Position numbers and translations under genes: made by a program. Of a DNA stretch of 64,000 bases, positions 1 through 64,000 are shown piece by piece. Under the pieces are notes generated by a model. That model did not search any database. It worked only from the letters and a program-made list of their open reading frames with translations, and was not told the origin of the DNA. The stretch lies in the sequence record PV660448. The stretch is one strand, 5' to 3'. This DNA is from Escherichia phage LF82-4. How positions within the stretch are numbered: position 1 is the first letter of the stretch; each line of letters begins with the position of its first letter.

Positions 1-89
1 ATACCGTCCATAACAAAAGGCCATTGAGCAAAGTTACTTAATGCACATGACGGCCACTTGAAATTACTTCTTATTTCTAATTCAGACAT
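1..89 (-). CDS. hypothetical protein, N-terminal fragment (gene continues beyond window start)
   Basis: ATG at 87-89 overlapping stop of ORF 82-300; frame open to window edge. Confidence 0.3.
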   Translation of the reverse strand, partial: MSELEIRSNFKWPSCALSNFAQWPFVMDG

Positions 90-300
90 CTTTAACACTT
101 ATAATTTCAACATCAGCCCAATGACCATATCCGGGTATACGGTCTTCGATAGATAAATTTCCGTCATTTTTAGGCATTTTAATTGACGTAACGTATGGTT
201 CTAAACGGTTTTCTGCATAATACGGAAAAACGTCTGTTACACGATAAGTAACTTCAATCATTTCCGTACCAAACAATTTCTGGATTAATTTATTCAACAT
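82..300 (-). CDS. hypothetical small early protein (72 aa)
   Basis: ORF track; part of tightly packed minus-strand array with coupled stop/start overlaps. Confidence 0.4.
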   Translation of the reverse strand: MLNKLIQKLFGTEMIEVTYRVTDVFPYYAENRLEPYVTSIKMPKNDGNLSIEDRIPGYGHWADVEIISVKDV

Positions 301-487
301 GTTTCAACCCTTTAATAGGAGATAACTCTTTACCCATACGTATGTCAGAAGTCCAATCAACCCATTGAACAGCATACGCTTCATTGATAATTCCAGCGGC
401 GGTTTTAAATTCAGGGAGAACTTTAAAAATCACCCCAGGAATTCCAACACCTTTTAATTGGACTGTTTGTGCTATTAAAAATTTCAT
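290..487 (-). CDS. hypothetical small early protein (65 aa)
   Basis: ORF track; early promoter immediately upstream at 512-542. Confidence 0.45.
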   Translation of the reverse strand: MKFLIAQTVQLKGVGIPGVIFKVLPEFKTAAGIINEAYAVQWVDWTSDIRMGKELSPIKGLKHVE

Positions 488-511
488 ATTTTTCCACTTA
501 CTAAAGAAATC

Positions 512-542
512 ATTATACTCTAATCCGTCCTTGGATGTAAAC
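512..542 (-). promoter_or_regulatory. T4-type early promoter (GTTTAC -35, TATAAT -10)
   Basis: minus-strand GTTTACATCCAAGGACGGATTAGAGTATAAT upstream of ORF 290-487. Confidence 0.55.
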
Positions 543-1156
543 TACTTAATGAAATTAATTTCTACCGGATGAACAACAGGTTGAGCAGTGATATATTGAG
601 TAATTGCTTTCATGACTAGAGCTTCAGAGCCAGGATTTTTCTCAACGAATTCACGTGCTTGGTTATGAGCTTCAAGTTCACTTAGTAAACCACTTCGTTG
701 ACATCCACGGTCTTGAGTACCCTGTTCAGATAAAAAGGCGACGATGTATTTTTCATCGTCATAAGGTTTAGGCAGTTGAGCAAACGTTCCTTTACTTCCG
801 AAAGGAGAGTTATGACGCCACATATCGCCGTGAGGAGTTTCAACCTTCGTATATTCGTGCGGGCCATTTTTCTTAATTTCTTGATGTGGAACTTCATGGA
901 CCTTAGGGTTAGGACATTCAATAAAATGCTCGTCTAAATCGGTCGAGAATATTAAAGTAAAACAATTACTGAATTTACCAACACCTGCCTGATAAATTTT
1001 ACCTTCAGAAGTTCTAATTTCACAAACTGAGCCGGCATCAGTAACTTCTAAAACTTCAAAAGGCTCGATAAGGTCATATGAGAACATGTTTTTAAGGCGT
1101 GGAGTAATATCCCCATTTTTAAAATTCATTTTATAAAAAGTATTAACTTTAAACAT
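542..1156 (-). CDS. hypothetical protein (204 aa), His-rich
   Basis: ORF track; no domain recognised by eye. Confidence 0.5.
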   Translation of the reverse strand: MFKVNTFYKMNFKNGDITPRLKNMFSYDLIEPFEVLEVTDAGSVCEIRTSEGKIYQAGVGKFSNCFTLIFSTDLDEHFIECPNPKVHEVPHQEIKKNGPHEYTKVETPHGDMWRHNSPFGSKGTFAQLPKPYDDEKYIVAFLSEQGTQDRGCQRSGLLSELEAHNQAREFVEKNPGSEALVMKAITQYITAQPVVHPVEINFIK

Positions 1157-1191
1157 AATTTCCTCAGTGGGAGCCGAAGCTCCCAGTTAAA

Positions 1192-1620
1192 TTAGATATC
1201 GAATTCATTAAGAACTACATCAAAGATTGCTTCCAGGTGTTCAGGTTTAGCTCGGTTGCTCAGGATGTGACGAATCCAAGTTTTAACCAGAAGCTTACGA
1301 TTAACACCGTTCCAGCAAGGATGAGTACCTAAATCACGCTGACGGAAATCGTCATCTAATGCAATTTTGAAGTTGGAACCTTCCATCGTGATTGAAACCG
1401 TGATGCCATTTTCAAATCGCATATAAACGTAATTAGGAGTCATGCACTGTTCGATTTCACATACTGAACCATTTTTATGTTTCCATAAGCAAATAACTTC
1501 AGAAGAACCAGCGATACCGTTAGAAACATATTTACGTTCGAAGTTGATGTAGTTCATTTTATTCTCCAGATGTTTAAGTTGTTTGTTGGTACAGGTATAT
1601 AATAACATAACCTGTACCAA
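1192..1620 (-). CDS. hypothetical protein (start may be internal Met near 1557)
   Basis: ORF track; N-terminal 21 codons may be untranslated leader. Confidence 0.45.
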   Translation of the reverse strand: MVQVMLLYTCTNKQLKHLENKMNYINFERKYVSNGIAGSSEVICLWKHKNGSVCEIEQCMTPNYVYMRFENGITVSITMEGSNFKIALDDDFRQRDLGTHPCWNGVNRKLLVKTWIRHILSNRAKPEHLEAIFDVVLNEFDI

Positions 1621-1631
1621 AGTAAACTGTT

Positions 1632-2000
1632 TTATGCAACTTTAATCCAATTGTCTAAATTTAAAACACCTTTGGCTTTCATTTTTTCGATCAGGTTATC
1701 TGCTGTAATGCGTCCATTTTGATACCATGTAACATCTTCAGAGTAACCAGTTTCTTCGTCAACATATGTTTCTGAACGAATTTTACCTGTAATAATAGTT
1801 TTTAATTCGTATGTGTCACCTGTGAAAAAGTTTGCTAACACAATTTTCCAAGAGAAATCATCAGAAGGACCTTCAGGGGTCATACAACCTACGAACTCAA
1901 ATTGCTCTTTGTATAACATCCACTGGAATTCTTTAATTTCGATAGCTTTATAACCGTCGTGGTCTTTACATTTGATGTATGAGTTCAGATTGATTTTCAT
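1632..2000 (-). CDS. hypothetical protein (122 aa)
   Basis: ORF track; ATG at 1998-2000; promoter upstream. Confidence 0.5.
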   Translation of the reverse strand: MKINLNSYIKCKDHDGYKAIEIKEFQWMLYKEQFEFVGCMTPEGPSDDFSWKIVLANFFTGDTYELKTIITGKIRSETYVDEETGYSEDVTWYQNGRITADNLIEKMKAKGVLNLDNWIKVA

Positions 2001-2042
2001 TTTGTTCTCCGGTTTGTTTTATTGATTAGGTGGTACAAGTCT

Positions 2043-2071
2043 ATAGTAACACATCCTACAGGAGAGTAAAC
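2043..2071 (-). promoter_or_regulatory. T4-type early promoter
   Basis: minus-strand GTTTAC-N17-TACTAT between terminator hairpin and ORF 1632-2000. Confidence 0.5.
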
Positions 2072-2100
2072 ACTTTTTTTAAACTTTTTCTGCCCTAAAC

Positions 2101-2126
2101 GCACAAAAGGGAGACCGAAGTCTCCC
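2101..2126 (-). terminator. rho-independent terminator hairpin (GGGAGAC-CGAA-GTCTCCC plus T-run)
   Basis: perfect 7-bp stem with tetraloop followed by TTTTGTGC on minus strand, just after stop of small basic ORF. Confidence 0.6.
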
Positions 2127-2131
2127 TAAAA

Positions 2132-2311
2132 TTATGCAACAACCTTTCCAAAACGAGAAGCATCATCTCGAAGAACTGCACGTGCTCTGCGCATGATCTT
2201 CTCAACTGTTTGATTAATACGAGAGTTCGACCCACGCTTGTATCCAGCGCGTTTAGAGGTACCATCAACTTTCTTTTCAACTGCTTTCTTTGCTTTAGCT
2301 TGTTTTGCCAT
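2132..2311 (-). CDS. small lysine/arginine-rich basic protein (59 aa), below ORF-track size cut-off
   Basis: manual translation MAKQAKAKKAVEKKVDGTSKRAGYKRG...; ATG at 2309-2311, TAA at 2132-2134, terminator immediately downstream. Confidence 0.4.
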   Translation of the reverse strand: MAKQAKAKKAVEKKVDGTSKRAGYKRGSNSRINQTVEKIMRRARAVLRDDASRFGKVVA

Positions 2312-2474
2312 TATAAATTCTCTTTAAATGAAAATGCAGGACTTATTGACATTGCCTGCGCAAGCCCTCAAGGGGAACATAGGTTTTGGATATTTAACGA
2401 CAGGATAACCATAAACCCGTCATCATACCTACCATGACTTACACAGCTAACCTTTTGCTGACGCATGATAGCAA

Positions 2475-2723
2475 TTATTTCAAAGTAATAACAAAATGAC
2501 GAACTGCTTTACGAGCTGCAGAAGCCAGAGGCTTAGCATATTTCAGTTCATCTTTTGCTTCCAGTTCAGCAGCCAGAGTAGCCTGAGCAGGATTCAGATG
2601 TTTGAAATATCGCAGGATTTCCAGTGCTTCGGCTTCAACATCAATTGAAGCGCCGTAGTTTTCGTGACCGTTATTCCATGCGTTGCGTTGCAGTTCAAGA
2701 GCGTGTTGTAATTGTTTAATCAT
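2475..2723 (-). CDS. rIII: rIII lysis-inhibition accessory protein
   Basis: 82 aa, same length and position as T4 rIII (downstream of gene 31). Confidence 0.7.
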   Translation of the reverse strand: MIKQLQHALELQRNAWNNGHENYGASIDVEAEALEILRYFKHLNPAQATLAAELEAKDELKYAKPLASAARKAVRHFVITLK

Positions 2724-2847
2724 TTTAAATTCTCAATTCGAGATAATATTTAGTAGCCACGTTCGTCTGAATTTCACCTTCTTTCGACAAGTCTCTCAGT
2801 TGTAGGCTACCGCTTAGAAGAGTGTTCTCTTCATATAGTTATTTATA

Positions 2848-3180
2848 TCACTTATAAAGACACGGAATAGCTTTATAGTGGCATGTTACGAATTTCTGTT
2901 TAATTTCTTTAGGTTGTTTAAGTCCCAAAGCCACAAATGGATGTGGAACATTTCGAATTTGTCCAACTGGTAGTGGAGTCAAATCACCGACTTCAACAAA
3001 ACCTTCAGGAACATCAGGACCTACAGAATGAACTACGCATAGTTCAGGAACTTCACCTTGAACACGTTTACCAATCACAAGTCCTGATTCGGTAACTTCT
3101 TCATCACCTGCTTGAGCGGGTTCAGAAACCAGAATGACATATTCACCAACAGCACGAATTGGGAGTTGTACTTCAGACAT
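2848..3180 (-). CDS. 31: gp31 co-chaperonin (GroES analogue for capsid protein folding)
   Basis: 110 aa; recalled strong similarity to T4 gp31; position between cd and rIII. Confidence 0.85.
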
Positions 3181-3210
3181 CTTATTTCCTTGTTGTTTGA
3201 CGATAGATTA

Positions 3211-3235
3211 ATAATACCATACTATTCGTAAAGCA
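3211..3235 (-). promoter_or_regulatory. middle-type promoter (MotA box TGCTTTA about 12 bp upstream of TATTAT)
   Basis: minus-strand ATGCTTTACGAATAGTATGGTATTAT upstream of gene 31. Confidence 0.5.
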
Positions 3236-3237
3236 TA

Positions 3238-3546
3238 TTACATAAGAAGCAAACGTTCTACCGGAGTACCATCAACCGAAATTACTTTATCAAGGCGGAA
3301 AGAACGCCACTGACCTAACTTGGTATCGAATGCTCGAACTGATTCACGAGGTTCATAACGAACTTCTGTTGCTGGATTGTTATTGACATATTTGACTTCA
3401 AGTTCATCGCGCGAAGCAAACATAGTGCGTACATCACCGTTAGCCTTTTCAAATACAACACAATGAACGCCTACAGACAGAATAGTTTTAATACGTTCAC
3501 GAAGAACCATAGTTTCTTGTTCAGTTAAAATCATATTATTCACCAC
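3238..3546 (-). CDS. hypothetical protein (102 aa), position of T4 31.1/31.2
   Basis: ORF track; synteny. Confidence 0.5.
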   Translation of the reverse strand: MVNNMILTEQETMVLRERIKTILSVGVHCVVFEKANGDVRTMFASRDELEVKYVNNNPATEVRYEPRESVRAFDTKLGQWRSFRLDKVISVDGTPVERLLLM

Positions 3547-4117
3547 AAAAGTTTCGGATTTGTTCCCAATTCAGAGAACGAAGATTATTACGAGAGTACT
3601 GAATTACTTCAATACCAGCTTGTTTTAGAATATCTGCCCAATTTTCAGGAGATCGGTCGTATAATTCTGCGTATACAACCTTTTTAATACCTGACTGCGT
3701 AATAGCTTTAGTGCAATCAGGACACGGAGAAAGCGTAGTATATAACGTAGCACCTTCAATAGAATTACCTTTACGAGCGGCAAACAAAATTGCATTCAAT
3801 TCTGCATGGATTTCATTATTAGCAGACCATGCACTATGAGCAGCTCGATGTTCTTTGGCTAAAACAAAATTATCTACCCGTCCAAATGCTGTAGTGCCTT
3901 CTTTATGTCCAGCAACGATGACTGGGATTGGTTTATTCTTCAACCAACCATTTTCAGATGCATGTTCGCAACAGTTAACGCCACCTGCAGGTGAACCGTT
4001 ATATCCAGTAGAGATAATGCGTCCATCTTTTTCAATGACGGCACCAACTTTCCATGAACAACATTTTGATTCTTGAGAAATCAGATATGCAATCTGAAGG
4101 TATGTGCTAGCTTTCAT
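3536..4117 (-). CDS. cd: dCMP deaminase
   Basis: 193 aa; cytidine/dCMP deaminase zinc motifs (HAE...PC..C); recalled similarity to T4 Cd. Confidence 0.85.
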   Translation of the reverse strand: MKASTYLQIAYLISQESKCCSWKVGAVIEKDGRIISTGYNGSPAGGVNCCEHASENGWLKNKPIPVIVAGHKEGTTAFGRVDNFVLAKEHRAAHSAWSANNEIHAELNAILFAARKGNSIEGATLYTTLSPCPDCTKAITQSGIKKVVYAELYDRSPENWADILKQAGIEVIQYSRNNLRSLNWEQIRNFCGE

Positions 4118-5109
4118 TATTGAACCTTATTAATATAAGTTAACAGCTCTTTAGTTTGTTCCCAACTGATGCACGCATCGGTAACGGAAACGCCATAGGA
4201 CATATTATCAGAAATTTTTTGATTTCCTTCATGTAGGAACGATTCTATCATAATTCCTTTGACCAAATCATTAGCTGCTAAATTTTTACCAATACCAATT
4301 TGATTGCTATAATGCCCATCAGCGTTTGCATGGCTACAGTCAACCATTACATAATGATTCAGACCTACTGCCCTTGCTTTGTTAGAAGCTTCTTGAATAT
4401 CAGAAGAATGATAGTTCGGGCCGTTGGTCCCGCCACGCAATACGATATGCGTATTCTGATTACCTTCAGCTTCAACAATGCCTACAGTACCATCGACGTC
4501 CATACCCATATACCGATGAGGCCAGGCGGCACTATACATCGCGTCTGTAGCTACTTTAATAGAACCATTGGTTGCGTTCTTGAAGCCTACGCACATCGGT
4601 AGACCTGAAGCAATTTCACGATGTGTCTGACTTTCAGTCGTACGGGCGCCAATAGCAACCCATGAGAAAATACCAGAAAGATACTTAATCGTGAATGGGT
4701 CTAATACTTCAGTTGCTAATGGAAGTCCCATACGTAGAAGTTTACGACACAATGTTCGTGCAACTATAAGACCGTGGTTCATATCAAAACTTCCGTCAAG
4801 ATATGGATCATTTACAAGACCTTTCCAACCTACGGTAGTTCGAGGCTTTTCAAAATAAACGCGCATCACTAACAGAACATTAGGAAGACGAGTTTGAAGT
4901 TCAGCCAGACGTTTGCCGTATTCAACCGCGGCAATAGGGTCATGAATTGAACAAGGACCTACAACAATAAGTTTGCGTGGGTCTTCACCGTTCATAATCG
5001 AATTAACTTGTTCGCGATGAGAAGCCACTTGTGATGCGTAAGCTTCCGACAAAGGAATAATCTCAGCCAGTTCTTTTGGAGAAATAAGTTTTCCGACGAC
5101 AGGTAACAT
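4117..5109 (-). CDS. 3-deoxy-D-arabino-heptulosonate-7-phosphate (DAHP) synthase, class I (AroG/AroF/AroH-like)
   Basis: 330 aa with hallmark motifs LIVVGPCSIHD, RVYFEKPRTTVGWKGL, GARTTESQTHRE, GFKN, DCSHAN, ESFLHEGNQ, VTDACI; stop/start overlap with cd. Confidence 0.8.
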   Translation of the reverse strand: MLPVVGKLISPKELAEIIPLSEAYASQVASHREQVNSIMNGEDPRKLIVVGPCSIHDPIAAVEYGKRLAELQTRLPNVLLVMRVYFEKPRTTVGWKGLVNDPYLDGSFDMNHGLIVARTLCRKLLRMGLPLATEVLDPFTIKYLSGIFSWVAIGARTTESQTHREIASGLPMCVGFKNATNGSIKVATDAMYSAAWPHRYMGMDVDGTVGIVEAEGNQNTHIVLRGGTNGPNYHSSDIQEASNKARAVGLNHYVMVDCSHANADGHYSNQIGIGKNLAANDLVKGIMIESFLHEGNQKISDNMSYGVSVTDACISWEQTKELLTYINKVQ

Positions 5110-5229
5110 AACAATCCTTAGGAGATATAAACAGATTCTGATTCAACAATACCTTTAACCGGATTAGACAGGCTAAGTTGGTAGTGCTCAGATTTATGAC
5201 CATTCTCGATAGTAATGAGATAGCTCTCA

Positions 5230-5466
5230 TTATAGTGTTCCATATACTCGAGTTGCTTCAACAAGACCATCACTGCCTAATTTAAGATTAGTAATTTGGT
5301 CACCATCTTTAGGATTAACGATTATGAGAAAAGAACGTGGAGATTCTTGAATAACTCGTAATGTTGCATCCTGGAAACGTTCAGACACTTTATTGATGAG
5401 TGCTTGAGCAAATTCTTTTACTTTAATCTGAAATTCGTGTACTGTAATTGGATTTTCACTTAGCAT
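5230..5466 (-). CDS. hypothetical protein (about 78 aa; start at internal Met after promoter)
   Basis: ORF track ORF 5230-5571 trimmed to first ATG downstream of promoter 5495-5524 with RBS GAGGAAA. Confidence 0.4.
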   Translation of the reverse strand: MLSENPITVHEFQIKVKEFAQALINKVSERFQDATLRVIQESPRSFLIIVNPKDGDQITNLKLGSDGLVEATRVYGTL

Positions 5467-5494
5467 TTCAATTTCCTCATTTGTTGGTAGAGTT

Positions 5495-5524
5495 ATAGTA
5501 TCACAACTCCACCATGTTGTAAAC
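5495..5524 (-). promoter_or_regulatory. T4-type early promoter
   Basis: minus-strand GTTTAC-N18-TACTAT. Confidence 0.5.
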
Positions 5525-5800
5525 TTAAATTGCAAAACATTTAATTTCTTGTGAATCGAAATCAACTTCACACTGAATTACTAGTTCAGCATCAAGACCA
5601 AACACAACAATCACATGAGCCGAGCTGGGCAACAATGTAACAGACACAGAATCCACTTGGTCAGGCACCAGAGTATTCAAAACGTAGAGTAGTTCAGAGT
5701 GGACCTTAAGCTCGGTAGCAGTATCCAGCTTATCAAAGAAATGATTTGCGATAATCTGACTAAAAACGACCTTTACAATTTCAGAATATTTAGGGAACAT
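5525..5800 (-). CDS. hypothetical protein (91 aa)
   Basis: ORF track. Confidence 0.4.
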   Translation of the reverse strand: MFPKYSEIVKVVFSQIIANHFFDKLDTATELKVHSELLYVLNTLVPDQVDSVSVTLLPSSAHVIVVFGLDAELVIQCEVDFDSQEIKCFAI

Positions 5801-5807
5801 AATTACC

Positions 5808-6032
5808 TCAGTGTACAGTATTTACTTTAACTCGAACAACAAATTGCTCGGTCGGTTCGCCTACAGGAACAAACTCTACATGATATTCGCCTTTGTAACG
5901 AGTATTCAGGTCGTTACGAATTTCGGTAAGCTTGTTGATTAATGTAGAACTCATATTAAGTCCTACTAGTTTACGAAGCATTTTGTATGCTTCATCTTCG
6001 ATTTCATGATGTTTATCGTACATAATTTTCAT
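5808..6032 (-). CDS. hypothetical protein (74 aa)
   Basis: ORF track. Confidence 0.4.
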   Translation of the reverse strand: MKIMYDKHHEIEDEAYKMLRKLVGLNMSSTLINKLTEIRNDLNTRYKGEYHVEFVPVGEPTEQFVVRVKVNTVH

Positions 6033-6203
6033 TTAACCATTCAATTGCCTGGTCGACGTTATCAAATATACCACCGTCCAAACGTTCTTCATGCTCATAG
6101 TCCAGCACATCAATACCGAACTGTCCATTTACTAAAGGCCAGGCTACAAACAAATATTCTTTATGCTGTTCGATGGCCTCAATCACTTCATATAATCGTT
6201 TCA

Positions 6204-6204
<1 letters not shown>
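6013..6204 (-). CDS. hypothetical protein (63 aa)
   Basis: ORF track; ATGA overlap with pseT stop. Confidence 0.4.
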
Positions 6205-7290
<1,086 letters not shown>

Positions 7291-7291
<1 letters not shown>

Positions 7292-7590
7292 TATTTTATT
7301 CCTAAGAAAGTTTCAAGAATACGAATGTTATGCTCGCGCCGGTCTTTATTAATTTCAGCAACGTTTTTATTAATTGACGTACTTCTAACGTTTGAAGAAA
7401 TAAATTTAATCATATGACTTTTGAGTTGTTGCAAATCCAACCCTTTTTCTTTAGCAGCTTTACGAAGAGCTTTACCTGCTTCATCTAGTGCCTTTGCTGC
7501 ATCTTTGTCATAATTGCCAAGTGACATTCCACGACAGATATCAATATACTCATCAGACCGTTTGATGTAATTCTCTAGTAATGTTTTCAT
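7291..7590 (-). CDS. hypothetical protein (99 aa)
   Basis: ORF track; promoter upstream. Confidence 0.45.
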
Positions 7591-7618
7591 TTAGATTTCC
7601 TCAATTATCCATAGGAGC

Positions 7619-7648
7619 ATTATAATCTGCTCCTGAGAGTTTGTAAAC
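7619..7648 (-). promoter_or_regulatory. T4-type early promoter embedded in inverted repeat AGGAGCA/TGCTCCT
   Basis: minus-strand GTTTAC-N18-TTATAAT. Confidence 0.5.
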
Positions 7649-7872
7649 TATTTTACTAAAGATTCAATATACTCGTGAAGAGCTTTAGTCGCTACTGCCC
7701 ACTTATTCTGATATTCATTTTTCAGATTAGCACGAGACTGAACTAACAATCGGTCATTAGTCGGAGGCAAAGATTCTAATCGTTGAATCTGGCGCCCATA
7801 AATCATAGCCGCCATTTCAGATTCATAGATAAGCCCTTTAATGTGTTCATGCTGTTCTTTAGTCATTGGCAT
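7648..7872 (-). CDS. hypothetical protein (74 aa)
   Basis: ORF track. Confidence 0.45.
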   Translation of the reverse strand: MPMTKEQHEHIKGLIYESEMAAMIYGRQIQRLESLPPTNDRLLVQSRANLKNEYQNKWAVATKALHEYIESLVK

Positions 7873-8153
7873 TTTTCCTCTTTTAAACCACTACGATAAT
7901 AACATAACATAGTCTTCTGGTCATGTACATATCTTTTTACGTCGTTTAACCAGATACGAAATTCTTGAGAGTCTTCAAATGGCATTCCAACCCATGGATT
8001 ACCATCAATAACCTTTACTTGCCATTTCTGGTTATATTCAACAATAGATTCAGGCCATTGTGGATGTAAAGTTTCTTTAGGGCTTAAGGGCACATCCTGG
8101 GCACATCCAGCCAAAATGCCAATAGATAATACAACTGCGGATAATTTAATCAT
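7863..8153 (-). CDS. predicted lipoprotein (96 aa)
   Basis: N-terminal signal with lipobox LAGC. Confidence 0.5.
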   Translation of the reverse strand: MIKLSAVVLSIGILAGCAQDVPLSPKETLHPQWPESIVEYNQKWQVKVIDGNPWVGMPFEDSQEFRIWLNDVKRYVHDQKTMLCYYRSGLKEEKCQ

Positions 8154-8506
8154 TCTGAGAGCTTCCTGAGGTCTTCTGCAAAGGAATCGAAGGACCTGTT
8201 GATTTGTTTTTCGACCAATCCTGGCTTACTTGCCACCACGTTCTTCTTCTTCGAATCCTTACGGAGCTTTTCATTTTCAGCCTTAAGTTGGTCAACTAAA
8301 ACACGGTTCTTATAAGTCATTTCTTCGATTGACTGATATTGAACTTTGAAGTCGTCTAATACTTTAGCATTGTTTTTAGCAGCCTCTTTAACAGAGGCCA
8401 ATTCAGTATTCAACGAATCAACTTTGTTGTTTAAGACAACTATTGTTACCGTAGAAACTAGAGCAAAAGCTGCTACTATAGCGTAAATCGGATTTACTTT
8501 AAGCAT
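8150..8506 (-). CDS. hypothetical membrane-anchored coiled-coil protein (118 aa)
   Basis: N-terminal hydrophobic helix then charged K/E-rich region. Confidence 0.45.
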   Translation of the reverse strand: MLKVNPIYAIVAAFALVSTVTIVVLNNKVDSLNTELASVKEAAKNNAKVLDDFKVQYQSIEEMTYKNRVLVDQLKAENEKLRKDSKKKNVVASKPGLVEKQINRSFDSFAEDLRKLSE

Positions 8507-8994
8507 GTTTTAATAATCTCAATGATTTCATCTCGGGATAATCCATTGATAAGAACGGTTTTCAAACCATCACACTGGATTTTGTACGATTCAAACAATA
8601 CACACAACTCTTCTGCTGTATGATATGGACTTGAGATTCCGAGGCGGTTGAATTTGTCGGTAAGAGGGTCGCAAATAATGTAGAATTTTATGCCTGCGAT
8701 ATGTACGTTTGGTTGACTAATATTAATGAACACATTAGCGTCATATTTAGTCAAATTGTTTTGAAGAAATTCTACCATAGCATTAACTGCTTCCGGCATC
8801 GCTTCACGTTTCTCTTCGGTGTAACGTGTTGAATATTCCTTTTGCTTTAACTTCTTTTTAGCATTTTTCGCTAGAGTAGTACGAAGGTCCGTAAGATAAC
8901 CAACTGCACGGCCTTTCTTAAAGACCCGGATTCCATCTGTAGAATCACCAAATGCTGCCACAACCATATCGTTAGTAATCAATTGCATATTCAT
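8494..8994 (-). CDS. alc: Alc (blocks host transcription on cytosine DNA), start at internal ATG 8992-8994
   Basis: about 166 aa from ATG preceded by RBS GAGGAG and early promoter; position between pseT cluster and rnlA as in T4. Confidence 0.6.
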   Translation of the reverse strand: MNMQLITNDMVVAAFGDSTDGIRVFKKGRAVGYLTDLRTTLAKNAKKKLKQKEYSTRYTEEKREAMPEAVNAMVEFLQNNLTKYDANVFINISQPNVHIAGIKFYIICDPLTDKFNRLGISSPYHTAEELCVLFESYKIQCDGLKTVLINGLSRDEIIEIIKTCLK

Positions 8995-9024
8995 AATTTT
9001 CTCCTCGTGTTGTTGATAAAAACC

Positions 9025-9054
9025 ATAGTAACACCATCCTTGGTGTTTGTAAAC
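9025..9054 (-). promoter_or_regulatory. T4-type early promoter
   Basis: minus-strand GTTTAC-N18-TACTAT upstream of alc. Confidence 0.5.
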
Positions 9055-9056
9055 CA

Positions 9057-10190
<1,134 letters not shown>

Positions 10191-10207
10191 TCAGTTAGTT
10201 TTTTTAA

Positions 10208-10237
10208 ATTGTACCACAATCCTTGTGGTATGTAAAC
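10208..10237 (-). promoter_or_regulatory. T4-type early promoter with 8-bp inverted repeat in spacer
   Basis: minus-strand GTTTAC-N18-TACAAT upstream of rnlA. Confidence 0.5.
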
Positions 10238-10647
10238 TACTTTTTCTTATGTTGGATATTCCAAGGCGGGTTGAACTTTTTGATAAAAAGTGGTTCTTCA
10301 AGGTCCATTGTTGCAATGGTCATTGAACCAAGTTCGTTAGTGACTGAAAGGTCAAAACATTGGCGGGCCCAGAATTCAACCTTTTTGCCTTGCATTAAGG
10401 CATCCAAAATCATAAGTGATTTTCTTGAATCTGAAGTCTGGTCTTTTCGATTTATGGCTGTTCGATAATAGTTAATGCGTTTCTTTAAATTCTTGGTTTT
10501 ACCAATATACACAAGTTCGTCATCTATAGCAATAGCGTATATGACATTTTTCTTATTAGGGGCATCAATGGTTTTAATTGTTGCATCTTCTAATAGCTCC
10601 AATTCTATATATTTAATAAAGGAATATTCGGCGGCAATATCTTTCAT
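10237..10647 (-). CDS. denA: endonuclease II (GIY-YIG family)
   Basis: 136 aa; motif VIYAIAIDDELVYIGKTKNLKKRINYYR; recalled near-identity to T4 DenA. Confidence 0.85.
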   Translation of the reverse strand: MKDIAAEYSFIKYIELELLEDATIKTIDAPNKKNVIYAIAIDDELVYIGKTKNLKKRINYYRTAINRKDQTSDSRKSLMILDALMQGKKVEFWARQCFDLSVTNELGSMTIATMDLEEPLFIKKFNPPWNIQHKKK

Positions 10648-10649
10648 AA

Positions 10650-10669
10650 TAAAGTGGGACCGAAGTCCC
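10650..10669 (-). terminator. stem-loop GGGAC-CGAA-GTCCC (terminator or RBS-sequestering hairpin)
   Basis: between nrdB stop and denA start. Confidence 0.45.
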
Positions 10670-10673
10670 GTCC

Positions 10674-11852
10674 TTAGAAATATTTTTTGTATGAATTGAT
10701 TACATTTTGGTCTACATCATTATCAATTTGTGCAACAAGATAAGAACTGATTTCAACTTCCTGAGGAGCTGCTTGAACTAAATCAGAGTTCAGATATTCA
10801 CGAATCCAAGGATACGGATGCTTGGTCGGAGCGTCAGTGATTGGGCATGGCAAACCGCACTGTTTCATACGAGACACAGACAAGTAATCAACAAAAGCAC
10901 ACATACTCTGCGTATTGATACCTGGACATGTACCATCTTTAAAAAGGTGTGCAGCCCATTCCTTCTCTTGACTATTTACTTCCATAAAAATGTCAACTGC
11001 TTCTTGTTCACATTCTTTAGCAATTTGAACCCACTCATCACCGTCAGTACCAGATTGAAGTTGACGGATAATGTACTGAGTACCCTTGAGATGGAGTTGT
11101 TCGTCACGAGCAATGAACTTCATAATCTTTGCATTGCCTTCCATAATTTCCATATTTTTATGGAAGTTGAAAGTACATGCAAATGATACGTAAAAACGAA
11201 TAGCTTCTAAGGCGTTGATAACATGCAAACAGAGATAAAGAGACTTCATTAGGTCATGTTTACATTCTTCCATGTGCATAAGACTATTTGAATATGCATC
11301 TAAATCATATTCATTTTCGGAAAAACATTTAAAAATTTCTTTAGCATTTTCCCATTCACGTGTTTTAACTAGAACATCATCATAATATTTGCCGATTGAT
11401 TCCGCACGTTTCATAATTGCTTCATCTAATACAATCTCATCAAATACCTTCGATGGATCAGTATAAAGATTTCGCATGATATGAGTATATGAACGAGAGT
11501 GAATGGTTTCACTGAATGTCCATGTAGCAACCCATGTATCTAATGAAGGGTCAGAAATCAGTGCCATAAGTACCGCAGATGGGGCCCTGCCTTGGATAGA
11601 ATCTAATAACGATTGATACTTAAGATTGTTTGTAAAGATATCCTGTTGAAACTGAGGAAGCTTATTGAACTGCGCAGAGTCCAACATCAAGTTTACCTCT
11701 TCCGGGCGCCAAAAAAACGACAATTGCTTTTCAATAAGCTCTTCAAAAACTTTATGGCGTTGAATATCGTAACGCGCAAGGCCAAGACCGGAACCAAAGA
11801 ACATTGGTTCATTCAAAACATCAACTTTTTGGGTATTAAAAACTGTACTCAT
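10674..11852 (-). CDS. nrdB: ribonucleotide reductase small subunit (uninterrupted)
   Basis: 392 aa; di-iron ligand pattern; no intron. Confidence 0.9.
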   Translation of the reverse strand: MSTVFNTQKVDVLNEPMFFGSGLGLARYDIQRHKVFEELIEKQLSFFWRPEEVNLMLDSAQFNKLPQFQQDIFTNNLKYQSLLDSIQGRAPSAVLMALISDPSLDTWVATWTFSETIHSRSYTHIMRNLYTDPSKVFDEIVLDEAIMKRAESIGKYYDDVLVKTREWENAKEIFKCFSENEYDLDAYSNSLMHMEECKHDLMKSLYLCLHVINALEAIRFYVSFACTFNFHKNMEIMEGNAKIMKFIARDEQLHLKGTQYIIRQLQSGTDGDEWVQIAKECEQEAVDIFMEVNSQEKEWAAHLFKDGTCPGINTQSMCAFVDYLSVSRMKQCGLPCPITDAPTKHPYPWIREYLNSDLVQAAPQEVEISSYLVAQIDNDVDQNVINSYKKYF

Positions 11853-11902
11853 TATATTCTCTCAATAGTGACTCATCCATGAGTCAATTATAAACAAAAT
11901 TC

Positions 11903-14158
11903 TTAAAGCTTACAAGCGGAGCAATCTTCAGCTTTAGGCGTTTCTAACTCATAGTCATCTGTACCAGAACCATCTCGAGTGTTATGATAGTAAAGGTTCT
12001 TACCACCAAAGTACCAGAAGTAAAGCAAGTCATCAAGCATTACAGACATTGGCACTTTGCCTTTCTCAAAGACTGAAGGGTCGTAGTATGTATTAGCAGA
12101 AGCAGATTGGCACACCCATTTTAACATGATAACAACTTGTGTCAGATAAGGCTTATTACCTTTCTTAGAGAGTTTCCACGCATAGTCATAAAGACCCATG
12201 TTGTGTTCAATATTAGGAACTACTTGACGGAAATTACCTTCTTTAGATTCTTTAATACTTACTGGGCCACGAGGTGGTTCAATACCATTTGTGCTATTTG
12301 AGACCTGGCTGCTTGATTCGCATGGCATGAGAGCACTGAGTGTACTGTTACGAATCCCGTGTTCTTTAAGTTCGGCTCGTAGTTCTTCCCAATCACATAC
12401 ATAGTTTGGGGCTGCGATTTGGTCAATCTTTTTATTGTACCAGTCGATAGGTAATTCGCCTCGAGACCATTTAGTGTCTGAATAATACTCGCAAGGTCCT
12501 TTTTCTTTGGCGAGTTTGATTGAAGCTTTGATAAGGCCATATTGCAATCTCTCAAACAATTCATGAGTCAAATCGTTAGCGTCTTCATATGAAGCAAAGT
12601 TAGAAGCTAACCATGCAGCATAGTTCGTCACACCAACACCGAGATTTCGACGCTTTTTGGCTTTTAAAGCTTCTGGAACCGGATAGTCTTGATAGTCTAA
12701 CAGGTTATCAAGTGCACGTACTTGTACTTCAGCAAGTTCATTAATTTTATCTTGGTCTTGCCAATCAAATTTATCTAATACAAAAGCAGATAACGTGCAT
12801 AAACCAATTTCAGCATCAGGGCCATTCACATCATTAGTTGGAATAGCGATTTCACAACATAAGTTACTCTGACGAATTGGAGCTTTTTCACGAATAAATG
12901 GAGTGTAGTTATTCGTGTTATCAACAAACTGTGGATAAATTCGAGCAGTACCAGAACGTTCAGTCATGAACAATTCAAAGAGTTCTAGTGCTTTGATTCT
13001 TTTCTTTCTGATTGTTGGGTCTTTTTCAGCTTTCTCATAAAGCTCACGGAATTTATCTTGATCTTCAAAGAACGAGTAATATAGTTCGCCTGACATTTCG
13101 TGAGGGCTAAATAAAGTAATATAATCATTTTTGCCAAGGCGTTCCATCATGAGGTCATTAATCTGAATTCCATAGTCCATATGTCGAATACGGTTTTCAT
13201 CCACGCCTTTGTTATTTTTCAGAACTAATAGGTTCTCTACTTCTAAGTGCCACATCGGATAATACGCTGTAGCAGCACCACCACGAATACCACCTTGAGA
13301 ACAAGATTTTACTGCAGTTTGGAAATGTTTCCAGAATGGAATAACACCTGTATGTCGAACTTCACCCATACCAATCTTAGAACCTTCTGCACGAAGCATA
13401 CCAACGTTGATACCGATACCAGCTCGTTTAGAAATATATTCAATAATTGATGCTGAAGTTTTGTTAATAGATTTTAACGAATCACCGGCTTCAATAACTA
13501 CACAACTAGAGAACTGGCGAGTTGGAGTACGAGCACCTGCCATAATTGGGGTTGGCAATGAAACTTGATGAGTAGAAACGGCATCATAAAAACGAATAAT
13601 ATGTTTCAAACGGTCATGAGTTTCGTCTTGATGTAAGGCCATGCCAATAGCCATGATAGCAAACTGCGGAGTTTCATAAATCTTACCGGTTGTTTTATCT
13701 TTAACCAGGTATTTTTCTTTAAGCTGCATAGCACCAGCATAAGTCAAGTCAAAGTCTCGTTCATGTTTAATCTGTGAATCGAGATAAATGATTTCTTCTG
13801 CTGAATATTGAGACAACAGCTCAGGGTCGTATTTGCCTTCATTAACACAATAAGAAATATGGTCGATAAAAGCAGGCGGTTCAAACTGCCCATATACATC
13901 TTTACGAAGTGCAAACATTAATCCTTTAGCGGCAACATATTGATAGTCAGGTTCTTCGACAGAAATCAAGTTAGCTGCAACTTTAATACAAATCTTCTGG
14001 ATATCTTTGGTGCTCATCCCATCAACCAGATGAGTCTTAATTTCTTCATACAATTCGTATGGGTCGATTTGTGTTCCTTCACATTGCCAAGTTAAGACTT
14101 GAATAATTTTCTGTGCATCAAAATTTTGGGATACCCCACTGCTCTTAATTACTTGCAT
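11903..14158 (-). CDS. nrdA: ribonucleotide reductase large subunit
   Basis: 751 aa; recalled high similarity to T4 NrdA. Confidence 0.9.
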   Translation of the reverse strand: MQVIKSSGVSQNFDAQKIIQVLTWQCEGTQIDPYELYEEIKTHLVDGMSTKDIQKICIKVAANLISVEEPDYQYVAAKGLMFALRKDVYGQFEPPAFIDHISYCVNEGKYDPELLSQYSAEEIIYLDSQIKHERDFDLTYAGAMQLKEKYLVKDKTTGKIYETPQFAIMAIGMALHQDETHDRLKHIIRFYDAVSTHQVSLPTPIMAGARTPTRQFSSCVVIEAGDSLKSINKTSASIIEYISKRAGIGINVGMLRAEGSKIGMGEVRHTGVIPFWKHFQTAVKSCSQGGIRGGAATAYYPMWHLEVENLLVLKNNKGVDENRIRHMDYGIQINDLMMERLGKNDYITLFSPHEMSGELYYSFFEDQDKFRELYEKAEKDPTIRKKRIKALELFELFMTERSGTARIYPQFVDNTNNYTPFIREKAPIRQSNLCCEIAIPTNDVNGPDAEIGLCTLSAFVLDKFDWQDQDKINELAEVQVRALDNLLDYQDYPVPEALKAKKRRNLGVGVTNYAAWLASNFASYEDANDLTHELFERLQYGLIKASIKLAKEKGPCEYYSDTKWSRGELPIDWYNKKIDQIAAPNYVCDWEELRAELKEHGIRNSTLSALMPCESSSQVSNSTNGIEPPRGPVSIKESKEGNFRQVVPNIEHNMGLYDYAWKLSKKGNKPYLTQVVIMLKWVCQSASANTYYDPSVFEKGKVPMSVMLDDLLYFWYFGGKNLYYHNTRDGSGTDDYELETPKAEDCSACKL

Positions 14159-14245
14159 ATATTCCTCAGTATAGGTTGATAGACATTACTCCAAACGGGA
14201 TAGTATTTATCCCGTTAATTTATTATACACTTTTAAACTGAAGCG

Positions 14246-14500
14246 TTAATTATCCTCAGCAATAATTTCTTCATATTCTTTAGGAGTTAAGACTGTAATA
14301 TCGAAATAAACCAGAGGCTCTTTTTCCATACCGAATCCACCACAGAATTCACGATATTCATAAATTCGTTCATGTGAATGGCAAATGAATCGTTCACCTT
14401 TAACTGTGATTTCACTATTCGGTGAAGGGATATCCAGTTCACTTGGATTTTTCATTTCAAAAATTGTGGTGCCATATGAATTAATAAAACGTAAAATCAT
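14246..14500 (-). CDS. hypothetical protein (84 aa), translationally coupled to td
   Basis: ATG one nt after td stop (TAAAATG); trimmed from ORF 14246-14563. Confidence 0.45.
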   Translation of the reverse strand: MILRFINSYGTTIFEMKNPSELDIPSPNSEITVKGERFICHSHERIYEYREFCGGFGMEKEPLVYFDITVLTPKEYEEIIAEDN

Positions 14501-14501
14501 T

Positions 14502-14813
14502 TTATACCGCCATTTTAGCTTTGATAGCTGGATGTGATTCGTAATTTTTAAGAATGAAATCACTCGGATTCATATGCTCTGTTACCCAATGAAGCTGTAA
14601 TGTCGTGCTCCAATCAGAGAATCCTTCAGGCCAATCAATTTTAAGTTCACACAGTTCTTTAGGCTCACGACGAAGAACTTCTTTGCATTGTTCTACATGA
14701 TTGCTGTAGATATGCGTGTTGCCGCCTGAGAACACTAAATCACCTGGGATAAGGTTACACATCTTCGCTACAATATGCGTCAAGGCAGCGTACGAGGCAA
14801 TGTTGAATGGTAG
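14502..14813 (-). CDS. td: thymidylate synthase, exon 2
   Basis: encodes LPFNIASYAALTHIVAKMCNLIPGDL... C-terminal TS segment; joins exon 1 at 15831. Confidence 0.85.
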   Translation of the reverse strand, partial: LPFNIASYAALTHIVAKMCNLIPGDLVFSGGNTHIYSNHVEQCKEVLRREPKELCELKIDWPEGFSDWSTTLQLHWVTEHMNPSDFILKNYESHPAIKAKMAV

Positions 14814-15830
14814 CATTATGTTCAGATAAGGTCGTTAATCTTATCCCGGAATTATATCCAGCTGCATGTCACCATGCAGAGCAGACTATATCTCCAACTT
14901 GTTAAAGCAAGTTGTCTATCGTTTCGAGTCACTTGACCCTACTCCCTAAAGGGATAGTCGTTAGGCATTTATGTAGAACCAATTCCACTTATCAGATTTT
15001 ACACGGTAAGTAACTAATCCTGATGAAATTTCAAAATGTCTAGCCGCATCGGCTGCACATTCAAAAATAATCCCGTCGCATGAAATCTTTTTGATGTTAG
15101 CTGGCTTTTTGCCTTTCATCTTTTCAGATAGTTTAGTTTTAGTTTTTTCTGAATGTTTGTGATTAAAGAACGGGTTATTTTCAGCTGAACGTTTTCGACA
15201 CTTTCCACAAGTGTTGGCTGAAGTTGGTATACGAACACCACATTTACAAAACTTGTGGTTTTCCGGATTCCATCTACCATTTTTACTTCCGTGTTTACCA
15301 TAAATAGCTTTTCGACCATCAGATCCAAGCTTAAGCATCTTAGCTTTAACAGTTTCAGCTCGTTTCTTAGCAATTTCTTCCTTTAATGGATGATTCGAAA
15401 ATGTATCACCAAAGGACGCATCGGCGATATTATATCCATTAATTTTAGAATTTAGCTCGTTAATCCAAAAATTTTCTCGTTCAATAATCAAATCTTTCTC
15501 ATATGGAATTTCTTCCAATATAGAGCATTCAAAAACATTACCGTGTTTATTAAAAGATCTTTGAAATTTTATAGAAGAGTGAACACCATTTTCAAGGTCT
15601 TTAAAATGTCTCTTCCATCTTTTCTCAAAATCTTTAGCACTTCCAACATACACTTTACCATTTAAAGTGTTTTTAATCTGATAAATTCCACTTTTCATAA
15701 ACACCTCTTTAAAATATAGAAGTATTTATTAAAGGGTGGTCCTACAATTTAGCACGGGATTGTCTACTAGAGAGGTTCCCCGTTTAGATAGATTACAAGT
15801 ATAAGTCACCTTATACCCAGGCCTAAATTA
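14814..15830 (-). mobile_element. group I self-splicing intron in td (about 1017 nt) carrying I-TevI ORF
   Basis: 5-prime end TAATTTAGGCCTGGGTATAAGGTGACTTATACTTGTAATCTATCTAAACGGGGAACC matches recalled T4 td intron; exon 1 ends in U, intron ends in G; splicing restores TS frame. Confidence 0.85.
14961..15698 (-). CDS. I-TevI: GIY-YIG homing endonuclease I-TevI (intron-encoded)
   Basis: 245 aa from MKSGIYQIKNTLNGKVYVGSAKDFEKRWKRH...; recalled near-identity to T4 I-TevI. Confidence 0.9.
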   Translation of the reverse strand: MKSGIYQIKNTLNGKVYVGSAKDFEKRWKRHFKDLENGVHSSIKFQRSFNKHGNVFECSILEEIPYEKDLIIERENFWINELNSKINGYNIADASFGDTFSNHPLKEEIAKKRAETVKAKMLKLGSDGRKAIYGKHGSKNGRWNPENHKFCKCGVRIPTSANTCGKCRKRSAENNPFFNHKHSEKTKTKLSEKMKGKKPANIKKISCDGIIFECAADAARHFEISSGLVTYRVKSDKWNWFYINA

Positions 15831-17201
<1,371 letters not shown>

Positions 17202-17203
17202 TT

Positions 17204-17395
17204 TTATTTCCTCAGATATTTTTTGACCATATAGTATTGGAATTCAAACATTCTTGAATCAATAACAAAAATTTGTTTTCTTGGGCATTCATTTAATCGT
17301 ACAGCTGAACACCCAAACGCAAGTTCATGATATTGTTTCTTTTCTATTTCTGAAAGGAAAGTTCTAAGATAACGGAAAAATAGACAGTTAATCAT
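17204..17395 (-). CDS. hypothetical protein (63 aa)
   Basis: ORF track. Confidence 0.4.
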   Translation of the reverse strand: MINCLFFRYLRTFLSEIEKKQYHELAFGCSAVRLNECPRKQIFVIDSRMFEFQYYMVKKYLRK

Positions 17396-17397
17396 AA

Positions 17398-17646
17398 TTA
17401 TTTCCTCAGATTTTTCTTAACAACTTTCCAATCGGCTTTAAACGATTCAACATCAGAATGGTGAATCCAGAATCCTGCGCTTTCACCATCTTCGTAGAGT
17501 GGACATCCATCACATTCTTCATTCCAACCCATTTCACGTAAAGATGTTTCAGCTTGTTCAAGGAGTTCAGCATCTTTATCAAGGATGTTGAAGTACCATT
17601 TGCCTTTAACTTCAGAGTCGTTAATGCTTTGGCGTTGTAATTTCAT
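17398..17646 (-). CDS. hypothetical protein (82 aa)
   Basis: ORF track. Confidence 0.45.
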   Translation of the reverse strand: MKLQRQSINDSEVKGKWYFNILDKDAELLEQAETSLREMGWNEECDGCPLYEDGESAGFWIHHSDVESFKADWKVVKKNLRK

Positions 17647-17711
17647 TTTATTCTCCGTTGCTTCATTTGTTTTGACAGGGTAATAGTATCACACCATTAC
17701 CCTGTTGTATA

Positions 17712-18074
17712 CTATTTTATTCCAAAAATTTCTTTAATTTCTGCAATCACATCTCGAGCATTTTCTGTAGTCACTTCAAAGATGAGTGATTGTTTAGAAA
17801 TAGACTCTGGAGATACCTCGATGAAGTGTTTAAACTCATCATCATAAAGCTCAAAATATGAACCTGGCTTACCATCAAAACCGAATTCAGTACCGTCTCG
17901 CATAGTTACACGGGTTACACATTTATCATCATCATAATCTGTGTTCATGTCTTTTACAACAAAACTAGGACCATGAAGCTCAATCAAAGCCAGCATATCG
18001 GCGTTTTGTGGGCATTCATTGGCGAAGATAGCTTTACATTCTGGATTGATGATATAAGTTTTTCCAATTTTCAT
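17712..18074 (-). CDS. hypothetical protein, paralog A (120 aa)
   Basis: clear sequence similarity to ORF 18136-18522 (M.IGK.YIINP..K..FANEC...LIE.HGPSFVV...RVTM.DGTE). Confidence 0.55.
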   Translation of the reverse strand: MKIGKTYIINPECKAIFANECPQNADMLALIELHGPSFVVKDMNTDYDDDKCVTRVTMRDGTEFGFDGKPGSYFELYDDEFKHFIEVSPESISKQSLIFEVTTENARDVIAEIKEIFGIK

Positions 18075-18106
18075 TTTGATTTCCTCTCATTTGTTTTGAT
18101 AGGACT

Positions 18107-18136
18107 ACTATAACATAGCCCTATCTGATTGTACAC
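18107..18136 (-). promoter_or_regulatory. T4-type early promoter
   Basis: minus-strand GTGTAC-N18-TATAGT. Confidence 0.45.
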
Positions 18137-18522
18137 TACTTTTTAAAAGTTTTTTGCAAAAGTTTGATGATTTCGTCGACGTTGGTTTCATCTACGATAC
18201 AATGGATTTTTGTTACACCTAAAGTTATACCTTCGTTAGTAGATTGAGGCTTTTCTAAAGTTACCTCAGTAAAGTATTTGAATTCTTCAGAGTAAATCTC
18301 AAAATACGTCTCAAGTGGGCCACCAGCCATGTATTCAGTGCCGTCTTCCATAGTTACACGTACCACACAGTCACCAGCACAATCATCACTTTCCATTTCA
18401 TCTACAACAAAACTAGGTCCGTGCTTCTCTATTAAATTTAGCATCATTACATTGCAACGGCACTCGTTAGCAAAGTCATCTTTAAATAAAGGGTTAATGA
18501 TATAAGATTTTCCGATTTCCAT
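18136..18522 (-). CDS. hypothetical protein, paralog B (128 aa)
   Basis: tandem paralog of 17712-18074. Confidence 0.55.
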   Translation of the reverse strand: MEIGKSYIINPLFKDDFANECRCNVMMLNLIEKHGPSFVVDEMESDDCAGDCVVRVTMEDGTEYMAGGPLETYFEIYSEEFKYFTEVTLEKPQSTNEGITLGVTKIHCIVDETNVDEIIKLLQKTFKK

Positions 18523-18551
18523 TTTGATTTCCTCATGTTGTTGATAGGTTT

Positions 18552-18580
18552 ATACTAACACATTCAGGGAAGAAGTAAAC
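18552..18580 (-). promoter_or_regulatory. T4-type early promoter
   Basis: minus-strand GTTTAC-N17-TAGTAT. Confidence 0.5.
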
Positions 18581-18603
18581 AACTTTTTCAGCAATTTACA
18601 GAT

Positions 18604-18629
18604 ACTCAAAAGGGAGACCGAAGTCTCCC
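18604..18629 (-). terminator. rho-independent terminator after gene 32 (GGGAGAC-CGAA-GTCTCCC plus T-run)
   Basis: same hairpin sequence as at 2109-2126. Confidence 0.6.
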
Positions 18630-18635
18630 AATTTA

Positions 18636-19535
18636 TTATAGACCAGCTAACAGGTCATCGAGGTCGCCATCGTCAGAAGACGAGGAACTCATGAAGTCAT
18701 CTTCAGTTTTTGCAGAACCAAAGGCTTCCATGTCTTTATCAAAATCGTCGAGGTCAGAAGCAACTTTATCTGCAACAGAAGCTGCTGCGGCTGCTGCACC
18801 ACCGAGAGCGGCAGTACCAAGAACCTTAGCGAAAGATTCATTTAATTTTTCAAAGGACTTGAACTGGTCTTTAGCCGTCAAAGTAGTAAGGTCTACCATC
18901 TGGTCATATAGTTCTTTCTGGAATGCTTCGTCATTAATACGAGGAATTTCAGATTGTCCCAAGAATTTAGATTCGTCATAGTTGCTAAAACCAGAAACCT
19001 GCTTAGCTTTCAGAACGAAGTTGGCACCTTCAAACGGGCAAGTAACATCAACCGGAGTTTCACCCATTTCGGTATCAACTGCAATCATTGCATTGATTTT
19101 GTCCCAAATCTTTTTACCGAAACGATATTTAAATACTTTACCTTCATTATCTGGAGCTTGAGGGTCTTTAACAACCAGAATATTAGCCCAATAAGAAGTT
19201 TTACGTTTCAGTTGAGAATATTCAGTTTTGTTGGTATTGTACAGGTCATTTTTACTAATGTACTGACATACAGGACAAGAGTCGTAATCACCATGTGTAG
19301 AAGAGCAATTTTCAATATACCATTTACCATTTTTCTTGAAACCGTGGTTAACAAGAATTGCAAATGGTAGTGCGTCATCAGTTTTTGCTGGCAGGAAACG
19401 AATTACCGCTTGACCATTACCTGATGCATCTAGCTTCAGCTTCCATTCGCCTTTATCTTCTGAAGAGAAACCTTTGTTACCGTTCAGTTTAGCCATTTGA
19501 GCAGCGAGGTCAGCAGTAGATTTACGTTTAAACAT
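18636..19535 (-). CDS. 32: single-stranded DNA-binding protein gp32
   Basis: 299 aa; zinc ligands; acidic C-terminus; recalled high similarity to T4 gp32. Confidence 0.9.
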
Positions 19536-19620
19536 TATATTTACCTTTATTTAGATTATTTAGATTATTTAATTTATTTACAGTTGGTTGCTACGACACT
19601 TATACCTCGTAGCTGGTATG
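19536..19620 (-). promoter_or_regulatory. gene 32 translational operator (A/U-rich unstructured tract with UAAAU repeats plus upstream pseudoknot-forming hairpin)
   Basis: minus-strand ...CAGCTACGAGGTATAAGTGTCGTAGCAACCAACTGTAAATAAATTAAATAATCTAAATAATCTAAATAAAGGTAAATATATG; resembles recalled T4 gene 32 autoregulatory leader. Confidence 0.6.
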
Positions 19621-19623
19621 ATT

Positions 19624-19631
19624 TATTTATA
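19624..19631 (-). promoter_or_regulatory. late promoter motif TATAAATA upstream of gene 32
   Basis: exact TATAAATA on minus strand about 90 nt upstream of start. Confidence 0.45.
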
Positions 19632-19660
19632 AAGTAATTTTAACACACAAGAAATAAAGC

Positions 19661-20314
19661 TTAATACTTACATGATTTGATTGTTTCTATGAACAATTTC
19701 TTAGCAGCATTTCCATCGATTTGAAGTATTTTTCGATATGCCTTTAATTTGGTAGAATAATTTTGCCAGACTAAATTGTCAGTAAGTTCGTCATGCTTAT
19801 CTATAATATTCAAGAATGAATCCAACAACAAGAAGGTTTCAAATGAAATTATATTGCTTTGTAGCAATTTAAATATGTAGCTCGACTGAACTTTATTATT
19901 ATAATCAAATATCTCTTGAAGCGCACTAACTTCCACTTTCTTGCTGAAATAGTAGATGTTACGTACATCTTCAGCAAACGTCTCCTTGGCTTGTTTGAGA
20001 CGTCCAATATATTCCCTATAGAAAACTAATGCATCAGCGTCTGATATCTCACCAATCCACGCATCTTGGTTAGCAACTAAGTTACTGATGAATATCAAGG
20101 TGAGTTCCTTTAACTTATATTTCTCTGCTAGTTTCTCAAAGAAATATTTATCTCGGCGTTTTTGATACGCATTATCCGAAACACGCATGCACCAGTTATA
20201 TTTGATTACGTCATACCGACCACCAAAATGGTTTTTGCACATCAAGTATAGTTTGTATACCGATTTTCCATTAATATAACGTTCTCCATCAGGAGGCATA
20301 CGTATTTTAATCAT
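19661..20314 (-). CDS. 59: helicase loader gp59
   Basis: 217 aa; recalled high similarity to T4 gp59. Confidence 0.85.
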   Translation of the reverse strand: MIKIRMPPDGERYINGKSVYKLYLMCKNHFGGRYDVIKYNWCMRVSDNAYQKRRDKYFFEKLAEKYKLKELTLIFISNLVANQDAWIGEISDADALVFYREYIGRLKQAKETFAEDVRNIYYFSKKVEVSALQEIFDYNNKVQSSYIFKLLQSNIISFETFLLLDSFLNIIDKHDELTDNLVWQNYSTKLKAYRKILQIDGNAAKKLFIETIKSCKY

Positions 20315-20649
20315 AATAAGAAATCTAACGTATTAGTTTTTTCACCACGAGCAACTGATGGGCGAAGCATGTTTTCGTCAATTGCTTCGCTTGTAATTTT
20401 TTCAACAATTCCTGTAGGAATAAATTTAGCAAATTGTGTTTCTGGAATAGAATTTTCTTCCAAGAAAGCAGTTGTTGCTTCTAAATAAGACATACCAAAT
20501 TGTTCAACCATAGATTCGATAATGAATCCGTTTTCTTGACGGTCAAGCAATTTAGCGATATCATCTTTATCGTGTTTTACTGCTAATTCTTGTTCAGATA
20601 AACCGGCCTCATCAACCGGTTTAATATCACTTAGTGAAAACTGTGTCAT
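20311..20649 (-). CDS. 33: late transcription co-activator gp33
   Basis: 112 aa; recalled high similarity to T4 gp33. Confidence 0.8.
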   Translation of the reverse strand: MTQFSLSDIKPVDEAGLSEQELAVKHDKDDIAKLLDRQENGFIIESMVEQFGMSYLEATTAFLEENSIPETQFAKFIPTGIVEKITSEAIDENMLRPSVARGEKTNTLDFLL

Positions 20650-20896
20650 AAAGCTCGACTACCTCTTCGTTTTCAGCTTCAAATTGGTCACGAGCATCTT
20701 TATGATAAAGAGCTAACAAACGATTAAACATTTTTCCATCGACACCAAGCTCTTCTTTAGCACGAGTACGAATGTCTTTAATCAGTTCATTATAACCAGA
20801 AATTTTAAGTTTGTTATCGGAAGCTTCCTTGACTAGTTTAGCCAGTTCTTCACCATGCACATCTTGATTAAATTCAACTGCTTCTTTCTTAGCCAT
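20627..20896 (-). CDS. dsbA: dsDNA-binding protein DsbA
   Basis: 89 aa; position between 33 and rnh as in T4. Confidence 0.7.
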   Translation of the reverse strand: MAKKEAVEFNQDVHGEELAKLVKEASDNKLKISGYNELIKDIRTRAKEELGVDGKMFNRLLALYHKDARDQFEAENEEVVELYDTVFTK

Positions 20897-20903
20897 GTTT
20901 ACC

Positions 20904-21821
20904 TCAGAATTCGTTAATTACACTTGTTAATTTAGAAAGACCCGATTTTACAAAGTATGAATAAATCTTGCCTTTAGGTTGTTGTTTATACGAGTTATAA
21001 TACTCTATAATGGTTGAAGCAATATTATCAGGGATATAATCAAAATCAATGAGAACCAAATTTTCTTGATACCGTTTATATTCTTCTGCACTTAATAATA
21101 CTTCAGCTTGAGAACGGTCATTGGCAATTGCTTCAATAATCGTTGTTTTCATGCTTGGAGTTCGTTCGCCTTCAACTCGAGTAAACCAGAAGTCACCACG
21201 AACTCGAACAGACGCAACACCATCTTTACGGTCGCCTTTAAGAATTTTAGTCATGCAATCAATTTCAGCAGAACCATTCTTAATTTTAACCCATTTTTTC
21301 TGCGGTGGCGACCACTGTTTAACGTTAGGGTACTTGTGTAATTGTGTAAAGTCACCATCTGATGCAACAATACACACCTTATGACCAGCTAATGACAAAT
21401 ATTTAGTTAATACACCGATATGGTCATCCGCTTCGTATTTGTCAATATCCATTACAACGTATGGCATATATTTCTTAATCTCATCAACAACTTGATGAAG
21501 TGCAGTAAAATATCCTTCCCAATCCCACTTTGAAGCTTCACGATCGGTTTTACGATTTTTCTTATAATAGTAAGCAAAGTCACGACGCCAATATCCAGAA
21601 GTAGCGTTATCCATGCACAATACAAATTTTGTATAACCTTGCTTACGGAACATCACTACGTTTTTACGAATTGAATTCAAGACTACATGGCGAACCATCG
21701 GAACAGTAATTTTATCACCGTCTTCAAAGTTGTTTAATGCAGCTGCCAATGCAATGTTACTAAAGTCGGCAAGTGCAATACCTTCTTTGTAATCTTCATT
21801 CAACATCATTTCTAAATCCAT
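20904..21821 (-). CDS. rnh: RNase H / 5-prime to 3-prime exonuclease (FEN family)
   Basis: 305 aa; recalled similarity to T4 Rnh. Confidence 0.9.
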   Translation of the reverse strand: MDLEMMLNEDYKEGIALADFSNIALAAALNNFEDGDKITVPMVRHVVLNSIRKNVVMFRKQGYTKFVLCMDNATSGYWRRDFAYYYKKNRKTDREASKWDWEGYFTALHQVVDEIKKYMPYVVMDIDKYEADDHIGVLTKYLSLAGHKVCIVASDGDFTQLHKYPNVKQWSPPQKKWVKIKNGSAEIDCMTKILKGDRKDGVASVRVRGDFWFTRVEGERTPSMKTTIIEAIANDRSQAEVLLSAEEYKRYQENLVLIDFDYIPDNIASTIIEYYNSYKQQPKGKIYSYFVKSGLSKLTSVINEF

Positions 21822-21899
21822 ATGAACCTCTTGTTCAGTTAGTCAACTTGGACTATAGTAACATACTAGTTCGAAAGCGTAAATAGTCTTTTACTCATT

Positions 21900-21907
21900 T
21901 ATAAATA
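21900..21907 (+). promoter_or_regulatory. late promoter TATAAATA for gene 34
   Basis: exact TATAAATA about 35 nt upstream of gene 34 ATG. Confidence 0.6.
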
Positions 21908-21941
21908 GTAAAATAGAACACATAATGATAAGAGGACTACC

Positions 21942-24900
21942 ATGGTTGACATCAAACGTAAGTTCAGGGCCGAAGATGGTCTTGACGCAGGCGGTGATAA
22001 GATAGTTAACGTTGCGCTTGCTGACCGCACAGTTGGCACCGATGGCGTGAACGTTGACTTTTTGGTGCAAGAAAACACCGTACAGAATTATGACGATACG
22101 CGCGCGTATACAAAAGATTTTATTGTTCTTTATGATAATCGTTTTTATCAAGCTTTAAGCGATATTCCAGCTCCGGCAGGCCCTTTCTCTTTGGCTAAAT
22201 GGAAGGCAACTCGTACAGATGCAGATTGGATTACAGTTCAAGGCGGAGATTTCCAATTATCAGTAGGTAACTCTATTGCGGTTGATACTTCAGCTGGCAC
22301 TGATATTAATTTCACTTTGCCTCAAAATCCTTTAGATGGCGATACAGTTATTTTGTCTGATATTGGTGGTAGAGTAGGCTATGTAAAAGTTCAAATTACT
22401 GCAGAGGCTCAAAGTATTGTAAACTTTAGAGGACAACAGGTTCGTTCAGTTTTAATGACGCACCCAAAATCTAAAATGGTCTTCATTTTTAGCAACCGCC
22501 TATGGCAAATGTATGTTTCTGATTACGAACGTAATGCAGTCACAGTAACTCCTGCTAAGCCATATCAGGCGCAACCTAACGATTTTATCATTCGACGTTT
22601 TACATCAGCCGCTCCTATTAATATTACATTGCCTCGCAATGCTAATAATGGCGATATTATTAATTTAGTTGATTTAGACAAATTAAACCCGTTATATCAC
22701 ACAATTGTCAAAACTTACGATGATACAACTTCTATACGAGAAGCCGGTGTTCATGTAGCAGAAGGACGTAATACTGCGGAAGCATTCTTTGTTTATGATT
22801 CTGCTAATAGCTTATGGCGTGTTTGGGAAGGTGACCAGAAATCTCGTTTACGTATAGTTCGTAATGATACTGATTTACGCCCTAATGAAGAAGTTCTTGT
22901 TTTTGGAACTAATAATGATACAATCTCGACGGTAAATCTTACTTTGCCTACAGATATTTTGTCTGGTGATACTGTTAAAATATCGTTGAATTATATGCGT
23001 AAAGGGCAAACTGTAAAAATTAAAGCTGCTGAAGGCGATACAATTGCTAGCAGTATTTCTTTATTACAGTTCCCAAAACGTTCAGAGTATCCACCTGATG
23101 CACAATGGGTTTCTGTTAGTGAGCTGGAATTTAATGGCGATACTTCGTATGTACCTGTACTTGAGTTAGCTTATATAGAAGATTATTCATCTGAAACAAA
23201 ATATTGGGTAGTTCAACAAAACACTGTAACCGTCGAACGAGTCGATGCATCGAGCAATACAACTCGAGCTCGTTTAGGTGTTATTGCTCTTGCTTCTCAA
23301 GCGCAAGCAAATGTCGATTTAGAAAATGCTCCTGGTAAAGAACTTGCTATTACTCCGGAAACATTAGCAAATCGTACAGCAACTGAAACTCGTCGTGGTA
23401 TTGCTCGTATTGCAACAACTGCACAAGTTAACCAGAATACCGATTTTGCATTCCAAGACGACTTGATTATTTCTCCTAAGAAATTGAACGAACGTACAGC
23501 AACTGAAACCCGTAGAGGTGTTGCTGAAGTTGCAACTCAGGATGAAACTAATGCTGGCATAGATGATACCACTATTATTACTCCTAAGAAATTGGATGCC
23601 CGTCAAGGTTCTGAAGTTTTATCTGGTATTGTAAAATACACATCTACGACTGGTACTACAGCGGCTACTGTTCGTGGTAATGCTGGGACTAACGTTTATA
23701 ACAAAGCCGTAGATAATTTAACTATTTCTCCAAAGGCTCTTGACCAGTATAAAGCTACACATACTCAACAGGGCGCAGTAATTCTTGCTATTGAAAGTGA
23801 AGTTATCGCTGGTGAATCACAAGCCGGTTGGGCTAATGCTGTAGTGACTCCTGAAACTCTGCATAAGAAAACTTCTACTGATGGACGTATTGGTTTAATT
23901 GAAATTGCTACGCAAGCAGAAACTAACACTGGGACTGATTATACTAGAGCAGTAACGCCTAAGACGTTAAATGATAGGAAAGCTACGGAAGGATTATCCG
24001 GCATAGCCGAACTTGCTACGCAAGTTGAATTTGATACTGGAACTGATGATACTCGTATCTCGACTCCACTGAAAATTAAAACTCATTTTGATTCTTCTGG
24101 CCGTACCAGTGTTAATTCTGATTCCGGACTTATTGAAGAAGGAACCTTGTGGAACCATTATACTCTTGATATTTCTAAAGCAAATGAAACACAACGTGGT
24201 ACACTTCGCGTAGCGACTCAGGCAGAATCTAATGCCGGAACTTTAGATGATGTTCTTATTACTCCTAAAAAACTTTTAGGGACTAAGTCCACTGAAACGT
24301 CTGAAGGCGTGATTAAGGTTGCTACTCAGGCTGAAACTGTAACAGGAACTTCTGCTAATACTGCTGTATCGCCTAAGAATTTAAAATGGATTGTCCAGGA
24401 TGAACCAACATGGGCTGCTACTACGGCAATTCGTGGATTCGTTAAAACTTCATCCGGTTCTATTACATTCGTTGGTGACGATACTCAAGGTAGTACCCAG
24501 GATCTGAATCTTTACGAGAAAAATAGTTATGCTATTTCTCCATATGAATTAAACCGTGTACTTGCTAACTATTTGCCATTGAAAGCTAAAGCTGTAGATA
24601 GTAATCTGTTAGATGGTCTAGATTCTCTTCAGTTCATCCGTAGAGACATCGACCAGACGGTTAATGGTTCTTTAAGTCTTACTAAACAGACCAACCTGAG
24701 TGCTCCTTTAGTATCTACAAGCACTGCTTCTTTTGGATCTGAAGCATCTGTTACTCGTAGATTAACTCTTAATGACTCTAGCGGTTCCGAAATAGTTTTC
24801 ACTAAAGGAACTCAATCTCTTAGTAATAAAGAGAATTTCGTTGTTAGAGCATGGGGTAATAGCGCTACAGATGGTGCCCGTGATACAGTATTTGAAGCGG

Positions 24901-25775
24901 GTGACGAAACTGGATACCATTTCTATTCTCAGCGCGCTTCTGATAATAAAGTATCATTTAATATTAATGGAACACTTTATTCAACAGGCATTGTTTCTAC
25001 AAATGGATTAAACGTTACAGGTGTTTCTACCTTTACCGGGCCTATTAGTGCTACAGGCGAAATTGTTTCTAGTTCTCCTATTGCATTCAGAGCTATTAAC
25101 GGTAACTATGGTGTTATGCTTTATAATGCTGGTAACAGTTCTTATATTGCATTAACTAACTCAGGTGACCAGACTGGGACGTTTAATAACTTACGCCCGA
25201 TCACGATTAACAATGCCACAGGACTGGTTCGTCTTGACAACGGTGTTCAAATCACAAGTGGTGCAACAATAACTACCGGTGGGTTAACTGTAAATAACAG
25301 AATTATTTCTAACGGCGTTAAAACTGCCACTGTTTATACCGATAAACCAACAGCTTCTACTGTAGGTTTTTGGTCTATTGACATTAACGATTCTGCTGTA
25401 TATAGCCAATTCCCTGGATACTGGACGCGTGATAACAAAGGTAACCGTGACCAAGAAATTAAATATCCTGGTACTTTGACTCAATTTGGTAATAGCTTAG
25501 ATTCGCTTTATCAGGATTGGATTTGTTATCCTACAGGTGCAAATGGTGGTAGTATTCGTTATACTCGTACCTGGCAGAAAAATAAAGATGCTTGGACTTC
25601 ATTTGCAATGGTATTTGATAGTGGCAACCCACCTTCACCTAGCGATGTCGGTGCTATCCCGTCTGATAATGCTGTTATTGGAAACCTTACTATTCGAGAC
25701 TTCTTACAATTAGGAAATGTGAGAATTGTTCCAGACCCGGTTAACAAAACAGTTAAATTTATATGGGTTGAATAA
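21942..25775 (+). CDS. 34: long tail fibre proximal subunit gp34
   Basis: 1277 aa; first gene of late tail-fibre operon; T4 gp34-like. Confidence 0.9.
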   Translation: MVDIKRKFRAEDGLDAGGDKIVNVALADRTVGTDGVNVDFLVQENTVQNYDDTRAYTKDFIVLYDNRFYQALSDIPAPAGPFSLAKWKATRTDADWITVQGGDFQLSVGNSIAVDTSAGTDINFTLPQNPLDGDTVILSDIGGRVGYVKVQITAEAQSIVNFRGQQVRSVLMTHPKSKMVFIFSNRLWQMYVSDYERNAVTVTPAKPYQAQPNDFIIRRFTSAAPINITLPRNANNGDIINLVDLDKLNPLYHTIVKTYDDTTSIREAGVHVAEGRNTAEAFFVYDSANSLWRVWEGDQKSRLRIVRNDTDLRPNEEVLVFGTNNDTISTVNLTLPTDILSGDTVKISLNYMRKGQTVKIKAAEGDTIASSISLLQFPKRSEYPPDAQWVSVSELEFNGDTSYVPVLELAYIEDYSSETKYWVVQQNTVTVERVDASSNTTRARLGVIALASQAQANVDLENAPGKELAITPETLANRTATETRRGIARIATTAQVNQNTDFAFQDDLIISPKKLNERTATETRRGVAEVATQDETNAGIDDTTIITPKKLDARQGSEVLSGIVKYTSTTGTTAATVRGNAGTNVYNKAVDNLTISPKALDQYKATHTQQGAVILAIESEVIAGESQAGWANAVVTPETLHKKTSTDGRIGLIEIATQAETNTGTDYTRAVTPKTLNDRKATEGLSGIAELATQVEFDTGTDDTRISTPLKIKTHFDSSGRTSVNSDSGLIEEGTLWNHYTLDISKANETQRGTLRVATQAESNAGTLDDVLITPKKLLGTKSTETSEGVIKVATQAETVTGTSANTAVSPKNLKWIVQDEPTWAATTAIRGFVKTSSGSITFVGDDTQGSTQDLNLYEKNSYAISPYELNRVLANYLPLKAKAVDSNLLDGLDSLQFIRRDIDQTVNGSLSLTKQTNLSAPLVSTSTASFGSEASVTRRLTLNDSSGSEIVFTKGTQSLSNKENFVVRAWGNSATDGARDTVFEAGDETGYHFYSQRASDNKVSFNINGTLYSTGIVSTNGLNVTGVSTFTGPISATGEIVSSSPIAFRAINGNYGVMLYNAGNSSYIALTNSGDQTGTFNNLRPITINNATGLVRLDNGVQITSGATITTGGLTVNNRIISNGVKTATVYTDKPTASTVGFWSIDINDSAVYSQFPGYWTRDNKGNRDQEIKYPGTLTQFGNSLDSLYQDWICYPTGANGGSIRYTRTWQKNKDAWTSFAMVFDSGNPPSPSDVGAIPSDNAVIGNLTIRDFLQLGNVRIVPDPVNKTVKFIWVE

Positions 25776-25783
25776 GAGGTTAT

Positions 25784-26908
25784 ATGGAAAAATTTATGGC
25801 AAGGTTTGGACAAGGATACGTCCAAACGCCGTTTTTATCGGAAAGCAATTCAGTTAGATTTAAGCTAAGTATAGCGGGTTCATGCCCGCTTTCAACAACT
25901 AATCCGTATATTTTGTTCCAAAATGAGCCTTTAGGGTTGCAGTCTTTTGGTATTGGACTAAATGTTAGGGTGATAAATCCGGAAAATGGAACTATAGTTG
26001 ATAGTAAATTATATAATTTTGCGCCTACAAATAATGCAACTTCAGCTGCATTTATTTCGTTTGTTAATACATACGCAGATAATTTCATTTTCGCATTTAT
26101 TTCTAATAACAAATTTAATTTGCCGCCGGAAATAATTGAATGGTTTAAAGCTGCTGGGAGTTCAGTTATACCGTCAATTGAAATTGCTAGTCTTGTTGAT
26201 ATTTCATATTCAGCGTTTTATGTTTCAGGTAAAAATACTATTGCATTAGAACACATAAAATACAGTAATAAAAAAACAATTTCTGATTACGCAACCCCAT
26301 TAGATATTGTATATGACTCTATTGCTGATATAGGTGCTACCGGTTATCCTAGACGTACATATGAAGCTCTAGAAACGTTTTTATCTCCTGTTGGAGGAAC
26401 TAACAATGAAATAAAAAGGATGCCTACGTCATCCCTTGTTACTCCTATCGCAAACTACGGATTAAAGCCTACAGATTTTCTTTATTTGAAATTTCAATTA
26501 ATGGCTGATGAAGAATTATTAGAGGAAGGAACCACAAGACTTTCAATTCGTTTCTTTAAGTCTTCATCTAGCTCTCCTATATCATCTAAAGATATAAACT
26601 TTGATGGAACTGCCGGGGAGTGGAAGTTATACGAAGAATACGTTGAAATACCAGCTGAAGCCGATGGCTTTACAGTATATTGTTACCGTACGGCCCCAGT
26701 CGGTCAAGGTGGACTAAGAAATGTTATTTTCACTGAAGTATCATGTAACGGAAGTATAGCAAAACCCGCCGAGTTTGGTATAAACGGTATTCGTGTTAAT
26801 TACATTGATGAATCATTAACCGGTAATGATATAATGGACTTGCCTACCCAGTTATCTAACGACACAGGTAAGGTATTTGGGCAGGAATTTAAAGAGTACA
26901 CAGAATAA
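25784..26908 (+). CDS. 35: long tail fibre hinge protein gp35
   Basis: 374 aa; synteny. Confidence 0.85.
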   Translation: MEKFMARFGQGYVQTPFLSESNSVRFKLSIAGSCPLSTTNPYILFQNEPLGLQSFGIGLNVRVINPENGTIVDSKLYNFAPTNNATSAAFISFVNTYADNFIFAFISNNKFNLPPEIIEWFKAAGSSVIPSIEIASLVDISYSAFYVSGKNTIALEHIKYSNKKTISDYATPLDIVYDSIADIGATGYPRRTYEALETFLSPVGGTNNEIKRMPTSSLVTPIANYGLKPTDFLYLKFQLMADEELLEEGTTRLSIRFFKSSSSSPISSKDINFDGTAGEWKLYEEYVEIPAEADGFTVYCYRTAPVGQGGLRNVIFTEVSCNGSIAKPAEFGINGIRVNYIDESLTGNDIMDLPTQLSNDTGKVFGQEFKEYTE

Positions 26909-26930
26909 AGGAGACTTCGGTCTCCTTTTC
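26909..26930 (+). terminator. rho-independent terminator after gene 35 (GGAGAC-TTCG-GTCTCC plus TTTT)
   Basis: hairpin with UUCG tetraloop and T-run. Confidence 0.6.
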
Positions 26931-26933
26931 GCG

Positions 26934-26941
26934 TATAAATA
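26934..26941 (+). promoter_or_regulatory. late promoter TATAAATA for gene 36
   Basis: exact TATAAATA about 25 nt upstream of ATG. Confidence 0.6.
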
Positions 26942-26967
26942 CTTTAATATTAATAAGGAGACACGAA

Positions 26968-27624
26968 ATGGCCGATTTAAAAGCCGGAAGTACAGTTGGT
27001 GGTTCCGTCATATGGCATCAAGGCAATTTTCCTTTAATGCCAGCTGGCGATGACATCCTATATAAAACATTTAAATTATACACCGAATATAACAAGCCAA
27101 AAGCGGCTGATAACGATTTCGTATCTAAAGCAAACGGCGGGACATATCTCAAAAAGGTAATCTTTAACGAAGGTGTTGCAGTCAAAACAGCTGATGACCA
27201 AACGAATGGTATTTTTTCTGGTGGTGGTGACGCCGCGACATTTGACCAAACAAACATGGATATTGTTTCGTGGTATGGTATTGGGTTTAAATCATCTCAA
27301 GGTACAGGTGAAAGAACTGTTGTAATTGATACTCGCACCGGTAATATAAGTTCTAAAGGCGTTATTGAAGCATCTCAATTCAGAGCCACAACGTTAGCAC
27401 CTTTAAATAATTATGACCTTACTCGCAAAGATTATGTTGATAGTCAAATAAATACAGTTAATGCTAATGCAAACAGTCGTGTACTCCGTTCAGGAGATAC
27501 GATGACCGGTGCGCTAACCGCCCCAAACTTTTTCTCACAGAATCCTGCATCTCAACCATCGCATGTTCCACGATTTGACCAAATTGTTATTAAGGATTCT
27601 GTTCAAGATTTCGGCTATTATTAA
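26968..27624 (+). CDS. 36: long tail fibre distal connector gp36
   Basis: 218 aa; synteny. Confidence 0.85.
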   Translation: MADLKAGSTVGGSVIWHQGNFPLMPAGDDILYKTFKLYTEYNKPKAADNDFVSKANGGTYLKKVIFNEGVAVKTADDQTNGIFSGGGDAATFDQTNMDIVSWYGIGFKSSQGTGERTVVIDTRTGNISSKGVIEASQFRATTLAPLNNYDLTRKDYVDSQINTVNANANSRVLRSGDTMTGALTAPNFFSQNPASQPSHVPRFDQIVIKDSVQDFGYY

Positions 27625-27632
27625 GAGGACTT

Positions 27633-31749
<4,117 letters not shown>

Positions 31750-31779
31750 TTTGAATAAATATCCTTAAAAGGAGGGTCT

Positions 31780-32439
31780 ATGGCAGCACCAAAAGTATCA
31801 TTTTCGCCTAGTGATATTTTATTTGGGTTGCTAGACCGCATTTTCAAAGATAACGCCTCTGGAAATATTCTTATTTCCAGAGTTGCTGTTGTAGTTCTTT
31901 TGTTCCTAATGGCACTAATATGGTACAAAGGGAATATTTTTATGGATTATTACGTGAGGTCGAAATATGATACTTACACAGAAGTAATTCAAAAAGAAAG
32001 AAATACACGATTTGAATCTGCGGCTTTAGAACAACTACAAATAGTCCACGTCACATCAAGGGCGGATTTTAGTTCGGTGTATTCTTTCAGACCTAAAAAT
32101 CTAAATTATTTCGTCGACCTTATTGCGTATGAAGGTAAGTTACCTAGCACAGTAACTGAAAAATCTATGGGAGGATTTCCTGTTGATAAAACGACAGCAG
32201 AATATTCGGTCCATTTAAGTGGACTTCACTTTACTTCTAAAACAGATTTTGCTTTCTTACCTACCAAATCAAAAACTCCGGAACTGGCGTATATGTATAG
32301 TTGTCCTTACTTCAATTTGGATAACATATATGCTGGAACTGTTTCTATGTATTGGTATAAGGGATCGGATGTGCTAAATGAAGAACGCTTGGCTGCAATA
32401 TGCAACCAAGCAGCAAGGATATTAGGGCGGGCTAAATAA
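31780..32439 (+). CDS. t: holin
   Basis: 219 aa; N-terminal TM; recalled high similarity to T4 T. Confidence 0.9.
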   Translation: MAAPKVSFSPSDILFGLLDRIFKDNASGNILISRVAVVVLLFLMALIWYKGNIFMDYYVRSKYDTYTEVIQKERNTRFESAALEQLQIVHVTSRADFSSVYSFRPKNLNYFVDLIAYEGKLPSTVTEKSMGGFPVDKTTAEYSVHLSGLHFTSKTDFAFLPTKSKTPELAYMYSCPYFNLDNIYAGTVSMYWYKGSDVLNEERLAAICNQAARILGRAK

Positions 32440-32712
32440 TTAGTTGTTAGAATACATCGTCAAATGGCGATAAATATTTTCAAAACCTTCATTGAATTCA
32501 CTAATCAGTGTTTTCTTTTCTTCGGCAGTTAAATTTGTAATTAGTTTTCTGAACGAATTCTGATTTAGCTGCCGACCATCTTTTTTAATTCCAATCTCAT
32601 TCAAGAATCCGATGAAATTTGCTCGGTCTTCAACAATATCTTCCCTAGAGAATTTAATCAAAATAGAAGCAATAGTAATAATTTCACGTACGATTTCAAT
32701 GTCTTTATTCAT
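32440..32712 (-). CDS. asiA: anti-sigma70 factor AsiA
   Basis: 90 aa; recalled near-identity to T4 AsiA. Confidence 0.85.
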   Translation of the reverse strand: MNKDIEIVREIITIASILIKFSREDIVEDRANFIGFLNEIGIKKDGRQLNQNSFRKLITNLTAEEKKTLISEFNEGFENIYRHLTMYSNN

Positions 32713-32758
32713 AACGTTTTATTCATTCCACTTAATTGTTAGGAGTATAGTACCATTA

Positions 32759-32920
32759 TCAGTGTTGATTGTAAACGGCTTTTTCTACACTTTTAACGTA
32801 ATCAGTGTAGTCTTCCTGTTCGTACGAGTGTAAGGCCAAGAACGTGGCTAATAGTTCATTATAGACTAAAGCCTCACGCTCACGTTCTGCCTCTACTACG
32901 TTCTGAAGATTATGGCTCAT
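32759..32920 (-). CDS. hypothetical small protein (about 53 aa from internal Met)
   Basis: trimmed from ORF 32759-32974. Confidence 0.3.
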   Translation of the reverse strand: MSHNLQNVVEAEREREALVYNELLATFLALHSYEQEDYTDYVKSVEKAVYNQH

Positions 32921-32921
32921 A

Positions 32922-33296
32922 TCATTCCTTATAACTATCAATGTAGTCCTGTATGTCAAAGAACGACATTTCATATTCTAGGACATTAAGAGCCCGTTCT
33001 TCAGTATAGTCAGAACCAAAGACGATAGTGATTTCACCAGGCTTCATATGATTGAAATCAACGCTAAAAGGAATACGAGAACATACTTCGTCTGCCATAT
33101 CTACGATAACACTACGACACACTTCTCGGTTAACCTGATAAAGCTCTGCAAGTTCTTCACAACGAATAACAAGTTCAGTGGCAGGATTTTCTTTGATTTT
33201 AGTAAACATAGTCTTTACCCTTATGTTTTTGTTTACGCTTAGATTGAAGTTCTGATTTCTTCTTGTCCTTATGGACAGAAGCCTTATTGAAATCAT
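32922..33296 (-). CDS. hypothetical acidic protein (possible Arn-like; start uncertain)
   Basis: acidic C-terminus; position between asiA and motA where T4 has arn. Confidence 0.35.
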   Translation of the reverse strand: MISIRLLSIRTRRNQNFNLSVNKNIRVKTMFTKIKENPATELVIRCEELAELYQVNREVCRSVIVDMADEVCSRIPFSVDFNHMKPGEITIVFGSDYTEERALNVLEYEMSFFDIQDYIDSYKE

Positions 33297-33511
33297 GTTT
33301 TGCTACAAGATTGTTCATAATGATTTATAACCTCGTTTAAACATTTGTCTGTGAAAGAAAACTTTTTAGCCACAGAACATTCGATAATGTGCTCTTTCAA
33401 ATCTTTAGAGTCAGTATAACCCATCTCAGTAATAAAGTGGCGAATTAAAGCTTTATTCTTATCATTAACAGAATTAAAATAATCTGCTTTAGAATCAATT
33501 ATTCTCATCAT
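33293..33511 (-). CDS. hypothetical protein (72 aa)
   Basis: ORF track. Confidence 0.4.
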   Translation of the reverse strand: MMRIIDSKADYFNSVNDKNKALIRHFITEMGYTDSKDLKEHIIECSVAKKFSFTDKCLNEVINHYEQSCSKT

Positions 33512-33776
33512 CTAATTTCCTTAATTGATATTGCAACGAGCTAATAATTTCTTCGTTCATTTTAATATACATGTCACGCAAGAAAGGTTTTAACCCATCA
33601 CGAATAATTGCTAACGTATCACCTTTACATAAATTAACCAAATAAGGATGATCTAAAGCGTCCCAACCAGGCTGATTAGCATACATACCATAGTTTTCTT
33701 CCATCATATGATTAAGACGTTTGATATCTTGGATACGTGATTCAATAGCATCTTTCTGGAGTTGTTTAAGGTTCAT
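33495..33776 (-). CDS. hypothetical protein (93 aa)
   Basis: ORF track. Confidence 0.4.
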   Translation of the reverse strand: MNLKQLQKDAIESRIQDIKRLNHMMEENYGMYANQPGWDALDHPYLVNLCKGDTLAIIRDGLKPFLRDMYIKMNEEIISSLQYQLRKLDDENN

Positions 33777-34237
33777 TAGTAAAGGTCCTCTGAATAAAGT
33801 TCTTTCTCACTTCCGCCACGTTCAATACGTACCTGTCCAGCATACGTTGCAATAATCATTGCTTCTTCACGAGTCCAGTAATTAGAGTATTGGTCGATAA
33901 AGCCTTGGTCGTCACCACAAACTTGTTGCGAGACTAATTGAGGACCAACTATATCAAGTACTTCAGCCATATCTTTAGAGTAATGACGAACTCCAGGAAT
34001 AACCAGAGTTCCACCACTCTTCAATTTAAACCTATTAGCTGCACATACTATAACACGTTGAACTTTTTGGTCATTGTTCCAATAGCACGTTTGCCAACAG
34101 ATTTCAGGAACTTCATTCATTATATCATCAGCAGAATAATTATAACCGTAGGACTGGAATTTTTCTGCTAGACTTTCAGGAGTCTCACGAGACAAGGCTA
34201 AATCTAATAGCTCTAAACGTTCTTTAAATGATTTCAT
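33776..34237 (-). CDS. hypothetical protein (153 aa)
   Basis: ORF track. Confidence 0.45.
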
Positions 34238-34563
34238 TTAAACCATTCCTTAATACGTTGCCAAATAGATTTTTGTGCTTGTTTATTTACACCAATCGAA
34301 CGAATAACCGGTTGCGACTGCTGATATTCTTTATAATCTTCTTTATAGATTTCGTAAGCTGCATCAACAAATGAACTGATCGCTGCCATGTAGTTTTTAC
34401 GAAGGCCAAATGGCGCGTCATTATTTTCACGAATAACCGTATATTGGCCTGCTTTAATCTTTACAATTGTCCCTAAATAAGCCCCGTGGTACCAAATATC
34501 CCATCCTTCCTGAGTAGGTTCTGCACATTTACGAAGTTCGTTAATAATATTCAGCTTATTCAT
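34234..34563 (-). CDS. hypothetical protein (109 aa)
   Basis: ORF track. Confidence 0.45.
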
Positions 34564-34573
34564 TATATATTCC

Positions 34574-35206
34574 TCACAGTACGTTAGTTACAAGGGTAAT
34601 GATTTCTTTGGACACATTAGGGAAGTCAATGTAAGTATATTTACCACCGATTTTAATCTTAACATCATTTTCAAGAGAAGTAAACAGCTTTGATTCAGTT
34701 TCTGACATGTTGTATGCAAAGATTCTAAGAGCGCCATCTCGTCGAATTTCAATTTGGCGAATGCCTAGAACTCGTTTAGCGAATCGAACTTCTAAGTTAC
34801 TACGGTTTTCACCAATTTCTTTAACTTCAACTTTATCTTTAATATTTTCAAAAACAAAGTTCGCTAGTTCATGCATTTCAGGAGTAACTCCACGTGCTTT
34901 TCTGGTGTTACGTTTCTGGAGAAGTTCTGGAGCATTTTCTTGAGCAAATAGGTCTGCAGCTTTTTGGATAATATCCATTGCTTCGCCGGTTGCCACAAGT
35001 CCATCACCGGATTTTTCGACTAAACCTTTTTTAATCAATACACCAATGTTAGAGTTAACAACCGATGCATTGTATTCCGCTTTCAGAGCTTCACGGACAT
35101 TGGCAGCAGTGGTGAAGTTGTTCTTAATGATATAAACCATTATTGCAGCAGTTTTTTCATTCAGAGCGTTTTCAGAAGCTTTGATGATGTAAGTAACTTT
35201 AGACAT
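34574..35206 (-). CDS. motA: middle-transcription activator MotA
   Basis: 210 aa; recalled similarity to T4 MotA. Confidence 0.85.
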   Translation of the reverse strand: MSKVTYIIKASENALNEKTAAIMVYIIKNNFTTAANVREALKAEYNASVVNSNIGVLIKKGLVEKSGDGLVATGEAMDIIQKAADLFAQENAPELLQKRNTRKARGVTPEMHELANFVFENIKDKVEVKEIGENRSNLEVRFAKRVLGIRQIEIRRDGALRIFAYNMSETESKLFTSLENDVKIKIGGKYTYIDFPNVSKEIITLVTNVL

Positions 35207-35242
35207 TTTATTTCTCCAAATTAGTATTTGTTTGATAGGTCT

Positions 35243-35271
35243 ATAATATCATGTTTGAAGCAAAAGTAAAC
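35243..35271 (-). promoter_or_regulatory. T4-type early promoter (also contains TGCTTCA MotA-box-like element)
   Basis: minus-strand GTTTAC-N17-TATTAT upstream of motA. Confidence 0.5.
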
Positions 35272-35308
35272 TTTATTTTGGGCTCTTTTTCAAAAGCCCT
35301 GGTAAAAT

Positions 35309-35524
35309 TTACAAACTCATTTCTTTAATAAGGCTAATAAGTTTTGCCTTTTTAGAACGAAGCTTTTCTAAATGATGTCCATTTGAACCGCGAACCACTA
35401 AAGAATTGATTTCAACTTCTAAGAAATTTAATTCTTCAACAAGTGCTTTACGGAGAGCATTCATACCAGGTTTAACTTTACCGAAACGAGTAGTTGTGTT
35501 TTGGGTTAATTTCATTTTAGACAT
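35309..35524 (-). CDS. hypothetical basic protein (71 aa)
   Basis: ORF track. Confidence 0.45.
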   Translation of the reverse strand: MSKMKLTQNTTTRFGKVKPGMNALRKALVEELNFLEVEINSLVVRGSNGHHLEKLRSKKAKLISLIKEMSL

Positions 35525-35563
35525 TTTATTTCTCCAATTTGGTTGTTTTGTTTTGATAGGTCT

Positions 35564-35592
35564 ATAATATCATGTTTGAAGCACATGTAAAC
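35564..35592 (-). promoter_or_regulatory. T4-type early promoter (near-duplicate of 35243-35271)
   Basis: minus-strand GTTTAC-N17-TATTAT. Confidence 0.5.
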
Positions 35593-35600
35593 TGTTTTGT

Positions 35601-35636
35601 GAGGAAAAAAATGCACAAAAGGGAGCTTCGGCTCCC
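35601..35636 (-). terminator. rho-independent terminator (GGGAGC-TTCG-GCTCCC plus T-run)
   Basis: hairpin followed on minus strand by TTTTGTGCATTTTTTT. Confidence 0.55.
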
Positions 35637-35716
35637 TAATCATGTTTGTCCAACCAATACAGCCAAATCACTAGTGCAGCTATTGCACCGAGAAATCCTA
35701 AGGCTAGGGCACTCAT
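35636..35716 (-). CDS. 26-codon hydrophobic peptide, translationally coupled to gene 52 (ATGA overlap)
   Basis: manual translation MSALALGFLGAIAALVIWLYWLDKHD; GGAGG RBS 5 nt upstream. Confidence 0.35.
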   Translation of the reverse strand: MSALALGFLGAIAALVIWLYWLDKHD

Positions 35717-37038
35717 AGCGCCTCCAAGTCTTTAGTGTACTCAGTAACAACATCAGTGGACTTCCAATACTCATTTTCTTCTTTCTTAGCTTTAGCTTCT
35801 TCTGCTAGTTTACGTGCTTCATCGGAAGTGATATGGAAGATGTTAAGACCTACCAATTTATCGATATGTTCTTTATACATTTCGATTTGTGCTAGCTCTT
35901 CAGTCAAAGCTTTACGAGTCTTGCCTTGAATCACAATTTCGCCACTGATAACTTTTTTGATGAAGTGTGCCTTAGCAAAAGCCAGTTTAAATGCTTTTTC
36001 AGATTCAATGATTTTGTTATCAATACGTTTCTGAACGTAAGTCTTACGGACTTCAACAAAATCTTTGATTAAGTCCACTACGTTATCGTAGACCGTTAAT
36101 TTACCCTTTTCATTAATCACTGTGATGTTTTGTGAACGACGTTCGATGAGACTAAAATCTTTCATGATTTTTTCATGACGTAGCTCTTCATCATCAGGAA
36201 GCGAGTACTCTTTACGGAACTTCACCTTAAACCCAAAACCGTGTTCACCACAATCATCTTCCCATGAGATTAGACCTTTGTCTTCCAACGGGTCAAGAAC
36301 CTTACTCACATACGTTTCACGGTCGAATTTATATGGGATTTCAGTTATCTGCATTTGAGTGCGAGATGTGAACTTATATGTTCCGTGAATCTCATAACGC
36401 CCATCAACTTCATGCACTTCACCGCGGAATTCCGGGAATTCAACTTTTGGTTTAGTGACATTTTTACCTTGAAGAGCTTGTAATACAGCCTTTTTGACCG
36501 ATTTAAAACTATGAGGCAGAATATTTGTTGCGTAACCGGTTGCAATACCAGAGACACCGTTCAAAAGAACTGTCGGAATAATAGGAAGATAGAATTTTGG
36601 TGGAACGTGTTCTTTATCTTCATGAGCTGGAGCATATTCGGTATCTTTATAGACATTATAGAAATTTTTGCTTACACGAGCAAAAATATAACGAGATGCT
36701 GCAGCTTTTTGGACTGTTCGAGAACCAAAGTTGCCTTGACCATCTAATAGTGGATAGTTGTTATTCCATGTGTTAGCCATCAATGCACCTGCATCTTGTG
36801 CAGAAGATTCACCATGGTGATAACCTAAATCTGCAACACCGCCTGCAATTGACGCAAGTTTATGAAATTTTTCTTTATTACCACGAGCCAAATCTAATGC
36901 ACGATGAACCACAAAACGTTGAACCGGCTTAAATCCATCAATCATGTTTGGGATTGCACGGTTTTCAACGGTGTACATCGCATATGCTAAGGCTTCGTTA
37001 TCAATAATACTTTTTAGATTACGAGAATTCAATTGCAT
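35713..37038 (-). CDS. 52: DNA topoisomerase II medium subunit (GyrA-like)
   Basis: 441 aa; recalled similarity to T4 gp52. Confidence 0.9.
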   Translation of the reverse strand: MQLNSRNLKSIIDNEALAYAMYTVENRAIPNMIDGFKPVQRFVVHRALDLARGNKEKFHKLASIAGGVADLGYHHGESSAQDAGALMANTWNNNYPLLDGQGNFGSRTVQKAAASRYIFARVSKNFYNVYKDTEYAPAHEDKEHVPPKFYLPIIPTVLLNGVSGIATGYATNILPHSFKSVKKAVLQALQGKNVTKPKVEFPEFRGEVHEVDGRYEIHGTYKFTSRTQMQITEIPYKFDRETYVSKVLDPLEDKGLISWEDDCGEHGFGFKVKFRKEYSLPDDEELRHEKIMKDFSLIERRSQNITVINEKGKLTVYDNVVDLIKDFVEVRKTYVQKRIDNKIIESEKAFKLAFAKAHFIKKVISGEIVIQGKTRKALTEELAQIEMYKEHIDKLVGLNIFHITSDEARKLAEEAKAKKEENEYWKSTDVVTEYTKDLEAL

Positions 37039-37042
37039 ATTT

Positions 37043-37183
37043 TCACCATATTAATGAACGAATATCCATTATAACATCTGAAATGAAAAGCACTACTTGG
37101 ATTAGTCCAAACATCACACCATAGTACAGAACCGTAAGCAACAACAAGAGCCCGAAGGCTCCTGCTAAGATTTTCTTAATCAT
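37043..37183 (-). CDS. small hydrophobic membrane protein (46 aa)
   Basis: manual translation MIKKILAGAFGLLLLLTVLYYGVMFGLIQVVLFISDVIMDIRSLIW; TAATG coupling to upstream ORF. Confidence 0.35.
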   Translation of the reverse strand: MIKKILAGAFGLLLLLTVLYYGVMFGLIQVVLFISDVIMDIRSLIW

Positions 37184-37329
37184 TACTCGCCTTTTAACAC
37201 GTTAAAAAGAGCTAAGACCGCTAAGGTGCCTTGTGATACGGCCTGTTGAAATACTGTTGTTTCGCCTGTAACTAAAGTGTTAACGAATAAAAACGACCAA
37301 CACAACAATGCAATAATCCATGATACCAT
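37183..37329 (-). CDS. small hydrophobic membrane protein (48 aa; T4 ac-like position)
   Basis: manual translation MVSWIIALLCWSFLFVNTLVTGETTVFQQ...; GAGGT RBS. Confidence 0.4.
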   Translation of the reverse strand: MVSWIIALLCWSFLFVNTLVTGETTVFQQAVSQGTLAVLALFNVLKGE

Positions 37330-37340
37330 TTTAATTACCT

Positions 37341-37374
37341 CAAAAATAAATTAAAGGCCTAACTTAATAGGCCT
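37341..37374 (-). terminator. stem-loop AGGCCT(A)...(T)AGGCCT after ndd with T-rich tail
   Basis: inverted repeat immediately downstream of ndd stop. Confidence 0.4.
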
Positions 37375-37381
37375 GTATAAA

Positions 37382-37828
37382 TTAGTAACTCTGCAGAATG
37401 AATTTGAAATTATCGGCCAGAAGACGGTTCATTTCAGTGAGTGTTTGATATTCTGACGTATGGTTGCGAGTGAATGCCAGAGCCAATTGACCTTTACCAT
37501 AACCAGTAGTCAGGGGTTTCATGTTCTTGGCTGAAACAAAGATTACGTCATATTCAATATTATTAGTGCCCATGGTACGGGCGAGTTGTGAACGGCCTTG
37601 ACGAATGTGAGAAAGAATTGCATCCAACCCTTGTTTAGAACGTTGACGTCCTACAAAGAATCGTGCTGCTACTTGTCGCCAGTCAGATGAACCTTTAACA
37701 AAGAAGTAAAAACCTTCACGAGAACGAAACTCTTTAGAAACTTCAGAACCGTATTCGCCATTACGAACTACTGCAACAACTTCACCGCCAACTGCCAGAA
37801 GGTCTTTACGAGTTAAATATTTGGACAT
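37382..37828 (-). CDS. ndd: nucleoid disruption protein Ndd
   Basis: 148 aa; recalled similarity to T4 Ndd. Confidence 0.85.
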
Positions 37829-37872
37829 GCTAATTTCCTCAATTGATTAATGTTTTTGTAATCCATGAGAGC

Positions 37873-37900
37873 ATTATACTCTGCTCTCAAGAGTTTGTAC
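37873..37900 (-). promoter_or_regulatory. T4-type early promoter embedded in inverted repeat GAGAGCA/TGCTCTC
   Basis: minus-strand GTACAA-N-TATAAT upstream of ndd. Confidence 0.45.
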
Positions 37901-37904
37901 AATT

Positions 37905-38105
37905 TTATTCGGCTATATCAGAACGTTCAAAAAGCTCTTCAACAGTTAAACATTCAGTGTCATCTTCAATAAAGAATCGAGTCCAACACGTTGGGGCGAT
38001 GCAGTTATGAGTTTGTCCGGCTATAGAAGCTACACGAATAAGCTGCTGTCCGTTATTCAGAACAAATTTTTCACCAATTTCAACATCTTTAAAAAGCTTA
38101 GCCAT
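37905..38105 (-). CDS. hypothetical protein (66 aa)
   Basis: ORF track. Confidence 0.4.
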   Translation of the reverse strand: MAKLFKDVEIGEKFVLNNGQQLIRVASIAGQTHNCIAPTCWTRFFIEDDTECLTVEELFERSDIAE

Positions 38106-38133
38106 TTTGTGTTCCTCATGTTTCAGTAGGACT

Positions 38134-38163
38134 ACTATACCATAATCCTACTGTGTTGTAAAC
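38134..38163 (-). promoter_or_regulatory. T4-type early promoter
   Basis: minus-strand GTTTAC-N18-TATAGT. Confidence 0.5.
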
Positions 38164-38355
38164 AATTAAATTACATTAAAATATGTTAAAGCCAACCATG
38201 TTCCAGTGAACGAACATGCAATGTAAAAACCCGTATCACAAATTGTTCTTAGTACAATAAGAAGTGCATTTTTCATAAGTACCTCAACACAATTGAAAAT
38301 ATTATACAAATCATTGGGATACTAAGCAACCATATTCCGATCCACATTTTAGAGC

Positions 38356-38619
38356 TCATATCTCAACTTCCGCGAGTTCCATATATCCTTTGTTGATAAC
38401 CTCTTTAAGGTCTTTAGAAAGAATAACACCAAAATGGTCGTTCATATGCCCGTTAACTAAACGAGTTATTTCAGCTTCAGATGACATATAAGGCACGTCT
38501 GAGTCCCAATGAGATAGACTTAAATGAGTATAAATCATCCCTTCGTCATCTGCGGTGTTGTACATTGAAACAAATTCGCCTGTTACTTTATGTTTTGCGT
38601 AGAAAAATTTAAATTTCAT
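38356..38619 (-). CDS. hypothetical protein (87 aa)
   Basis: ORF track. Confidence 0.4.
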   Translation of the reverse strand: MKFKFFYAKHKVTGEFVSMYNTADDEGMIYTHLSLSHWDSDVPYMSSEAEITRLVNGHMNDHFGVILSKDLKEVINKGYMELAEVEI

Positions 38620-38645
38620 GATGTTATCCTCTTTTAGATAGGACT

Positions 38646-38675
38646 ACTATATCATAGTCCTACTTAGTTGTAAAC
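38646..38675 (-). promoter_or_regulatory. T4-type early promoter
   Basis: minus-strand GTTTAC-N18-TATAGT. Confidence 0.5.
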
Positions 38676-38687
38676 ACTTTTGTGAAA

Positions 38688-39245
38688 TTAAAGATGAAGA
38701 TACCAGCCGTTGTAGTTGCTCTTGCGGACGATTTTCTTTAGGTCTTCATGGTCTCCCACGAACTTTATAGAATAAGAGAAGACGTCAGGTGAGGTTTCTT
38801 TGACATCTAATATAATAATGCAATCTGCGACTCGATGGTTCAAGAATGGCCCTATATTGATTCCATTACCACCCGGATAATCACCACTGTATCCTGTGGT
38901 AACCGAAATCCATTTCGAATCCATCTGATGGGTCTTTACTTCTACGCGTAGACCACAGTACTTAGGATGAGCTAAAACGTCCCATGCATACGTGTACGGG
39001 TCTTCTACGTCTTCATTACCTTTATTAACATATCCGTCTAGCCAATTTGCTACTACATACTCTGCAAAGACTGCAACCTTACAACGTCGAACAACGTCTT
39101 CTTTTATTTGACCTGGATCTTGTTTCAACGAGTACCGAGCAGTATCAGCGATCTTAACCTTCATTTCGCTAGTCAAAAACTCATTCGACAGGATAAATGT
39201 CGGAAGATTCTTCAGCCTCAACAGTCCCAAGTTCGTCTTTACCAT
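38688..39245 (-). CDS. denB: endonuclease IV-like (start uncertain: 39245 or 39308)
   Basis: 185 aa from internal Met matches T4 DenB length; position between ndd and rIIB. Confidence 0.55.
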   Translation of the reverse strand: MVKTNLGLLRLKNLPTFILSNEFLTSEMKVKIADTARYSLKQDPGQIKEDVVRRCKVAVFAEYVVANWLDGYVNKGNEDVEDPYTYAWDVLAHPKYCGLRVEVKTHQMDSKWISVTTGYSGDYPGGNGINIGPFLNHRVADCIIILDVKETSPDVFSYSIKFVGDHEDLKKIVRKSNYNGWYLHL

Positions 39246-39468
39246 AGATACCTCTGATGTGTAGTTCGCCAAAATAAATGCGGTCTCCTTCTTCAAGATA
39301 TTCTGCATCTACAGGCGGGATTTCAATAACAACTTCGTCGCATTCTAACCAGCCGTAGTGTGCATCACCAGGATGTTTTACCAATTTAGCACAATAAACT
39401 GATTTACACTTATGATGACCACGAAGATTAGCAATTTTGGATTCTGATACGTCAAATGGATGAATCAT
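39181..39468 (-). CDS. hypothetical protein (95 aa), overlaps denB 5-prime region
   Basis: ORF track. Confidence 0.35.
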   Translation of the reverse strand: MIHPFDVSESKIANLRGHHKCKSVYCAKLVKHPGDAHYGWLECDEVVIEIPPVDAEYLEEGDRIYFGELHIRGIYGKDELGTVEAEESSDIYPVE

Positions 39469-39481
39469 AATTACCCCTAAA

Positions 39482-39504
39482 GAAAAAAGGGGACCGAAGT
39501 CCCC
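39482..39504 (-). terminator. rho-independent terminator after rIIB (GGGGAC-CGAA-GTCCCC plus TTTTTT)
   Basis: hairpin plus 6-T run on minus strand. Confidence 0.6.
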
Positions 39505-39509
39505 AATTA

Positions 39510-40457
39510 TTATTCTGCAAATAATTCAGTAACGTCTGAAATTACTTCATAACGACAAGTACGCATCTTAGCATCACCGTAGTCAACCGGGATGGATACA
39601 ACATCACGTGGATGAACTTTAACCTTAACAACTTTATCTGAGCTTGAACCAAAGTGGCGAATATAAGATTTAGCACAAACATGGAGACCGCGAGAACAGG
39701 TTTGAGTATCATCGTCGTTAACTCGAGTACGAGGCATTGAAACAACTTTACCTGGGGAGTTATCAAATGTACCACTATAGCAGTCTAAATAGTCCTTACG
39801 AACTACTTTCCATGCATAGAAATACCCATCTTCAGTGATTTCAATATCGTTTGCAACCAAGAAGTCGAATAAACGTTGTACAGCTTTTTCGCTTGGGTTT
39901 TCTAACAGGTTTTCAAGGAACGGCAGATAGAATTTAAAGTCTTCGCCTTTTTCCATAGAATCAATAATACGATTAACCAGGCCAGAACGAATCTCTATAC
40001 CTTGATAAAATAAACTACCACCTTCAATAACAACATTACCATCAACAAACTTACTAATAGCTTTCTTGATGTTAATAAGTTCGACAGCTTTACTAAGGTT
40101 TCCTGCGACCAGATTAGCTTTAATTTCTTCAAAATTTGCATGACTTGATGGGGTCGCATTGTATGCTACGCGTCCTTCAATAATTGAAATAAATTTAGAT
40201 GACGCGTTCCATACGATTTCAGGACGATGTCCGCCGATAATAGGTTCATCATTTTCTGGAACTTCTTCGATTACATAAGAGGCATCGTTTGATTCAGGGA
40301 CAACGCCTTCTGCTTTAAAATTCTTAACAATCTTACGAAGAGTATCTGTTGAAATGTCGAAGTAATCGGCAATTTCTTTACGAGTCCATTTGCCTGATTC
40401 AACCAGGCCGTAAGCTTCTAACTGTTCTTCTTGGGACAAGCATTTGATATTGTACAT
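39510..40457 (-). CDS. rIIB: rIIB
   Basis: 315 aa; recalled similarity to T4 rIIB. Confidence 0.9.
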   Translation of the reverse strand: MYNIKCLSQEEQLEAYGLVESGKWTRKEIADYFDISTDTLRKIVKNFKAEGVVPESNDASYVIEEVPENDEPIIGGHRPEIVWNASSKFISIIEGRVAYNATPSSHANFEEIKANLVAGNLSKAVELINIKKAISKFVDGNVVIEGGSLFYQGIEIRSGLVNRIIDSMEKGEDFKFYLPFLENLLENPSEKAVQRLFDFLVANDIEITEDGYFYAWKVVRKDYLDCYSGTFDNSPGKVVSMPRTRVNDDDTQTCSRGLHVCAKSYIRHFGSSSDKVVKVKVHPRDVVSIPVDYGDAKMRTCRYEVISDVTELFAE

Positions 40458-40466
40458 AATGTTTCC

Positions 40467-42680
40467 TTATTTGGCCGCTTCCACGGCCTTCATGAATTTA
40501 ACGATTTGAGCGACCTGTTCTTTTGAAAGAGTACCACGTCGTCCCATGTATTCTGACACAATATGATAATTGGTTTCGAATTCAATAACCATTTTATCAT
40601 CATTATCGTAAGCATTATCTTTAAGCTTATCGAAAATTTTAGCACACAATTCTAACTTCTTATTCAGGTCTGTATTAGTAGCACCTGCGAATCGATTCCA
40701 TCCCCAGCGATTATTTACTGTGGAGAGTTTTGCAAAGTCTTTACTGATTTCTTTGTTCTTAGAGCTAAAATACTTACTAAGGAAGTTAAGCTCTTCATTA
40801 CGAGTAATATGGTTTAGATAGGGCTGTGCTCTACGACTTGGTGATACATACTCATCATAATCCACTTTATCGATTAGCGTAATATAGTCATTAATTGATT
40901 TTTCGAACAAGCATTCTACTTCGCCAAGTTTACGAACTTTCTTAGCAATCTGTGGACGAACTACAGTGAACTCTTTAATATCTGACAAATCAGCAATACG
41001 AGTCAAGAAATTGGAGTCATAGTTCAACCAACCTTTATCTGCATCAAGACATTCAGCATTAGAACGATTACGAACTATAGCATAACCTTGGATTTCATCT
41101 GCTTCACTTGCCGGAATAAAGAGGTCTTCTGATACCCAAACATCGTTTTCATTCTTAAAGAATCGATGAGCACTTGGCGATTTAGGACGAGGCTCATTAG
41201 TTCGTTTCCTGACTTCAATCCATGGCTTAACGATTTGTAAAAGCTCTGAAGTCTTGTACATGTTAATGTTGTCGCCATCAAAGATAACTTTAAGGCGTTC
41301 CAGAAGTTTCATTGCATCTTCGTCTGTAGGGTCAACGAATAGTACGCTTTTACCAAAACCGCGTGGAACTTTACCAGTTAATTTAACCTCGTCTTTAGAC
41401 ATTTCAATTGAATTAAGAGCTCGCATTAATGGAACGCGTCCCTTAACGTCGTCAATAACAATTTCAACGTTTTTAATGTTAATGCCAATCAGGCTGTTAA
41501 TTGAAATGGTTGATGATGAGCTACCACTTTCACGAATACGACGAAGACGAGGGGATTCAACGATATCGTATACAACGCCAAGATTACACCACTCAGGCCC
41601 CATTTTAAAACGTTTGTACAGCTCAGAATAAGTTAGTTGTTCTTTGGAGTATTTCAGTGATTCAATATTAGACCCGGCCTTTTCCATGTATTTACGAGCG
41701 GTATAGCCAAGAGAATCGATTTCACGGAACACATGACGCGGGTATTTACAATCAATCCATTTCTTAGAATCTTCAGCGAACAATTTAGCATCGATTTCTG
41801 CAACGCGTTTATGGATATTTGCTACTGTACGTTTATCAAATGACAATGCTTCACGAGACGGAGCTACGTCTAGTTCACCCATAGGGAATTTAATATAAGC
41901 TGTAGTGCATCGAGTCATCATCCATGTTTGTTCTTTAATAACACTTCCGATTGGATATACAATACCGCCATAAACAGCCATGATATTACCGCGTTCACCC
42001 CATGGAGCTTCCTTGGCCAAATATACATCGTCAAATTCAGGGAAGTATTTAATATCTTTAACACCACGAACTTCTGCAATATCACCTAGAGGACGCATAA
42101 CATATGCAATTTCGGATGCGAACTTTTCAAAATCTTCCGGGTTAACCGGTACAACTACTTCTACACCAGTACGGTCATCAGGACCCATCTTATCTACAAA
42201 GGTCGGCTTAATTTGTGGACCCGTGTCATCTTGGTAGATTACGTAACCACGAACTTCGCCGTTGTGATAAGACGTAAGGTTAAACGTATCGGTATATGCT
42301 AGCGGAGCTTTAGAGCCGAGTCCGAATCCACCGATGAAATCGTTACTCGATGTTTTAGTTGAAGCAAAATATGAGTTATAGATTCCTGGCTCTTCGTCAT
42401 TACCTCTAATGGTGAAATCGCTCATACCAGGACCAAAGTCTCGAACTACAAAACGTGGGTCTAAACGACCTGGAGCCTGAACAATAAACTTATCAGTGCA
42501 ACCGTTAAGAATTTGTCCATCGATACAGTTTGTAATTAATTCACGTACACAAGCCAATTCTTTGTTTGTATAAAGGTCATTAGACAAAATCTTATAAACT
42601 TTGCTATTGCCTTGAATAGTGAATGCTGTGCTCTTACCACCAGAACCAATAATCGTTTCTTTAGCCGTTTCAATAATCAT
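40467..42680 (-). CDS. rIIA: rIIA
   Basis: 737 aa; N-terminal GHKL-type ATPase-like region; recalled similarity to T4 rIIA. Confidence 0.9.
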   Translation of the reverse strand: MIIETAKETIIGSGGKSTAFTIQGNSKVYKILSNDLYTNKELACVRELITNCIDGQILNGCTDKFIVQAPGRLDPRFVVRDFGPGMSDFTIRGNDEEPGIYNSYFASTKTSSNDFIGGFGLGSKAPLAYTDTFNLTSYHNGEVRGYVIYQDDTGPQIKPTFVDKMGPDDRTGVEVVVPVNPEDFEKFASEIAYVMRPLGDIAEVRGVKDIKYFPEFDDVYLAKEAPWGERGNIMAVYGGIVYPIGSVIKEQTWMMTRCTTAYIKFPMGELDVAPSREALSFDKRTVANIHKRVAEIDAKLFAEDSKKWIDCKYPRHVFREIDSLGYTARKYMEKAGSNIESLKYSKEQLTYSELYKRFKMGPEWCNLGVVYDIVESPRLRRIRESGSSSSTISINSLIGINIKNVEIVIDDVKGRVPLMRALNSIEMSKDEVKLTGKVPRGFGKSVLFVDPTDEDAMKLLERLKVIFDGDNINMYKTSELLQIVKPWIEVRKRTNEPRPKSPSAHRFFKNENDVWVSEDLFIPASEADEIQGYAIVRNRSNAECLDADKGWLNYDSNFLTRIADLSDIKEFTVVRPQIAKKVRKLGEVECLFEKSINDYITLIDKVDYDEYVSPSRRAQPYLNHITRNEELNFLSKYFSSKNKEISKDFAKLSTVNNRWGWNRFAGATNTDLNKKLELCAKIFDKLKDNAYDNDDKMVIEFETNYHIVSEYMGRRGTLSKEQVAQIVKFMKAVEAAK

Positions 42681-42692
42681 ATTTTTCTCTCA

Positions 42693-42893
42693 TCACAAGT
42701 TACGTTTAAAAATTTCTGCTACTTCAAGAAGTTCTTCTTTAGTAGCTGTATCGGTTTGTATTTTATATCGAATTTCTTTAAAGCGTTCTTTAAAGGACTC
42801 TGCTGACTCGATATCAAAAAATCTTTGGATAAGCCGGAATTCCCGGAGCACTGCTTTATCAAAAAGTTCCAAGTCCACGTTATATGTTCTCAT
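42693..42893 (-). CDS. hypothetical protein (66 aa), rIIA.1 position
   Basis: ORF track; synteny. Confidence 0.45.
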   Translation of the reverse strand: MRTYNVDLELFDKAVLREFRLIQRFFDIESAESFKERFKEIRYKIQTDTATKEELLEVAEIFKRNL

Positions 42894-42985
42894 AATATTC
42901 TCTTCAGTAGATTCCTAGGGCACTATTACTAAAGACCATATAATCTATCATCTTATGTGTAATAGTGCCTCAGGCGATTCAGGAT

Positions 42986-44086
42986 TTACGCTGTGAAGAT
43001 TTTATCCCACATCGCAACAACCGCATCTCGGTTATACTTCTTCCATACTGCTTCAGCACGTTTAACTCGAGCTTCGTATGTGTCAGTGAATTCTAATACA
43101 GCTTTTGTGTAAAGCGCAACTACTTCTTTCTTAGGAGTAGAGGAATCAATTTCTACACGCACAGTATCTGGGTCATATTCGAATGTCGCGTGCGGATAAT
43201 CCTTAAAAACTAACTGAATTACAGGGACACCTTTAGAGATGGCTTCAATAGAACTATTCTCTACCGTACCCGTGTCAGGACACGTATTGATAAGTGCTTT
43301 AGCTGTTTTAAGACGTTCCATGATTTCACTGTGTGGAGCATCAATAATAACAGGATACTTAGCCGGTGGTGCCCATTTACTAGGACAATAACCAATACCA
43401 TTTTCGCCTAGTGCTTTAATCGCTTCAAGAGCAACATCAGTACGACGCATTTTAGTGTCATAACGTTGTGCACTAATAATCAGATCAGTCGCCGGAAGAA
43501 CTTCAGGTTTCTCATTCAAACAAATAACCGGATAATCTTCAGCTTCAAACAACGGATTTGCTCGCCAATAATCATAATCAATTTTGTCAGTCAGACCTGA
43601 AGTCATATAACAATATTTGCGTTCAAATTCACGGAAGGCTTTAGTAGGAGCATAACTCTTACCACCGTTCTTATGAATTTGAATAGTCTGGTCCCAAATT
43701 TGAACAATGCCACGAGATACAGGTTCAAATGGTGTTGCCATAAAATTCTTATGAACTTTAGAAAGACCTGCGTCTTTAATTGCCTGAACGGTTAGTTTGG
43801 TCGGTTCCATTGTAACAACGAAATCGTACTCATTAATGCCGGCTAGTTCAACAATCTTACGAGCCATAGTATAACTCATACCTAGACTGAATTTAGTCAG
43901 ATGACCAACAGGATGATGATTAACCTTCCAATCACCAAATGTGTCATTATCAAAGCCGATATAATCAATATCAGCACCGATGGACACAAGATATTTCAAC
44001 ACATTTAAATGTACTGCTTCAAGACCACCTTGTACACGTTCTGGGTTAAATGGGACTGCGCGAGATGGGATAAACATAACTTTCAT
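42986..44086 (-). CDS. putative GT-B fold glycosyltransferase (candidate DNA hydroxymethylcytosine sugar transferase)
   Basis: 366 aa; C-terminal segment TGTVENSSIEAISKGVPVIQL resembles the GT-B donor-binding motif (E-x7-E / EAM..G.PVI); N-terminal Rossmann-like MKVMFIP. Confidence 0.45.
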   Translation of the reverse strand: MKVMFIPSRAVPFNPERVQGGLEAVHLNVLKYLVSIGADIDYIGFDNDTFGDWKVNHHPVGHLTKFSLGMSYTMARKIVELAGINEYDFVVTMEPTKLTVQAIKDAGLSKVHKNFMATPFEPVSRGIVQIWDQTIQIHKNGGKSYAPTKAFREFERKYCYMTSGLTDKIDYDYWRANPLFEAEDYPVICLNEKPEVLPATDLIISAQRYDTKMRRTDVALEAIKALGENGIGYCPSKWAPPAKYPVIIDAPHSEIMERLKTAKALINTCPDTGTVENSSIEAISKGVPVIQLVFKDYPHATFEYDPDTVRVEIDSSTPKKEVVALYTKAVLEFTDTYEARVKRAEAVWKKYNRDAVVAMWDKIFTA

Positions 44087-44100
44087 AATTAAGCCTTATT

Positions 44101-44130
44101 AAAATTAAAATGAAGCTCCCGAAGGAGCTT
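44101..44130 (-). terminator. rho-independent terminator after gene 39 (AGCTCC-CGAA-GGAGCT plus T-run)
   Basis: hairpin plus TTTTAATTTT on minus strand. Confidence 0.55.
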
Positions 44131-44144
44131 AGGACATCTATCAA

Positions 44145-45965
44145 TTAACCAAGCATCCAATCTTTACGGAGTTCAGGGTCGTTACCCATGAGCATTTCAA
44201 ATAGTTCTTTCCAATTTTCAGGAAGTTTAACTACGTCGTACACAGGGTTTTGAATCATTTCTTTATATTCATCCCGCTGAAGTGAGCCCAATCCCTTGAT
44301 GTATCGAATACTATGCTTAGGCAGTGTATCTTTAACTTCTTCATACTCAGCTACAGTATAAAACCATTTTTGAGTTTTGCCAATTTGTGCAATAATTACA
44401 GGCGTTTTAACAAAGCGAATACGTCCTTGTTCAAACAATTCAGGCCAATTACTAAAGAAAGCAAGCAAAGCAGGATAAATACTTCCAAGGCCGTCATGAT
44501 CGGCATCGGTCATAATTGCAATATTACGATAGTTCGTATTCTCTGCCTTTTCACCAAGAATAAGACCTGTGATAGCACAGATATCGAATAACTCTTTGTT
44601 CTTCATCATATCAGCATATGACATACCCCAGCTATTCATCACCTTACCACGTAATGGGAATCCACCGTGTAGTTCACGGTCACGAACATCAATGAGATAA
44701 CCAATTGCCGAATCACCTTCTGTTAAGAACAATGTCGTATCTGCATCTTTACCACATTGGTTAGCTTTAATATGCTTATGAACCTTAGCTTTAGTTGCCT
44801 TTTTAGCTGCTTTAGTTTCTGCAGCCTTTTCTGCTGCCAATTTACGAGCTAATGCTGCTTCAACAATAGGCATAATCAAGGCTTCGTTTTTAAGAAGTGC
44901 CTGAGCAATTTTCTTAGCATCTAATTGGATATGATTACGAATATCACCATACGTTGACGTTAAACGTTCTTTAGTCTGAGAATCAAAACGCATGTTGCTC
45001 ATGTCTCTAATAAACATCAACATTGTGAGACATTCTTTAACACGAGCTTTAGTGACTTCAATACCCTTATATTTCTTTTTAATACCCGGCAAAAGATGTT
45101 CGCAGATATCGTCCATTACACATTCAACATGATGTCCACCATTTTTAGTATGGATGTTATTCACATAAGTTAAATGACGGAAGCCATCTGGTGATGTTGT
45201 GAATGCTATAGAGACTTTATCATTTTCTTGAATGATGTTATCTTCACCAAATTGTTTAGCAAATCGTTTAAAATTACCATCAACCTTTTTACCATTAAAT
45301 GTGAACTTGATATCAGGATAAACGACTGCCAATGTTTGAAGTCGGTCTAAAGTAATATCTAAATAAATTTGAGATAAATTATGCTCTTCAAATGAAGTGA
45401 AATCAGGAGTGAAGATTACTTTAGTGCCTTTACCTTTAGATTTCTTAGAAGACCATGATTTGTTTTCCATTCCGTTTGAACAGTTAACAGTGATTTCATT
45501 TTCACCATCTGACGTGATGCCTGTAAACAACGTAGAGAAGATATTAGTTAAACTACTCCCGACGCCGTTCATACCACCAGTCTTGCGTTCAGAGTCATCA
45601 CCAAAGTTACCACCGGCCTTTGGAATAGTCCAGGCTGCTACAGGCCCAGGAATTTGTTCACCTGTTTGGTCGGTAACTAAACCTTGAGGAATACCACGTC
45701 CGTTATCTTCCACCGAAACTTGATTATTTTTAATTTGCACATCAATTTTATTTGCAAACTTAAATGATGTACGAATAGCTTCATCAACCGAGTTGTCAAT
45801 AATCTCATCGATTAATTTAACCAGACCTGGAACATATTCAACTTGTTGATATTTACCAAACAAAAAACGCTCGTGGGCTTCTTTAGCAGAAGAACCGATA
45901 TACATACCACTACGTTTCTTAATATGTTCTACATCTGACAATACCTTAATTTCATTTTTAATCAT
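44145..45965 (-). CDS. 39: DNA topoisomerase II large subunit (GyrB-like), unsplit 39+60
   Basis: 606-aa continuous ORF; ATPase N-terminus; no bypass or insertion. Confidence 0.9.
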   Translation of the reverse strand: MIKNEIKVLSDVEHIKKRSGMYIGSSAKEAHERFLFGKYQQVEYVPGLVKLIDEIIDNSVDEAIRTSFKFANKIDVQIKNNQVSVEDNGRGIPQGLVTDQTGEQIPGPVAAWTIPKAGGNFGDDSERKTGGMNGVGSSLTNIFSTLFTGITSDGENEITVNCSNGMENKSWSSKKSKGKGTKVIFTPDFTSFEEHNLSQIYLDITLDRLQTLAVVYPDIKFTFNGKKVDGNFKRFAKQFGEDNIIQENDKVSIAFTTSPDGFRHLTYVNNIHTKNGGHHVECVMDDICEHLLPGIKKKYKGIEVTKARVKECLTMLMFIRDMSNMRFDSQTKERLTSTYGDIRNHIQLDAKKIAQALLKNEALIMPIVEAALARKLAAEKAAETKAAKKATKAKVHKHIKANQCGKDADTTLFLTEGDSAIGYLIDVRDRELHGGFPLRGKVMNSWGMSYADMMKNKELFDICAITGLILGEKAENTNYRNIAIMTDADHDGLGSIYPALLAFFSNWPELFEQGRIRFVKTPVIIAQIGKTQKWFYTVAEYEEVKDTLPKHSIRYIKGLGSLQRDEYKEMIQNPVYDVVKLPENWKELFEMLMGNDPELRKDWMLG

Positions 45966-46010
45966 GTTGTCTCCTCGTTATGAAGGTATTCTATCATCCG
46001 AAATCTAAAG

Positions 46011-46028
46011 CAAAAAGGGCCGAAGCCC
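46011..46028 (-). terminator. small hairpin terminator (GGGC-CGAA-GCCC plus T-run)
   Basis: hairpin followed by TTTTTG on minus strand. Confidence 0.45.
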
Positions 46029-46454
46029 TTATTTAAATTTAATTTTCTGAAGTGCATCAATTACAGCCAAACGCCCTTGTTCACTTTTAACTGTAATGAC
46101 CACATCGCCTGATACGATCACCGAACCATCAACAAATTCTATAGAGCCTTTTTTGAAATCGACAGCTGTATCTGGTTCCTGAACTTCTTCAAAGAATTTA
46201 AATTCTGCACCATAAAGCAGAATATCACCTTGCATACTATGAATAGTTCGGCCATAATCGCCTACGGCTTCTACAGCAATCATTGAAACGCCGTAACCAA
46301 TCATCTCTTCCACAATAAAATCTTTGGACAATAAAGTAGTATGCAGATTAGTATTAAGACGTTTACCAGTCGTATTAAGAATTCTCAAGAAATTATCTTC
46401 TTGACCTTTGATAATACGATATTTCTTACCAACTTCAAAACCTTTAAAAGCCAT
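46029..46454 (-). CDS. hypothetical protein (141 aa; possibly goF-like)
   Basis: ORF track; length equals T4 GoF. Confidence 0.4.
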   Translation of the reverse strand: MAFKGFEVGKKYRIIKGQEDNFLRILNTTGKRLNTNLHTTLLSKDFIVEEMIGYGVSMIAVEAVGDYGRTIHSMQGDILLYGAEFKFFEEVQEPDTAVDFKKGSIEFVDGSVIVSGDVVITVKSEQGRLAVIDALQKIKFK

Positions 46455-46456
46455 AA

Positions 46457-46636
46457 TTAACCCTTCTTAAGTAAGTCGTAAAAACCACCGTTCACATGTT
46501 TAGGAGCAGAAACCCGACGAGTAGACAGACGATGACATTCAGGGCAAACATCGTTTTCTCGTTCAGAAATTCTTTTAATTTTTTCATATTCATGACCGCA
46601 ATCTTCAGATTGACATTTATAGTCGTATAACGGCAT
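46457..46636 (-). CDS. FmdB-type zinc-ribbon protein (59 aa), below ORF-track cut-off
   Basis: manual translation MPLYDYKCQSEDCGHEYEKIKRISERENDVCPECHRLSTRR...; CxxC...CxxC. Confidence 0.45.
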   Translation of the reverse strand: MPLYDYKCQSEDCGHEYEKIKRISERENDVCPECHRLSTRRVSAPKHVNGGFYDLLKKG

Positions 46637-46638
46637 TA

Positions 46639-47067
46639 TTATTCCTTAAAATGTGCTTTCAACATTTGATACAAAGACCATGCCTGGTCGTTATTTTCGA
46701 TAGTAATTGTCATCACCGGAAATTCAGACAATTCGTCAAGTTCACCAGAATCTTGCTCTTCGGACGCTTGATACGGATTTCCCACTTCATCAAAAAACTC
46801 TGCTTCACTAGTAGAGAGCCAGATAAAGTTTTCATCAAGAATATCACCGCCTGTTGCGTATCCAACCATGCCAGTAGATGTCACAATTTTAGTAGGACGA
46901 CCAAGATGGTCAACATCTAATACTTTAAATGGTTCCGGGCCAAGACGTCGTGCATAAATCCCATTATCAGTGTGGTTTTTAATAAACTCTTCTTGGACAC
47001 GTTTATCTTTAAATTGGTACCATGAGTTAACGCGGAATTTATTAGCCATTAGTAAGTTTCCTTCCAA
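46639..47067 (-). CDS. hypothetical protein (142 aa)
   Basis: ORF track. Confidence 0.4.
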
Positions 47068-47276
47068 TAAGTTGTACCGTTTTCAGTGATTTCACGGAAG
47101 ATACCGTAGATAGGCATTTCATCGCCGAGTTTTTCGTAAACGTAAACCACTTCGGTGTAGCATAAAAATCCGGTCCAGTTTTTCTGTACAACAACTAAAT
47201 CAGGATTAAACAGAACATCTTCAAACTCATCGATGTTTGAATCAGTAGTTACGTTTTTAATGATTTGACGTTTCAT
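47049..47276 (-). CDS. hypothetical protein (75 aa from internal Met)
   Basis: trimmed from ORF 47049-47321; RBS GAGGAG. Confidence 0.4.
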
Positions 47277-47333
47277 AATATTCTCCTCTTGTTTTGATAG
47301 GTCTATAGTATCATAGACCATAGTTGTTGTACA

Positions 47334-47858
47334 TCATTTTAGCAAAATAAAATCAACTTGTTCTGCCAATGAACGTCTAAACATTAATTGACAACTTCCG
47401 AGGATGAAATCAGGTGCTTCATAGACCGCAATGTAGTATCCTTTAGCTTTCAAGAGTTCAACATCCACCTGGTCATCAAACCATGCATAAACCGCGTCAA
47501 CACTTTCAAATCCAAAATAGAACCCTTGAGCCCAATCTTCACTCAATTCAAATGTGTACTCAATTCTATGGTATCTTAAGATATTTTGTTCAAGAAGTTT
47601 GTCTTCATTTACTGTAGGACGATTAGGGACATTATAGTTGTCGCCGTGATGGTAGAAGTTACCTGAGAGTATTCCATGCTTATCAAGGAACTCCCATGTT
47701 TCTTCAGAGTTGTCAGTGCCAGACCAACCGTAAGGTGAGCGAGGTTCTTTATTCCAAGAGGTTTCCCAAATTCTGACGGCTTTACCGTCTTCGATAGCAA
47801 TTCCTGGTAATGATTCACGTTGAGTGCAAAAACTACGTTCTACGCGATAAACTAACAT
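47334..47858 (-). CDS. hypothetical protein (174 aa)
   Basis: ORF track. Confidence 0.45.
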   Translation of the reverse strand: MLVYRVERSFCTQRESLPGIAIEDGKAVRIWETSWNKEPRSPYGWSGTDNSEETWEFLDKHGILSGNFYHHGDNYNVPNRPTVNEDKLLEQNILRYHRIEYTFELSEDWAQGFYFGFESVDAVYAWFDDQVDVELLKAKGYYIAVYEAPDFILGSCQLMFRRSLAEQVDFILLK

Positions 47859-47884
47859 ATTATTCTCCTCTGGTTGATATGGTT

Positions 47885-47913
47885 ATAATATCAAAACCAG
47901 AGGAGAAGTAAAC
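47885..47913 (-). promoter_or_regulatory. T4-type early promoter within inverted repeat CTCTGGTT/AACCAGAG
   Basis: minus-strand GTTTAC-N17-TATTAT. Confidence 0.5.
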
Positions 47914-47917
47914 AACT

Positions 47918-48337
47918 TTATGCGAAAGCAGCCGGGCTATATTTTTTAATTTGGAATTCAGGAACTACCATGAACTGACCAGCGAAAACGATGTTATAAA
48001 GCTTAACACCATCTTCTACCCAACGGTCGCTAATAAATCCGGCGATTTGCTTAGTTTTCCATGGCGTTCCATCAGTTGCCGCAGCAATAGTGAATTCATG
48101 GTCTTTTTCAACAGAAACTGATCTGCATAGTCCCCATTTGAACGCTTTTTCTTCTGGCTCAATGAACTGGCTTGAGACGTAGCCAATATTACCATTAGCA
48201 TCACGAACTTTAACTTGGTTACGACCAAAAACCGGATCACTCACAGAAAGAACTTCAACCAACTTCCCGGCAACTTTAGAGCGAGAAGCAACAGATACAT
48301 ATACGTAATCACCTGTAGAGAGATTTACAATATTCAT
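47918..48337 (-). CDS. paralog family member 1 (139 aa)
   Basis: shares C-terminal block FISD.WVEDG.KLYNIVF.G.F.VV with next two ORFs. Confidence 0.5.
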   Translation of the reverse strand: MNIVNLSTGDYVYVSVASRSKVAGKLVEVLSVSDPVFGRNQVKVRDANGNIGYVSSQFIEPEEKAFKWGLCRSVSVEKDHEFTIAAATDGTPWKTKQIAGFISDRWVEDGVKLYNIVFAGQFMVVPEFQIKKYSPAAFA

Positions 48338-48346
48338 AATAATTCC

Positions 48347-48802
48347 TTAAGCTTTACGAGGAGACACATAGCGAGTGATTTCAGATTCTTTAACAACTCG
48401 GAAGTCACCTAAGAATACGATATTGTATAACTTTTCACCATCTTCAACCCATTGGTCACTGATGAAGCCGCACATAATATCAGTTTTGTTTGGATAACCA
48501 TATTCGTCGATGAAATCAAATTCTTTATCAGTCCGGAATTCAACGCCTTTGCAAAGGGCCCATTTGAACTGTACATTAGGTTCAGTAGAAGCAAAATGAG
48601 CGCTCACATGAGTTTCCAAGAATTTAGGACTTACGTAAGCGTACTGAGTTTCAGTTTTTCCAGAACTAGGAATGATTCGAACTTTAACTTCTTTAACACG
48701 ACCAGTACCATTAGTACGAAGTCCTACCACTTCAACTAGACGACCTGCAGCTTTAGAACGAGATGCAGATGATACACGCTTAATTTCACCAATAGTAATC
48801 AT
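48347..48802 (-). CDS. paralog family member 2 (about 151 aa)
   Basis: start set at first ATG downstream of promoter 48833-48862. Confidence 0.5.
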   Translation of the reverse strand: MITIGEIKRVSSASRSKAAGRLVEVVGLRTNGTGRVKEVKVRIIPSSGKTETQYAYVSPKFLETHVSAHFASTEPNVQFKWALCKGVEFRTDKEFDFIDEYGYPNKTDIMCGFISDQWVEDGEKLYNIVFLGDFRVVKESEITRYVSPRKA

Positions 48803-48832
48803 AATTTCTCTCTCTTTGTTTAAGTTGAATTC

Positions 48833-48862
48833 ATTATACTCCATCCGTCCTTGGATGTACAA
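48833..48862 (-). promoter_or_regulatory. T4-type early promoter (member of duplicated promoter family)
   Basis: near-identical to promoters at 512-542 and 49390-49419. Confidence 0.45.
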
Positions 48863-48864
48863 CA

Positions 48865-49359
48865 TTAATTAAGGATATTAACCACAGCACTACGTGGAAC
48901 TACACTAAAATCACCTGCATGAACAACGTTCAGAAGTTCAACACCGTCTTCAATCCATTGGTCAGTTACCCATCCATTTACTGGACCAGCGAATGGGCGT
49001 CGAATTGAAACATATTTACACAACAAATCAGTAGGCTCAATAGGCTTAATCAGAGTACCGTACATACAAGCGATATCCATATCAATACAGATATCTTTAA
49101 CGGGTTCTACTTCTTCAATCAACAGTTCAAAGTCGGTGCTTGGAAGGGCGGTAGTAGAAATTGTACCATATGAATTTTTAATTTCTAAGAATAACCAAGG
49201 GCCTTCAACTTGTTTGATGAAGTTAACAATAGTGAAACTATTACCTTGAGTGGCACCTAAAATTTCACAAAACTTTTCATAAGCTCGCACTGAAGCACCA
49301 TACCAGTTGATTTGTTTTTCATCTTTCAGGATGTAAGTAGCCGTAGTATTGATATTCAT
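48865..49359 (-). CDS. paralog family member 3 (about 164 aa)
   Basis: start set at first ATG downstream of promoter 49390-49419. Confidence 0.5.
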   Translation of the reverse strand: MNINTTATYILKDEKQINWYGASVRAYEKFCEILGATQGNSFTIVNFIKQVEGPWLFLEIKNSYGTISTTALPSTDFELLIEEVEPVKDICIDMDIACMYGTLIKPIEPTDLLCKYVSIRRPFAGPVNGWVTDQWIEDGVELLNVVHAGDFSVVPRSAVVNILN

Positions 49360-49389
49360 AATGTTTTCCTGTTTGGTTAAGATAGAAAG

Positions 49390-49419
49390 ATTATACTCCA
49401 ACCATCCTTGGTTGTAAAC
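49390..49419 (-). promoter_or_regulatory. T4-type early promoter
   Basis: minus-strand GTTTAC-N18-TATAAT. Confidence 0.5.
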
Positions 49420-49423
49420 TGTT

Positions 49424-50101
49424 TTATCGCTGTTTTACACTTAACGGATCAGGATTCTCAGGTAAATCTTCAAGGCCAAGCGCATAACGCTGAGCATATT
49501 TTAACATCAAAATATCTTTAGCACAATCATGAATACTATCATGGGCAACGAATCCTTTTAGCGTACCCATCGGTAATGGACACATACTTAATCCTCGTGT
49601 CAACGAGTAAGCTTCGATTGCCGTACGAATATCGCGTTGAGCCCAGAATTTAACCGGTTCTAATTTATCGGTATCAATATCTGGTTCAAGAACACCTTCA
49701 TCACGATAGAGGTCACGAATCAAATCGACCAAGATCGGGAAGTCAAAGCTCATACCACGGCACCACATCTGTGATTTCCATTGGTCAACTTTATTAGCTC
49801 GGCAATAGTCTAAAAAGATTTTAATGCCTTCAAGCGTAGTGACATCGTCTTCAGACGGGGCCAAGTTTTTACGTGCTTCAGCCGATTGTTCTTTCCACCA
49901 TTTCATAGTGGATTTAGCGAAAACTCGCTTCCCTTTCTGAGAAGCTAAATTAAATTTAATTCGCTTACCTCGTTGAACAAGTTCTTCGAATGATTCAACA
50001 ATTTCAGGGTCCGAATTATATGCAATAACCGCAAGGTCAATAACAGCAGCTTTTGACGTATTGCCGAATGTTTCAAAATCTATAATAACATCAGTGCTCA
50101 T
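49424..50101 (-). CDS. dexA: exonuclease A (DnaQ-like 3-prime to 5-prime exonuclease)
   Basis: 225 aa; DxE exonuclease motif near N-terminus (IIDFETFG). Confidence 0.85.
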   Translation of the reverse strand: MSTDVIIDFETFGNTSKAAVIDLAVIAYNSDPEIVESFEELVQRGKRIKFNLASQKGKRVFAKSTMKWWKEQSAEARKNLAPSEDDVTTLEGIKIFLDYCRANKVDQWKSQMWCRGMSFDFPILVDLIRDLYRDEGVLEPDIDTDKLEPVKFWAQRDIRTAIEAYSLTRGLSMCPLPMGTLKGFVAHDSIHDCAKDILMLKYAQRYALGLEDLPENPDPLSVKQR

Positions 50102-50110
50102 AATTTTCTC

Positions 50111-51424
50111 TCAAATAAAATGGACGTCAAAACGACCACGAGTTGTGCCGACATACAATAACTGTTTAGCTAATTCTGAATCGGCATAATGGATACACGG
50201 TGTATAAACAAAGGCCGTGTCAACAGACATACCCTGGGCCTTATGGAAGGTTGATACTGGTAGTGCCTTCACCTTAGTGAACATACGTTTAGCATCCCAG
50301 AATTCACTCCATGGAGCTTTACCACCTTTATTCCAGAATTTGTATGTTTCTGCAGTCTTAGCCAAAAACAAATTGAATTTATAAAGCTCTTCTTCAGAAG
50401 AAATAACCTTTATATCTTCGCGGATGTATTCTTCATCATCCCCATATGTTTCTACTGTAAGATTCCAGTATCGTATCATATATTCGCCCGAAACACCACG
50501 TGCTTTAACGAATGTAGACGTTTCTACAGCATCTCGAATACGAACGAATTGCCCGTTATTGAAAAGCATTTCGGTCATATTTTTACCGTCTAGCTTATAT
50601 GTCTTAGTAAATGGCTCTTGTAGAACAATGACTTCGTCTTTAATAAATGGTTTTTCTGTTTCAAGAAGTTTTCGGCGAATAATTGAATTTAACTTGTCCA
50701 CCGACTTATTTGTGAATGCCATCATTCGATTTTCGAAAAGGTCTTCAGGAGTTTTAACGACGTTAAAATAGTTCATCATATACGATTTAAGGTCTGTATA
50801 TCCATGAACGCCGTGCCCATCAACTACTTTATCGTAAATCCATTTGCCATTACGAATATCAGTCGCAACATCAATAATTGGTGCATTGCTACGTTTAACT
50901 TCTGTAAGGTTGCATTGCACGAAGTCTTTGTGAGTGAAGAAAGGACTTAGATACGCAGTGGATTCGCCTGGGTCTACCGGACGAATCTGACATCGGTCAC
51001 CAATTCCAATTACTGTACACCATTTAGGGATACTAGCTAACATTATTTTAAACAGAGAACGGTCACACATTGACGCTTCATCAAATAACAGTACACGACA
51101 CAAGGCTAAGTCGGGAACCTTTTTCTGTTCAAACAATACGTTTTCTTCGTATGTGGTTGGGTTGATTTTAAGAATGCTATGAATGGTTGATGCTTCTTGA
51201 CCCGCAAGTTTGCTTAGAACCTTTTTAGCAGCATGTGTAGGGGCTGCTAAAATAATACCTGATTCTCCAGAAGAAATAAGGGCTTCAACGATGAATCTAG
51301 TAAGGGTTGTTTTACCTGTACCAGCAGGCCCATTAATAGTTACGTGATGTTTCTTTTCTTTAATAGCGTTCATAACAACGTTGAAGGCGTTTTTCTGGCC
51401 TTCAGTCAAATCATCAAATGTCAT
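50111..51424 (-). CDS. dda: Dda DNA helicase (SF1B)
   Basis: 437 aa; Walker A GPAGTGKT. Confidence 0.9.
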   Translation of the reverse strand: MTFDDLTEGQKNAFNVVMNAIKEKKHHVTINGPAGTGKTTLTRFIVEALISSGESGIILAAPTHAAKKVLSKLAGQEASTIHSILKINPTTYEENVLFEQKKVPDLALCRVLLFDEASMCDRSLFKIMLASIPKWCTVIGIGDRCQIRPVDPGESTAYLSPFFTHKDFVQCNLTEVKRSNAPIIDVATDIRNGKWIYDKVVDGHGVHGYTDLKSYMMNYFNVVKTPEDLFENRMMAFTNKSVDKLNSIIRRKLLETEKPFIKDEVIVLQEPFTKTYKLDGKNMTEMLFNNGQFVRIRDAVETSTFVKARGVSGEYMIRYWNLTVETYGDDEEYIREDIKVISSEEELYKFNLFLAKTAETYKFWNKGGKAPWSEFWDAKRMFTKVKALPVSTFHKAQGMSVDTAFVYTPCIHYADSELAKQLLYVGTTRGRFDVHFI

Positions 51425-51732
51425 CGTAAAGTCCCTGCAATTGGAATACTAACAATACGGCCTGTGTCCAGGATTCGTTGATACAATCTTTGCGTCTCCG
51501 CATCTAGTTTAACGTGTTTCATTTCAAGCTTATTAAACCAGAACTTACGCGGAGTTTCGACCATTCTTAGAACTCCCATTTTTAAATCTGTTTTATACTG
51601 TGTTTTCAAAGTATCGAAAACTTTATCTGCAATATCCTTTCTAAAAAATACTGCAGGACGATGCTCATCAAGTGGAACCGGGACAGTAAATCCTTCCATA
51701 TCTCGATAAACTATTGCATATACATAAACCAT
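51421..51732 (-). CDS. hypothetical protein (103 aa), dda.1 position
   Basis: ORF track; synteny. Confidence 0.5.
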   Translation of the reverse strand: MVYVYAIVYRDMEGFTVPVPLDEHRPAVFFRKDIADKVFDTLKTQYKTDLKMGVLRMVETPRKFWFNKLEMKHVKLDAETQRLYQRILDTGRIVSIPIAGTLR

Positions 51733-51734
51733 AA

Positions 51735-52481
51735 TTAACCTTTAATAAGTTGGAATAATGATGCGCTAAGTGGTAAGCCACGTTTCAATTTTAATTTACC
51801 AATGAAACCAATCTTTTCAAAACGTCGCAGACCTTGGATAACTTTATCATATGTATCGAAAAGCGATTCAGCATCAGTTAATTTAGTTTTAGTTTTCCAG
51901 TCAGAGCCTTTAAGAAGAACGTTGAGTTTAGTAAGTTCATGGCCTTCTGCTTGATGTGAGCCATTAATGCGTGCTTTCAAAGCAACAATTCTAAGTTTAG
52001 ATTCGTTAGATAAAGGTTGATTTTTCATCATGTTCGCCATATGCTTAACACGATTTTCACGTTTTGCTCGGATTTTTAAAATAGTACCATAAACCTTTTT
52101 GATTTGGGCCCATTTCTTCTCGTCGAGATTAAGTTTCTCTACTTTACGGGCAGAAGGATTAGCGATACGTCTTGCAATGGCATCACGTTTCTCAATAAGT
52201 TCTTCTAATGTTAAATCAGAACGAGCCGTATTATATTTTTTCTTAACCGGGATAACATTACCTTTAATGTAGCCTATATCATTATTAAAACGTTCTAAGG
52301 ATAATTTCTCACCTTCAACAGAGTTATTAAAAGATTCACCTGAGTAAGCGCAGACCTTTTGATCAAGAATGTTTTTAAGGTAATTAAAGTCTAAGTTAAA
52401 ATCCTTAGAGCGTCTCTTCGCAGAAGCTCTGGTGTGGTCAAGACGACGATTGATTTTGTTAATTTTATTATTTGATAACAT
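51735..52481 (-). CDS. srd: Srd-like protein (sigma-related early protein)
   Basis: 248 aa, same length and position as T4 Srd. Confidence 0.6.
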   Translation of the reverse strand: MLSNNKINKINRRLDHTRASAKRRSKDFNLDFNYLKNILDQKVCAYSGESFNNSVEGEKLSLERFNNDIGYIKGNVIPVKKKYNTARSDLTLEELIEKRDAIARRIANPSARKVEKLNLDEKKWAQIKKVYGTILKIRAKRENRVKHMANMMKNQPLSNESKLRIVALKARINGSHQAEGHELTKLNVLLKGSDWKTKTKLTDAESLFDTYDKVIQGLRRFEKIGFIGKLKLKRGLPLSASLFQLIKG

Positions 52482-52633
52482 AATATTTTCCTCTGTCTTA
52501 CGGACGTTAAGGTCATTTAGCTGATAAGTCTATAATATCATGCCCTCAGGTAGTGTACACTCTTTTTCATAAAATGCTTTAATTTTTTATGTGTTATAAT
52601 GGTTCTGAGTTCCATCCGGTTATTCCAATTCAG

Positions 52634-53242
52634 TCAGTAACTGACAATAGACAGATTCCAGATTGTATAACGTCCATCTTGAATAATAGAATCTACACGC
52701 AGTGTAGTCCCTATAGGGAGCATAAATTCACATTCGTCAGATATAAGTCTAGCATTAGACCGTCTTGTCGCTTCAGGGAAAGCTCCATTGAACTCACAAG
52801 ATGGCGCAGCCAGAATCATGTTAAGCATATGTTCACGGAAGTTGAAAGCAAATGGTGCATCTTTGATGCAGAACATATTAAATGTTCCATAAAAATTATA
52901 TGAAGCGAAGTTACGTGCTACACCAAACACCGGGCTAAAGCTCATTACTCTGTCAAATTTAATAATACTACCAATGCCTTTATCATCGAGTGTGGCCATA
53001 GTTTTCTTAGAGATTCCACGATACATTGTCTCAGGAACAGAAGACGTCCAATTTCTACGAACGATTGAACTTAACTCCTGTTGAATACAGTCTGGCTTGT
53101 TTTCCATACACTGCCAAAGGATGCTTTGTTCATTATCGTTGAATTGACTATCAATTTCGTACTGCAATTCATCTTGATATTCAGGGCATTGAGCACGGCG
53201 AACCATTTCCTCAATTTCACACTCGTTATACGGCATAAACAT
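52634..53242 (-). CDS. modA: ADP-ribosyltransferase ModA-like
   Basis: 202 aa; R-S-ExE-like ART motif pattern; tandem with paralog. Confidence 0.6.
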   Translation of the reverse strand: MFMPYNECEIEEMVRRAQCPEYQDELQYEIDSQFNDNEQSILWQCMENKPDCIQQELSSIVRRNWTSSVPETMYRGISKKTMATLDDKGIGSIIKFDRVMSFSPVFGVARNFASYNFYGTFNMFCIKDAPFAFNFREHMLNMILAAPSCEFNGAFPEATRRSNARLISDECEFMLPIGTTLRVDSIIQDGRYTIWNLSIVSY

Positions 53243-53299
53243 TTAGGTTTCTCCTGTGGTTGATAAAGGTATAGTATCATCATCGGAAGAGTTTGTACA

Positions 53300-53881
53300 C
53301 TAAAAATTCAACATCTTTAAGTGAATGATTTTGTATACTCGAGACAAAGGGTCATACTCTAACTCTTCGATTTCCACAATCTCGAATCTAGAGATACCTG
53401 AAACCATGTACTCTTGTTCAGATTCAATCATATCTAGGACATCAACACGCGTTTCTTCCATAACATGCTTAGGGTTCTTTCCGGCGAGTACAATGTTAAC
53501 CATGTTTTGGTAGTAATCAAAAATGAATGGAGCATTCCTGAGACTAAGAATAGTGTACGTCTGATATTCCCATCTCCCTGAGAATTGACGAGCTGTACTG
53601 AAATCAGTTGTGAACGATGTTACTCGTCCAGGAGACCATTGGCATCCAACAGAAAGAAGGGAAAGACGTTCTACTTCTTCTGGAGTTACACCACGGTAGA
53701 GTTCTACTGGTACTGTAGAAGTCATATGCTTACGAACAAGACGGTCTAATTCATAGTGAAAATCCGGGTCTTCCTTAGAATCGGTGCAAGCCCAGAGAAT
53801 GTTTTGTTCTTGGCGGGTGAATTTGCTATCAATAAGATTTGTTAGGTATTCGCGTTCTTGAAGTTCAGATTGACATGTCAT
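53300..53881 (-). CDS. modB: ADP-ribosyltransferase ModB-like
   Basis: 193 aa; paralog of preceding ORF. Confidence 0.6.
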   Translation of the reverse strand: MTCQSELQEREYLTNLIDSKFTRQEQNILWACTDSKEDPDFHYELDRLVRKHMTSTVPVELYRGVTPEEVERLSLLSVGCQWSPGRVTSFTTDFSTARQFSGRWEYQTYTILSLRNAPFIFDYYQNMVNIVLAGKNPKHVMEETRVDVLDMIESEQEYMVSGISRFEIVEIEELEYDPLSRVYKIIHLKMLNF

Positions 53882-53908
53882 GATAGACCTCCATTTAAAG
53901 ATAAGCCT

Positions 53909-53937
53909 ATCATAACACGAGAGGAGGGAATGTAAAC
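53909..53937 (-). promoter_or_regulatory. T4-type early promoter
   Basis: minus-strand GTTTAC-N17-TATGAT upstream of modB. Confidence 0.5.
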
Positions 53938-54097
53938 TACTTTTTAAGCTTTCCTACTAAAGGTCCATCAGGGCCAGGTTGTTCTAACATGAATAAGGAC
54001 GCTTTAAAAAGCAATGTCAACCCTTTCACCATTCGATACCATGTCTCAAAGTCTTTTTCCTTGATTTCTAGTAAGAATTTCTCTTTAAATTTCTCTT

Positions 54098-54286
54098 TCA
54101 TTTCCAAGGACTCCATGGTGGAGGGTCGTCATAATAAGAGGCGAGGTCTTTCAGGGCTTCAACAGGTAAACTAAAGCCGTGTCGTTGTATAATACTATCT
54201 AGTTCATCGACAAGTTCACTACGATGAACTTTAGGAGCCTTGACTTCAGGCTCATCAAACATACTCATCAAGTCCATATTATTCAC
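54098..54286 (-). CDS. hypothetical protein (62 aa)
   Basis: ORF track. Confidence 0.4.
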   Translation of the reverse strand: MNNMDLMSMFDEPEVKAPKVHRSELVDELDSIIQRHGFSLPVEALKDLASYYDDPPPWSPWK

Positions 54287-54743
54287 CGAGATAAAAACTA
54301 GGCTGCTCGGAGAATGTTTCTAGCGCTACACCTTTTGTCTTAAAAAATTTCCAAATAGCTCGTTGCAAATGGACTAAATCTGCTAATGATGTAATAAAGT
54401 ATTTTTTGGCAAAATACTTATGGTCCCGCTTTTCAAACAGGTCTAAACGCTTTTCAGGATTCACATAAACAGCATTTTCTGTAGATTCGTACCCTAAATC
54501 CTTTATGCCTTCTTCAAGACTAAACGGAGAATTTTTAGAACGAGTAATAGCTCCAACTCGCTCTACACGAATTTTGTAACCTTTAGGAATCTGCAATTTG
54601 CAGAATTCTTCTACGATATATTGCGGATTATTTAGACTTTTGTTAATGAGAATAGCTATTTCTAGTGGAGTCTTATCTTCCACTGGTATATGTTTAAATG
54701 ACTTGGCTTCAAGCAAATACATTTTAAATAGCATAGCATCCAT
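54279..54743 (-). CDS. hypothetical protein (154 aa)
   Basis: ORF track. Confidence 0.45.
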   Translation of the reverse strand: MDAMLFKMYLLEAKSFKHIPVEDKTPLEIAILINKSLNNPQYIVEEFCKLQIPKGYKIRVERVGAITRSKNSPFSLEEGIKDLGYESTENAVYVNPEKRLDLFEKRDHKYFAKKYFITSLADLVHLQRAIWKFFKTKGVALETFSEQPSFYLGE

Positions 54744-54922
54744 TATAATTTCCTCGATGGTTCACCCATATAAAGTTTTACAATACGTTCGCCTTCATCT
54801 TCGACGAGCTTTTCTTCATGTTTCTGGAATTCTTTAGCCATATTCTCTTCAAGAACATCCAGCCAATCTTCTGGACCGACACCATCGTCCCAGCTTTTAA
54901 ACCATTTAACTATCTTGTTCAT
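54743..54922 (-). CDS. hypothetical protein (about 59 aa from internal Met)
   Basis: trimmed from ORF 54743-54949. Confidence 0.35.
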   Translation of the reverse strand: MNKIVKWFKSWDDGVGPEDWLDVLEENMAKEFQKHEEKLVEDEGERIVKLYMGEPSRKL

Positions 54923-55110
54923 TCGCAGCTCCCTGAGCTTGAACCACAATCAGAATAACTTGTCCCAGAATCACCAGGCCAAGACGATACGTATGAATGA
55001 TTATAACTTGAAGAGCTTGAAGCAGACTTAGGACGAATAACTTCTTCCATCATGCCGTCACCAATGTATTCCCAACTTTTTTCGTGTGTATCAGGAATAG
55101 GCATCATACC
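54919..55110 (-). CDS. hypothetical protein with Ser/Cys-rich C-terminus (start uncertain)
   Basis: trimmed from ORF 54919-55230. Confidence 0.3.
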   Translation of the reverse strand, partial: GMMPIPDTHEKSWEYIGDGMMEEVIRPKSASSSSSYNHSYVSSWPGDSGTSYSDCGSSSGSCE

Positions 55111-55120
55111 TTCGCCTGGT

Positions 55121-55348
55121 TTAACAGCAAATAACTTCTTCAGTATCGTAAGCATTAATTGTTCCTCGAACAAAACGAACACCACCATCATCCCAACGGA
55201 TTTCGGCATTAAATTTGACGTCTTCACCATCCATCATGAATGAGTGTACGACTACGTCATCATAATATCCAAGTCCGTATTTCAACGAAACTTCTTGTGC
55301 AATCAAAGCGCCTAATGTGTTATTAGGTTTAATCCAACGATTTAACAT
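55121..55348 (-). CDS. hypothetical protein (75 aa)
   Basis: ORF track. Confidence 0.4.
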   Translation of the reverse strand: MLNRWIKPNNTLGALIAQEVSLKYGLGYYDDVVVHSFMMDGEDVKFNAEIRWDDGGVRFVRGTINAYDTEEVICC

Positions 55349-55410
55349 AATGTTCTCCTCTTGAGTAAGTAAGAATATCTTAACATAGTTTTTAGTGGAT
55401 GTAAACTCTA

Positions 55411-55441
55411 GAAACGAAAAAAGGAATCCCGAAGGATTCCT
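55411..55441 (-). terminator. rho-independent terminator after soc (AGGAATCC-CGAA-GGATTCCT plus T-run)
   Basis: 8-bp stem plus TTTTTCG on minus strand. Confidence 0.6.
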
Positions 55442-55449
55442 TAAATTAT

Positions 55450-55686
55450 TTAACCACTTACTGGTGTAGGGGTAAACATTGCAGCGTTCTTAGTACGCCA
55501 ATCTGCTGCGTCAGTCACCACAGTAGTGTAAGCAGCTTTTTCAGATGGGAAAGTCTGATAATGAGCATCAGCAATCCGATGTTCGTTTGAATAAATCTCA
55601 AACGGTACAGAAACTTCCATACCTTTAACTTCTTTACCTTCACCAGCAGGATGTGTAAAGGTTTTGATGTTTACATAACCACCCAT
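55450..55686 (-). CDS. soc: small outer capsid protein Soc
   Basis: 78 aa; recalled similarity to T4 Soc. Confidence 0.85.
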   Translation of the reverse strand: MGGYVNIKTFTHPAGEGKEVKGMEVSVPFEIYSNEHRIADAHYQTFPSEKAAYTTVVTDAADWRTKNAAMFTPTPVSG

Positions 55687-55717
55687 AATTAACTCCTTTG
55701 TTGTTTAATTACAGGTG

Positions 55718-55725
55718 TATTTATA
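55718..55725 (-). promoter_or_regulatory. late promoter TATAAATA for soc
   Basis: exact TATAAATA on minus strand about 30 nt upstream of soc ATG. Confidence 0.55.
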
Positions 55726-55731
55726 ACTTAA

Positions 55732-56253
55732 TTAGTACCCATTATCCTGACGTTCAAAGTTGTGTTGGTTTTTCAAGTAGTAAAGTTTAAAGATTTCTTC
55801 AGCCGAAAGACCAAGACCTTGGAACATGTTCAGAACGAAATGCAGAATATCAATCATTTCAAATTTAATTTCAAGCTGGTCTTCAGGAGACAGTTCATCG
55901 ATACGACGATTTCGATATTCAGCATGTTGTGCTTTCCATGGCTTCCATACACTGCTAGCGGCTTTTTCACCATTGCTCATACCACCAAGTGAAGTCAGCA
56001 GTTCACGGAATTCATCATCAATATAATCTTTCTGATTACGCAGCCAATCAACAACATCACCAGCAGTAGCCAATTCATCAGGATGTTTGTTATGTTCAGG
56101 CTTGTCATTTGCCAGACGAACCTGTAAAGATTTCTGCATATCAAGCATTACCTGCAGTGGGTCTTTATCTTCGTGAATCAGAGCATTAAAATAAGCTTCT
56201 TCTGCTTTATCAACACCAGAAATAAGTTGTGAACATTCGTTAAAGTGTGCCAT
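55732..56253 (-). CDS. 56: dCTPase / dUTPase (MazG-like pyrophosphatase)
   Basis: start set at MAHFNEC; recalled similarity to T4 gp56. Confidence 0.85.
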   Translation of the reverse strand: MAHFNECSQLISGVDKAEEAYFNALIHEDKDPLQVMLDMQKSLQVRLANDKPEHNKHPDELATAGDVVDWLRNQKDYIDDEFRELLTSLGGMSNGEKAASSVWKPWKAQHAEYRNRRIDELSPEDQLEIKFEMIDILHFVLNMFQGLGLSAEEIFKLYYLKNQHNFERQDNGY

Positions 56254-56341
56254 TATTTTTCCTTTCAATTCAGTATAAGAGAGTTAATTCTAACATTAAT
56301 TTTATAAAGCGTAATAAATAATAGGTAACCAAGGAGATATT

Positions 56342-56539
56342 ATGTTTAAACTTCCATCGTTAATCAACGCTATTAAAGGCAATAAAAAGAAAACTGCTAT
56401 CGCTGCAATAGTTGTAGGTGGCATTATTTCATGGAACTTCGGTATCGCACCGGTGTTAGTTGCTAATGGTATTATAGTTCCTTCTGTTCCATTGGATACT
56501 GTAGTTGATTTGGCCTTTGCTATTATAGGGCTTGTTTAA
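56342..56539 (+). CDS. small hydrophobic membrane protein (65 aa) on opposite strand to neighbours
   Basis: strong RBS AAGGAG 7 nt upstream; two predicted TM helices. Confidence 0.45.
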   Translation: MFKLPSLINAIKGNKKKTAIAAIVVGGIISWNFGIAPVLVANGIIVPSVPLDTVVDLAFAIIGLV

Positions 56540-57558
56540 ATCTTCGAATAACGAGATAATCTCATTTTAGCATGCAACCCACTTGAAATATTCTGTTTCA
56601 TATATTCTAAAATTTCTTGTGGTGTTGCATTTTCTTTCATTACCATATCATTCACATCCTTTGAACTCCATGGAGCTCGGTCCCAGAACATGACACGTTC
56701 GCCTGCATCAACTAATCGCTTCATGCGAGCTATAGTATCTGGATGCCTAGGTTCATTATCCATTACCCATACCCGACGTTCTTTAAATGGTACCACATCT
56801 AAATCTATTGAGCCGCCTGTAATAGCGATTGCATTGGGTATGAATAAACTATCAATAGGACCTTCCATTACCCAGACGTCCCCTTCCTTAACACGTTCAA
56901 CACCATAAATTTTTGTTGCAGACTCAAACGCTTTAATAGTGATATATTTCTGAGGAGCATCTTTACGAAGTGCACGTCCTTGGAATGACTCAGCCTTCCC
57001 GTCTTTATTAAAAATAGGAATCACTAAACGTGGTTCGGGAATCTCTTTCTTATACGTACCAGGTTGAATCTTGTTGACCAATTTGGGCCATTCTAATGTG
57101 AACCATAATCTGTTCCATGATTCTTTAGGAATACACCGAGACTTAACATATTTCACAATAGGATGCTCTTCAGGCAACTTGTCCAGACGAGAACAAGACG
57201 GCAAAGAATTTATAGTCTTTTTCTCTGGTTCTGGTTTATGTTCAGGAACCTTTTCAATCTTTGGTTCCATTCTAGCTTTTTCTTTACGAACTTCCATTAG
57301 ATACTCGCGATAAAGCTCTTCATCATACTCTTTTAAGTATCCGGAAATTGTATTATGATATTGACAGTTATAGCAATGCACATTACCTGGAGTACCGCCA
57401 TAATACCATCCGCGGGCTTTCATTGCATCTGTCTGAGAGTCACCACAAACTGGGCATCGAAATGTTAATTTAAATGTGCTTGAATTATTGATTTGTCTAA
57501 AACGAGGTAGGTGAGAAAACGCACGATAAGCAAATTCATTATCTATCCATTCAGCCAT
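56536..57558 (-). CDS. 61: DNA primase gp61
   Basis: 340 aa; zinc ribbon CPVCGDS...HCYNC. Confidence 0.9.
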   Translation of the reverse strand: MAEWIDNEFAYRAFSHLPRFRQINNSSTFKLTFRCPVCGDSQTDAMKARGWYYGGTPGNVHCYNCQYHNTISGYLKEYDEELYREYLMEVRKEKARMEPKIEKVPEHKPEPEKKTINSLPSCSRLDKLPEEHPIVKYVKSRCIPKESWNRLWFTLEWPKLVNKIQPGTYKKEIPEPRLVIPIFNKDGKAESFQGRALRKDAPQKYITIKAFESATKIYGVERVKEGDVWVMEGPIDSLFIPNAIAITGGSIDLDVVPFKERRVWVMDNEPRHPDTIARMKRLVDAGERVMFWDRAPWSSKDVNDMVMKENATPQEILEYMKQNISSGLHAKMRLSRYSKI

Positions 57559-57597
57559 AGTATTCTCCAGAGGCCTTAAATTAATAAGGCCATCATA

Positions 57598-58092
57598 TCA
57601 CAACTTATTAATATTTACTTTAATTCGCTTTCTTTTCTTGGAAGGAATTTGTTCTGGACCTTTATTTACGACTGCACCTGTAGTTGTTCCTGATGCAATA
57701 GCTTGAGGGCTGCCACCTGAATCACCAGCAACCATATCCTCGAATAAAGGGAGTTCTTTAAATATTTCTTTCTGCTGTTCTTCCGTAATGTTATAGCGTG
57801 AAGCTACAGCACTCCAGGCAGACATCATTGAGGCCATTCCATTAAGACCTGGAACAGTACTCATCATTCGCTTCATTGAACGAACTGAAGCATGAAAAGG
57901 TGTATAAGCCGCTTTCTCTTCGGGAGTAGAAGGACGTTTAAGAACACTTCCACGTTCGTCGATTATTTTGGCTTCGTACGCTTTCCATTCGGTAAAAGGT
58001 TTTTGCATTAGTCGAATAAACTTATATGCGTAAACAGAATCTATTGCAGTGTTAATAATACCCATAGGTACCTCCTGAGTATATTTAATCAA
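57598..58092 (-). CDS. hypothetical conserved protein (164 aa), 61.1 position
   Basis: ORF track; synteny. Confidence 0.5.
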   Translation of the reverse strand: MIKYTQEVPMGIINTAIDSVYAYKFIRLMQKPFTEWKAYEAKIIDERGSVLKRPSTPEEKAAYTPFHASVRSMKRMMSTVPGLNGMASMMSAWSAVASRYNITEEQQKEIFKELPLFEDMVAGDSGGSPQAIASGTTTGAVVNKGPEQIPSKKRKRIKVNINKL

Positions 58093-58282
58093 TCACAAAG
58101 ATCGCTTTATCACCGTTCGCATCTGTGACTTCATATGTAGTGTCTTCATAGTGTGGAATATTCCAAATTACACCATCATTAGCTTTTACGCTAATATTGT
58201 ATTGGTGTTTTGAAACAACTTCATAATCTTCAAAACTTGTAAAAACACTAATTTTAGAACCAGTGCAAATTGCAGTAGTCAT
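58085..58282 (-). CDS. hypothetical protein (65 aa)
   Basis: ORF track. Confidence 0.4.
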   Translation of the reverse strand: MTTAICTGSKISVFTSFEDYEVVSKHQYNISVKANDGVIWNIPHYEDTTYEVTDANGDKAIFVID

Positions 58283-58283
58283 T

Positions 58284-58943
58284 TTAACCTCGATTCATAA
58301 ATGCATTAAATATTTGGTCATCAACAGAAATTTCTAATTCGACTTCAATTGCTTCAACCTTTTCTTCAGGTGGTAATTCGTATCCACACACTACAATTTT
58401 TTCATCGATATCAAAATATACAGAAGCAATACGATTAATGTTACTTTCAGTTAAGTCTAAATCAACATCAACATCTTTTTGACCTACACTTAAAGGATAA
58501 CTAATACGAGTTATTTTATTATCTTTAACAAAGAGTCCACCAACATACTCTGTACTACGTTTGAAGTTTACACGTTTCCGAATTGAAAGATATGATACAT
58601 CTTTACCGTGAGCTCGGCTCATAGGACATAATGAATAACTAGAATAAGAGATGTCAAATCCTACGCCTTCAACATGTGCTAGAGTATCATGAGTAAACCA
58701 ATTATAGTCGTATGCTAAATCCATTAAATTATAATATGTGAAAGGCACTGGATTAACATCATATGTTGTACCTTTAAAATCTGCCCATGCAACGATTTCG
58801 TTATCTTTAACAATTACAAAAATTACACCAATATGGTATCCATTATTATTTTCATTCGGCGTTATATTATAACATTGTGCATTAGGAAATTTACCATATT
58901 TAAATGGCGCGTTTTTGTGCATGTAATAAATCATATTATTCAC
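58284..58943 (-). CDS. hypothetical protein (219 aa), 61.2 position
   Basis: ORF track. Confidence 0.45.
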   Translation of the reverse strand: MNNMIYYMHKNAPFKYGKFPNAQCYNITPNENNNGYHIGVIFVIVKDNEIVAWADFKGTTYDVNPVPFTYYNLMDLAYDYNWFTHDTLAHVEGVGFDISYSSYSLCPMSRAHGKDVSYLSIRKRVNFKRSTEYVGGLFVKDNKITRISYPLSVGQKDVDVDLDLTESNINRIASVYFDIDEKIVVCGYELPPEEKVEAIEVELEISVDDQIFNAFMNRG

Positions 58944-59229
58944 CTGTGATTTCGGTTACGATATCTTTGTTATCGAAATTAGGGTCACAATACAAAACAT
59001 AGTTGTACTGCATGATACCGCCAGACTTAAGTTGTTCAACAACTTTATTAACCATATTAGGACGGTCTCGTTTAGTGATGTTCATGATATCAGAGAAGAT
59101 TTGTTGTTCAACCTCTTCTTGATTTGCAGTCATTGACCACTCACAGAGGTCTTTATCATAACCTGCTGTAACTGGAGCCGGTGCACATGATACTGCAAGT
59201 AAGATTGCTGCCAATGATAACTTTTTCAT
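58936..59229 (-). CDS. sp: spackle periplasmic protein (superinfection exclusion)
   Basis: 97 aa; signal peptide MKKLSLAAILLAVSCAPA; recalled similarity to T4 Sp. Confidence 0.7.
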   Translation of the reverse strand: MKKLSLAAILLAVSCAPAPVTAGYDKDLCEWSMTANQEEVEQQIFSDIMNITKRDRPNMVNKVVEQLKSGGIMQYNYVLYCDPNFDNKDIVTEITGE

Positions 59230-59258
59230 TTTAACTCCTTAGTTGATTTGATAGGACT

Positions 59259-59288
59259 ACTATACTATAGACCATCTATAATGTAAAC
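59259..59288 (-). promoter_or_regulatory. T4-type early promoter
   Basis: minus-strand GTTTAC-N18-TATAGT upstream of sp. Confidence 0.5.
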
Positions 59289-59292
59289 AAGT

Positions 59293-59541
59293 TTATTCTT
59301 TTTCGCGAATAATAATTACTTGTTGAGGCTGCTGAGCAGATTTCTTTTCGGCAACGATAGACCAAATTAAAGTTCCAATCCAACCAACCATCGTCCAGTT
59401 AAAGAGTAAAGATACAAAGAAGATTGCTGTTGTGCTTTTTGTGCCACGAATAAGTGCGATTACCCAAGGCAACATGTAAATGATGATTGAACCAATACCT
59501 GCGATTAAAACTGCTACTGAACTAGCCACGAATAATTCCAT
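59293..59541 (-). CDS. predicted inner-membrane protein (82 aa, two TM helices)
   Basis: hydrophobicity pattern. Confidence 0.5.
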   Translation of the reverse strand: MELFVASSVAVLIAGIGSIIIYMLPWVIALIRGTKSTTAIFFVSLLFNWTMVGWIGTLIWSIVAEKKSAQQPQQVIIIREKE

Positions 59542-59602
59542 GTTAATTTCCTCTTGATTTGTTATGTTTATAGTATCTTGGTTTAACTTTGGTGTAAACC
59601 AA

Positions 59603-59971
59603 TTAATTAAATTTGTTTAAACGTTCAATACACTGGACGTAGTTATTCGCGATTTGTTTCTGGGTAGGCTCTTTACCAGTTGTTTCAACATAGCGAATAA
59701 ATGCGATTTCAGTAGCCTGTAGACAATGTTCTTTAACGCGTTGTTCTTTTGACATAGCTACAGTATCAGAGTCACGATAACGTTGAGCATGAGCATCAGC
59801 TTGAATCATTCGATTACCTACAGTAACCGGGTCTTCCACTTCAACTTTAGGTTGGTTGTACTGTTTAACATTCGGATTGTAAATCAGTTGGCCAACGTTA
59901 TTAGGGATAAAGCCATGAGCACCACATCCGGTTAATCCAAATACCATTGCTAAAGCGATTAATTTTTTCAT
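59603..59971 (-). CDS. predicted lipoprotein (about 122 aa)
   Basis: start at MKKLIALAMVFGLTGC (lipobox) downstream of promoter 60000-60029. Confidence 0.5.
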   Translation of the reverse strand: MKKLIALAMVFGLTGCGAHGFIPNNVGQLIYNPNVKQYNQPKVEVEDPVTVGNRMIQADAHAQRYRDSDTVAMSKEQRVKEHCLQATEIAFIRYVETTGKEPTQKQIANNYVQCIERLNKFN

Positions 59972-59999
59972 TTCAATTTCCTCTATAGTTGATAGGTCT

Positions 60000-60029
60000 A
60001 TAGTATCACTACCATAGACCCCTGTAAAC
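60000..60029 (-). promoter_or_regulatory. T4-type early promoter
   Basis: minus-strand GTTTAC-N18-TACTAT. Confidence 0.5.
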
Positions 60030-60041
60030 AATTATTTTATT

Positions 60042-60182
60042 TTATTCCTCGTCTTCATGCTCGTAAGCATGTTCTTCAGATTCACGGTCGCAGTCTAAAC
60101 AAGTCGCATTATCATATGCATCGAAAACAGCTTCGTCTTCATAGACGCTACAACCACACACTACACATTCTACTTCTTCCAT
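60042..60182 (-). CDS. small zinc-ribbon protein (about 46 aa)
   Basis: CVVCGC...CLDC plus acidic tail; start at internal ATG adjacent to dmd stop. Confidence 0.35.
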   Translation of the reverse strand: MEEVECVVCGCSVYEDEAVFDAYDNATCLDCDRESEEHAYEHEDEE

Positions 60183-60183
60183 T

Positions 60184-60387
60184 TTAGATTTCCTCTTTAC
60201 GCCAATCGGATTCAAAAACTTTCTTATCATCAACAAATGCTTCAACTAAAGCTTTATTTACTTCAGCAAATTGAGAAGTGGCCCATAGGATTTGGTCTTT
60301 ATCAGACACGTCCATGGTAACTTCTTTGGTAAACATATTCCCATTTTCAAACCAACCAATAAACAACACTTTAGCCATATTTTCCAT
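60184..60387 (-). CDS. dmd: Dmd (antitoxin against host RnlA/LsoA RNases)
   Basis: 67 aa from MENMAKVLFIGWFENGNMFTKEVTM...; recalled similarity to T4 Dmd. Confidence 0.65.
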   Translation of the reverse strand: MENMAKVLFIGWFENGNMFTKEVTMDVSDKDQILWATSQFAEVNKALVEAFVDDKKVFESDWRKEEI

Positions 60388-60388
60388 T

Positions 60389-60706
60389 TTAGATTTCCTC
60401 ACAGAAGGCCCATTCAGCGTGATAAACTGTAGCACCTTTAGTATCATTCATTTGAACTACGTCTACCGGAGAAATTACTCGATAGAGACGTGGTTCACCT
60501 CCATAAGAGCGTGCTGCTCGTCCTGCATAAATCTTTGCTAAACCGATATCTTCAGTAAAGAATACACGATCCAAGTTTTTCTTACGTCCAGTTTCAGACA
60601 GAACTCCTGTTTCTTCAGGAGGACAAAGCATGTTTTCGATGTTAGCTGAACTACTTGAACCGTGATAAAAAATCTTAAATTCTGCTTTACAATCGATGGT
60701 TTTCAT
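60389..60706 (-). CDS. hypothetical protein (105 aa) with Y-H-G-S motif; not present at this position in T4
   Basis: ORF track; KIFYHGSSS...RLYRV pattern. Confidence 0.45.
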   Translation of the reverse strand: MKTIDCKAEFKIFYHGSSSSANIENMLCPPEETGVLSETGRKKNLDRVFFTEDIGLAKIYAGRAARSYGGEPRLYRVISPVDVVQMNDTKGATVYHAEWAFCEEI

Positions 60707-60732
60707 TTTGTTCTCCAGTAGTTGATAGGTCT

Positions 60733-60761
60733 ATAATAACACAACTACTGGAGAAGTAAAC
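60733..60761 (-). promoter_or_regulatory. T4-type early promoter flanked by 12-bp inverted repeat CTCCAGTAGTTG/CAACTACTGGAG
   Basis: minus-strand GTTTAC-N17-TATTAT. Confidence 0.5.
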
Positions 60762-61136
60762 TTAAAAACGTAATTTAGATATATCTGCGTTGATTTCGTT
60801 TTGGTTTGCGTCGTATGCAATTAAACGAACCGCTTTAGATGGGTCATTCAATGCATAGAAATGATGGAACATTGCTCGAACGATATCACCATTTACGAGT
60901 TCTACCTGGATAGGAGAACCTTTTTCGAGTTGGAAATGTTCATAAGCTTTGATGGTTCGCAGATAATCAAGTTTTTGATTTCCGGCTCCGACAATTTGTA
61001 CGATACGTTTGCCCATGTTTTCCATACGAGATACAATAGTTTTAGGGGCAAGAATAACGTAGGTTGCCAGTGGAGAAACTACTTCAACAGTTGTGTTTTC
61101 TGTGATTGCAGTAAAAATTGCTTGAGACATATTCAT
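60762..61136 (-). CDS. hypothetical protein (124 aa); not present at this position in T4
   Basis: ORF track. Confidence 0.45.
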   Translation of the reverse strand: MNMSQAIFTAITENTTVEVVSPLATYVILAPKTIVSRMENMGKRIVQIVGAGNQKLDYLRTIKAYEHFQLEKGSPIQVELVNGDIVRAMFHHFYALNDPSKAVRLIAYDANQNEINADISKLRF

Positions 61137-61195
61137 AATGTTTTCCTCTTGGTTGGTGTAAGTTCATCATATCATGCCTAGAGGAAGATGTAAAC

Positions 61196-61218
61196 CCCGA
61201 AAGGAGACCGAAGTCTCC
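61196..61218 (-). terminator. hairpin GGAGAC-CGAA-GTCTCC after gene 41 (palindromic; T-run is on plus strand)
   Basis: third copy of the GGAGACCGAAGTCTCC element. Confidence 0.45.
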
Positions 61219-61224
61219 TTTTTA

Positions 61225-62667
61225 TTAAAATTTTAACTCGTTGGCTAAGCTATCTAGGTCAGCACGTGTTGCTTTGGCTTTACCTACGCGTTCCGTACGA
61301 TTCACCTCTGCCTGACGCATCTGAGCACCTGCGTTTTCATTTACTGTGTTAGGTGTGTTCATGCCTTCTTGCTCAATCTCAATCCATTTCTGGTTACCTT
61401 TACGTACACCCATCAGGAATTTATTCCACTTATTCTTATCACCATATCGTGATTTGATTTGTTTGATAAGTTGTTGTTCGGCTTGTGCAAGTTCTTCGGT
61501 TTCAATTACAGCCAACATGAAATCTGCTGTCGCCGGTAAACCTGCTGATTCTGCAATATCGCTCATGTTCATGTCTGAAGCATCCCATGCTGCACGTCCT
61601 ACTTGAGCTGCAGTCCATAGAACTGTTTCAGATTCTACTGCTAATGCACGAAGTTCTTCTGCGATAGCTTTAACTAATGTGTAACTATTTTCAGTGTAAA
61701 CTCTGATACGACAAGACCCACAAATACCTAAGTAATCGACTATGATTACAGACGGCACAAAGTTCTTCTTGAGTTTCAATTCATTAAGCAATGCACGGAA
61801 TGTATTAGCATTAGCTCCGCCAGTAGGATACTGTTTGACTACTAAACGTCCTAATGTTGATTTTGAACGCCATTTTTCCATCTTGGCTTTATATTCAGCA
61901 TAAGATACGTTACCATCATCGATATCATCGAGCGATACGTCAAGCATATTTGCATCTATACGCTTAGCACAAACTTCTTCAGCCATTTCCATGGAAATAT
62001 AAAGAACATTATGTCCTGTTTGAAGATAATCTGCAGCAAGTGAACAAAGGCCTAAAGATTTACCAACGTTAACACCGGCCATTAAAACGTTCAGTGTACC
62101 TTTTTCTGCACCACCTTTGGTGATTTTATTAAGAATGTTTAATTTGAACGGGACCTTACGTGCTTTATTTAGATAAGAAAGCCAGCGTGCTTCGTAGTCT
62201 TCCATCCAGTCATGCCCAACATAACTATCAAACGAAATTGAAAGTGCTTGACGCATAATATCAGGAATAGCTCCTACGTCAGGCATTTTCTTGTTACGTT
62301 GTTCTGGAGGTAGTTCAGCATTAGACTGAATCTCAATGATTTTGGATGTAGCATTATACATCGCTTTTTGCTGGACATACTTCTCAGTTTCTTTAACCAA
62401 CCATTCGTGGTCTTCAGGAGTATCAGCCAATTTTTCAATTAGGTCTGAAGTTCCTTTATATTCAGCTTCAGTTAAAGAACTGTTATCTAAAGCCACCTTT
62501 AATGCATTGATAGATGGCATTGCATTATATTCGTTAACGTGGCTCTTTATAATTTTAAAGACATTTTTTGCCGGTCCACGCTCAAAGTAATCAGAATCCA
62601 TATAAGGCCAGACCTTAGAAAAATAAGCCTGGTCGTATACGAGATGAGACAAAATAATTTCTACCAC
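61225..62667 (-). CDS. 41: replicative DNA helicase gp41 (DnaB family)
   Basis: 480 aa; Walker A GVNVGKS. Confidence 0.9.
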   Translation of the reverse strand: MVEIILSHLVYDQAYFSKVWPYMDSDYFERGPAKNVFKIIKSHVNEYNAMPSINALKVALDNSSLTEAEYKGTSDLIEKLADTPEDHEWLVKETEKYVQQKAMYNATSKIIEIQSNAELPPEQRNKKMPDVGAIPDIMRQALSISFDSYVGHDWMEDYEARWLSYLNKARKVPFKLNILNKITKGGAEKGTLNVLMAGVNVGKSLGLCSLAADYLQTGHNVLYISMEMAEEVCAKRIDANMLDVSLDDIDDGNVSYAEYKAKMEKWRSKSTLGRLVVKQYPTGGANANTFRALLNELKLKKNFVPSVIIVDYLGICGSCRIRVYTENSYTLVKAIAEELRALAVESETVLWTAAQVGRAAWDASDMNMSDIAESAGLPATADFMLAVIETEELAQAEQQLIKQIKSRYGDKNKWNKFLMGVRKGNQKWIEIEQEGMNTPNTVNENAGAQMRQAEVNRTERVGKAKATRADLDSLANELKF

Positions 62668-62676
62668 GATAACTCC

Positions 62677-63018
62677 TTAAAAGAATTTAAATTTTTTCTT
62701 GGTTCGTTCATTAAAAGCTTGTTGTACTTGCATTGTAACACATTTTTCAACATGTGGTGCAAGTTCTGCTTTTCTGTCCTGGTCAAGAACTGCAAAGTCC
62801 ATTACGATTTTACCATCAACCCAGTCTAGTTTTGTAATATAGACTATATGATGAGAACCGTCTTCAAGTGTAATCAGAATCTCTTGAATGACATTTTCCA
62901 TTGCTGAACGGATAATTTTAAGAGATTCATTAAACACTCGTTCTTTGCGAATGTCTTCCCCTTCCGAAGAAGGGGATTCATCAACGATTTCTAGATTTAA
63001 ATCATCGAGATTATTCAT
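62677..63018 (-). CDS. 40: gp40 head vertex assembly chaperone (start at internal Met)
   Basis: 113 aa from MNNLDDLNLEIV...; position between uvsX and 41. Confidence 0.6.
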   Translation of the reverse strand: MNNLDDLNLEIVDESPSSEGEDIRKERVFNESLKIIRSAMENVIQEILITLEDGSHHIVYITKLDWVDGKIVMDFAVLDQDRKAELAPHVEKCVTMQVQQAFNERTKKKFKFF

Positions 63019-64000
63019 CGAAATCTTCCATTTCGTCAAGGTCGTTTTCAATATCTGCTGCAGACGGGGCATCAGAAGCTTTAACCGGAACTTTAGTTGT
63101 TGCTTTGCAATTAATAAGGTCGTTAACAGCGTCATCAACTTCTTTAATAGAAGAGATAGCACCTAGTTTATATTTAGTTTCAATTGCATCTCGGAAAGGT
63201 TTGTGTTTAAACAAAGGTCCCCAGAATTCTACACAATCAGTAGCTTTAGCACGCCACGATTTCTCTTCACGAATCATTTCACCTGTTTCTTCGTCAAGGA
63301 ATTCACGAGCATACCAACCGGCTTTAGGCTTAACAACAAATCCAATTTCAGTTGCCATTTCTAACAAGCCACTGAATGGGTCGATACCACCATCAAAATT
63401 AACTGTGATTGGGAAAGTAGATTTTTCTTTAACTGTACGAGATTTTTCTGCTTTCAACGTGAAGTCATAACCGGTCAATTCTGTACCTTCTTTAACCTGA
63501 CGTTTAGAGATAAAGAATACAGTGTTAGCAGAGTAAAGAATACCTGTACCACCACCCATAATCTCTTTAGGATATAGTCCGCCGATTTCCATTGCTGTAT
63601 GGTTGATTGCAACACATGGAATATCTTTAATAGTCAGATAAGGAGTCACAATGCGGAACAGAGATTTAAGTGCCTTAGCACGAGACATATCACCTACGAC
63701 TTTCTCGTTCAATGCATCTTCGGTTTCTTTCTTAGATGCAGTATTACCGATTGAATCGATAAAGATAATAACTTTATCACCGCGTTCAATAGCGTCAAGC
63801 TGATTAGTCATATCAACTTTAAGTTGTTCGACTGACTGAATTGGTGTATGAACTACACGGTCTAAATCAACACCCATTGAACGAAAATAAGATTCCGAAG
63901 CACCGAATTCTGAGTCATAAAACAAACAGATTGCATCTTTATATTTCTTCATATACGCTGCAACCATAGTTAGTCCAAACAACGTTTTAAAGTGTTTAGA
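63011..64000 (-). CDS. uvsX: UvsX RecA-like recombinase (N-terminus beyond window end)
   Basis: C-terminal 323+ aa visible; frame open to window edge. Confidence 0.9.
   Translation of the reverse strand, partial: SKHFKTLFGLTMVAAYMKKYKDAICLFYDSEFGASESYFRSMGVDLDRVVHTPIQSVEQLKVDMTNQLDAIERGDKVIIFIDSIGNTASKKETEDALNEKVVGDMSRAKALKSLFRIVTPYLTIKDIPCVAINHTAMEIGGLYPKEIMGGGTGILYSANTVFFISKRQVKEGTELTGYDFTLKAEKSRTVKEKSTFPITVNFDGGIDPFSGLLEMATEIGFVVKPKAGWYAREFLDEETGEMIREEKSWRAKATDCVEFWGPLFKHKPFRDAIETKYKLGAISSIKEVDDAVNDLINCKATTKVPVKASDAPSAADIENDLDEMEDFDE

Follow-up and report, generated by a model that had tools for sequence, protein, structure and literature searches.

DAHP synthase (DAHPS) genes are already known from Straboviridae phages, such as Escherichia phage HX01 (YP_010247097.1), JS09, Shigella phage Shf125875 and phiC120. 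The gene described here lies in a stretch of 64,000 nucleotides of Escherichia phage LF82-4 (PV660448), which is called the window throughout. It was like the known genes in position and orientation at cd.2/cd, showed no difference of substance from them, and is thus one more copy. Matches were found in 212 records of the phage collection (a few of the weakest being bacterial DNA), each spanning at least 80% of the protein, and 139 GenBank phage records contained a protein that was 98–100% identical. The names in use in GenBank are aroF, AroG, DAHP synthase and phospho-2-dehydro-3-deoxyheptonate aldolase, together with some entries as "hypothetical protein" or "putative aldolase". In PHROGs, the family is phrog_5045, under the category "moron, auxiliary metabolic gene and host takeover". 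An earlier sequence-only reading of this DNA had left open whether related phages carry an annotated homologue; since they do, the presence of the gene is not a discovery. The full-text literature search found database annotations only, and no paper discussing or testing a phage DAHP synthase. The gene is therefore a known and widely annotated accessory gene among RB69-like and other enterobacterial T4-like phages, and the new point is its rebuilt-looking inhibitor pocket.

The Tyr-sensitive AroF of E. coli (6AGM) shares with the phage enzyme the type I-alpha (beta/alpha)8 barrel, the metal, PEP and E4P residues, the Gly at the Tyr/Phe specificity position, and the hairpin. Compared with AroF, AroG and AroH, the phage enzyme has lost the N-terminal segment that includes AroF N8 and AroG D6/D7, and carries other residues around the feedback site. 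Furthermore, the phage clade is altered at several positions of the engineered feedback-resistant alleles AroG-fbr (P150L, S180F, D146N, F209A and others) and AroF-fbr (N8K, P148L, Q152I), namely AroG P150, Q151, S180 and F209, and AroF N8 and Q152. The phage substitutions differ from these alleles in being natural, multiple and fixed, with other replacement residues, while D146 and AroF P148 are unchanged and resistance in the phage is a prediction. In addition, the PhzC-type (type II-B) DAH7PS of phenazine clusters is likewise an additional DAHP synthase with a dedicated role, in which structural elements of the allosteric site have disappeared, and the same logic is proposed for the phage enzyme. 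However, PhzC belongs to an unrelated type II subclass (<10% identity to type I), is bacterial, and serves secondary metabolism, and its insensitivity was shown experimentally, whereas that of the phage enzyme is deduced.

Family assignment and catalytic site

The DAHPS gene (4117..5109, minus strand; ATG at 5109-5107, TAA stop at 4119-4117) encodes a protein of 330 aa. The six motifs named in the sequence-only reading were all located in it, at residues 51 (GPCSIHD), 88 (KPRTTVGWKG), 154 (GARTTESQ), 257 (DCSHAN), 293 (HEGNQ) and 310 (TDACI). PF00793, which that reading had expected, was matched with an E of 5e-75 and 252 bits (cut-off 25.5). Moreover, the protein scored 427.7 bits against TIGR00034, the aroFGH equivalog (cut-off 173.2), and 455 bits against NF009395 (cut-off 343). 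The PF00793 and TIGR00034 scores place the DAHPS family signal far beyond chance. The AroG model NF006723 (363 bits, cut-off 568) and the AroH model NF009396 (386 bits, cut-off 463) were not passed, and therefore the "AroG" label in some GenBank phage records is loose. The best PDB match was E. coli AroF 6AGM (E=5e-105), and the identities to E. coli AroF, AroG and AroH were 51%, 47% and 44%, respectively.

The metal ligands are C53, H260, E289 and D311 (phage numbering), and the PEP/E4P residues are R83, K88, P89, R90, T91, G154, A155, R156, K177 and R225. The latter correspond to R92, K97-P-R-T100, G163-A-R165, K186 and R234 of AroG, all conserved in the phage protein. Four metal ligands and 11 PEP/E4P residues were aligned and invariant in 30 sequences, 19 from the phage clade and 11 from bacteria. 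The AlphaFold model (pLDDT 93.8) superposed on 4HSO, 1KFL and 1QR7 with a TM of 0.96 and an rmsd of 1.3 Å, and it kept the N-terminal helices and the regulatory beta-hairpin (strands 198-203 and 209-214; beta6a/6b). The AroF/AroG/AroH-type (type I-alpha) identity proposed in the sequence-only reading, here AroF-like, is thus supported by the profile scores, the 6AGM match, the catalytic residues and the predicted model. Judged by its residues, the protein would be a catalytically competent, metal-dependent enzyme, which converts PEP and erythrose-4-phosphate to DAHP and Pi.

The same reading had called the protein full-length. This was correct for the catalytic (beta/alpha)8 barrel, which is complete, but not for the whole chain, which is short of E. 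coli AroF, AroG and AroH by about 9–11 residues at the N-terminus, about 7 residues in an internal loop, and about 5–9 residues at the C-terminus. A mis-called start was ruled out as the cause of the short N-terminus. No in-frame start lies further upstream of ATG 5109 in the ORF list for the window, because this list gives for each ORF the first start that follows the previous stop, and independent phage gene calls were all equally short.

The inhibitor pocket in the phage clade

The Tyr-binding pocket, in AroF numbering, consists of P148, Q152, S181 and G212, with N8 and I11 contributed by the partner subunit. The inhibitor pocket sits in the tight-dimer interface (PMC4735112), and the side chains of S180/S181 touch the main chain of the inhibitor (PMC9529685). 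AroG P150L, S180F and F209A/S are feedback-resistant, and Gln151 of AroG has been implicated in Phe inhibition (PMC9529685). Similarly, AroF Q152I is feedback-resistant, as is AroF N8K according to its citation in a review (PMC11843938).

The sequence-only reading had proposed a check of the feedback-inhibitor residues, and the pocket was found to be remodelled and its cap absent. Only 8–12 residues precede the conserved Pro11 in proteins of the phage clade, compared with 16–53 in the bacterial ones, and the counterparts of AroG D6/D7 and AroF N7/N8, which form the N-terminal inhibitor cap, are absent from the whole clade. Furthermore, only seven columns in the entire protein had one fixed residue in the phage clade and another fixed residue in bacteria, and all seven were at or adjoining the inhibitor site. 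They are (phage residue first, AroG residue second) I141=P150, K142=Q151, G146=D155, I147=L156, P171=S180, Y200=F209 and A214=T223. Four of the seven, those at AroG P150, Q151, S180 and F209, are classical feedback-resistance positions. In terms of AroF, I141 stands in place of P151 (aligned with AroG P150), K142 in place of Q152 and P171 in place of S181. The phage residues differ from those of characterised resistant mutants, with Ile and not Leu at P150, Pro and not Phe at S180, and Lys and not Ile at AroF Q152. Because the cap has been lost and fixed substitutions occupy feedback-resistance positions, the enzyme is probably insensitive to Tyr, Phe and Trp.

Part of the pocket is preserved, namely D137 (AroG D146), P138 (AroF P148), L170, V212 and G202 (AroF G212), the last being Gly in AroF and Ser in AroG and AroH. 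These residues bear on a different explanation, in which the protein is an ordinary AroF-type isoenzyme, still regulated by Tyr and supplying more of the normal enzyme, with pocket differences due to neutral drift in the lineage. Among solved and curated proteins, the closest relatives are indeed of AroF type, the model retains the hairpin and the N-terminal helices, and enterobacterial AroF falls in the neighbor-joining (NJ) sister group. However, the Ser that contacts the inhibitor (AroF S181) was Pro in 19 of 19 phage sequences, AroF Q152 was Lys or Arg in 19 of 19, and the capping N8 is missing. Feedback resistance in both AroG and AroF arises from changes at identical positions, and the clustering of all seven diagnostic columns at one site is not what neutral drift predicts. 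This explanation is considered unlikely. As G202 and P138 of the Tyr-sensitive AroF pocket are kept while Q152 and S181 are replaced and N7/N8 are absent, the protein is AroF-like by descent and should not be classed with the Tyr-sensitive AroF enzymes.

Within the phage clade, the pocket varied less than random sets of positions did (entropy 0.36 vs 1.03, P=0.0005). Such strong conservation would not be expected for a site that had simply been abandoned, with the caveat that the site lies in the tight-dimer interface. The allosteric pocket may instead have been re-specified for another effector, such as chorismate, prephenate or a phage-specific nucleotide, comparable to hm-dCTP for cd. Near-invariance across genera that are only 55–60% identical overall in this protein points to constraint on a new set of residues; Lys at the AroG Q151 position and Tyr at F209 could give new contacts; and there is tight linkage to cd, an enzyme that is subject, according to the T4 record, to allosteric activation by hm-dCTP and dCTP. 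However, structural constraint at the dimer interface alone could account for the conservation (PMC4735112), the site stands open without its N-terminal cap, and the present data point to no candidate ligand. Re-specification is rated a little below the Tyr-regulated isoenzyme and is doubtful as well.

Altered specificity (for another aldose phosphate, or for a KDO8P-synthase-like or novel sugar-acid product used to modify DNA or virions) or a role without catalysis is very improbable: PF00793 takes in both DAHP and KDO8P synthases and unusual sugar modification of DNA is a known trait of Mosigviruses, but KPRTT and every E4P, PEP and metal residue are identical to those of AroF/AroG/AroH, the DAHPS-specific TIGR00034 was passed by a wide margin, and the gene is absent from RB69 and present in four other genera, so that it does not correlate with Mosigvirus-specific DNA chemistry. 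On the same distribution, a link to the arabinosyl-hmC DNA chemistry of Mosigvirus was ruled out.

Locus, expression and origin

The gene lies between cd (3536..4117, minus) and pseT (6204..7103, minus), as the sequence-only reading had placed it, in the interval where T4 has cd.1-cd.5. Its absence from T4 was confirmed, and it is also absent from RB69. In T4, the slot between cd.2 and cd is occupied by cd.1, and in RB69 it is empty. The backbone of the phage is RB69-like (genus Mosigvirus) and not T4 proper. The gene for dCMP deaminase, cd (193 aa), is directly downstream of the DAHPS gene, and hence the polarity given earlier, with the DAHPS start overlapping the cd stop, has to be reversed: the last base of the DAHPS stop TAA (4119-4117) is also the first base of the cd start ATG (4117-4115), giving TAATG. 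This overlap suggests co-transcription of the two genes and possibly translational coupling.

A Shine-Dalgarno sequence, AAGGA (5115..5119, minus), is found 5 nt upstream of ATG 5109 and overlaps the TAA (5120-5118) of an upstream 51-aa ORF (5118..5273, minus). Residues 15-50 of this ORF matched the C-terminal half of the cd.2 family (DUF7320), and were closer to cd.2 of Kanagawavirus/Marfavirus than to the adjoining RB69-type cd.2, which is intact (5230..5466, minus; likely start ATG 5466, preceded by GAGGA). The 51-aa ORF was probably left behind by recombination when the DAHPS cassette was imported. In the gap between cd.3 and cd.2, an early-promoter-like site (5495..5523, minus; GTTTACA-17 nt-TACTAT, with TG before the -10) is homologous to a T4 sequence annotated as early promoter Pe133295. 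No terminator-like site was found on the minus strand between this site and cd, and the promoter scan as a whole gave no enrichment over shuffled sequence. The site is likely to be the promoter of a cd.2-DAHPS-cd transcript.

In five genera of Straboviridae, the gene was located between cd.2 and cd, adjoining cd upstream or separated from it by one small inserted gene. The dN/dS against homologues from four other genera was 0.14–0.20, showing that the gene is under purifying selection. With this value, the conserved synteny, the PHROG category and flanks of bona fide phage genes (cd, gene 31, rIII and pseT), the earlier label of candidate auxiliary metabolic gene is reasonable.

The phage proteins formed one clade with an NJ bootstrap of 30/30 and a long stem. 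The GC of the DAHPS gene was 41.6% and its GC3 30.5%, similar to those of the adjoining phage genes. Recent capture from the E. coli host was ruled out by the 51% identity to AroF, the phage-like GC3 and the long stem of the 30/30 clade. No specific donor could be named, as the best cellular matches reached a plateau at 50–55% identity (Gammaproteobacteria, Planctomycetota and Kiritimatiellota-like MAGs). For the pocket motif DPFTIKY(L/F), the back-translated search matched 11 IMG/VR contigs, nine of them inside DAHPS homologues. None of its 19 matches across 185,579 species genomes fell within a DAHPS gene, and hence no cellular source of the phage-type pocket was found. By a rough estimate, 19 matches in these genomes is about the level of chance.

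Proposed role in infection

The preferred reading is that the phage clade possesses a catalytic, early-expressed and probably feedback-insensitive DAHPS, which raises the flux through the shikimate pathway during infection, and it is given a probability of about 0.6. Transcription would probably be early, from the conserved T4-type early promoter upstream of cd.2, and on one message with dCMP deaminase. In the near-identical phage LF82-1, the annotation shows no further shikimate-pathway gene across the parts that correspond to 1..10200 and 9996..58996 of the window (about 59 of 64 kb), and thus the product must feed the host AroB-AroC enzymes. The likely role is extra capacity at the committed step during infection. 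If the enzyme is not inhibited by Tyr, Phe or Trp, the entry of carbon into aromatic amino acids and chorismate would be uncoupled from end-product control by the host, and this uncoupling would coincide with the production of phage proteins. A benefit of extra DAHP synthase to the phage within a lytic cycle of 25–30 minutes is hypothetical.

With regard to the family, we lean slightly towards the view that the Straboviridae DAHPS is a natural, phage-specific type I-alpha class with a rebuilt feedback site (the cap deleted, and Ile-Lys, Pro, Tyr and Ala in place of Pro-Gln, Ser, Phe and Thr), which either is constitutively active or responds to a new effector of relevance to the phage. The literature searched yielded neither a proposal nor a test of a constitutive or re-effectored phage DAHPS. 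The question lends itself to a direct test, given that deletions are easily made in phage genes and that E. coli aro mutants are available.

The importance of the finding is modest and depends on the deregulation that the pocket suggests. If true, metabolic engineers would gain from the phage enzyme an I-alpha DAHP synthase scaffold whose feedback resistance evolved naturally. The well-studied auxiliary metabolic genes are mostly those of marine cyanophages. If the enzyme is indeed deregulated, it would be a clear case of viral takeover of the committed, feedback-controlled step in making aromatic amino acids, and this in a coliphage that is tractable.

Gene position and enzyme identity

The DAHP synthase gene (DAHPS) was located at 4117..5109 on the minus strand, encoding 330 aa, with the ATG at 5109 and the TAA at 4119-4117 (ORF listing and sequence). 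A Shine-Dalgarno AAGGA was read 5 nt 5' of the ATG on the same strand, and the six motifs quoted in the sequence-only reading were all present (residues 51, 88, 154, 257, 293 and 310). The dCMP deaminase gene cd (3536..4117, minus strand; PF00383) followed directly 3' on the same strand. The two genes had one base in common (TAATG), so the overlap claimed previously was real, with the polarity reversed: it is the stop codon of DAHPS that runs into the start codon of cd, not the DAHPS start into the cd stop.

The expected Pfam profile, PF00793, was recovered with an E-value of 5e-75. Furthermore, the protein scored 427.7 bits with the NCBIfam aroFGH equivalog TIGR00034 (cut-off 173) and 455 bits with the subfamily NF009395 (cut-off 343), and fell under both cut-offs of the AroG-specific and AroH-specific models. 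The closest solved structure was E. coli AroF (6AGM, E=5e-105), and the identities with E. coli AroF, AroG and AroH were 51, 47 and 44%, respectively. The AlphaFold2 model (pLDDT 93.8, pTM 0.92) superposed on crystal structures of DAH7PS from Neisseria and E. coli with a TM of 0.96 and an rmsd of 1.3-1.4 Å. In the alignment, every AroG catalytic residue was retained: the metal ligands C61, H268, E302 and D326 correspond to phage C53, H260, E289 and D311, and the PEP/E4P residues R92, K97-T100, G163-R165, K186 and R234 to R83, K88-T91, G154-R156, K177 and R225. These residues did not vary among 19 phage-clade (Straboviridae) and 11 bacterial sequences. The profiles, the similarity to AroF, the model and the catalytic residues together support the AroF/G/H-type reading and make the assignment as secure as sequence analysis permits; taken alone, the catalytic identity as a DAHP synthase is very likely.

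Distribution, genomic setting and origin

The sequence-only reading, whose observation was confirmed and whose interpretation was supported overall, had left undecided whether related phages carry an annotated homologue. The protein matched phrog_5045, 'phospho-2-dehydro-3-deoxyheptonate aldolase' (E=3e-182), in the PHROGs category 'moron, auxiliary metabolic gene and host takeover', and by tblastn DAHPS occurred in 212 of 50,697 phage records (100 at identities of at least 99% and 39 at 95-99%). DAHPS is thus an accessory gene annotated beforehand, and its presence is not new. Full-text literature searches on the enzyme and phage found no paper discussing or testing a phage DAHP synthase. Some matches in the phage collection were bacterial DNA, affecting a few of the weakest of the 212: CAKLQH020000043.1, named 'Acinetobacter phage MD-2021a', carries clpA, ynfA, aroF, bioH and fadH, and AGRM01000002.1 is a 691-kb record of Salmonella enterica subsp. 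houtenae. Below 55% identity, such records inflate the apparent number of DAHP synthases in phages.

In its gene order, the window follows the RB69-type phages of the genus Mosigvirus, such as HX01. The order is cd, cd.1, cd.2, cd.3, cd.4, cd.5, pseT in T4 and cd, cd.2, cd.3, ORF227c, cd.4, pseT in RB69, where DAHPS is absent from the cd-pseT interval; in the window, cd is followed by DAHPS, a 51-aa ORF, cd.2, cd.3, a 227c-like ORF, cd.4 and pseT. RB69 is without 31.2, its cd.2 directly adjoins cd, and its cd (7743-8252 of the RB69 record) is annotated with 510 nt, while cd of the window and of T4 both have 582 nt.

In Kanagawavirus (CIP9, PEi20) and Marfavirus (Kpn BM7), DAHPS was placed and oriented as in the window. 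In the Shigella phage vB_SdyM_006 (Bragavirus; junction region 3457-3795 / 4084-4635 of its record), one small ORF of 112 aa without a Pfam match lay between DAHPS and an unannotated cd, the downstream gene labelled 'hypothetical protein' being a dCMP deaminase (PF00383, E=6e-25). In the Providencia phage PSTRCR_121 (Gualtarvirus), an HNH homing endonuclease (3490-4056 of its record) lay there. The DAHPS-cd junction is an insertion site in its own right. Elsewhere, the near-identical LF82-1 record has a homing endonuclease annotated between nrdB and nrdA (43854-44495; by homology about 11850..12490 of the window, minus strand).

The 51-aa ORF (5118..5273, minus strand; hypothetical protein in GenBank), directly 5' of DAHPS, matched DUF7320, the family of cd.2, at positions 43-76 of the profile alone, which lie in its C-terminal half. 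Its identity was 46-47% with Kanagawavirus/Marfavirus cd.2 compared with 30% with the adjacent, overlapping, intact RB69-type cd.2. It probably represents the remaining 3' half of a cd.2 of foreign origin, marking the upstream crossover by which the DAHPS cassette was imported into a Mosigvirus backbone. The mechanical cd.2 ORF (5230..5571, minus strand; 113 aa, GTG start) overlapped the cd.3 stop, spanned a promoter-like site and matched DUF7320 from residue 36. The ATG at 5466, with a Shine-Dalgarno GAGGA, gives the 78-aa form annotated in related phages, which is almost certainly the real gene.

In the NJ tree, the 25 phage-clade proteins were monophyletic (30/30 bootstraps, stem 0.148), with a sister group including enterobacterial AroF and other Gammaproteobacteria. 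The best cellular matches levelled off at 50-55% identity, GC (41.6%) and GC3 (30.5%) were phage-like, and dN/dS against homologues of four other genera was 0.14-0.20. Together with the synteny, these results show that DAHPS is an old Straboviridae gene under selection that has come and gone within the variable cd-pseT interval. A recent acquisition from E. coli was rejected on the low identity with AroF (51%), the monophyly with its long stem and the phage-like GC3.

The feedback site and its alternatives

Both subunits contribute to the type I-alpha inhibitor site, which lies within the tight-dimer interface: one provides its N-terminal extension, the other a beta-hairpin region (PMC4735112). 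Every phage-clade protein had 8-12 residues ahead of the conserved Pro11, compared with 16-53 in bacterial sequences, and residues aligned with AroG D6/D7 and AroF N7/N8 were nonexistent. All columns of an alignment of 25 phage with 68 bacterial sequences were screened for those fixed in phages and differently fixed in bacteria. Only seven were obtained: I141 (AroG P150), K142 (Q151), G146 (D155), I147 (L156), P171 (S180), Y200 (F209) and A214 (T223), four of them published feedback-resistance positions. AroG P150L, S180F and F209A/S are feedback-resistant, Gln151 is implicated, and S180/S181 touch the inhibitor main chain (PMC9529685); AroF Q152I and N8K are likewise feedback-resistant (PMC11843938).

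The back-translated pocket motif DPFTIKY(L/F) gave 19 matches in 185,579 species-representative genomes, roughly the number estimated for chance, and none within a DAHPS gene. Of 11 contigs matched in IMG/VR, 9 carried the motif within a DAHPS homologue, the contigs being mostly 160-178 kb long. Within the phage clade, random sets of non-catalytic positions had a mean entropy of 1.03 and the rebuilt pocket one of 0.36 (P=0.0005). Such strong conservation does not agree with a feedback site left to decay.

The most likely reading is an active DAHP synthase that is made early and escapes inhibition by Tyr, Phe or Trp (probability about 0.6). An AroF-like enzyme with Tyr regulation retained would suit the nearness to AroF, and appears unlikely beside the short N-terminus and the replaced positions. 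Re-specification of the allosteric site, ranked after it and also improbable, would account for the pocket conservation by a new ligand, but a dimer-interface constraint fits equally, and the conservation is compatible with either. An altered substrate or a non-catalytic use is very improbable, the catalytic residues being intact.

Expression and proposed role

A promoter-like site (GTTTACA-17 nt-TACTAT with a TG extension; 5523..5495, minus strand) was found by consensus scan in the cd.3/cd.2 gap, the scan overall showing no enrichment over shuffles. It aligned with the sequence marked as early promoter Pe133295 in the T4 record, and no terminator-like site was seen in the scan between it and cd on the same strand. 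It is reasonable to suppose from the sequence that cd.2, DAHPS and cd are transcribed together early from this putative promoter.

No other shikimate genes were annotated in LF82-1, which covers ~59 kb of the window, so the phage enzyme could do no more than feed additional PEP and E4P to the shikimate enzymes of the host. The PhzC DAH7PS of phenazine clusters is unregulated (PMC6435475), a precedent for the logic proposed here. The new contribution of this analysis is a feedback site remodelled across the clade, a testable lead worth retaining. An early enzyme unresponsive to Tyr, Phe and Trp would send extra PEP and E4P into the host shikimate pathway, and might make more chorismate and aromatic amino acids available during phage protein synthesis.

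Follow-up and report, generated by a model that had tools for sequence, protein, structure and literature searches.

The td intron of bacteriophage T4, together with the endonuclease I-TevI that it encodes, is the founding example of a mobile intron in a bacterial virus. In T4, two other nucleotide-metabolism genes, nrdD (I-TevII) and nrdB (I-TevIII), also harbour a mobile group I intron that contains an endonuclease ORF. Similarly, a mobile group I intron with an endonuclease ORF interrupts thyA, again a nucleotide-metabolism gene, in Bacillus mojavensis, and its endonuclease I-BmoI is a GIY-YIG isoschizomer targeting the homologous thymidylate synthase site (PMC5009752). The I-BmoI, I-TevII and I-TevIII systems share this general organization with the locus described here and differ from it in their hosts or genes and in their endonuclease sequences. 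In the td intron of T4, the late promoter is overlapped by the I-TevI operator, and a hairpin in which this region pairs with the ribosome binding site keeps I-TevI from being translated except on late transcripts, so that splicing is protected (PMC2988022).

The locus lies on the minus strand of a stretch of 64,000 nts of Escherichia phage LF82-4 (PV660448), hereafter called the window. With a probability of about 0.96, it represents the self-splicing group I intron known from td of T-even-type phages, with a functional-looking I-TevI gene, in this case in a Mosigvirus genome. The td/I-TevI mobile intron is already known as a kind of element and belongs to ordinary biology, hence little is changed for biology at large. 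The only additions made here are an exact annotation, a natural co-conversion tract that can be bounded and a testable side hypothesis on cleavage preference.

The initial annotation, made from the sequence alone, had divided td into two exons separated by an insertion of roughly 1017 nts, whose 5′ end it matched to the T4 td intron and whose internal ORF it took for I-TevI. It had further proposed that exon 1 ends in U, that the intron ends in G and that the ATG at which the ORF of exon 2 opens is intron sequence. These assignments hold at every point (Table 1). The junction falls precisely between positions 175 and 176 of the Pfam thymidylate synthase profile (Thymidylat_synt, 266 positions), and 16379-15831 joined to 14813-14502 gives 861 nts in frame, with the junction reading ...DVFLG/LPFNIASY.... 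In phage LF82-9, td is uninterrupted (861 nts), the intron being precisely missing, and its product shows no amino-acid difference from that of the join. As listed, the ORF of exon 1 covers 15828..16379 (-) and its TAA stop codon (15830-15828) corresponds to intron nts 1-3, while the ORF listed for exon 2 (14816-14502) starts with a "Met" ATG (14816-14814) made of the last three bases of the intron. The intron itself opens with UAAUUUAGGCC and closes with ...CAUAAUG, its last G being 14814. The nucleotide-exact annotation is td = join(16379..15831, 14813..14502), minus strand. Many GenBank relatives are mis-annotated at this point, with two "thymidylate synthase" CDSs, the second of which starts from the last AUG of the intron (for example L009 1715-2029). 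In the records of some relatives, a remark reads "unable to determine exon/intron boundaries".

Table 1. Positions of the td locus, its ribozyme helices, its conversion tract and the neighbouring genes in the window.
Feature	Position	Strand	Details
td exon 1	15831..16379	-	549 nts, 183 codons; ends ...CUUAGGU; ORF and Pfam Thymidylat_synt 1-175/266
td group I intron (IA2-type)	14814..15830	-	1017 nts; opens with UAA, which stops exon 1 in frame; last base omega-G (14814)
td exon 2	14502..14813	-	312 nts including stop; begins CUACCAUUC (L-P-F-N...); Pfam Thymidylat_synt 176-266/266
P1	15816..15837	-	exon CUUAGGU (15837-15831) with internal guide GCCUGGG (15822-15816); U.G at the 5′ splice site
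P2 hairpin	15800..15815	-	UAUAAG-GUGA-CUUAUA; 2 pairs with compensatory change
5′ strands	15738..15792	-	P3 15792-15787, P6 15753-15752, P6a 15746-15738
P4-P5 hairpin, complete	15782-15755	-	
3′ ribozyme half	14825..14980	-	P6a 3′ 14980-14972, P6 3′ 14966-14965, P7 5′ 14959-14954, P7.1 14953-14944, P7.2 14938-14927, P3 3′ 14920-14915, P8 14914-14895, P7 3′ 14889-14884, P9 14879-14862, P9.1 14861-14846, P9.2 14845-14825
P10		-	UAG (15825-15823) with CUA (14813-14811); 90.5% of cells paired, 3/3 pairs covary
I-TevI leader	15688..15739	-	late-promoter-like AATAAATA (15730-15723) within operator-like CCCTTTAATAAATAC (15736-15722)
I-TevI gene	14961..15698	-	245 aa and stop; intron nts 133-870; Pfam domains, T4 alignment, PDB 1I3J, 1MK0, 1LN0
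CAACG, I-TevI cleavage motif	15853..15857	-	exon 1, -27..-23 from the insertion site
Minimal co-converted tract	14745..15858	-	intron and flanks -28 to +69; all 12 td differences from LF82-9
Maximal tract	15953-14601	-	-123 to +213; 100% identity with Logan contig L020
frd	16963-16376		upstream of td
DUF5496 gene	14500-14246		downstream of td
nrdA	14158-11903		
nrdB	11852-10674		
GIY-YIG denA-like endonuclease	10647-10237		
RNA ligase 1	10181-9057		

Alignment with the T4 td intron (NC_000866.4, T4p237/T4p238) gives 89.5% identity over the full 1017 nts at a shared insertion site, and the insertion is the orthologue of the T4 element. The 109 differences between the two introns are concentrated in the ORF (100 differences), with about 6 in the 261-nt ribozyme core. 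The host gene, the site after the Gly of DVFLG/LPFN, the length of 1017 nts, the position of the ORF in the P6a loop, the I-TevI leader with its operator and hairpin, and the CAACG motif are common to both. However, the ORF of the window has diverged from that of T4 by 13.5% in DNA and 12% in protein, including the substitutions C39V, T95S and Q158P. In P1, the window has a G-to-A change in the exon and an A-to-G change in the guide, with pairing kept in both. The backbones also differ, the window being Mosigvirus and T4 Tequatrovirus. The length of the intron varies among the T4 records themselves, with 1017 nts in the reference NC_000866.4 (L002) and 1016 nts in other T4 and T6 records, which reflects a single-base length change upstream of I-TevI with the same exon boundaries.

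The I-TevI ORF, which the ORF lister starts two codons upstream at a GTG, contains three Pfam domains, GIY-YIG (E=9e-17), I-TevI_ZnF (E=2e-16) and I-TevI_DNA-bd (E=2e-31), and its product aligns with T4 I-TevI without gaps at 88% identity. The catalytic domain aligns end-to-end with the solved structures 1MK0 and 1LN0, the GIYQ, YVG, KRWKRH and IERENFW motifs are conserved relative to both T4 and these structures, and the catalytic residues R27 and E75 are present. The four zinc-finger Cys are also conserved, and residues 130-245 align end-to-end with the DNA-binding domain in PDB 1I3J. The gene is intact, of full length and functional-looking. The 3′ strands of P6a and P6 consist of its final codons (W-F-Y-I-N-A-stop), and the last codons of I-TevI likewise form P6a/P6 strands in T4 (PMC2988022).

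The leader of the gene, CCCTTTAATAAATAC included, is almost identical to that of T4. This region is predicted to form a hairpin (-16.4 kcal/mol, z -2.8) by pairing with the Shine-Dalgarno sequence GAGG (15707-15704) and the AUG (15698-15696). By homology with T4, the leader of the window may act as a late promoter, as an operator and in translation control. The operator resembles the homing site at 13 of 20 positions in the window phage and at 13-14 of 20 when T4 is computed alike, a comparison which is uninformative.

Within the phage collection, the Mosigvirus isolates LF82-9 and LF82-1, each annotated with a single 861-nt td, have the genomes nearest to the window. They align with 96% of window positions 1-25000, at 99.6-99.7% identity, and the unaligned 4% is the intron. 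LF82-9 is 99.7% identical over the 14.8 kb adjoining td. The near-isogenic comparison is limited to window 5001-23000, the genomes being mosaic beyond about 23 kb, and in this interval LF82-9 differs at 14 positions, 12 of which are clustered in td at -28..+69 of the insertion site. When exon 1 is compared with nts 1-549 of the LF82-9 td, 6 bases differ and all lie at -28..-4. The intron is thus present in one allele and absent from the other at a single site, next to flanks that appear co-converted, which is the signature by which a homing intron is recognized. In addition, the tract spans the position of I-TevI cleavage (-23/-25), and the double-strand-break repair model requires a converted tract across this position (PMC2988022).

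A donor-like allele is found in the public Logan contig L020, in which the intron has no mismatch over 1017 nts and the flanks are identical from -123 to +213. Its backbone differs from that of the window, with 100 mismatches in 4969 nts, 39 of which fall in the part of exon 1 that precedes -123. The exact I-TevI protein is encoded on four public Logan contigs, one of which, L021, matches the window at 100% over 6125 nts. Furthermore, the intron-containing Mosigviruses TH12 and JM17 have the flank haplotype of the window at -28..+69, with 1-2 differences. Most likely, the td of the window goes back to an intronless, LF82-9-like td that recently received the intron by homing, from a donor resembling L020, and 28-123 nts of exon upstream and 69-213 nts downstream of the insertion site were most likely transferred with it. 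The ends of the converted tract would then fall between -29 and -123 and between +69 and +213. It is by parsimony that we infer a gain rather than a loss of the intron. Sequences are thus available for three alleles that bound one homing event, with LF82-9 resembling the recipient, L020 resembling the donor and the window representing the product.

The opposite history, in which the intron was ancestral and the LF82 phages lost it precisely through recombination with an intronless td that also replaced -28..+69, is unlikely. When only the window and LF82-9 are compared, the situation is symmetrical and the patch of 12 differences fits either direction. However, the identity of L020 to the window over the intron and -123..+213, within a divergent backbone, would need a second independent transfer, whereas a single homing event from an L020-like to an LF82-like genome accounts for both observations. 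The flank haplotype of the window is also the one that accompanies the intron in TH12 and JM17, and precise loss is much less efficient than homing stimulated by a double-strand break (PMC2988022). An ancestral intron, for which two events are needed, is hence less likely than the single homing event.

Experiments on T4 suggest how a recently acquired intron of this kind would work, with respect to its splicing chemistry, late expression, cleavage activity and direction of transfer. The pre-mRNA would fold into an IA2-type core comprising P1-P9.2, an external guanosine would attack immediately 3′ of the U (15831) that pairs with G in P1, and the terminal G (14814) would then set the 3′ splice site, so that ligation of the exons would yield an 861-nt mRNA and a thymidylate synthase of 286 aa. 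I-TevI would probably be made late, from the late promoter, on a transcript lacking the 5′ arm of the hairpin that otherwise hides the ribosome binding site. The endonuclease would cut an intronless td 23/25 nts upstream of the insertion site, at C-N-N-N-G, and repair of the double-strand break would copy the intron and the neighbouring exon into the cut allele.

In the window, both the CAACG motif and its distance from the insertion site are as reported for T4 (PMC2988022, PMC5009752). The intronless LF82-9 allele reads CAGAG at the cleavage position, in which C1 and G5 are kept and the central triplet is changed. T4 I-TevI is known to leave some CNNNG sequences uncut (PMC5009752), and a literature search found no statement on the cutting of CAGAG by the wild-type enzyme. 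Compared with T4 I-TevI, the window enzyme differs at residues 39, 95 and 158 (C39V, T95S and Q158P), and in directed evolution C39R, T95S and Q158R changed the cleavage preference (PMC5009752). T95S also occurs in natural homologues, whose preference could not be judged since their predicted sites read CAACG (PMC5009752). Motifs taken from intron-containing genomes would be misleading in this respect, because co-conversion overwrites the target with the CAACG of the donor. A Mosigvirus I-TevI with a broadened or shifted preference, which would invade td alleles that T4 I-TevI cuts poorly, is conceivable from these substitutions and from the CAGAG of the sister phage and can be put forward only tentatively. 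The CAGAG of LF82-9 is an exposed, unconverted target, and is usable for testing the preference of natural I-TevI variants of the T95S type.

The initial annotation had made the group I assignment depend on whether P1-P9 could be folded. All helices from P1 to P10 pair, and they are supported by covariation. When the T4-type structure is written onto the window, with the P7 pseudoknot and P10 included, a standard pair is found at every position. The structure contains a P3-P8 core with the P3/P7 pseudoknot, a P4-P6 domain and the IA-specific P7.1 and P7.2, by which group I introns of this type are recognized. The minimum-free-energy fold of the ORF-deleted core, in which the loop was replaced by GAAA, recovers P1, P2, P3, P4, P5, P6, P6a, P7.1, P7.2, P8, P9, P9.1 and P9.2; P7 is a pseudoknot and is therefore absent from this fold. 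Relative to T4, the changes in the window keep pairing, with G.U to A-U and U-A to U.G in P1, U.G to C-G in P6a and G.U to A-U in P9.2.

For covariation, 14 td introns representing six genera of T4-like phages were aligned with MAFFT. In this alignment, 98.5% of cells pair, against 31-44% when the partners are slid by 1-3 columns, and changes on both sides are seen at 24 of the 79 pairs; none of 500 shuffles reached any of the observed measures. Compensatory changes occur in P2, P3, P6, P6a, P7.2, P8, P9, P9.2 and P10. P4, P5 and P7 are invariant in the set, hence covariation is neutral on them. In P1, all 7 pairs form in the window, where U15831 pairs with G15822; across the 14 introns, 99% of P1 cells are paired, one-sided changes that preserve pairing are found at 3 of the 7 pairs and the U.G pair is invariant (14/14). 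The nested helices predicted by RNAalifold agree with the written structure. In P9.1, the alignment of POP12 and PspYZU05 is out of register, and the 6 unpaired cells found there are probably an alignment artefact. The td intron of Erwinia phage Joad was left out of the set, as it occupies a different site in td.

The Rfam Intron_gpI search that had been suggested as a check succeeded only in part. At the gathering threshold, a scan of the whole window gave no match, and the E-value scan found Intron_gpI (RF00028) below threshold, with 34 bits against a cut-off of 50. This partial match aligns only the 3′ half (14862-15062) and mis-aligns ORF sequence to P1-P3. The intron falls below the threshold because a segment of 756 nts, made of the leader and most of the ORF, is looped out of P6a. 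On the same model (cut-off 50), 70-74 bits are reached by the ORF-less orthologues of phages CE1, HMD-9 and HP3.2, the cores of which are nearly identical. The gathering score is an operational and not a biological criterion. Its negative outcome is attributed to the ORF-containing loop and is no evidence against the intron; as a lesson of method, ORF-carrying group I introns go undetected in a scan at this threshold. The E-value scan gave no further group I signal elsewhere in the window, and the other sub-threshold matches in 14700-15950 (Lacto-usp, rli23 and snoRNAs, E>2) were rejected as chance.

It could be argued from the negative gathering scan, and from the two separate "thymidylate synthase" CDSs of many GenBank records, that the insertion has decayed into a relic which no longer splices, or is merely an inserted free-standing endonuclease gene, and that td is a pseudogene or encodes two polypeptides. 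This is very improbable, as no helix is disrupted, the T4 core, shown by experiment to self-splice, differs at only a few positions, which are in loops or preserve pairing, and the "start codon" of exon 2 is the terminal AUG of the intron, with no Shine-Dalgarno sequence upstream. Furthermore, the exons join in frame at Pfam position 175/176 and the I-TevI ORF is of full length. A junction shifted by one base, with exon 1 ending ...GG, an intron whose first and last bases are U(15831) and U(14815), and exon 2 starting GCUA, would still encode Leu-Gly-Leu-Pro and escape the protein comparison, since GGG and GGU are both Gly, but it has almost no chance of being correct, because it breaks the U.G and terminal-G rules, predicts a GGG where the Gly codon of intronless alleles is GGT, and departs from the T4 boundaries, which we take to lie after GGU and after AUG, in agreement with the joined CDS in NC_000866.4.

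The closest td introns in GenBank are those of the Mosigviruses TH12 (MT446390), JM17 (PP400779), AV110/AV115 and SQ17, with 95-96% identity over the intron and a flank haplotype at -28..+69 like that of the window. However, none of them is identical, and the exact allele is found only in unannotated Logan SRA assemblies (L020, L021). The ORF-less td introns of CE1, HMD-9, HP3.2, GRNsp7 and POP12 share the site and the ribozyme core and score above the Rfam Intron_gpI gathering cut-off, but they are only 254-320 nts long, I-TevI being deleted or truncated, whereas the gene of the window is intact. More generally, td introns with a deleted or truncated I-TevI, of 254-446 nts, are found in several T4-like phages (L003, L004, L005, L011, L014, L015), and in HMD-9 and GRNsp7 P6a is replaced by new short hairpins. 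These reduced introns are natural stages of the endonuclease degeneration cycle.

Related elements also occur outside this site. In the jumbo phage Joad of Erwinia (L016), td is interrupted at another position, upstream of the DVFLG codons, by a group I intron that encodes a GIY-YIG endonuclease, and the 3′ half of this intron is about 74% similar to that of the window. Intron nts 43-84, which include the P3-P6 5′ strands, match 42 nts of Mosigvirus KAW3E185 at 100% (L019 1501-1542; MK373782.1 48735-48776), in an unannotated gap between an upstream gene 49-like endonuclease and a hypothetical gene of 771 nts. This match probably marks another, unannotated group I intron. Similarly, the P9-P9.2 end is 93% identical over 74 nts to the interior of the DNA polymerase gene of phage 4HA13 (NC_049466.2 20932-21005), and in Felixounavirus-like phages, as well as phages of Pseudomonas, Klebsiella and others, weaker core matches (70-78%) adjoin genes for HNH endonucleases. 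It appears that related introns of the IA2 type are common among phages and in many cases lack an annotation.

The genes surrounding td are listed in Table 1 in their order. In T4, nrdB is interrupted by an intron; in the window, the gene had been described as uninterrupted and indeed consists of one ORF of 392 aa, in which the Ribonuc_red_sm profile (9-271/281) is matched in a single stretch. Between nrdA and nrdB, LF82-1 and nine siblings (169,999-bp records, among the best matches) have a 642-nt "homing endonuclease" gene (L013 355-996), which is missing from the window and from LF82-9, where only a 50-nt spacer separates nrdA from nrdB (window 11853-11902). This gene is a second endonuclease presence/absence polymorphism in the gene cluster.

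At a larger scale, the window genome is mosaic relative to LF82-9, its closest deposited relative, because identity falls beyond about 23 kb and two short stretches (31287-31754 and 48590-48743) do not align. From the tail-fibre genes on, over window 23001-55000, identity to LF82-9 is down to 96.7-97.9%. Within the otherwise identical 23 kb, about 40 mismatches to LF82-9 are found in window 3001-5000, in the region of dCMP deaminase and a DAHP-synthase-like gene, and this patch looks like another short recombination tract.

Follow-up and report, generated by a model that had tools for sequence, protein, structure and literature searches.

A GT-B glycosyltransferase of the RB69 gp3 family in Escherichia phage LF82-4, a probable second-step DNA arabinosyltransferase

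The gene located between rIIA.1 and gene 39 of Escherichia phage LF82-4 codes for a GT-B glycosyltransferase of the RB69 gp3 family (hereafter, GT protein) that almost certainly belongs to the DNA arabinosylation pathway of RB69-type phages. Orthology, gene copy number and the homologs of phage DLP3 point to a particular step, and the GT protein is likely to be the second-step (beta-1,3) DNA arabinofuranosyltransferase of this pathway. An earlier sequence-only reading put the gene forward as a new candidate, which it is not. It was nominated as a glycosyltransferase already in 2018 (PMC6024577), the chemistry of the DNA product was solved in 2025−2026, and the gene is thus an already described pathway member, of which a 98%-identical ortholog has had its structure solved.

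The gene, its neighbours and the phage group

The window analysed here is a stretch of 64,000 nucleotides of LF82-4 DNA (PV660448). Its ORF listing contains an ATG-initiated frame of 366 amino acids on the minus strand at 42986..44086, lying, just as had been read from the sequence alone, between the rIIA side and gene 39. We identify this frame as the GT gene by the ORF call and by orthology to RB69 gp3 and the HY126 glycosyltransferase. The downstream neighbour is rIIA.1 (42693..42893, minus strand), which encodes 66 amino acids matching Pfam family PF24210 (T4_RIIA1, E = 2e−30), with rIIA at 40467..42680. The upstream neighbour is gene 39 for the large subunit of topoisomerase II (44145..45965, minus strand), recognized by the Pfam domains DNA_gyraseB, HATPase_c and TOPRIM_C and by the RB69 annotation; its product of 606 residues represents the unsplit gp39+gp60 form. 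Codon comparison with five orthologs yielded dN/dS values of 0.01−0.07 for the GT gene, the synonymous and non-synonymous changes numbering 28 versus 5 with RB69 and 41.5 versus 10.5 with HY126. Such low ratios argue that the frame is a real protein-coding gene under strong purifying selection. The GC content of the gene (0.37−0.41) is the same as that of its surroundings.

A spacer of 58 bp (44087..44144, minus strand) separates the stop codon of gene 39 from the start of the GT gene. It contains a Shine-Dalgarno sequence, AAGG, about 8 nt 5′ of the ATG, and a hairpin at 44113..44130 that has a 7-bp GC-rich stem with UUCG and is followed by a T-rich run. Compared with shuffled sequences the hairpin is not significantly more stable (fold z-score −1.0), and a scan for promoters and terminators revealed no enrichment, with five promoter-like sites versus 5.8 expected. 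In several relatives, the position of this spacer is occupied by a homing endonuclease gene of about 0.8 kb.

Megablast with the GT locus as a query retrieved 163 phage records, with query coverage of 80% or more and identity of 95−99.9% for 153 of them. All the matches are RB69-like Mosigviruses with E. coli or Shigella as hosts, the best ones being CCU7 (99.9%) and OLB35 (99.5%). In addition, window positions 40467−64000 are collinear with positions 1−23916 of Mosigvirus OLB35 at 96−98% identity. By these nucleotide comparisons, the window can be assigned to Mosigvirus (RB69 group) DNA. The T2/T6-type setting alluded to in the sequence-only reading does not hold: an origin of the window from a T2/T6-type Tequatrovirus was dropped because every close match to the locus and the collinear genome are Mosigviruses.

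The arabinosylation gene cluster of OLB35 occupies positions 24199..29933, and its equivalent start lies about 280 bp past window position 64000. Together with a copy of the GT gene, the cluster is found in the nearest genomes, CCU7, OLB35 and HY126, and judging from these relatives (96−99.9% identical) the LF82-4 genome presumably carries it as well. In Mosigviruses, the gp3-type gene and the cluster are 21 kb apart. Within the window, the sole other gene of the cytosine-replacement pathway is that of a dCTP pyrophosphatase, a gp56 homolog (55735..56256, minus strand), which was located by mapping the OLB35 annotation (15647..16168) onto the collinear window; the surrounding window ORF spans 55732..56268 and matches Pfam dUTPase_2 (E = 1e−6).

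Family, fold and relationship to GT4 enzymes

The GT protein and RB69 ORF003c/gp3 (NP_861693) are identical at 362 of 366 positions (99%), and in RB69, too, the gene is flanked by rIIA.1 and gp39. A search against PDB sequences led to 9IQZ and 9IR0 (E = 1e−248, 98% identity end to end), which were released on 2025-07-16 and represent the 'phage HY126 glycosyltransferase' without ligand and with UDP, respectively. In the genome of HY126 (PP658200), the gene of the crystallised protein again lies between rIIA.1 and the topoisomerase gene. Residues 1−366 of 366 match PHROG 8302 ('unknown function') with an E-value of 7e−223, and not a single family was matched in Pfam at E ≤ 10 or in NCBIfam at E ≤ 1. 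When the family alignment was compared with PDB sequences, 9iqz/9ir0 alone were returned. Exhaustive HMMER searches among 1.84 billion representative proteins collected 12 clusters only at E ≤ 1e−3 and identified no bacterial ancestor of the family among these representatives; because the clusters are so few, the RB69 gp3 family is taken to be small and phage-restricted. We classify the GT protein, on the strength of these similarities, as a member of the family formed by RB69 gp3, the HY126 glycosyltransferase and DLP3 gp76-77 (PHROG 8302). The 'Aat' arabinose-5ara-hC transferases probably belong to the RB69 gp3 family as well. In databases, the protein goes under the name 'hypothetical protein' in almost all the ~155 Mosigvirus genomes, and some homologs elsewhere are labelled 'DNA alpha-glucosyltransferase'.

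The best-conserved block of the family is a nucleotide-binding segment of the C-terminal domain, TGTVENSSIEAISKGVPVIQL, which comprises residues 272−292 and is encoded at 43211..43273 on the minus strand. Its invariant positions in the family alignment, 16 out of 21, are T272, G273, T274, V275, E276, N277, S279, E281, A282, I283, S284, G286, P288, V289, Q291 and L292, and they stay unchanged down to homologs of 41−44% identity. The glycine-rich beta-alpha start at the N-terminus, 'MK..F.P.R.VPF...RV.GGLEAV', is likewise invariant.

An AF2 model of the GT protein, built from six sequences only, is poor overall (pLDDT 61.7), with values of 80−90 for residues 190−350 of the C-terminal domain and below 50 for residues 113−188. 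Foldseek searches with this model returned 9ir0/9iqz first and then GT-B enzymes exclusively, among them PimA, LmbT, tll1591, BshA and WaaG (E-values from 3e−8 to 1e−6). Apart from 9ir0/9iqz, the nearest structures are those of the GT4 type, with TM-scores of 0.35−0.53 that are lowered by the poorly modelled N-terminal domain. The same GT4-type structural matches were reported for RB69 gp3 by Lee et al. (PMC13326640). The sequence-only reading had called a GT-B fold from resemblance to a donor-binding motif, and its call is borne out both by the HY126 structure with UDP and by the GT4-type folds that come next. Taking the title of this deposited structure together with the sequence identity of 98%, the GT protein is a UDP-binding enzyme of the GT-B fold.

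Alignment by hhalign with a Pfam-verified GT4 protein, a distant match, gave a probability of 94.6% over 341 columns, and two distant homologs produced weak sub-threshold GT4-conflict matches. The GT protein is only distantly related to GT4 and falls below every GT4 profile threshold, including those of Pfam Glycos_transf_1 (PF00534) and Glyco_transf_4 (PF13439). In the hhalign alignment, the GT4 segment 'E-t-f-g-i-s-n-f-E' is placed against G273-T-V-E-N-S-S-I-E281; the first Glu of the EX7E motif corresponds in the gp3 family to the invariant Gly273 and the second one is kept (E281). The canonical EX7E motif is therefore absent from the C-terminal domain of the GT protein, and because the first Glu is missing, catalytic details should not be transferred from GT4 enzymes.

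DNA chemistry and the assignment of the transfer steps

RB69 DNA was found to contain arabinose, not glucose, by Thomas et al. 2018, who nominated ORF003c as the arabinosyltransferase from HMM, HHpred and Phyre2 evidence for a GT-B fold (PMC6024577). Using MS/MS and NMR, Lee et al. 2026 established that RB69 cytosine is fully replaced by arabinosylated 5-hydroxycytosine, two forms of which, alpha-D-Araf-O5-dC and beta-D-Araf-(1->3)-alpha-D-Araf-O5-dC, occur side by side, with an ether link to 5-hydroxycytosine (PMC13326640). Mosigvirus NP has the same mono- and di-arabinosyl nucleosides as RB69 (PMC13390438). The 5hodCMP synthase is gp48, a flavin-dependent thymidylate-synthase homolog annotated in these phages as 'dCMP hydroxymethylase', the first transfer was assigned by Lee et al. 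to gp46:47 of the gene cluster, and RB69 gp3 was proposed as 'beta-arabinosyltransferase 2' (PMC13326640). In the same study, gp76 and gp77 of Acinetobacter phage DLP3, a relative of DLP1 with tri-arabinose, together added a third arabinose to RB69 DNA in vitro when supplied with UDP-Araf, and single DLP3 transferases were inactive (PMC13326640). Other papers credit Mahler et al. 2025 with the double arabinosylation of Bas46 and Bas47, with the observation that deletion of an arabinosyltransferase (Aat) renders Bas46 sensitive to a defence system, and with protection by arabinosylation against type II R-M, Brig1 and type I CRISPR-Cas.

The sequence-only reading proposed a DNA sugar transferase with anti-restriction consequences. 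Its general direction stood, as the DNA-sugar pathway is tied to restriction and CRISPR evasion (PMC13326640, PMC13216743), while the base and the sugar proved wrong, being 5hoC and arabinose. The reading in its original form, in which the enzyme would add glucose or another hexose to 5-hydroxymethylcytosine DNA in the manner of T4 alpha-gt/beta-gt or of the T2/T6 enzymes, is hardly credible. It could appeal to the GT-B fold class common with T4 alpha-gt and beta-gt, to the 'DNA alpha-glucosyltransferase' label of some homologs and to the deep-profile HHpred match between ORF003c and 1XV5, although that match is at a level common to all GT-B enzymes (PMC6024577). However, RB69 and NP DNA carry arabinose on 5-hydroxycytosine, and neither hmC nor glucose was detected in them by MS and NMR (PMC13326640, PMC13390438); the supposed 'dCMP hydroxymethylase' of these phages is, as stated above, actually the 5hodCMP synthase. 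A relation to the T4 enzymes fares no better at the sequence level: the Pfam families of alpha-gt (PF11440) and beta-gt (PF09198) are unmatched even at E ≤ 10, tblastn with both T4 proteins found nothing in the window, and hhalign with the shallow family profile (Neff 1.6) gave a probability of 0.2% for each, a value which excludes membership in these families but not the common GT-B superfold that others have reported.

The preferred assignment of the GT protein to the second arabinose transfer draws on the distribution of two transferase families, which we compared across 50,697 phage records. The cluster transferase (299 aa; OLB35 24749..25648) and the GT protein display no detectable sequence similarity (E = 2.3). 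Homologs of the former are present in 348 records, including phages of Escherichia, Acinetobacter, Klebsiella, Serratia, Enterobacter, Proteus, Yersinia and others. The gp3 family is present in only 211 records, 137 fewer, and is confined to phages that also carry the cluster transferase family, namely, Mosigvirus-like phages (at least 95% identity), 55 Acinetobacter phages (~43%) and one Tegunavirus. There is one gp3-type copy per Mosigvirus-like phage and two per Acinetobacter phage, so that lineages with zero, one and two copies are those for which one, two and three arabinoses, respectively, have been reported or would be expected. Because copy number follows the extra sugars, the gp3 family would be a chain extender and not a base modifier, and counting its copies in a genome seems to offer an easy way of predicting mono-, di- or tri-arabinosylation.

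These data also bear on the 2018 proposal for RB69 ORF003c, according to which the protein would be the first-step arabinosyltransferase acting directly on modified cytosine. A UDP-binding enzyme of the GT-B fold could well fill such a role, yet we regard it as improbable. Apart from the dependence on copy number, the cluster transferase is the more widespread of the two families, and Serratia phage 92A1, reported to have arabinosylated 5hoC, encodes the cluster transferase, whereas no gp3 homolog was detected in Serratia, Klebsiella or Shewanella records among the 50,697. In mono-arabinosylated Thanatos, the single ara-GT is syntenic with gp46:47 (PMC13326640). Moreover, when the 2018 paper appeared, gp46:47 had yet to be recognized as a single ORF and the chemistry had yet to be corrected.

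Gene order in Acinetobacter phage DLP1 is informative as well. Here, two gp3-type genes, 58% identical to each other, lie adjacent inside the arabinosylation cluster, which runs from arabinose-5-phosphate isomerase through sugar kinase/pyrophosphorylase, HAD phosphatase, thymidylate-synthase homolog, first transferase and kinase to the two gp3-type genes. One might argue that the GT protein glycosylates a non-DNA target (a host envelope component, a phage protein or some small compound) and is found alongside the DNA pathway only incidentally, considering that its closest structural relatives, PimA, WaaG, BshA and tetrahydrobiopterin glucosyltransferase, have lipids, LPS or small molecules as substrates and that the Mosigvirus gene is located at a distance from the cluster. 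Several observations make this very improbable: the Acinetobacter homologs adjoin the genes for the kinase, the first transferase, the 5hodCMP synthase and UDP-Araf synthesis, the DLP3 pair works on DNA in vitro (PMC13326640), and the gp3 family never leaves the company of the cluster transferase family.

Taken together, sequence comparisons and published chemistry suggest a scenario for the second-step role of the GT protein. The thymidylate-synthase homolog makes 5hodCMP, and 5-hydroxycytosine takes the place of all Mosigvirus cytosine. The 299-aa cluster transferase, whose gene adjoins that of the synthase, would then put alpha-D-arabinofuranose on the 5-hydroxyl of the base, and the GT protein would, after replication, use UDP-Araf to attach a further arabinofuranose at O3 of the one already in place, giving beta-D-Araf-(1->3)-alpha-D-Araf-O5-dC on a fraction of cytosines. 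The bulkier disaccharide might serve as an extra steric shield against DNA-targeting host defences and nucleases; the size of the share that the GT protein itself has in defence evasion is something we infer. The acceptor of the GT protein is probably a sugar already on DNA and not the base, and glycosylation of hmC DNA, suggested earlier as a test of activity, is for this reason expected to fail.

It should be noted that the two linkages of the disaccharide have opposite anomeric configuration, which requires that either the first or the second transferase of Mosigviruses be inverting. The scaffold of the GT protein is GT4-like and GT4 enzymes normally retain; combined with Gly273, the invariant E276 and N277 and the beta-furanoside product, this raises the possibility that the gp3 family may differ from canonical GT4 enzymes in catalytic mechanism or stereochemical course. 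Similarly, the mixture of mono- and di-arabinose in RB69 might reflect selectivity for DNA-sequence context and not simple inefficiency. Considered jointly, a non-canonical mechanism or stereochemistry and/or sequence-context selectivity is a speculative and rather unlikely reading.

Which restriction, CRISPR and type IV systems can be evaded by a phage used in therapy or as a model depends on the hypermodification of its DNA, and assigning genes to the individual parts of the modification is of practical use for this reason. For the gene studied here, the main remaining value lies in annotation, as Pfam and NCBIfam do not recognize the gp3 family and its members are mostly 'hypothetical' or mislabelled.

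Comparison with known systems

Among non-phage structures, the best matches are GT4 enzymes such as PimA (2GEJ/4NC9), BshA (3MBO) and WaaG (2IV7), with Foldseek E-values of about 1e−8 and probability of 1.00. Like the GT protein, they begin with a glycine-rich segment at the N-terminus and have a nucleotide-binding helix with the pattern 'E-A-x-x-x-G-x-P-V' in the C-terminal part, even though identity is only 11−16%. GT4 enzymes are retaining, whereas the product of the GT protein would be a beta-furanoside and its acceptor a DNA-linked sugar.

T4 alpha- and beta-gt (GT72/GT63; 1XV5) resemble the GT protein in being phage GT-B enzymes that use a UDP-sugar to decorate modified cytosine of duplex DNA, with an effect directed against nucleases. 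However, the T4 enzymes attach glucose to the hydroxymethyl of hmC, while arabinofuranose on the sugar of 5-hydroxycytosine is proposed for the GT protein, and their genes differ in genome location. With the gentiobiosyl-forming beta-glucosyl-HMC alpha-glucosyltransferase of T2/T6 the analogy is functional only, in that a second sugar is placed onto the first one; the genome background, Mosigvirus in our case, is different.

The RB69 gp46:47 family (DLP3 gp79) belongs to the same pathway and has the same presumed donor as the GT protein, but its members are 299 and not 366 amino acids long, and they are proposed to act on the 5-hydroxyl of the base instead of on a sugar. Closer relatives are DLP3 gp77 and gp76 (ADLP1_075 and ADLP1_074 of DLP1), known as 'beta-arabinosyltransferase 2/3', which are 40−43% identical to the GT protein over the full length and have the invariant motifs in common with it. 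In DLP3 these tandem paralogs reside in the cluster, and both are required together to add the third arabinose, which is beta-1,5-linked. Mosigviruses, by contrast, have one gp3-type copy outside the cluster and two sugars at most.

The closest counterparts are RB69 gp3 and the HY126 glycosyltransferase, with 98−99% identity over 366 residues, the same slot and the same genus-level backbone. The substitutions, 4 relative to RB69 and 7−9 relative to HY126, do not affect any of the family-invariant positions, and the GT protein is for practical purposes the same protein.

Annotation of the glycosyltransferase family

The family comprising the window glycosyltransferase (42986..44086, minus strand) and its RB69 gp3 orthologs represents an annotation gap. 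Searches against Pfam and NCBIfam returned no match to the window protein, and the family is invisible to both. Within our phage collection, almost all Mosigvirus records name the homolog 'hypothetical protein'. Those of HX01 and several Acinetobacter phages are labeled 'DNA alpha-glucosyltransferase', a designation that is very likely wrong for this family.

The EX7E motif of canonical GT4 enzymes is degenerate in the glycosyltransferase. In the equivalent segment (residues 272-281 of the ORF, DNA 43244..43273), the position of the first glutamate is occupied by an invariant glycine, G273, and E276, N277 and E281 are likewise invariant in the family alignment. This degeneracy may be related to a furanose donor or to a beta linkage.

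Variation at the locus among relatives

The genome record of HY126, whose enzyme is a 98%-identical ortholog with solved structures (PDB 9IQZ/9IR0), differs from the crystallized protein. The GenBank CDS (PP658200, 3744..4844 of the extracted locus) reads KGVLGIQ, whereas the PDB sequence and every family member have KGVPVIQ; P288 and V289 are invariant across the family alignment. The deviating GenBank reading probably reflects either an error in the sequence or variation between strains.

Relatives also differ at the junction of the glycosyltransferase gene and gene 39, where a homing endonuclease gene is present in some phages and absent from others. The endonuclease gene, of about 0.8 kb, is found there in phiC120 (1830..2627 of its locus), phiE142, p000v, F27, a20, SQ17, phi25-307 and BEU50. 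The window lacks it, having a spacer of only 58 bp (44087..44144) that contains a 7-bp UUCG hairpin (44113..44130).

In Shigella phage JK45 (NC_054940), a full-length glycosyltransferase gene is accompanied by an additional 411-bp ORF (1794..2204 of its locus) located between it and rIIA.1. This ORF matches part of the glycosyltransferase and appears to have arisen by partial tandem duplication. The JK45 record is classed as Tequatrovirus, yet its glycosyltransferase region is Mosigvirus-like (97.6%).

Gene order beyond the window and at gene 39

The end of the window (63011..64000 and beyond) falls within the RecA-like uvsX gene, which is cut there. In the collinear Mosigvirus genome OLB35, uvsX is directly followed by the entire 5-hydroxycytosine arabinosylation cluster, which encodes a kinase, the first transferase, 5hodCMP synthase, peptidase-like proteins, a HAD phosphatase and a bifunctional kinase/uridylyltransferase; therefore, the cluster would lie just past the window end. 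The 5hodCMP synthase of OLB35 is annotated as 'dCMP hydroxymethylase'.

Gene 39 of the window (44145..45965) encodes a single 606-aa large subunit of topoisomerase II. The same unsplit arrangement is found in RB69, whereas in T4 this subunit is split into gp39 and gp60, which in part explains why the rIIA-to-39 interval differs among T4-like genera.

What the first reader, a model, noticed from the sequence alone, without database searches (positions are those of the whole stretch)
47918..49359. Three tandem paralogs upstream of dexA, two with their own near-identical promoter cassette
Three consecutive ORFs share a conserved C-terminal block (FISD.WVEDG.KLYNIVF.G.F.VV). The promoter cassettes at 48833-48862 and 49390-49419 are near-copies of each other and of the promoter at 512-542 (ATTATACTC...TCCTTGG.TGTA(A/C)A). 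This indicates recent segmental duplication, and the distant copy at 512-542 is a possible recombination partner.
Basis: seen in the sequence. Interest (0 to 1): 0.4.

Follow-up and report, generated by a model that had tools for sequence, protein, structure and literature searches.

The report
MotB-family gene trio in RB69-like phage
The three neighbouring genes are the already described motB.1, motB and second-motB genes of an RB69-like T4-type phage, read from two ordinary T4-style early promoters, so the finding is real but ordinary and not a recent duplication.

Summary
Three adjacent minus-strand ORFs (47918-49359) share a C-terminal block, and three ~30-nt promoter-like sequences (49390-49419, 48833-48862, 512-542) are near-copies.

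The window is a Mosigvirus, 99% identical to phage FP43. The ORFs are motB.1 (164 aa), motB (151 aa, true start 48802) and the RB69ORF010c-type second motB (139 aa). All three pass the Pfam motB (PF17613) cutoff. They lie downstream of dexA, not upstream.

The paralogy is published: Patterson-West 2021 lists RB69 as having two motB plus one motB.1.

It is not recent. motB and its paralog are 43% identical. motB.1 shares only about 36 C-terminal residues. A Tequatrovirus, PP01, carries the same motB/motB' pair.

The cassettes are T4-type early sigma-70 promoters of one spacer subclass (CCAAGGAYGGWTGGAG). FP43 has five copies, some before unrelated genes. Similarity stops at the promoter core, and other promoter subclasses in the window are equally or more alike. 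There is no stem-loop, so they are not strict PeSLs.

By-product: the T4 and RB69 reference records carry single-base insertions that truncate or split motB.1, whereas this window has it intact.

The parts
49390..49419 (-). T4-type early sigma-70 promoter of motB.1 (GTTTACA, 17-nt spacer ACCAAGGATGGTTGGAG, TATAAT); spacer subclass 'A'
   Evidence: 11 of 12 hexamer matches. It lies between the dexA stop (49424) and the motB.1 ATG (49359). No experimental transcription start is available.
48865..49359 (-). motB.1, intact, 164 aa, acidic (net charge -9). Beta-rich N-terminal domain, disordered linker carrying a DMDIACMYGTLIKPI motif, and a MotB-type C-terminal beta-barrel
48833..48862 (-). T4-type early promoter of motB (TTGTACA, 17-nt spacer TCCAAGGACGGATGGAG, TATAAT); spacer subclass 'A'. 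It begins immediately after the motB.1 stop codon
   Evidence: 25 of 30 positions identical to the 49390-49419 copy.
48347..48802 (-). motB, 151 aa, ortholog of RB69 MotB (95% identical) and T4 MotB (48%). Basic N-terminal domain (net +7)
   Evidence: Pfam PF17613 at 131.7 bits, phrog_1671 E 6e-64. BLASTP. Domain charges. The start at 48802 matches the RB69 annotation.
47918..48337 (-). Second motB paralog (RB69ORF010c type), 139 aa. No promoter of its own. Its Shine-Dalgarno sequence AAGGA overlaps the motB stop codon (9-nt gap)
512..542 (-). Third copy of the subclass-A early promoter (GTTTACA, 18-nt spacer TCCAAGGACGGATTAGAG, TATAAT), in front of an unrelated 65-aa ORF (290-487)
   Evidence: The downstream gene belongs to phrog_1690, function unknown.

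Best explanation
This is the motB locus of an RB69-like Mosigvirus, in the dispensable early region between dexA and cef. Three MotB-family genes lie head to tail on the minus strand.

Transcription (inferred). Two T4-type early sigma-70 promoters drive them, one before motB.1 and one before motB. The scan found no terminator between the genes, so host RNA polymerase should transcribe them immediately after infection. The third gene, motB', would be co-transcribed with motB and may be translationally coupled to it.

Protein function. By homology to T4 MotB (48% identity), motB should encode a small, basic, non-sequence-specific DNA-binding protein. In T4 this protein alters how host H-NS/StpA sits on DNA and raises burst size about two-fold. 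That activity is shown for T4 and inferred here.

Architecture. All three proteins share a roughly 50-residue C-terminal small beta-barrel, which contains the conserved block. It is attached to different N-terminal barrels:
- a basic KOW/Tudor-like domain in MotB;
- a near-neutral version of the same domain in MotB';
- an unrelated acidic beta-domain in MotB.1, described in the literature as LSm-like.

Origin. The family grew by old tandem duplication plus domain and segment shuffling, not by a recent duplication.

The promoter cassettes resemble each other because they belong to one spacer subclass of the phage's early promoters. There are five copies in the FP43 genome, and several other subclasses exist.
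For: Identity of the window and its genes:
- 99% identical to phage FP43. The RB69 annotation reads dexA, motB.1, ORF012c, motB, ORF010c 'similar to motB', motB.2, cef.
- Pfam and PHROG matches and BLASTP values.

Published background:
- PMC7827196 states that MotB and MotB.1 share a C-terminal domain with different N-terminal domains, and that RB69 has two motB, one motB.1 and a 29-aa peptide.
- PMC6070864 shows that T4 MotB is toxic to E. coli, binds DNA without sequence specificity, copurifies with H-NS and StpA, and gives a two-fold burst-size effect.
- PMC12152347 describes the MotB.1 N-terminal domain as LSm-like and finds motB.1 dispensable.

Promoters:
- Hexamers and spacing match the T4/PST consensus TTTACW-N17-TAYWAT quoted in PMC4122927.
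- There are 18 early cassettes in the window, falling into subclasses.
- FP43 has two more subclass-A copies before unrelated genes. Mosigvirus records show 4-5 places each.
- No terminator-like site was found on the minus strand within 47900-49450.

Age of the duplication:
- 43% identity between motB and motB'.
- PP01, a Tequatrovirus, has the same motB/motB' pair with the same 9-nt gap.
- The motB' type at 80% identity or more occurs in 207 of 777 MotB-encoding phage records.
Against: - No transcription start or expression data exist for this phage, so the promoters are consensus matches only.
- No biochemistry exists for RB69-type MotB, MotB' or full-length MotB.1.
- MotB' has a much less basic N-terminal domain (+1 against +7) and MotB.1 is acidic. 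T4 MotB's DNA-binding activity therefore cannot simply be transferred to the two paralogs.
- Model confidence is moderate (pLDDT 76-80, pTM below 0.5).
Confidence: 0.88

Rival explanations
1. One reading: a recent segmental duplication copied promoter-plus-gene units in tandem, and the promoter copies, including the one at 512-542, are live substrates for homologous recombination.
For: - Two of the three genes are preceded by promoters identical at 25 of 30 positions, in the same register relative to the ATG. A 64-nt stretch is 75% identical at a spacing of 557 nt.
- The coding regions share short DNA repeats in register (families D2-D4, D6 and D9).
Against: - Protein identity is 43% (motB vs motB'), or limited to about 36 residues (motB.1).
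- The closest paralog pair is not the pair that carries the promoters.
- Downstream of -10, identity (56-63%) equals the background among all early cassettes (56 +/- 9%).
- The flanks upstream of -35 are unrelated.
- The motB/motB' pair is shared with a different genus.
- The longest exact promoter match is 17 nt.
Confidence: 0.05
2. The cassettes are PeSL-type mobile regulatory cassettes. Conserved early-promoter modules would have served as exchange points between co-infecting phages and shaped this locus: the move of the motB.2 module, the gain of a promoter by motB.1, and the swap of the motB promoter type.
For: - Gene order differs. T4 and PP01 have dexA-motB.2-motB.1-motB, whereas here it is dexA-motB.1-motB-motB'-motB.2.
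- motB.2 travels with its own promoter/hairpin, and the junction AAAGTTGTTTACT is the same in both contexts.
- The promoter before orthologous motB is subclass B in T4 and PP01 (AAACTCTTGGGACCAGAG) but subclass A here.
- Chimeric MotB proteins exist, with a MotB N-terminal domain joined to a motB'-type C-terminal domain: P0148, P0149, P0151. PP01 MotB is a T4/RB69 mosaic.
- The PeSL concept is published for T4/PST.
Against: - The subclass-A cassettes have no significant stem-loop (z -0.4 to -1.25), and a stem-loop is a defining part of a PeSL.
- Homology is only about 30 nt, with mismatches.
- Breakpoints have not been mapped systematically.
- Selection for promoter function alone could preserve the similarity.
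Confidence: 0.3
3. The conserved 16-17-nt spacer CCAAGGAYGGWTGGAG is a binding site for a phage or host factor, making the five subclass-A promoters a small co-regulated set.
For: - Spacer identity of 78-89% ranks 2nd to 4th among 153 promoter pairs.
- The two extra FP43 copies are identical over 22 nt.
- The motif is kept at 90% identity or more in 231 of 257 matching phage records, including some where it sits at other loci.
- The sequence has partial dyad symmetry (CCAA..TTGG).
Against: - No candidate factor is known.
- Other promoter subclasses show equal or stronger spacer conservation, explained at least partly by hairpins.
- Shared descent of promoter modules explains the data without any regulator.
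- The genes served are functionally unrelated or of unknown function.
Confidence: 0.1

Closest known systems
T4 MotB (Pfam PF17613; Patterson-West et al. 2018, PMC6070864, and 2021, PMC7827196)
   Same: The window's motB is 48% identical over the full length. It has the same predicted KOW-like basic N-terminal domain plus conserved C-terminal domain, the same early region between dexA and cef, and its own early promoter.
   Different: The promoter subclass differs (A here, B in T4). The window also carries an additional motB copy directly downstream, which T4 lacks. The biochemistry is known only for the T4 protein.
RB69ORF010c, 'similar to motB' (second motB copy noted for RB69 in PMC7827196)
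   Same: 95% identical, with the same position and the same 9-nt gap after motB.
   Different: Nothing material; this is the same gene in a sister phage. Its function has never been tested. Its N-terminal domain is far less basic than MotB's.
T4/RB69 MotB.1 (phrog_2333; Kim et al. 2025, PMC12152347)
   Same: The same N-terminal domain (37% identity to T4, 98% to RB69), described as LSm-like in the literature, and the same MotB-type C-terminal domain.
   Different: Here the gene is intact at 164 aa. The T4 reference record truncates it to 119 aa, and the RB69 record splits it into a 132-aa protein plus the 29-aa 'ORF012c'. In T4 it has no promoter of its own and follows motB.2.
PeSL promoter/stem-loop cassettes of T4-type phages (Arbiol 2010, PMC2839356; Comeau 2014, PMC4122927)
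   Same: Short conserved early-promoter modules (AT-rich region, -35, -10, Shine-Dalgarno sequence, ATG) repeated between small genes in a hyperplastic region. This locus shows rearrangements relative to T4.
   Different: The subclass-A cassettes lack the stem-loop. Other cassettes in the window (subclasses B to D, and the motB.2 promoter) do have one.

Membership tests
MotB family (Pfam PF17613) | Match to the family HMM above the curated gathering score of 25 bits | tested here: met
   131.7 bits (motB), 75.6 bits (motB') and 35.0 bits (motB.1, C-terminal part only).
MotB family (Pfam PF17613) | Two-domain architecture: KOW/SH3-like N-terminal barrel plus conserved C-terminal barrel | tested here: met
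MotB family (Pfam PF17613) | Non-specific DNA binding, copurification with H-NS/StpA, and toxicity in E. coli | not testable with these tools
   Shown only for T4 MotB. Charge profile: MotB N-terminal domain +7, motB' +1, MotB.1 net -9 overall.
MotB.1 subfamily (phrog_2333) | MotB.1-type N-terminal domain followed by a MotB-type C-terminal domain | tested here: met
   phrog_2333 E 2e-83 over residues 10-178 of the ORF. Alignment with 25 homologs. The model shows a beta-rich N-terminal domain (residues 1-82) and a C-terminal barrel (116-163).
T4-type early (sigma-70) promoter | -35 GTTTAC(A/T), 17 +/- 1 nt spacer, -10 TAYWAT, intergenic, on the same strand as and upstream of the gene | tested here: met
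   GTTTACA-17-TATAAT, TTGTACA-17-TATAAT and GTTTACA-18-TATAAT. Consensus as quoted. No MotA box (TGCTT) is visible at the -30 position in the sequences listed, so they do not look like middle promoters.
T4-type early (sigma-70) promoter | Transcript 5' ends mapped early in infection | not testable with these tools
   No transcriptome data are available here.
PeSL (promoter-early stem-loop cassette) | A stable stem-loop associated with the promoter | tested here: not met
   The three subclass-A cassettes fold no better than shuffles (z -0.62, -0.43, -1.25). For contrast, the motB.2 cassette gives z -5.45 and subclass B gives -2.3 to -2.6.
PeSL (promoter-early stem-loop cassette) | Location at insertion, deletion or exchange junctions between related phages | tested here: inconclusive
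   Gene order and promoter type differ from T4 and PP01 at this locus, but no junction was mapped to the cassette itself.
Recent segmental (tandem) duplication | High DNA identity across whole repeat units, flanks included | tested here: not met
   Only 14-64-nt repeats at 73-94% identity. Protein identity is 43% or limited to the C-terminal domain. Flanks are unrelated.

The most novel reading that the evidence does not exclude
The shared C-terminal barrel may be a common interaction module, for example for hetero-oligomerisation or for docking on H-NS/StpA. It would be fused to N-terminal domains of very different charge: basic in MotB, neutral in MotB', acidic in MotB.1. On this reading the trio is a sub-functionalised set acting together on host chromatin or RNA. 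The subclass-A promoter spacer would then co-regulate motB.1 and motB with a few other early genes. Nothing here tests this. It rests on the domain and charge pattern and on the spacer conservation.
Probability: 0.12. Interest if true: 0.45.

Novelty: already known. Interest (0 to 1): 0.15.

Why it matters
As a discovery it matters little. The paralogy, the domain sharing and RB69's extra motB copy are in the literature and in the RB69 annotation of 2003. T4-type early promoters are known to be highly stereotyped.

Two practical points may be useful to specialists.

1. The T4 reference record (NC_000866/AF158101) carries an extra G that truncates MotB.1 to 119 aa (13.8 kDa). This removes the most conserved part of the domain it shares with MotB.
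   - Thirteen other T4 records, and the protein collection, encode a 143-aa protein.
   - The 2025 MotB.1 paper quotes 13.8 kDa for the protein it expressed and cites NC_000866.4 for its T4 sequences. That suggests the truncated form was expressed, although the sequence of the expression construct was not checked.
   - The '29-aa peptide' category reported for RB69 in 2021 is the severed end of MotB.1.

2. The early promoters of this phage fall into discrete spacer subclasses. Some have a hairpin around the -10 hexamer that appears to be kept by compensatory changes. This is relevant to the PeSL shuffling hypothesis.

Tried and rejected
- A sequence search of solved structures with MotB found nothing usable (best E 0.64).
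- An Rfam scan of 46000-51500 gave only a sub-threshold Y_RNA match inside the motB.1 coding region (26.6 bits against a gathering score of 38). I judged it chance.
- Stem-loop or terminator function for the subclass-A cassettes was rejected, because they fold no better than shuffles.
- A middle (MotA-dependent) promoter was rejected by inspection. The -35 is GTTTACA or TTGTACA and no TGCTT box is visible in the sequences.
- Similarity of the 5'UTRs as evidence for duplication was rejected. At 56-63% it equals the background among 18 early cassettes.
- The 172-aa and 178-aa ORF versions from the mechanical ORF list were rejected as gene models. The longer motB ORF runs across its own promoter, and the RB69 and FP43 annotations support the ATGs at 48802 and 49359.
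- I fetched 50 kb of FP43 to count promoter copies. The rest of that genome was not fetched. The copy number per genome instead rests (4-5 places per record).

Full report
**What is there**

The window is a T4-type phage of the genus Mosigvirus. The 2.9 kb around the finding is 99.0% identical to Escherichia phage FP43 and 96.2% identical to RB69. All genes in this region are on the minus strand. In order of transcription they are:
- dda, 50111-51424
- dexA, 49424-50101
- ORF3, 48865-49359
- ORF2, 48347-48802
- ORF1, 47918-48337
- a 174-aa ORF, 47334-47858
- cef

The RB69 annotation names these genes motB.1 (with a 29-aa 'ORF012c'), motB, 'RB69ORF010c similar to motB', and motB.2. The trio therefore lies downstream of dexA, not upstream.

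**Check of the observation**

The shared C-terminal block is real and is not low-complexity.
- ORF1 and ORF2 align over their full length: 43% identity, E 2e-30.
- ORF3 shares only the last 29-36 residues with either of them, at 44-55% identity and E about 1e-9.
- All three exceed the Pfam PF17613 'motB' gathering score of 25 bits, at 75.6, 131.7 and 35.0 bits.
- PHROGs places ORF1 and ORF2 in phrog_1671 (MotB-like) and ORF3 in phrog_2333.

The two promoter-like sequences match a 27-nt pattern that has 0.01 expected chance matches in the window. The copy at 512-542 shares an exact 17-mer with the one at 48833-48862 and has one extra spacer base.

The mechanical 172-aa version of ORF2 runs across its own promoter. 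The real start is the ATG at 48802, giving 151 aa as in RB69.

**What the genes are**

T4 MotB has been studied experimentally.
- It is toxic in E. coli, binds modified and unmodified DNA without sequence specificity, copurifies with H-NS and StpA, and doubles burst size (PMC6070864).
- It changes H-NS footprints and de-represses host genes when over-expressed (PMC7827196).

The 2021 paper already states three things. MotB and MotB.1 share a C-terminal domain but have different N-terminal domains. One gene probably arose from the other by duplication. RB69 has two motB copies, one motB.1 and a 29-aa peptide. A 2025 paper predicts an LSm-like N-terminal domain in MotB.1 and shows the gene is dispensable (PMC12152347).

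**My own structural check**

- The MotB.1 model (pLDDT 79.6) has a beta-rich N-terminal domain (residues 1-82), a disordered linker (85-105) and a five-stranded C-terminal barrel (116-163). The conserved block forms strands of that barrel.
- The charge patterns differ sharply. The MotB N-terminal domain has net charge +7, that of the second copy +1, and MotB.1 is -9 overall.

The DNA-binding activity of T4 MotB can reasonably be transferred to the window's motB. It cannot simply be transferred to the two paralogs.

**Age and spread of the duplication**

- motB and its copy are 43% identical.
- The Tequatrovirus PP01 carries the same motB/motB' pair with the same 9-nt gap, and its motB' is 89% identical to the one here. 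T4 itself lacks the second copy.
- A motB' at 80% identity or more is present in 207 of 777 phage records that encode a MotB-family protein.
- The family is modular. Homologs combine the MotB.1-type C-terminal domain with at least three different N-terminal arrangements, and their lengths cluster near 144, 165, 180 and 250 aa.
- Chimeras of a MotB N-terminal domain with a motB'-type C-terminal domain exist: P0148, P0149 and P0151. PP01 MotB is a T4/RB69 mosaic.

This is an old duplication followed by shuffling, not a recent segmental duplication.

At DNA level, the units share only short repeats of 14-64 nt.

**The promoter cassettes**

All three fit the T4/PST early-promoter consensus TTTACW-N17-TAYWAT quoted in PMC4122927.

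I collected 18 such cassettes on the minus strand of the window. Identities for 153 pairs were:

| Region compared | Background, mean +/- sd | Three subclass-A pairs |
|---|---|---|
| Whole cassette (about 62 nt, -35 through 32 nt past the -10) | 60 +/- 7% | 71-73% |
| Spacer only | 47 +/- 13% | 78-89% (ranks 2-4 of 153) |
| 32 nt downstream of -10 | 56 +/- 9% | 56-63% |

Other pairs are more alike over the whole cassette, for example 35569/35248 at 87% and 38651/38139 at 79%.

Upstream of -35 the five aligned copies are unrelated. FP43 has two further copies with an identical 22-mer, in front of unrelated genes of unknown function. Mosigvirus records show 4-5 places each.

The cassettes are thus one spacer subclass (CCAAGGAYGGWTGGAG) of the phage's early promoters. 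Their similarity does not extend to the genes they serve.

They have no significant stem-loop (z -0.4 to -1.25), so they fail one defining feature of PeSLs.

The scan found no terminator between the three genes. motB' has no promoter and starts 9 nt after motB, with its Shine-Dalgarno sequence AAGGA overlapping the motB stop codon. It should therefore be co-transcribed with motB. This is an inference.

**Recombination**

Within one genome, the copy at 512-542 is a direct repeat 48 kb away with at most 17 nt of exact match. An exchange would remove about 48 kb. I infer, without having checked which genes lie in that interval, that this would not be viable.

Exchange between co-infecting phages at promoter modules remains possible.
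- Gene order differs from T4 and PP01: dexA-motB.2-motB.1-motB there, dexA-motB.1-motB-motB'-motB.2 here.
- motB.2 carries its own promoter/hairpin in both contexts, with the same AAAGTTGTTTACT junction.
- The promoter before orthologous motB is a different subclass in T4 and PP01.

I rate this published type of mechanism (PMC2839356, PMC4122927) as plausible but unproven here.

**By-products**

- The T4 reference record has GGATTGGAAGATGG where 13 other T4 records have GGATTGAAGATGG. This truncates MotB.1 to 119 aa (13.8 kDa). The downstream frame still encodes the conserved EDGVELLNVVHAGEYSVVPRSAVVAILN.
- The intact 143-aa protein (16.2 kDa) is P0011, seen on 256 contigs.
- The 2025 paper quotes 13.8 kDa for MotB.1 and cites NC_000866.4 for its T4 sequences. 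Neither paper mentions a frameshift.
- RB69's record has two extra T's, which split motB.1 into a 132-aa protein and 'ORF012c'. In this window the gene is intact.

**Verdict**

It is wrong on recency and on orientation. The feature is already known, and interest is low.

Noticed in passing
L003 1292-1651 (T4 NC_000866.4 7291-7650; extra G at about record position 7304-7305): The T4 reference record has a one-base insertion in motB.1 (GGATTGGAAG against GGATTGAAG). It is absent from 13 other T4 records. It truncates the protein to 119 aa (13.8 kDa) and removes the conserved C-terminal core. The intact form is 143 aa (16.2 kDa) and matches P0011 exactly. The 2025 MotB.1 study quotes 13.8 kDa.
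   Followed up: yes
L001 4062-4558 (RB69 AY303349 8376-8872), compared with window 48865-49359: The RB69 record has two extra T's relative to this window. They split motB.1 into a 132-aa protein and the 29-aa 'ORF012c'. The 'Category 3, 29-aa peptide' of the 2021 MotB paper is therefore the severed C-terminus of MotB.1. Whether this is a sequencing error or a true RB69 mutation was not resolved.
   Followed up: partly
window 47859-47917 (minus strand), upstream of motB.2: A strong hairpin (-24.7 kcal/mol, z -5.45) pairs CUCCUCUGGUU with AACCAGAGGAG and so sequesters the motB.2 Shine-Dalgarno sequence. An early-promoter -10 (TATTAT) sits in the loop. Read-through transcripts would have the ribosome site blocked, whereas transcripts started at this promoter would lack the 5' arm. 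This looks like the translational control I recall being described for T4 genes such as e and soc (from memory, not checked here).
   Followed up: partly
window 37878 and 7624 (minus strand); L003 about 1180-1220 (T4 motB promoter): A second early-promoter subclass has a hairpin whose loop holds the -10 hexamer. The stems read GAGAGC/GCTCTC (37878), AGGAGC/GCUCCU (7624) and GGGACC/GGTCCC (T4 and PP01 motB promoter). The stem appears to be kept by compensatory changes. Further subclasses (TATAGTagtcctatc; catgaTATTATagacctatc) also show dyads around -10.
   Followed up: partly
L005 37630-37651 and 38650-38671 (FP43, nrdC region): Two more copies of the subclass-A promoter, with an identical 22-mer, precede two adjacent roughly 315-aa genes of unknown function from different PHROG families.
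   Followed up: partly
window 48865-49359, MotB.1 residues about 90-107; proteins P0036, P0038, P0047, P0058 and others: A short motif, D(M/F)D(I/V)A(C/S)MYGTL(I/V)KP(I/L), lies in the low-confidence linker of this MotB.1. In other family members it sits at the extreme N-terminus or between a KOW-like N-terminal domain and the C-terminal domain. It behaves like a movable peptide module. Its function is unknown.
   Followed up: no
P0148, P0149, P0151; L006 2115-2591 (PP01 motB): Natural chimeras exist. A MotB-type N-terminal domain is joined to a motB'-type C-terminal domain. PP01 MotB begins like T4 MotB and continues like RB69 MotB. This indicates frequent recombination within and between the paralogs.
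   Followed up: partly
window 47334-49359 compared with L003 (T4) and L006 (PP01): motB.2 sits between dexA and motB.1 in T4 and PP01, but between motB' and cef here. In PP01, motB.1 is the long form starting right after the motB.2 stop, with no promoter; here motB.1 has its own promoter.
   Followed up: partly

Follow-up and report, generated by a model that had tools for sequence, protein, structure and literature searches.

Conserved small open reading frame convergent with primase gene 61, and absence of the neighbouring dam cassette, in the RB69-like Escherichia phage LF82-4

The closest described counterpart of the locus considered here is that of phage T4, in which dam, the gene for a D12-class N6-adenine methyltransferase that recognizes GATC, is situated between genes 56 and 61 in the order soc-segF-56-dam-61 (NC_000866), in agreement with the map on which the original prediction was based. 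Although not annotated in NC_000866, a plus-strand reading frame for 66 amino acids (17738–17938) is also present in T4 between dam and gene 61, and its product is 54% identical to that of the small open reading frame (ORF) described below. Other members of the same family appear in sequence records as RB69ORF029w (RB69), RB32ORF030w (cited in wV7) and 'dam.1' (RB33), and all named members are annotated as hypothetical protein apart from one that carries the label 'Holin' in UniProt.

Two further groups of small membrane proteins provide points of comparison. Thus, holin T and antiholin RI of T4 are small proteins of the inner membrane that are expressed from late promoters and have one transmembrane helix, at the N-terminal end, and the same features are predicted for the product of the small ORF, which differs from them, however, in having neither sequence nor profile similarity to either protein, no large periplasmic domain and no lysis genes as neighbours. 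Small bacterial membrane regulators such as AcrZ, MgrB and KdpF use one transmembrane helix to bind larger membrane proteins. They resemble the product of the small ORF in size (approximately 30–70 amino acids), in having a single transmembrane helix and in the presence of conserved polar or aromatic residues within that helix, but are not homologous to it, and the latter protein is phage-encoded and putatively late; the analogy is one of mechanism only.

The DNA that was analysed, a stretch of 64,000 nucleotides from Escherichia phage LF82-4 (PV660448) referred to here as the window, was found to be that of a Mosigvirus (i.e., an RB69-like T-even phage). Over positions 55400–57700, the window was 99.7% identical to Escherichia phage LF82-9, and at least 80% of this region was covered in 155 phage records. 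The whole window was collinear with positions 32004–95023 of the complete LF82-9 genome (170,850 bp) at identities of 96–99.7%. Features of the locus are listed in Table 1.

Table 1. Positions of genes and putative signals at the gene 56-61 locus of the window
Feature	Position	Strand	Basis
Gene 56 (dCTPase/dUTPase), left border	55732..56253	-	ORF list; Pfam dUTPase_2, E 1e-6
MotA-type middle promoter of gene 56 (putative)	56287..56311	-	Sequence; T4 alignment
Putative gp55-dependent late promoter AATAAATA	56313..56320	+	7/8 match to TATAAATA, A at -13
Shine-Dalgarno AAGGAG, 5 nt 5' of small-ORF ATG	56331..56336	+	Sequence
Small ORF, 65 aa (RB69ORF029w / 'dam.1' / PHROG 2024)	56342..56539	+	ORF; PHROG 2024 match
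TTAA, 4-nt overlap of two convergent stops	56536..56539	both	Sequence
Gene 61 (DNA primase), right border	56536..57558	-	ORF; DNA primase annotation in all relatives

The interval between genes 56 and 61 was as short as had been predicted (56254–56535, or 282 bp, compared with the predicted length of about 280 bp) and contained the expected 65-codon ORF preceded by AAGGAG. All annotated neighbours of this ORF were on the minus strand, in agreement with the predicted opposite orientation. The ATG of gene 56 was located by sequence check at 56251–56253, and the gene is annotated in relatives as a nucleoside triphosphate pyrophosphohydrolase or dCTP pyrophosphatase. A Pfam match of the gene 61 product to DNAG_N was below the curated cut-off (23.6 bits vs. 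26; E 5.9e-5). The stop codons of the small ORF (TAA, 56537–56539, plus strand) and of gene 61 (TAA, 56536–56538, minus strand) are contained in the same TTAA. The spacer between gene 56 and the small ORF was 88 bp in length and is predicted to contain two back-to-back promoters of different temporal classes. When the whole window, this interval included, was scanned against Rfam with gathering thresholds, no RNA family was matched.

The predicted absence of dam from the interval was borne out by the results of tblastn searches with T4 Dam, which yielded chance matches alone in the window (best E 0.49) and no homologue in the genome of LF82-9 (best E 1.8), the closest complete genome. The search for dam thus covered the 64 kb of the window together with a relative that is 96–99.7% identical to it, the total genome size being approximately 170 kb. 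In addition, no methyltransferase is annotated in the LF82-9 genome, and no product of methyltransferase size specified by this genome was found to carry the motif (D/N/S)PP(Y/F/W/H). The two matches to this motif among all ORFs of at least 80 amino acids were in products of 159 and 109 amino acids, which are too small for amino-methyltransferases. Given these sizes and the lack of a Dam homologue or annotation, a phage Dam is very probably missing from the lineage of the window phage, as judged from the sequences compared. Relocation of dam to a position outside the window, with continued methylation of the DNA by phage Dam, could be envisaged from the fact that just 64 kb of approximately 170 kb is visible and from the variable gene order in plastic regions of T-even phages. 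However, the findings for LF82-9, which extend from the sequence of T4 Dam to the catalytic motif in any protein of suitable size, leave this explanation next to no likelihood.

The dam cassette was also missing from RB69, LF82-9, OLB35 and WFL6982 and from the Tequatroviruses RB33 and wV7, both of which have exactly the layout of the window (56-small ORF-61). Thus, the lack of dam is not peculiar to Mosigvirus. Across phage records, a T4-type Dam (at least 90% identity) was noted in 182 as compared with 549 for the small ORF of the Tequatrovirus type. Local alignments placed the left half of the 88-bp spacer with the region upstream of T4 gene 56 and the right half with the stretch that precedes the small ORF of T4. 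Since both halves are homologous to T4 flanks, the dam cassette of approximately 0.9 kb is the sole insertion or deletion between the two loci, which otherwise have the slot and its flanks in common. The presence of both dam and the small ORF in T4, and of the small ORF without dam in RB33 and wV7, likewise indicates that dam is an accessory and that the small ORF is fixed beside gene 61. On the evidence of these alignments, dam together with its own promoter region is an accessory cassette in a variable slot, and in the window this cassette is simply absent from the slot between gene 56 and the conserved small gene. The contents of the slot in other genomes included dam and a 186-aa ORF in HY03, a short pyrophosphohydrolase-like ORF in KM16 and three small ORFs in a distant metagenome contig (L016). 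HY03 was considered as a candidate for a dam-carrying Mosigvirus and rejected, as this phage is a Tequatrovirus. Similarly, 344 bp of extra DNA in OLB35 was rejected as an occupant of the dam slot, being located between soc and 56. T-even phages commonly differ in whether they carry dam, and its absence here has little wider weight for genome biology.

The finding of both genes in T4, which carries the small ORF homologue in the same convergent position with respect to gene 61, rules out the notion that the small ORF is present instead of dam. Thus, the interpretation originally offered for this interval was partly supported, in that the absence of dam and the plausibility of late expression were upheld and the proposed substitution was not.

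Comparison of the small ORF with available families placed it firmly among those of other T-even phages. The ORF product matched phrog_2024 with an E of 1.4e-26 (residues 1–65 on positions 1–65 of the 65-position profile), the T4 homologue matched PHROG 2024 with an E of 4.6e-31, and the window protein was 95% identical to RB69ORF029w. The 65-aa product gave tblastn matches in 708 phage records, in 690 of which the ORF was intact at a coverage of at least 80%. The window copy is a member of the family represented by RB69ORF029w, RB32ORF030w and 'dam.1', with which it shares strand, position relative to gene 61, TTAA and Shine-Dalgarno sequence. An ORF on the opposite strand, tail-to-tail with gene 61 and on the side of gene 56, was present in the window, T4, RB69, HY03, RB33, wV7, KM16, CJ20 and the metagenome contig, and the convergent arrangement was thus retained in Mosigvirus, Tequatrovirus, Gaprivervirus and Moonvirus as well as in the distant contig (i.e., in at least four genera). 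Overlap of the two stop codons in TTAA, as seen in the window, was also seen in T4, RB69, HY03, KM16, RB33, wV7 and the contig. CJ20 was the exception, with a gap of 118 bp between the ORF and gene 61. The copy on the contig matched the family profile weakly (E 2.6e-5).

An exhaustive profile search of 1.84 billion representative proteins returned 11 clusters, with lengths of 45–72 amino acids, all of which belong to the same family and the full-length members of which share one conserved core. The recovery of these 11 clusters alone indicates that the family is narrow and T-even-specific, and the same search of 1.84 billion proteins disclosed no homologue of known function. No Pfam or NCBIfam family was matched by either the window or the T4 protein. 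For one distant member (P0048), a single sub-threshold NCBIfam match to AaeX was noted (E 0.013; 15.8 bits vs. a cut-off of 82 bits). Foldseek searches with the small protein gave no match in PDB and returned family members alone from BFVD. The small ORF is annotated in LF82-9, WFL6982, RB69 and OLB35, and the T4 homologue is called as PHROG 2024 in OZ209057, a T4 record annotated with pharokka. The exact T4 protein sequence has no NCBI accession, and its presence in the protein collection is due solely to assemblies of raw reads. The searchable literature on RB69ORF029w, dam.1 and unannotated T4 genes near dam and 61 contained nothing functional, nor was transcript, ribosome-profiling or mass-spectrometry evidence for the ORF in any phage found there. 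On these comparisons, the small ORF is an ordinary conserved T-even gene, long annotated as hypothetical. Both the absence of dam and the presence of the small gene are already visible in public annotation. What is new here is the recognition that the reference annotation of T4 omits the gene and that a conserved late-promoter motif lies upstream, together with the quantification of purifying selection on the ORF.

Purifying selection was evident from comparisons within genera. Thus, the window and RB69 ORFs differed by 10 synonymous and 3 non-synonymous changes (dN/dS 0.087) and those of T4 and HY03 by 11 synonymous and 5 non-synonymous changes (dN/dS 0.12). Between genera, synonymous sites were saturated and the proteins were still 44–55% identical. 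These dN/dS values of approximately 0.09–0.12 within genera, together with the intact and syntenic state of the ORF in at least four genera, mark the small ORF as a real, protein-coding gene. The opposite explanation, of a chance or non-functional frame that appears conserved because of regulatory DNA such as the promoter of gene 56, the 3'-terminal part of gene 61 or an oriA-like origin, draws on the presence in the interval of the gene 56 middle promoter, on the proximity of oriA in T4, on the short length and AT-rich composition of the ORF and on the lack of its annotation in the T4 reference record. This explanation is scarcely credible given the strong synonymous bias in both comparisons, the persistence of an open frame of 59–68 codons even where the DNA no longer aligns, the conservation of both Shine-Dalgarno sequence and ATG, and the location of promoter elements upstream of the ORF, with none inside.

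The suggestion that the ORF may be expressed late was found to be plausible from the occurrence upstream, 21 nt before the ATG, of the late-promoter motif AATAAATA, the conservation of which extends across genera. The -13 position of T4-like late promoters is usually A or T (PMC1524935), and AATAAATA was scored as a late-promoter sequence by comparison with TATAAATA at -13 to -6 with either A or T allowed at -13. ATAAATA is rare in the 64 kb window, with 9 plus-strand and 7 minus-strand sites, and these mark known late genes: the canonical TATAAATA was noted in front of gene 34, gene 36 and soc, and the same AATAAATA variant recurs 19 nt ahead of the ATG of holin t at 31754 and also ahead of an I-TevI-like ORF. 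At the homologous locus, ATAAATA has been kept 16–21 nt ahead of the ATG in five lineages with diverged flanking sequences, namely Mosigvirus, the dam-carrying T4 and HY03, the dam-less RB33 and wV7, Gaprivervirus and the metagenome contig; the homologous place in KM16 contained ATTAAATA only. AAGGAG(G) was conserved at all homologous loci. No sigma-70-like promoter was found on the plus strand upstream of the ORF. The 31 late promoters predicted for RB69 by Nolan et al. (2006) include none upstream of ORF029w. On the strength of the motif and its conservation, the ORF probably has its own late promoter, AATAAATA.

On the opposite strand, a MotA-box-like cGCTTTA (56305–56311), a 12-nt spacer and a -10 sequence, TAGAAT (56287–56292), were noted upstream of gene 56. 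This region aligned with the region upstream of T4 gene 56, where P(M)16.53 is annotated in X01416, and a middle promoter on the minus strand of RB69, Pm:16038, was predicted at the homologous place by Nolan et al. (2006). We infer from these correspondences that the sequence functions as the middle promoter of gene 56.

Beyond the end of the ORF, the plus strand contained no predicted intrinsic terminator, and a late transcript may therefore read antisense into gene 61. An RNA with the main function of shutting down primase expression late in infection, by virtue of being antisense to gene 61, would accord with this lack of a predicted terminator, with the convergent layout and overlapping stop codons and with retention of the tail-to-tail link to gene 61 in most lineages. 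Purifying selection has acted on the amino-acid sequence, however, and the CJ20 ORF is 118 bp away from gene 61. Although antisense transcription could coexist with a peptide, it leaves conservation of the protein unexplained, and an RNA as the main product is thus very unlikely. We favour instead expression of a protein, for which the small gene would most likely be transcribed alone from the gp55-type AATAAATA, with a start at approximately 56326–56327, back-to-back with the MotA-type promoter of gene 56, and the message would be translated from the strong AAGGAG.

The product had been predicted to be a two-helix membrane peptide. A membrane helix and a second helix were both recovered, but the arrangement was that of one transmembrane helix only and not of a hairpin with two. 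Thus, the AlphaFold2 model (pLDDT 81) contained helices at residues 3–13, 15–41 and 51–62, the second of which corresponds approximately to the transmembrane helix. Two transmembrane helices were rejected because the C-terminal helix, although hydrophobic, is too short (12–15 residues) and too polar or weakly hydrophobic for a second span. A single transmembrane helix followed by a short helix that would be periplasmic or interfacial is thus the better description. For RB69ORF029w, Nolan et al. (2006) reported a TMHMM segment at residues 21–41 and a negative SignalP result.

Residues M1, L7, K12, K15, W31, N32, P37, G43, P47, L51 and G63 were invariant in an alignment of 14 members, which was also the input for the AlphaFold2 model. 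The core motif, which was also recognized in the distant members P0043–P0049, consisted of a basic N-terminus, W-N-[FY] in the transmembrane helix and then P...G...P...L[DE]. The N-terminal part of the window protein has a net charge of +5 and the C-terminal part a net charge of -2, and by the positive-inside rule this distribution favours an orientation with the N-terminus inside and the C-terminus outside. The transmembrane segment was marginally hydrophobic as estimated from a simple sum on the biological scale of Hessa, in which the window protein scored +2 to +3 kcal/mol and that of CJ20 approximately -1 to -3. The invariant Trp-Asn within such a helix suggests, from conservation of the sequence, specific helix-helix association.

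In place of a membrane anchor, the N-terminal 42 residues could be a cleavable Sec signal peptide, with release of a secreted hydrophobic peptide of 23–24 residues into the periplasm. The basic n-region, the hydrophobic core, the Pro in position -6 and the small residue in position -1 are in keeping with such a signal, as are the A-x-A-like motifs that precede a conserved (H/N/Y)-G in some members (AIA|HG in T4, ALA|HG in TH41 and ALA|YG in KM16). We nevertheless consider cleavage quite unlikely. The predictions for RB69ORF029w were negative by SignalP and positive by TMHMM, and an n-region of 17 amino acids followed by a hydrophobic region of approximately 24 is long for a signal peptide. In addition, position -1 is occupied by F in P0048 and by T in others, position -3 by L in the window protein, and the invariant W-N lies within the hydrophobic core, as if the helix itself were functional.

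Retention of the helix as an anchor would make the product a 65-aa bitopic inner-membrane protein with a Lys-rich, cytoplasmic N-terminus (net +5), a marginally hydrophobic transmembrane helix containing the invariant Trp-Asn and an invariant Pro, and an acidic, hydrophobic C-terminal tail of 24 residues that would place its short helix on the periplasmic side. Following insertion in the inner membrane late in infection, the protein would make intramembrane helix-helix contacts, through the polar Asn, with itself or with a membrane protein of phage or host, and these contacts would tune a late event at the envelope, for example the timing or inhibition of lysis, or exclusion. The combined account, of a Mosigvirus that lacks the dam cassette and carries a conserved, late inner-membrane gene tail-to-tail with gene 61 and with a role at the envelope, is one that we consider likely. 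Of its elements, the identity of the gene, its conservation, synteny and purifying selection and the lack of dam are shown by the sequences, whereas use of the late promoter, topology, partner binding and physiological role are inferred. The physiological role itself is a guess, because none of the searches linked the protein to a family with a known function; to our knowledge, moreover, decades of T4 lysis genetics have mapped no function to the small ORF between 56 and 61. One specific form of this role, in which the protein is a hitherto unrecognized late envelope effector with holin T, antiholin RI or a membrane protein of the host as its partner, bound through the invariant Trp-Asn, and thereby tunes the timing or inhibition of lysis or late superinfection exclusion, is put forward tentatively and is rather improbable as a single proposal.

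A lysis protein proper was also considered, whether as a holin, as a pinholin-like protein or as an accessory to holin T and antiholin RI in setting the timing or inhibition of lysis. Such a protein might well be small, putatively late and possessed of a single transmembrane helix, and the small ORF shares with holin t both its AATAAATA variant and the spacing of promoter, Shine-Dalgarno sequence and ATG. Gly, Ala, Ser and Thr are abundant in the weakly hydrophobic transmembrane helix, features that are reminiscent of signal-anchor-release domains. The 'Holin' label in UniProt (A0A482MZV5, phage OE5505) belongs to a homologue but is a submitter or automatic name, and no holin family was matched in Pfam, NCBIfam or PHROGs (the PHROG category being 'unknown function') and no fold in PDB. 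Furthermore, the ORF lies outside any lysis cassette, among replication and nucleotide genes (its neighbours being soc, 56 and 61) and with no adjoining endolysin or spanin gene, and a full set of lysis genes (t, rI, rIII, e and spanins) is already annotated in LF82-9. A role in lysis or as a holin accessory is thus the most attractive specific guess, but one that fails the testable criteria for a holin, and we regard it as unlikely. Because the gene is omitted from NC_000866, a probable late membrane protein will escape proteomic, transcriptomic and knockout screens based on this record. A role in lysis or exclusion, if true, would bring a further component to a phage system that is among the best studied.

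The interval had also been taken to imply a different DNA-modification status for the phage, an implication that does not follow from the small ORF. Thus, T4 has the ORF as well as dam, RB33 and wV7 have the ORF without dam, and the ORF is consequently uninformative with regard to modification. A distinct modification of Mosigvirus DNA, arabinosylated (arabosylated) cytosine, has already been published (PMC6024577, PMC13390438) and is independent of the 56-61 locus. Genes annotated as arabinose-5-phosphate isomerase and phosphoheptose isomerase, candidates for the corresponding pathway, were noted in the LF82-9 genome outside the region that corresponds to the window.

The tetranucleotide GATC, the target of the DNA adenine methyltransferase encoded by dam, was approximately five-fold under-represented in the window (43 observed versus 209 expected), and a comparable deficit was noted in the complete genome of the relative LF82-9 (115 observed versus 543 expected; observed/expected 0.21), whereas ratios for the remaining 4-bp palindromes in these two sequences were in the 0.73–1.0 range. 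For T4, which has dam, the corresponding values, determined over positions 70001–120000 only, were 0.39 for GATC and 0.64–0.72 for other palindromes. These findings indicate that depletion of GATC is common to T-even phages and relatively stronger in the lineage of the window and LF82-9, which lacks dam.

A conserved 66-codon homologue of the small ORF that converges on primase gene 61 was present in T4 at positions 17738–17938 (+) of NC_000866 (4239–4439 of the T4 piece L003). No feature was annotated for this homologue in the T4 reference record, and no NCBI accession for the exact T4 protein was found in the protein collection. A borderline relative of the small protein, P0049 (E 2e-4), was encoded on metagenome contig SRR24146878_90693 (L015). 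Downstream of it, in the same orientation, lies the gene for a 352-aa protein with a RelA_SpoT domain (both within positions 129–1383), a context unlike that of every other member of the small-protein family.

The product of the ORF upstream of gene 61 had no Pfam match. The 154-aa protein at the equivalent position in KM16 is labelled "major capsid protein", which is probably an annotation error; its equivalents in the other records checked are labelled hypothetical, that of RB69 being annotated as gp61.1, a conserved hypothetical protein.

The thymidylate synthase gene (14502–16379, -) was also noted to be interrupted, its two exons being split around an I-TevI-like ORF as in T4 td, which contains a group I intron. 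A 1,019-bp segment of the window (14811–15829) was missing in LF82-9, and no group I intron was reported by Rfam at gathering threshold in a scan of the window. The canonical late-promoter sequence TATAAATA was not present before either the I-TevI-like ORF or holin gene t, both of which have the variant AATAAATA upstream.

Coordinates of additional features in the window
Feature	Position	Strand	Location
ORF upstream of gene 61	57598-58092	-	
Thymidylate synthase exon 1	15828-16379	-	
Thymidylate synthase exon 2	14502-14816	-	
I-TevI-like GIY-YIG ORF	14961-15704		between thymidylate synthase exons 1 and 2
Late-promoter variant AATAAATA	31754-31761	+	upstream of holin gene t
Late-promoter variant AATAAATA	15723-15730	-	upstream of I-TevI-like ORF
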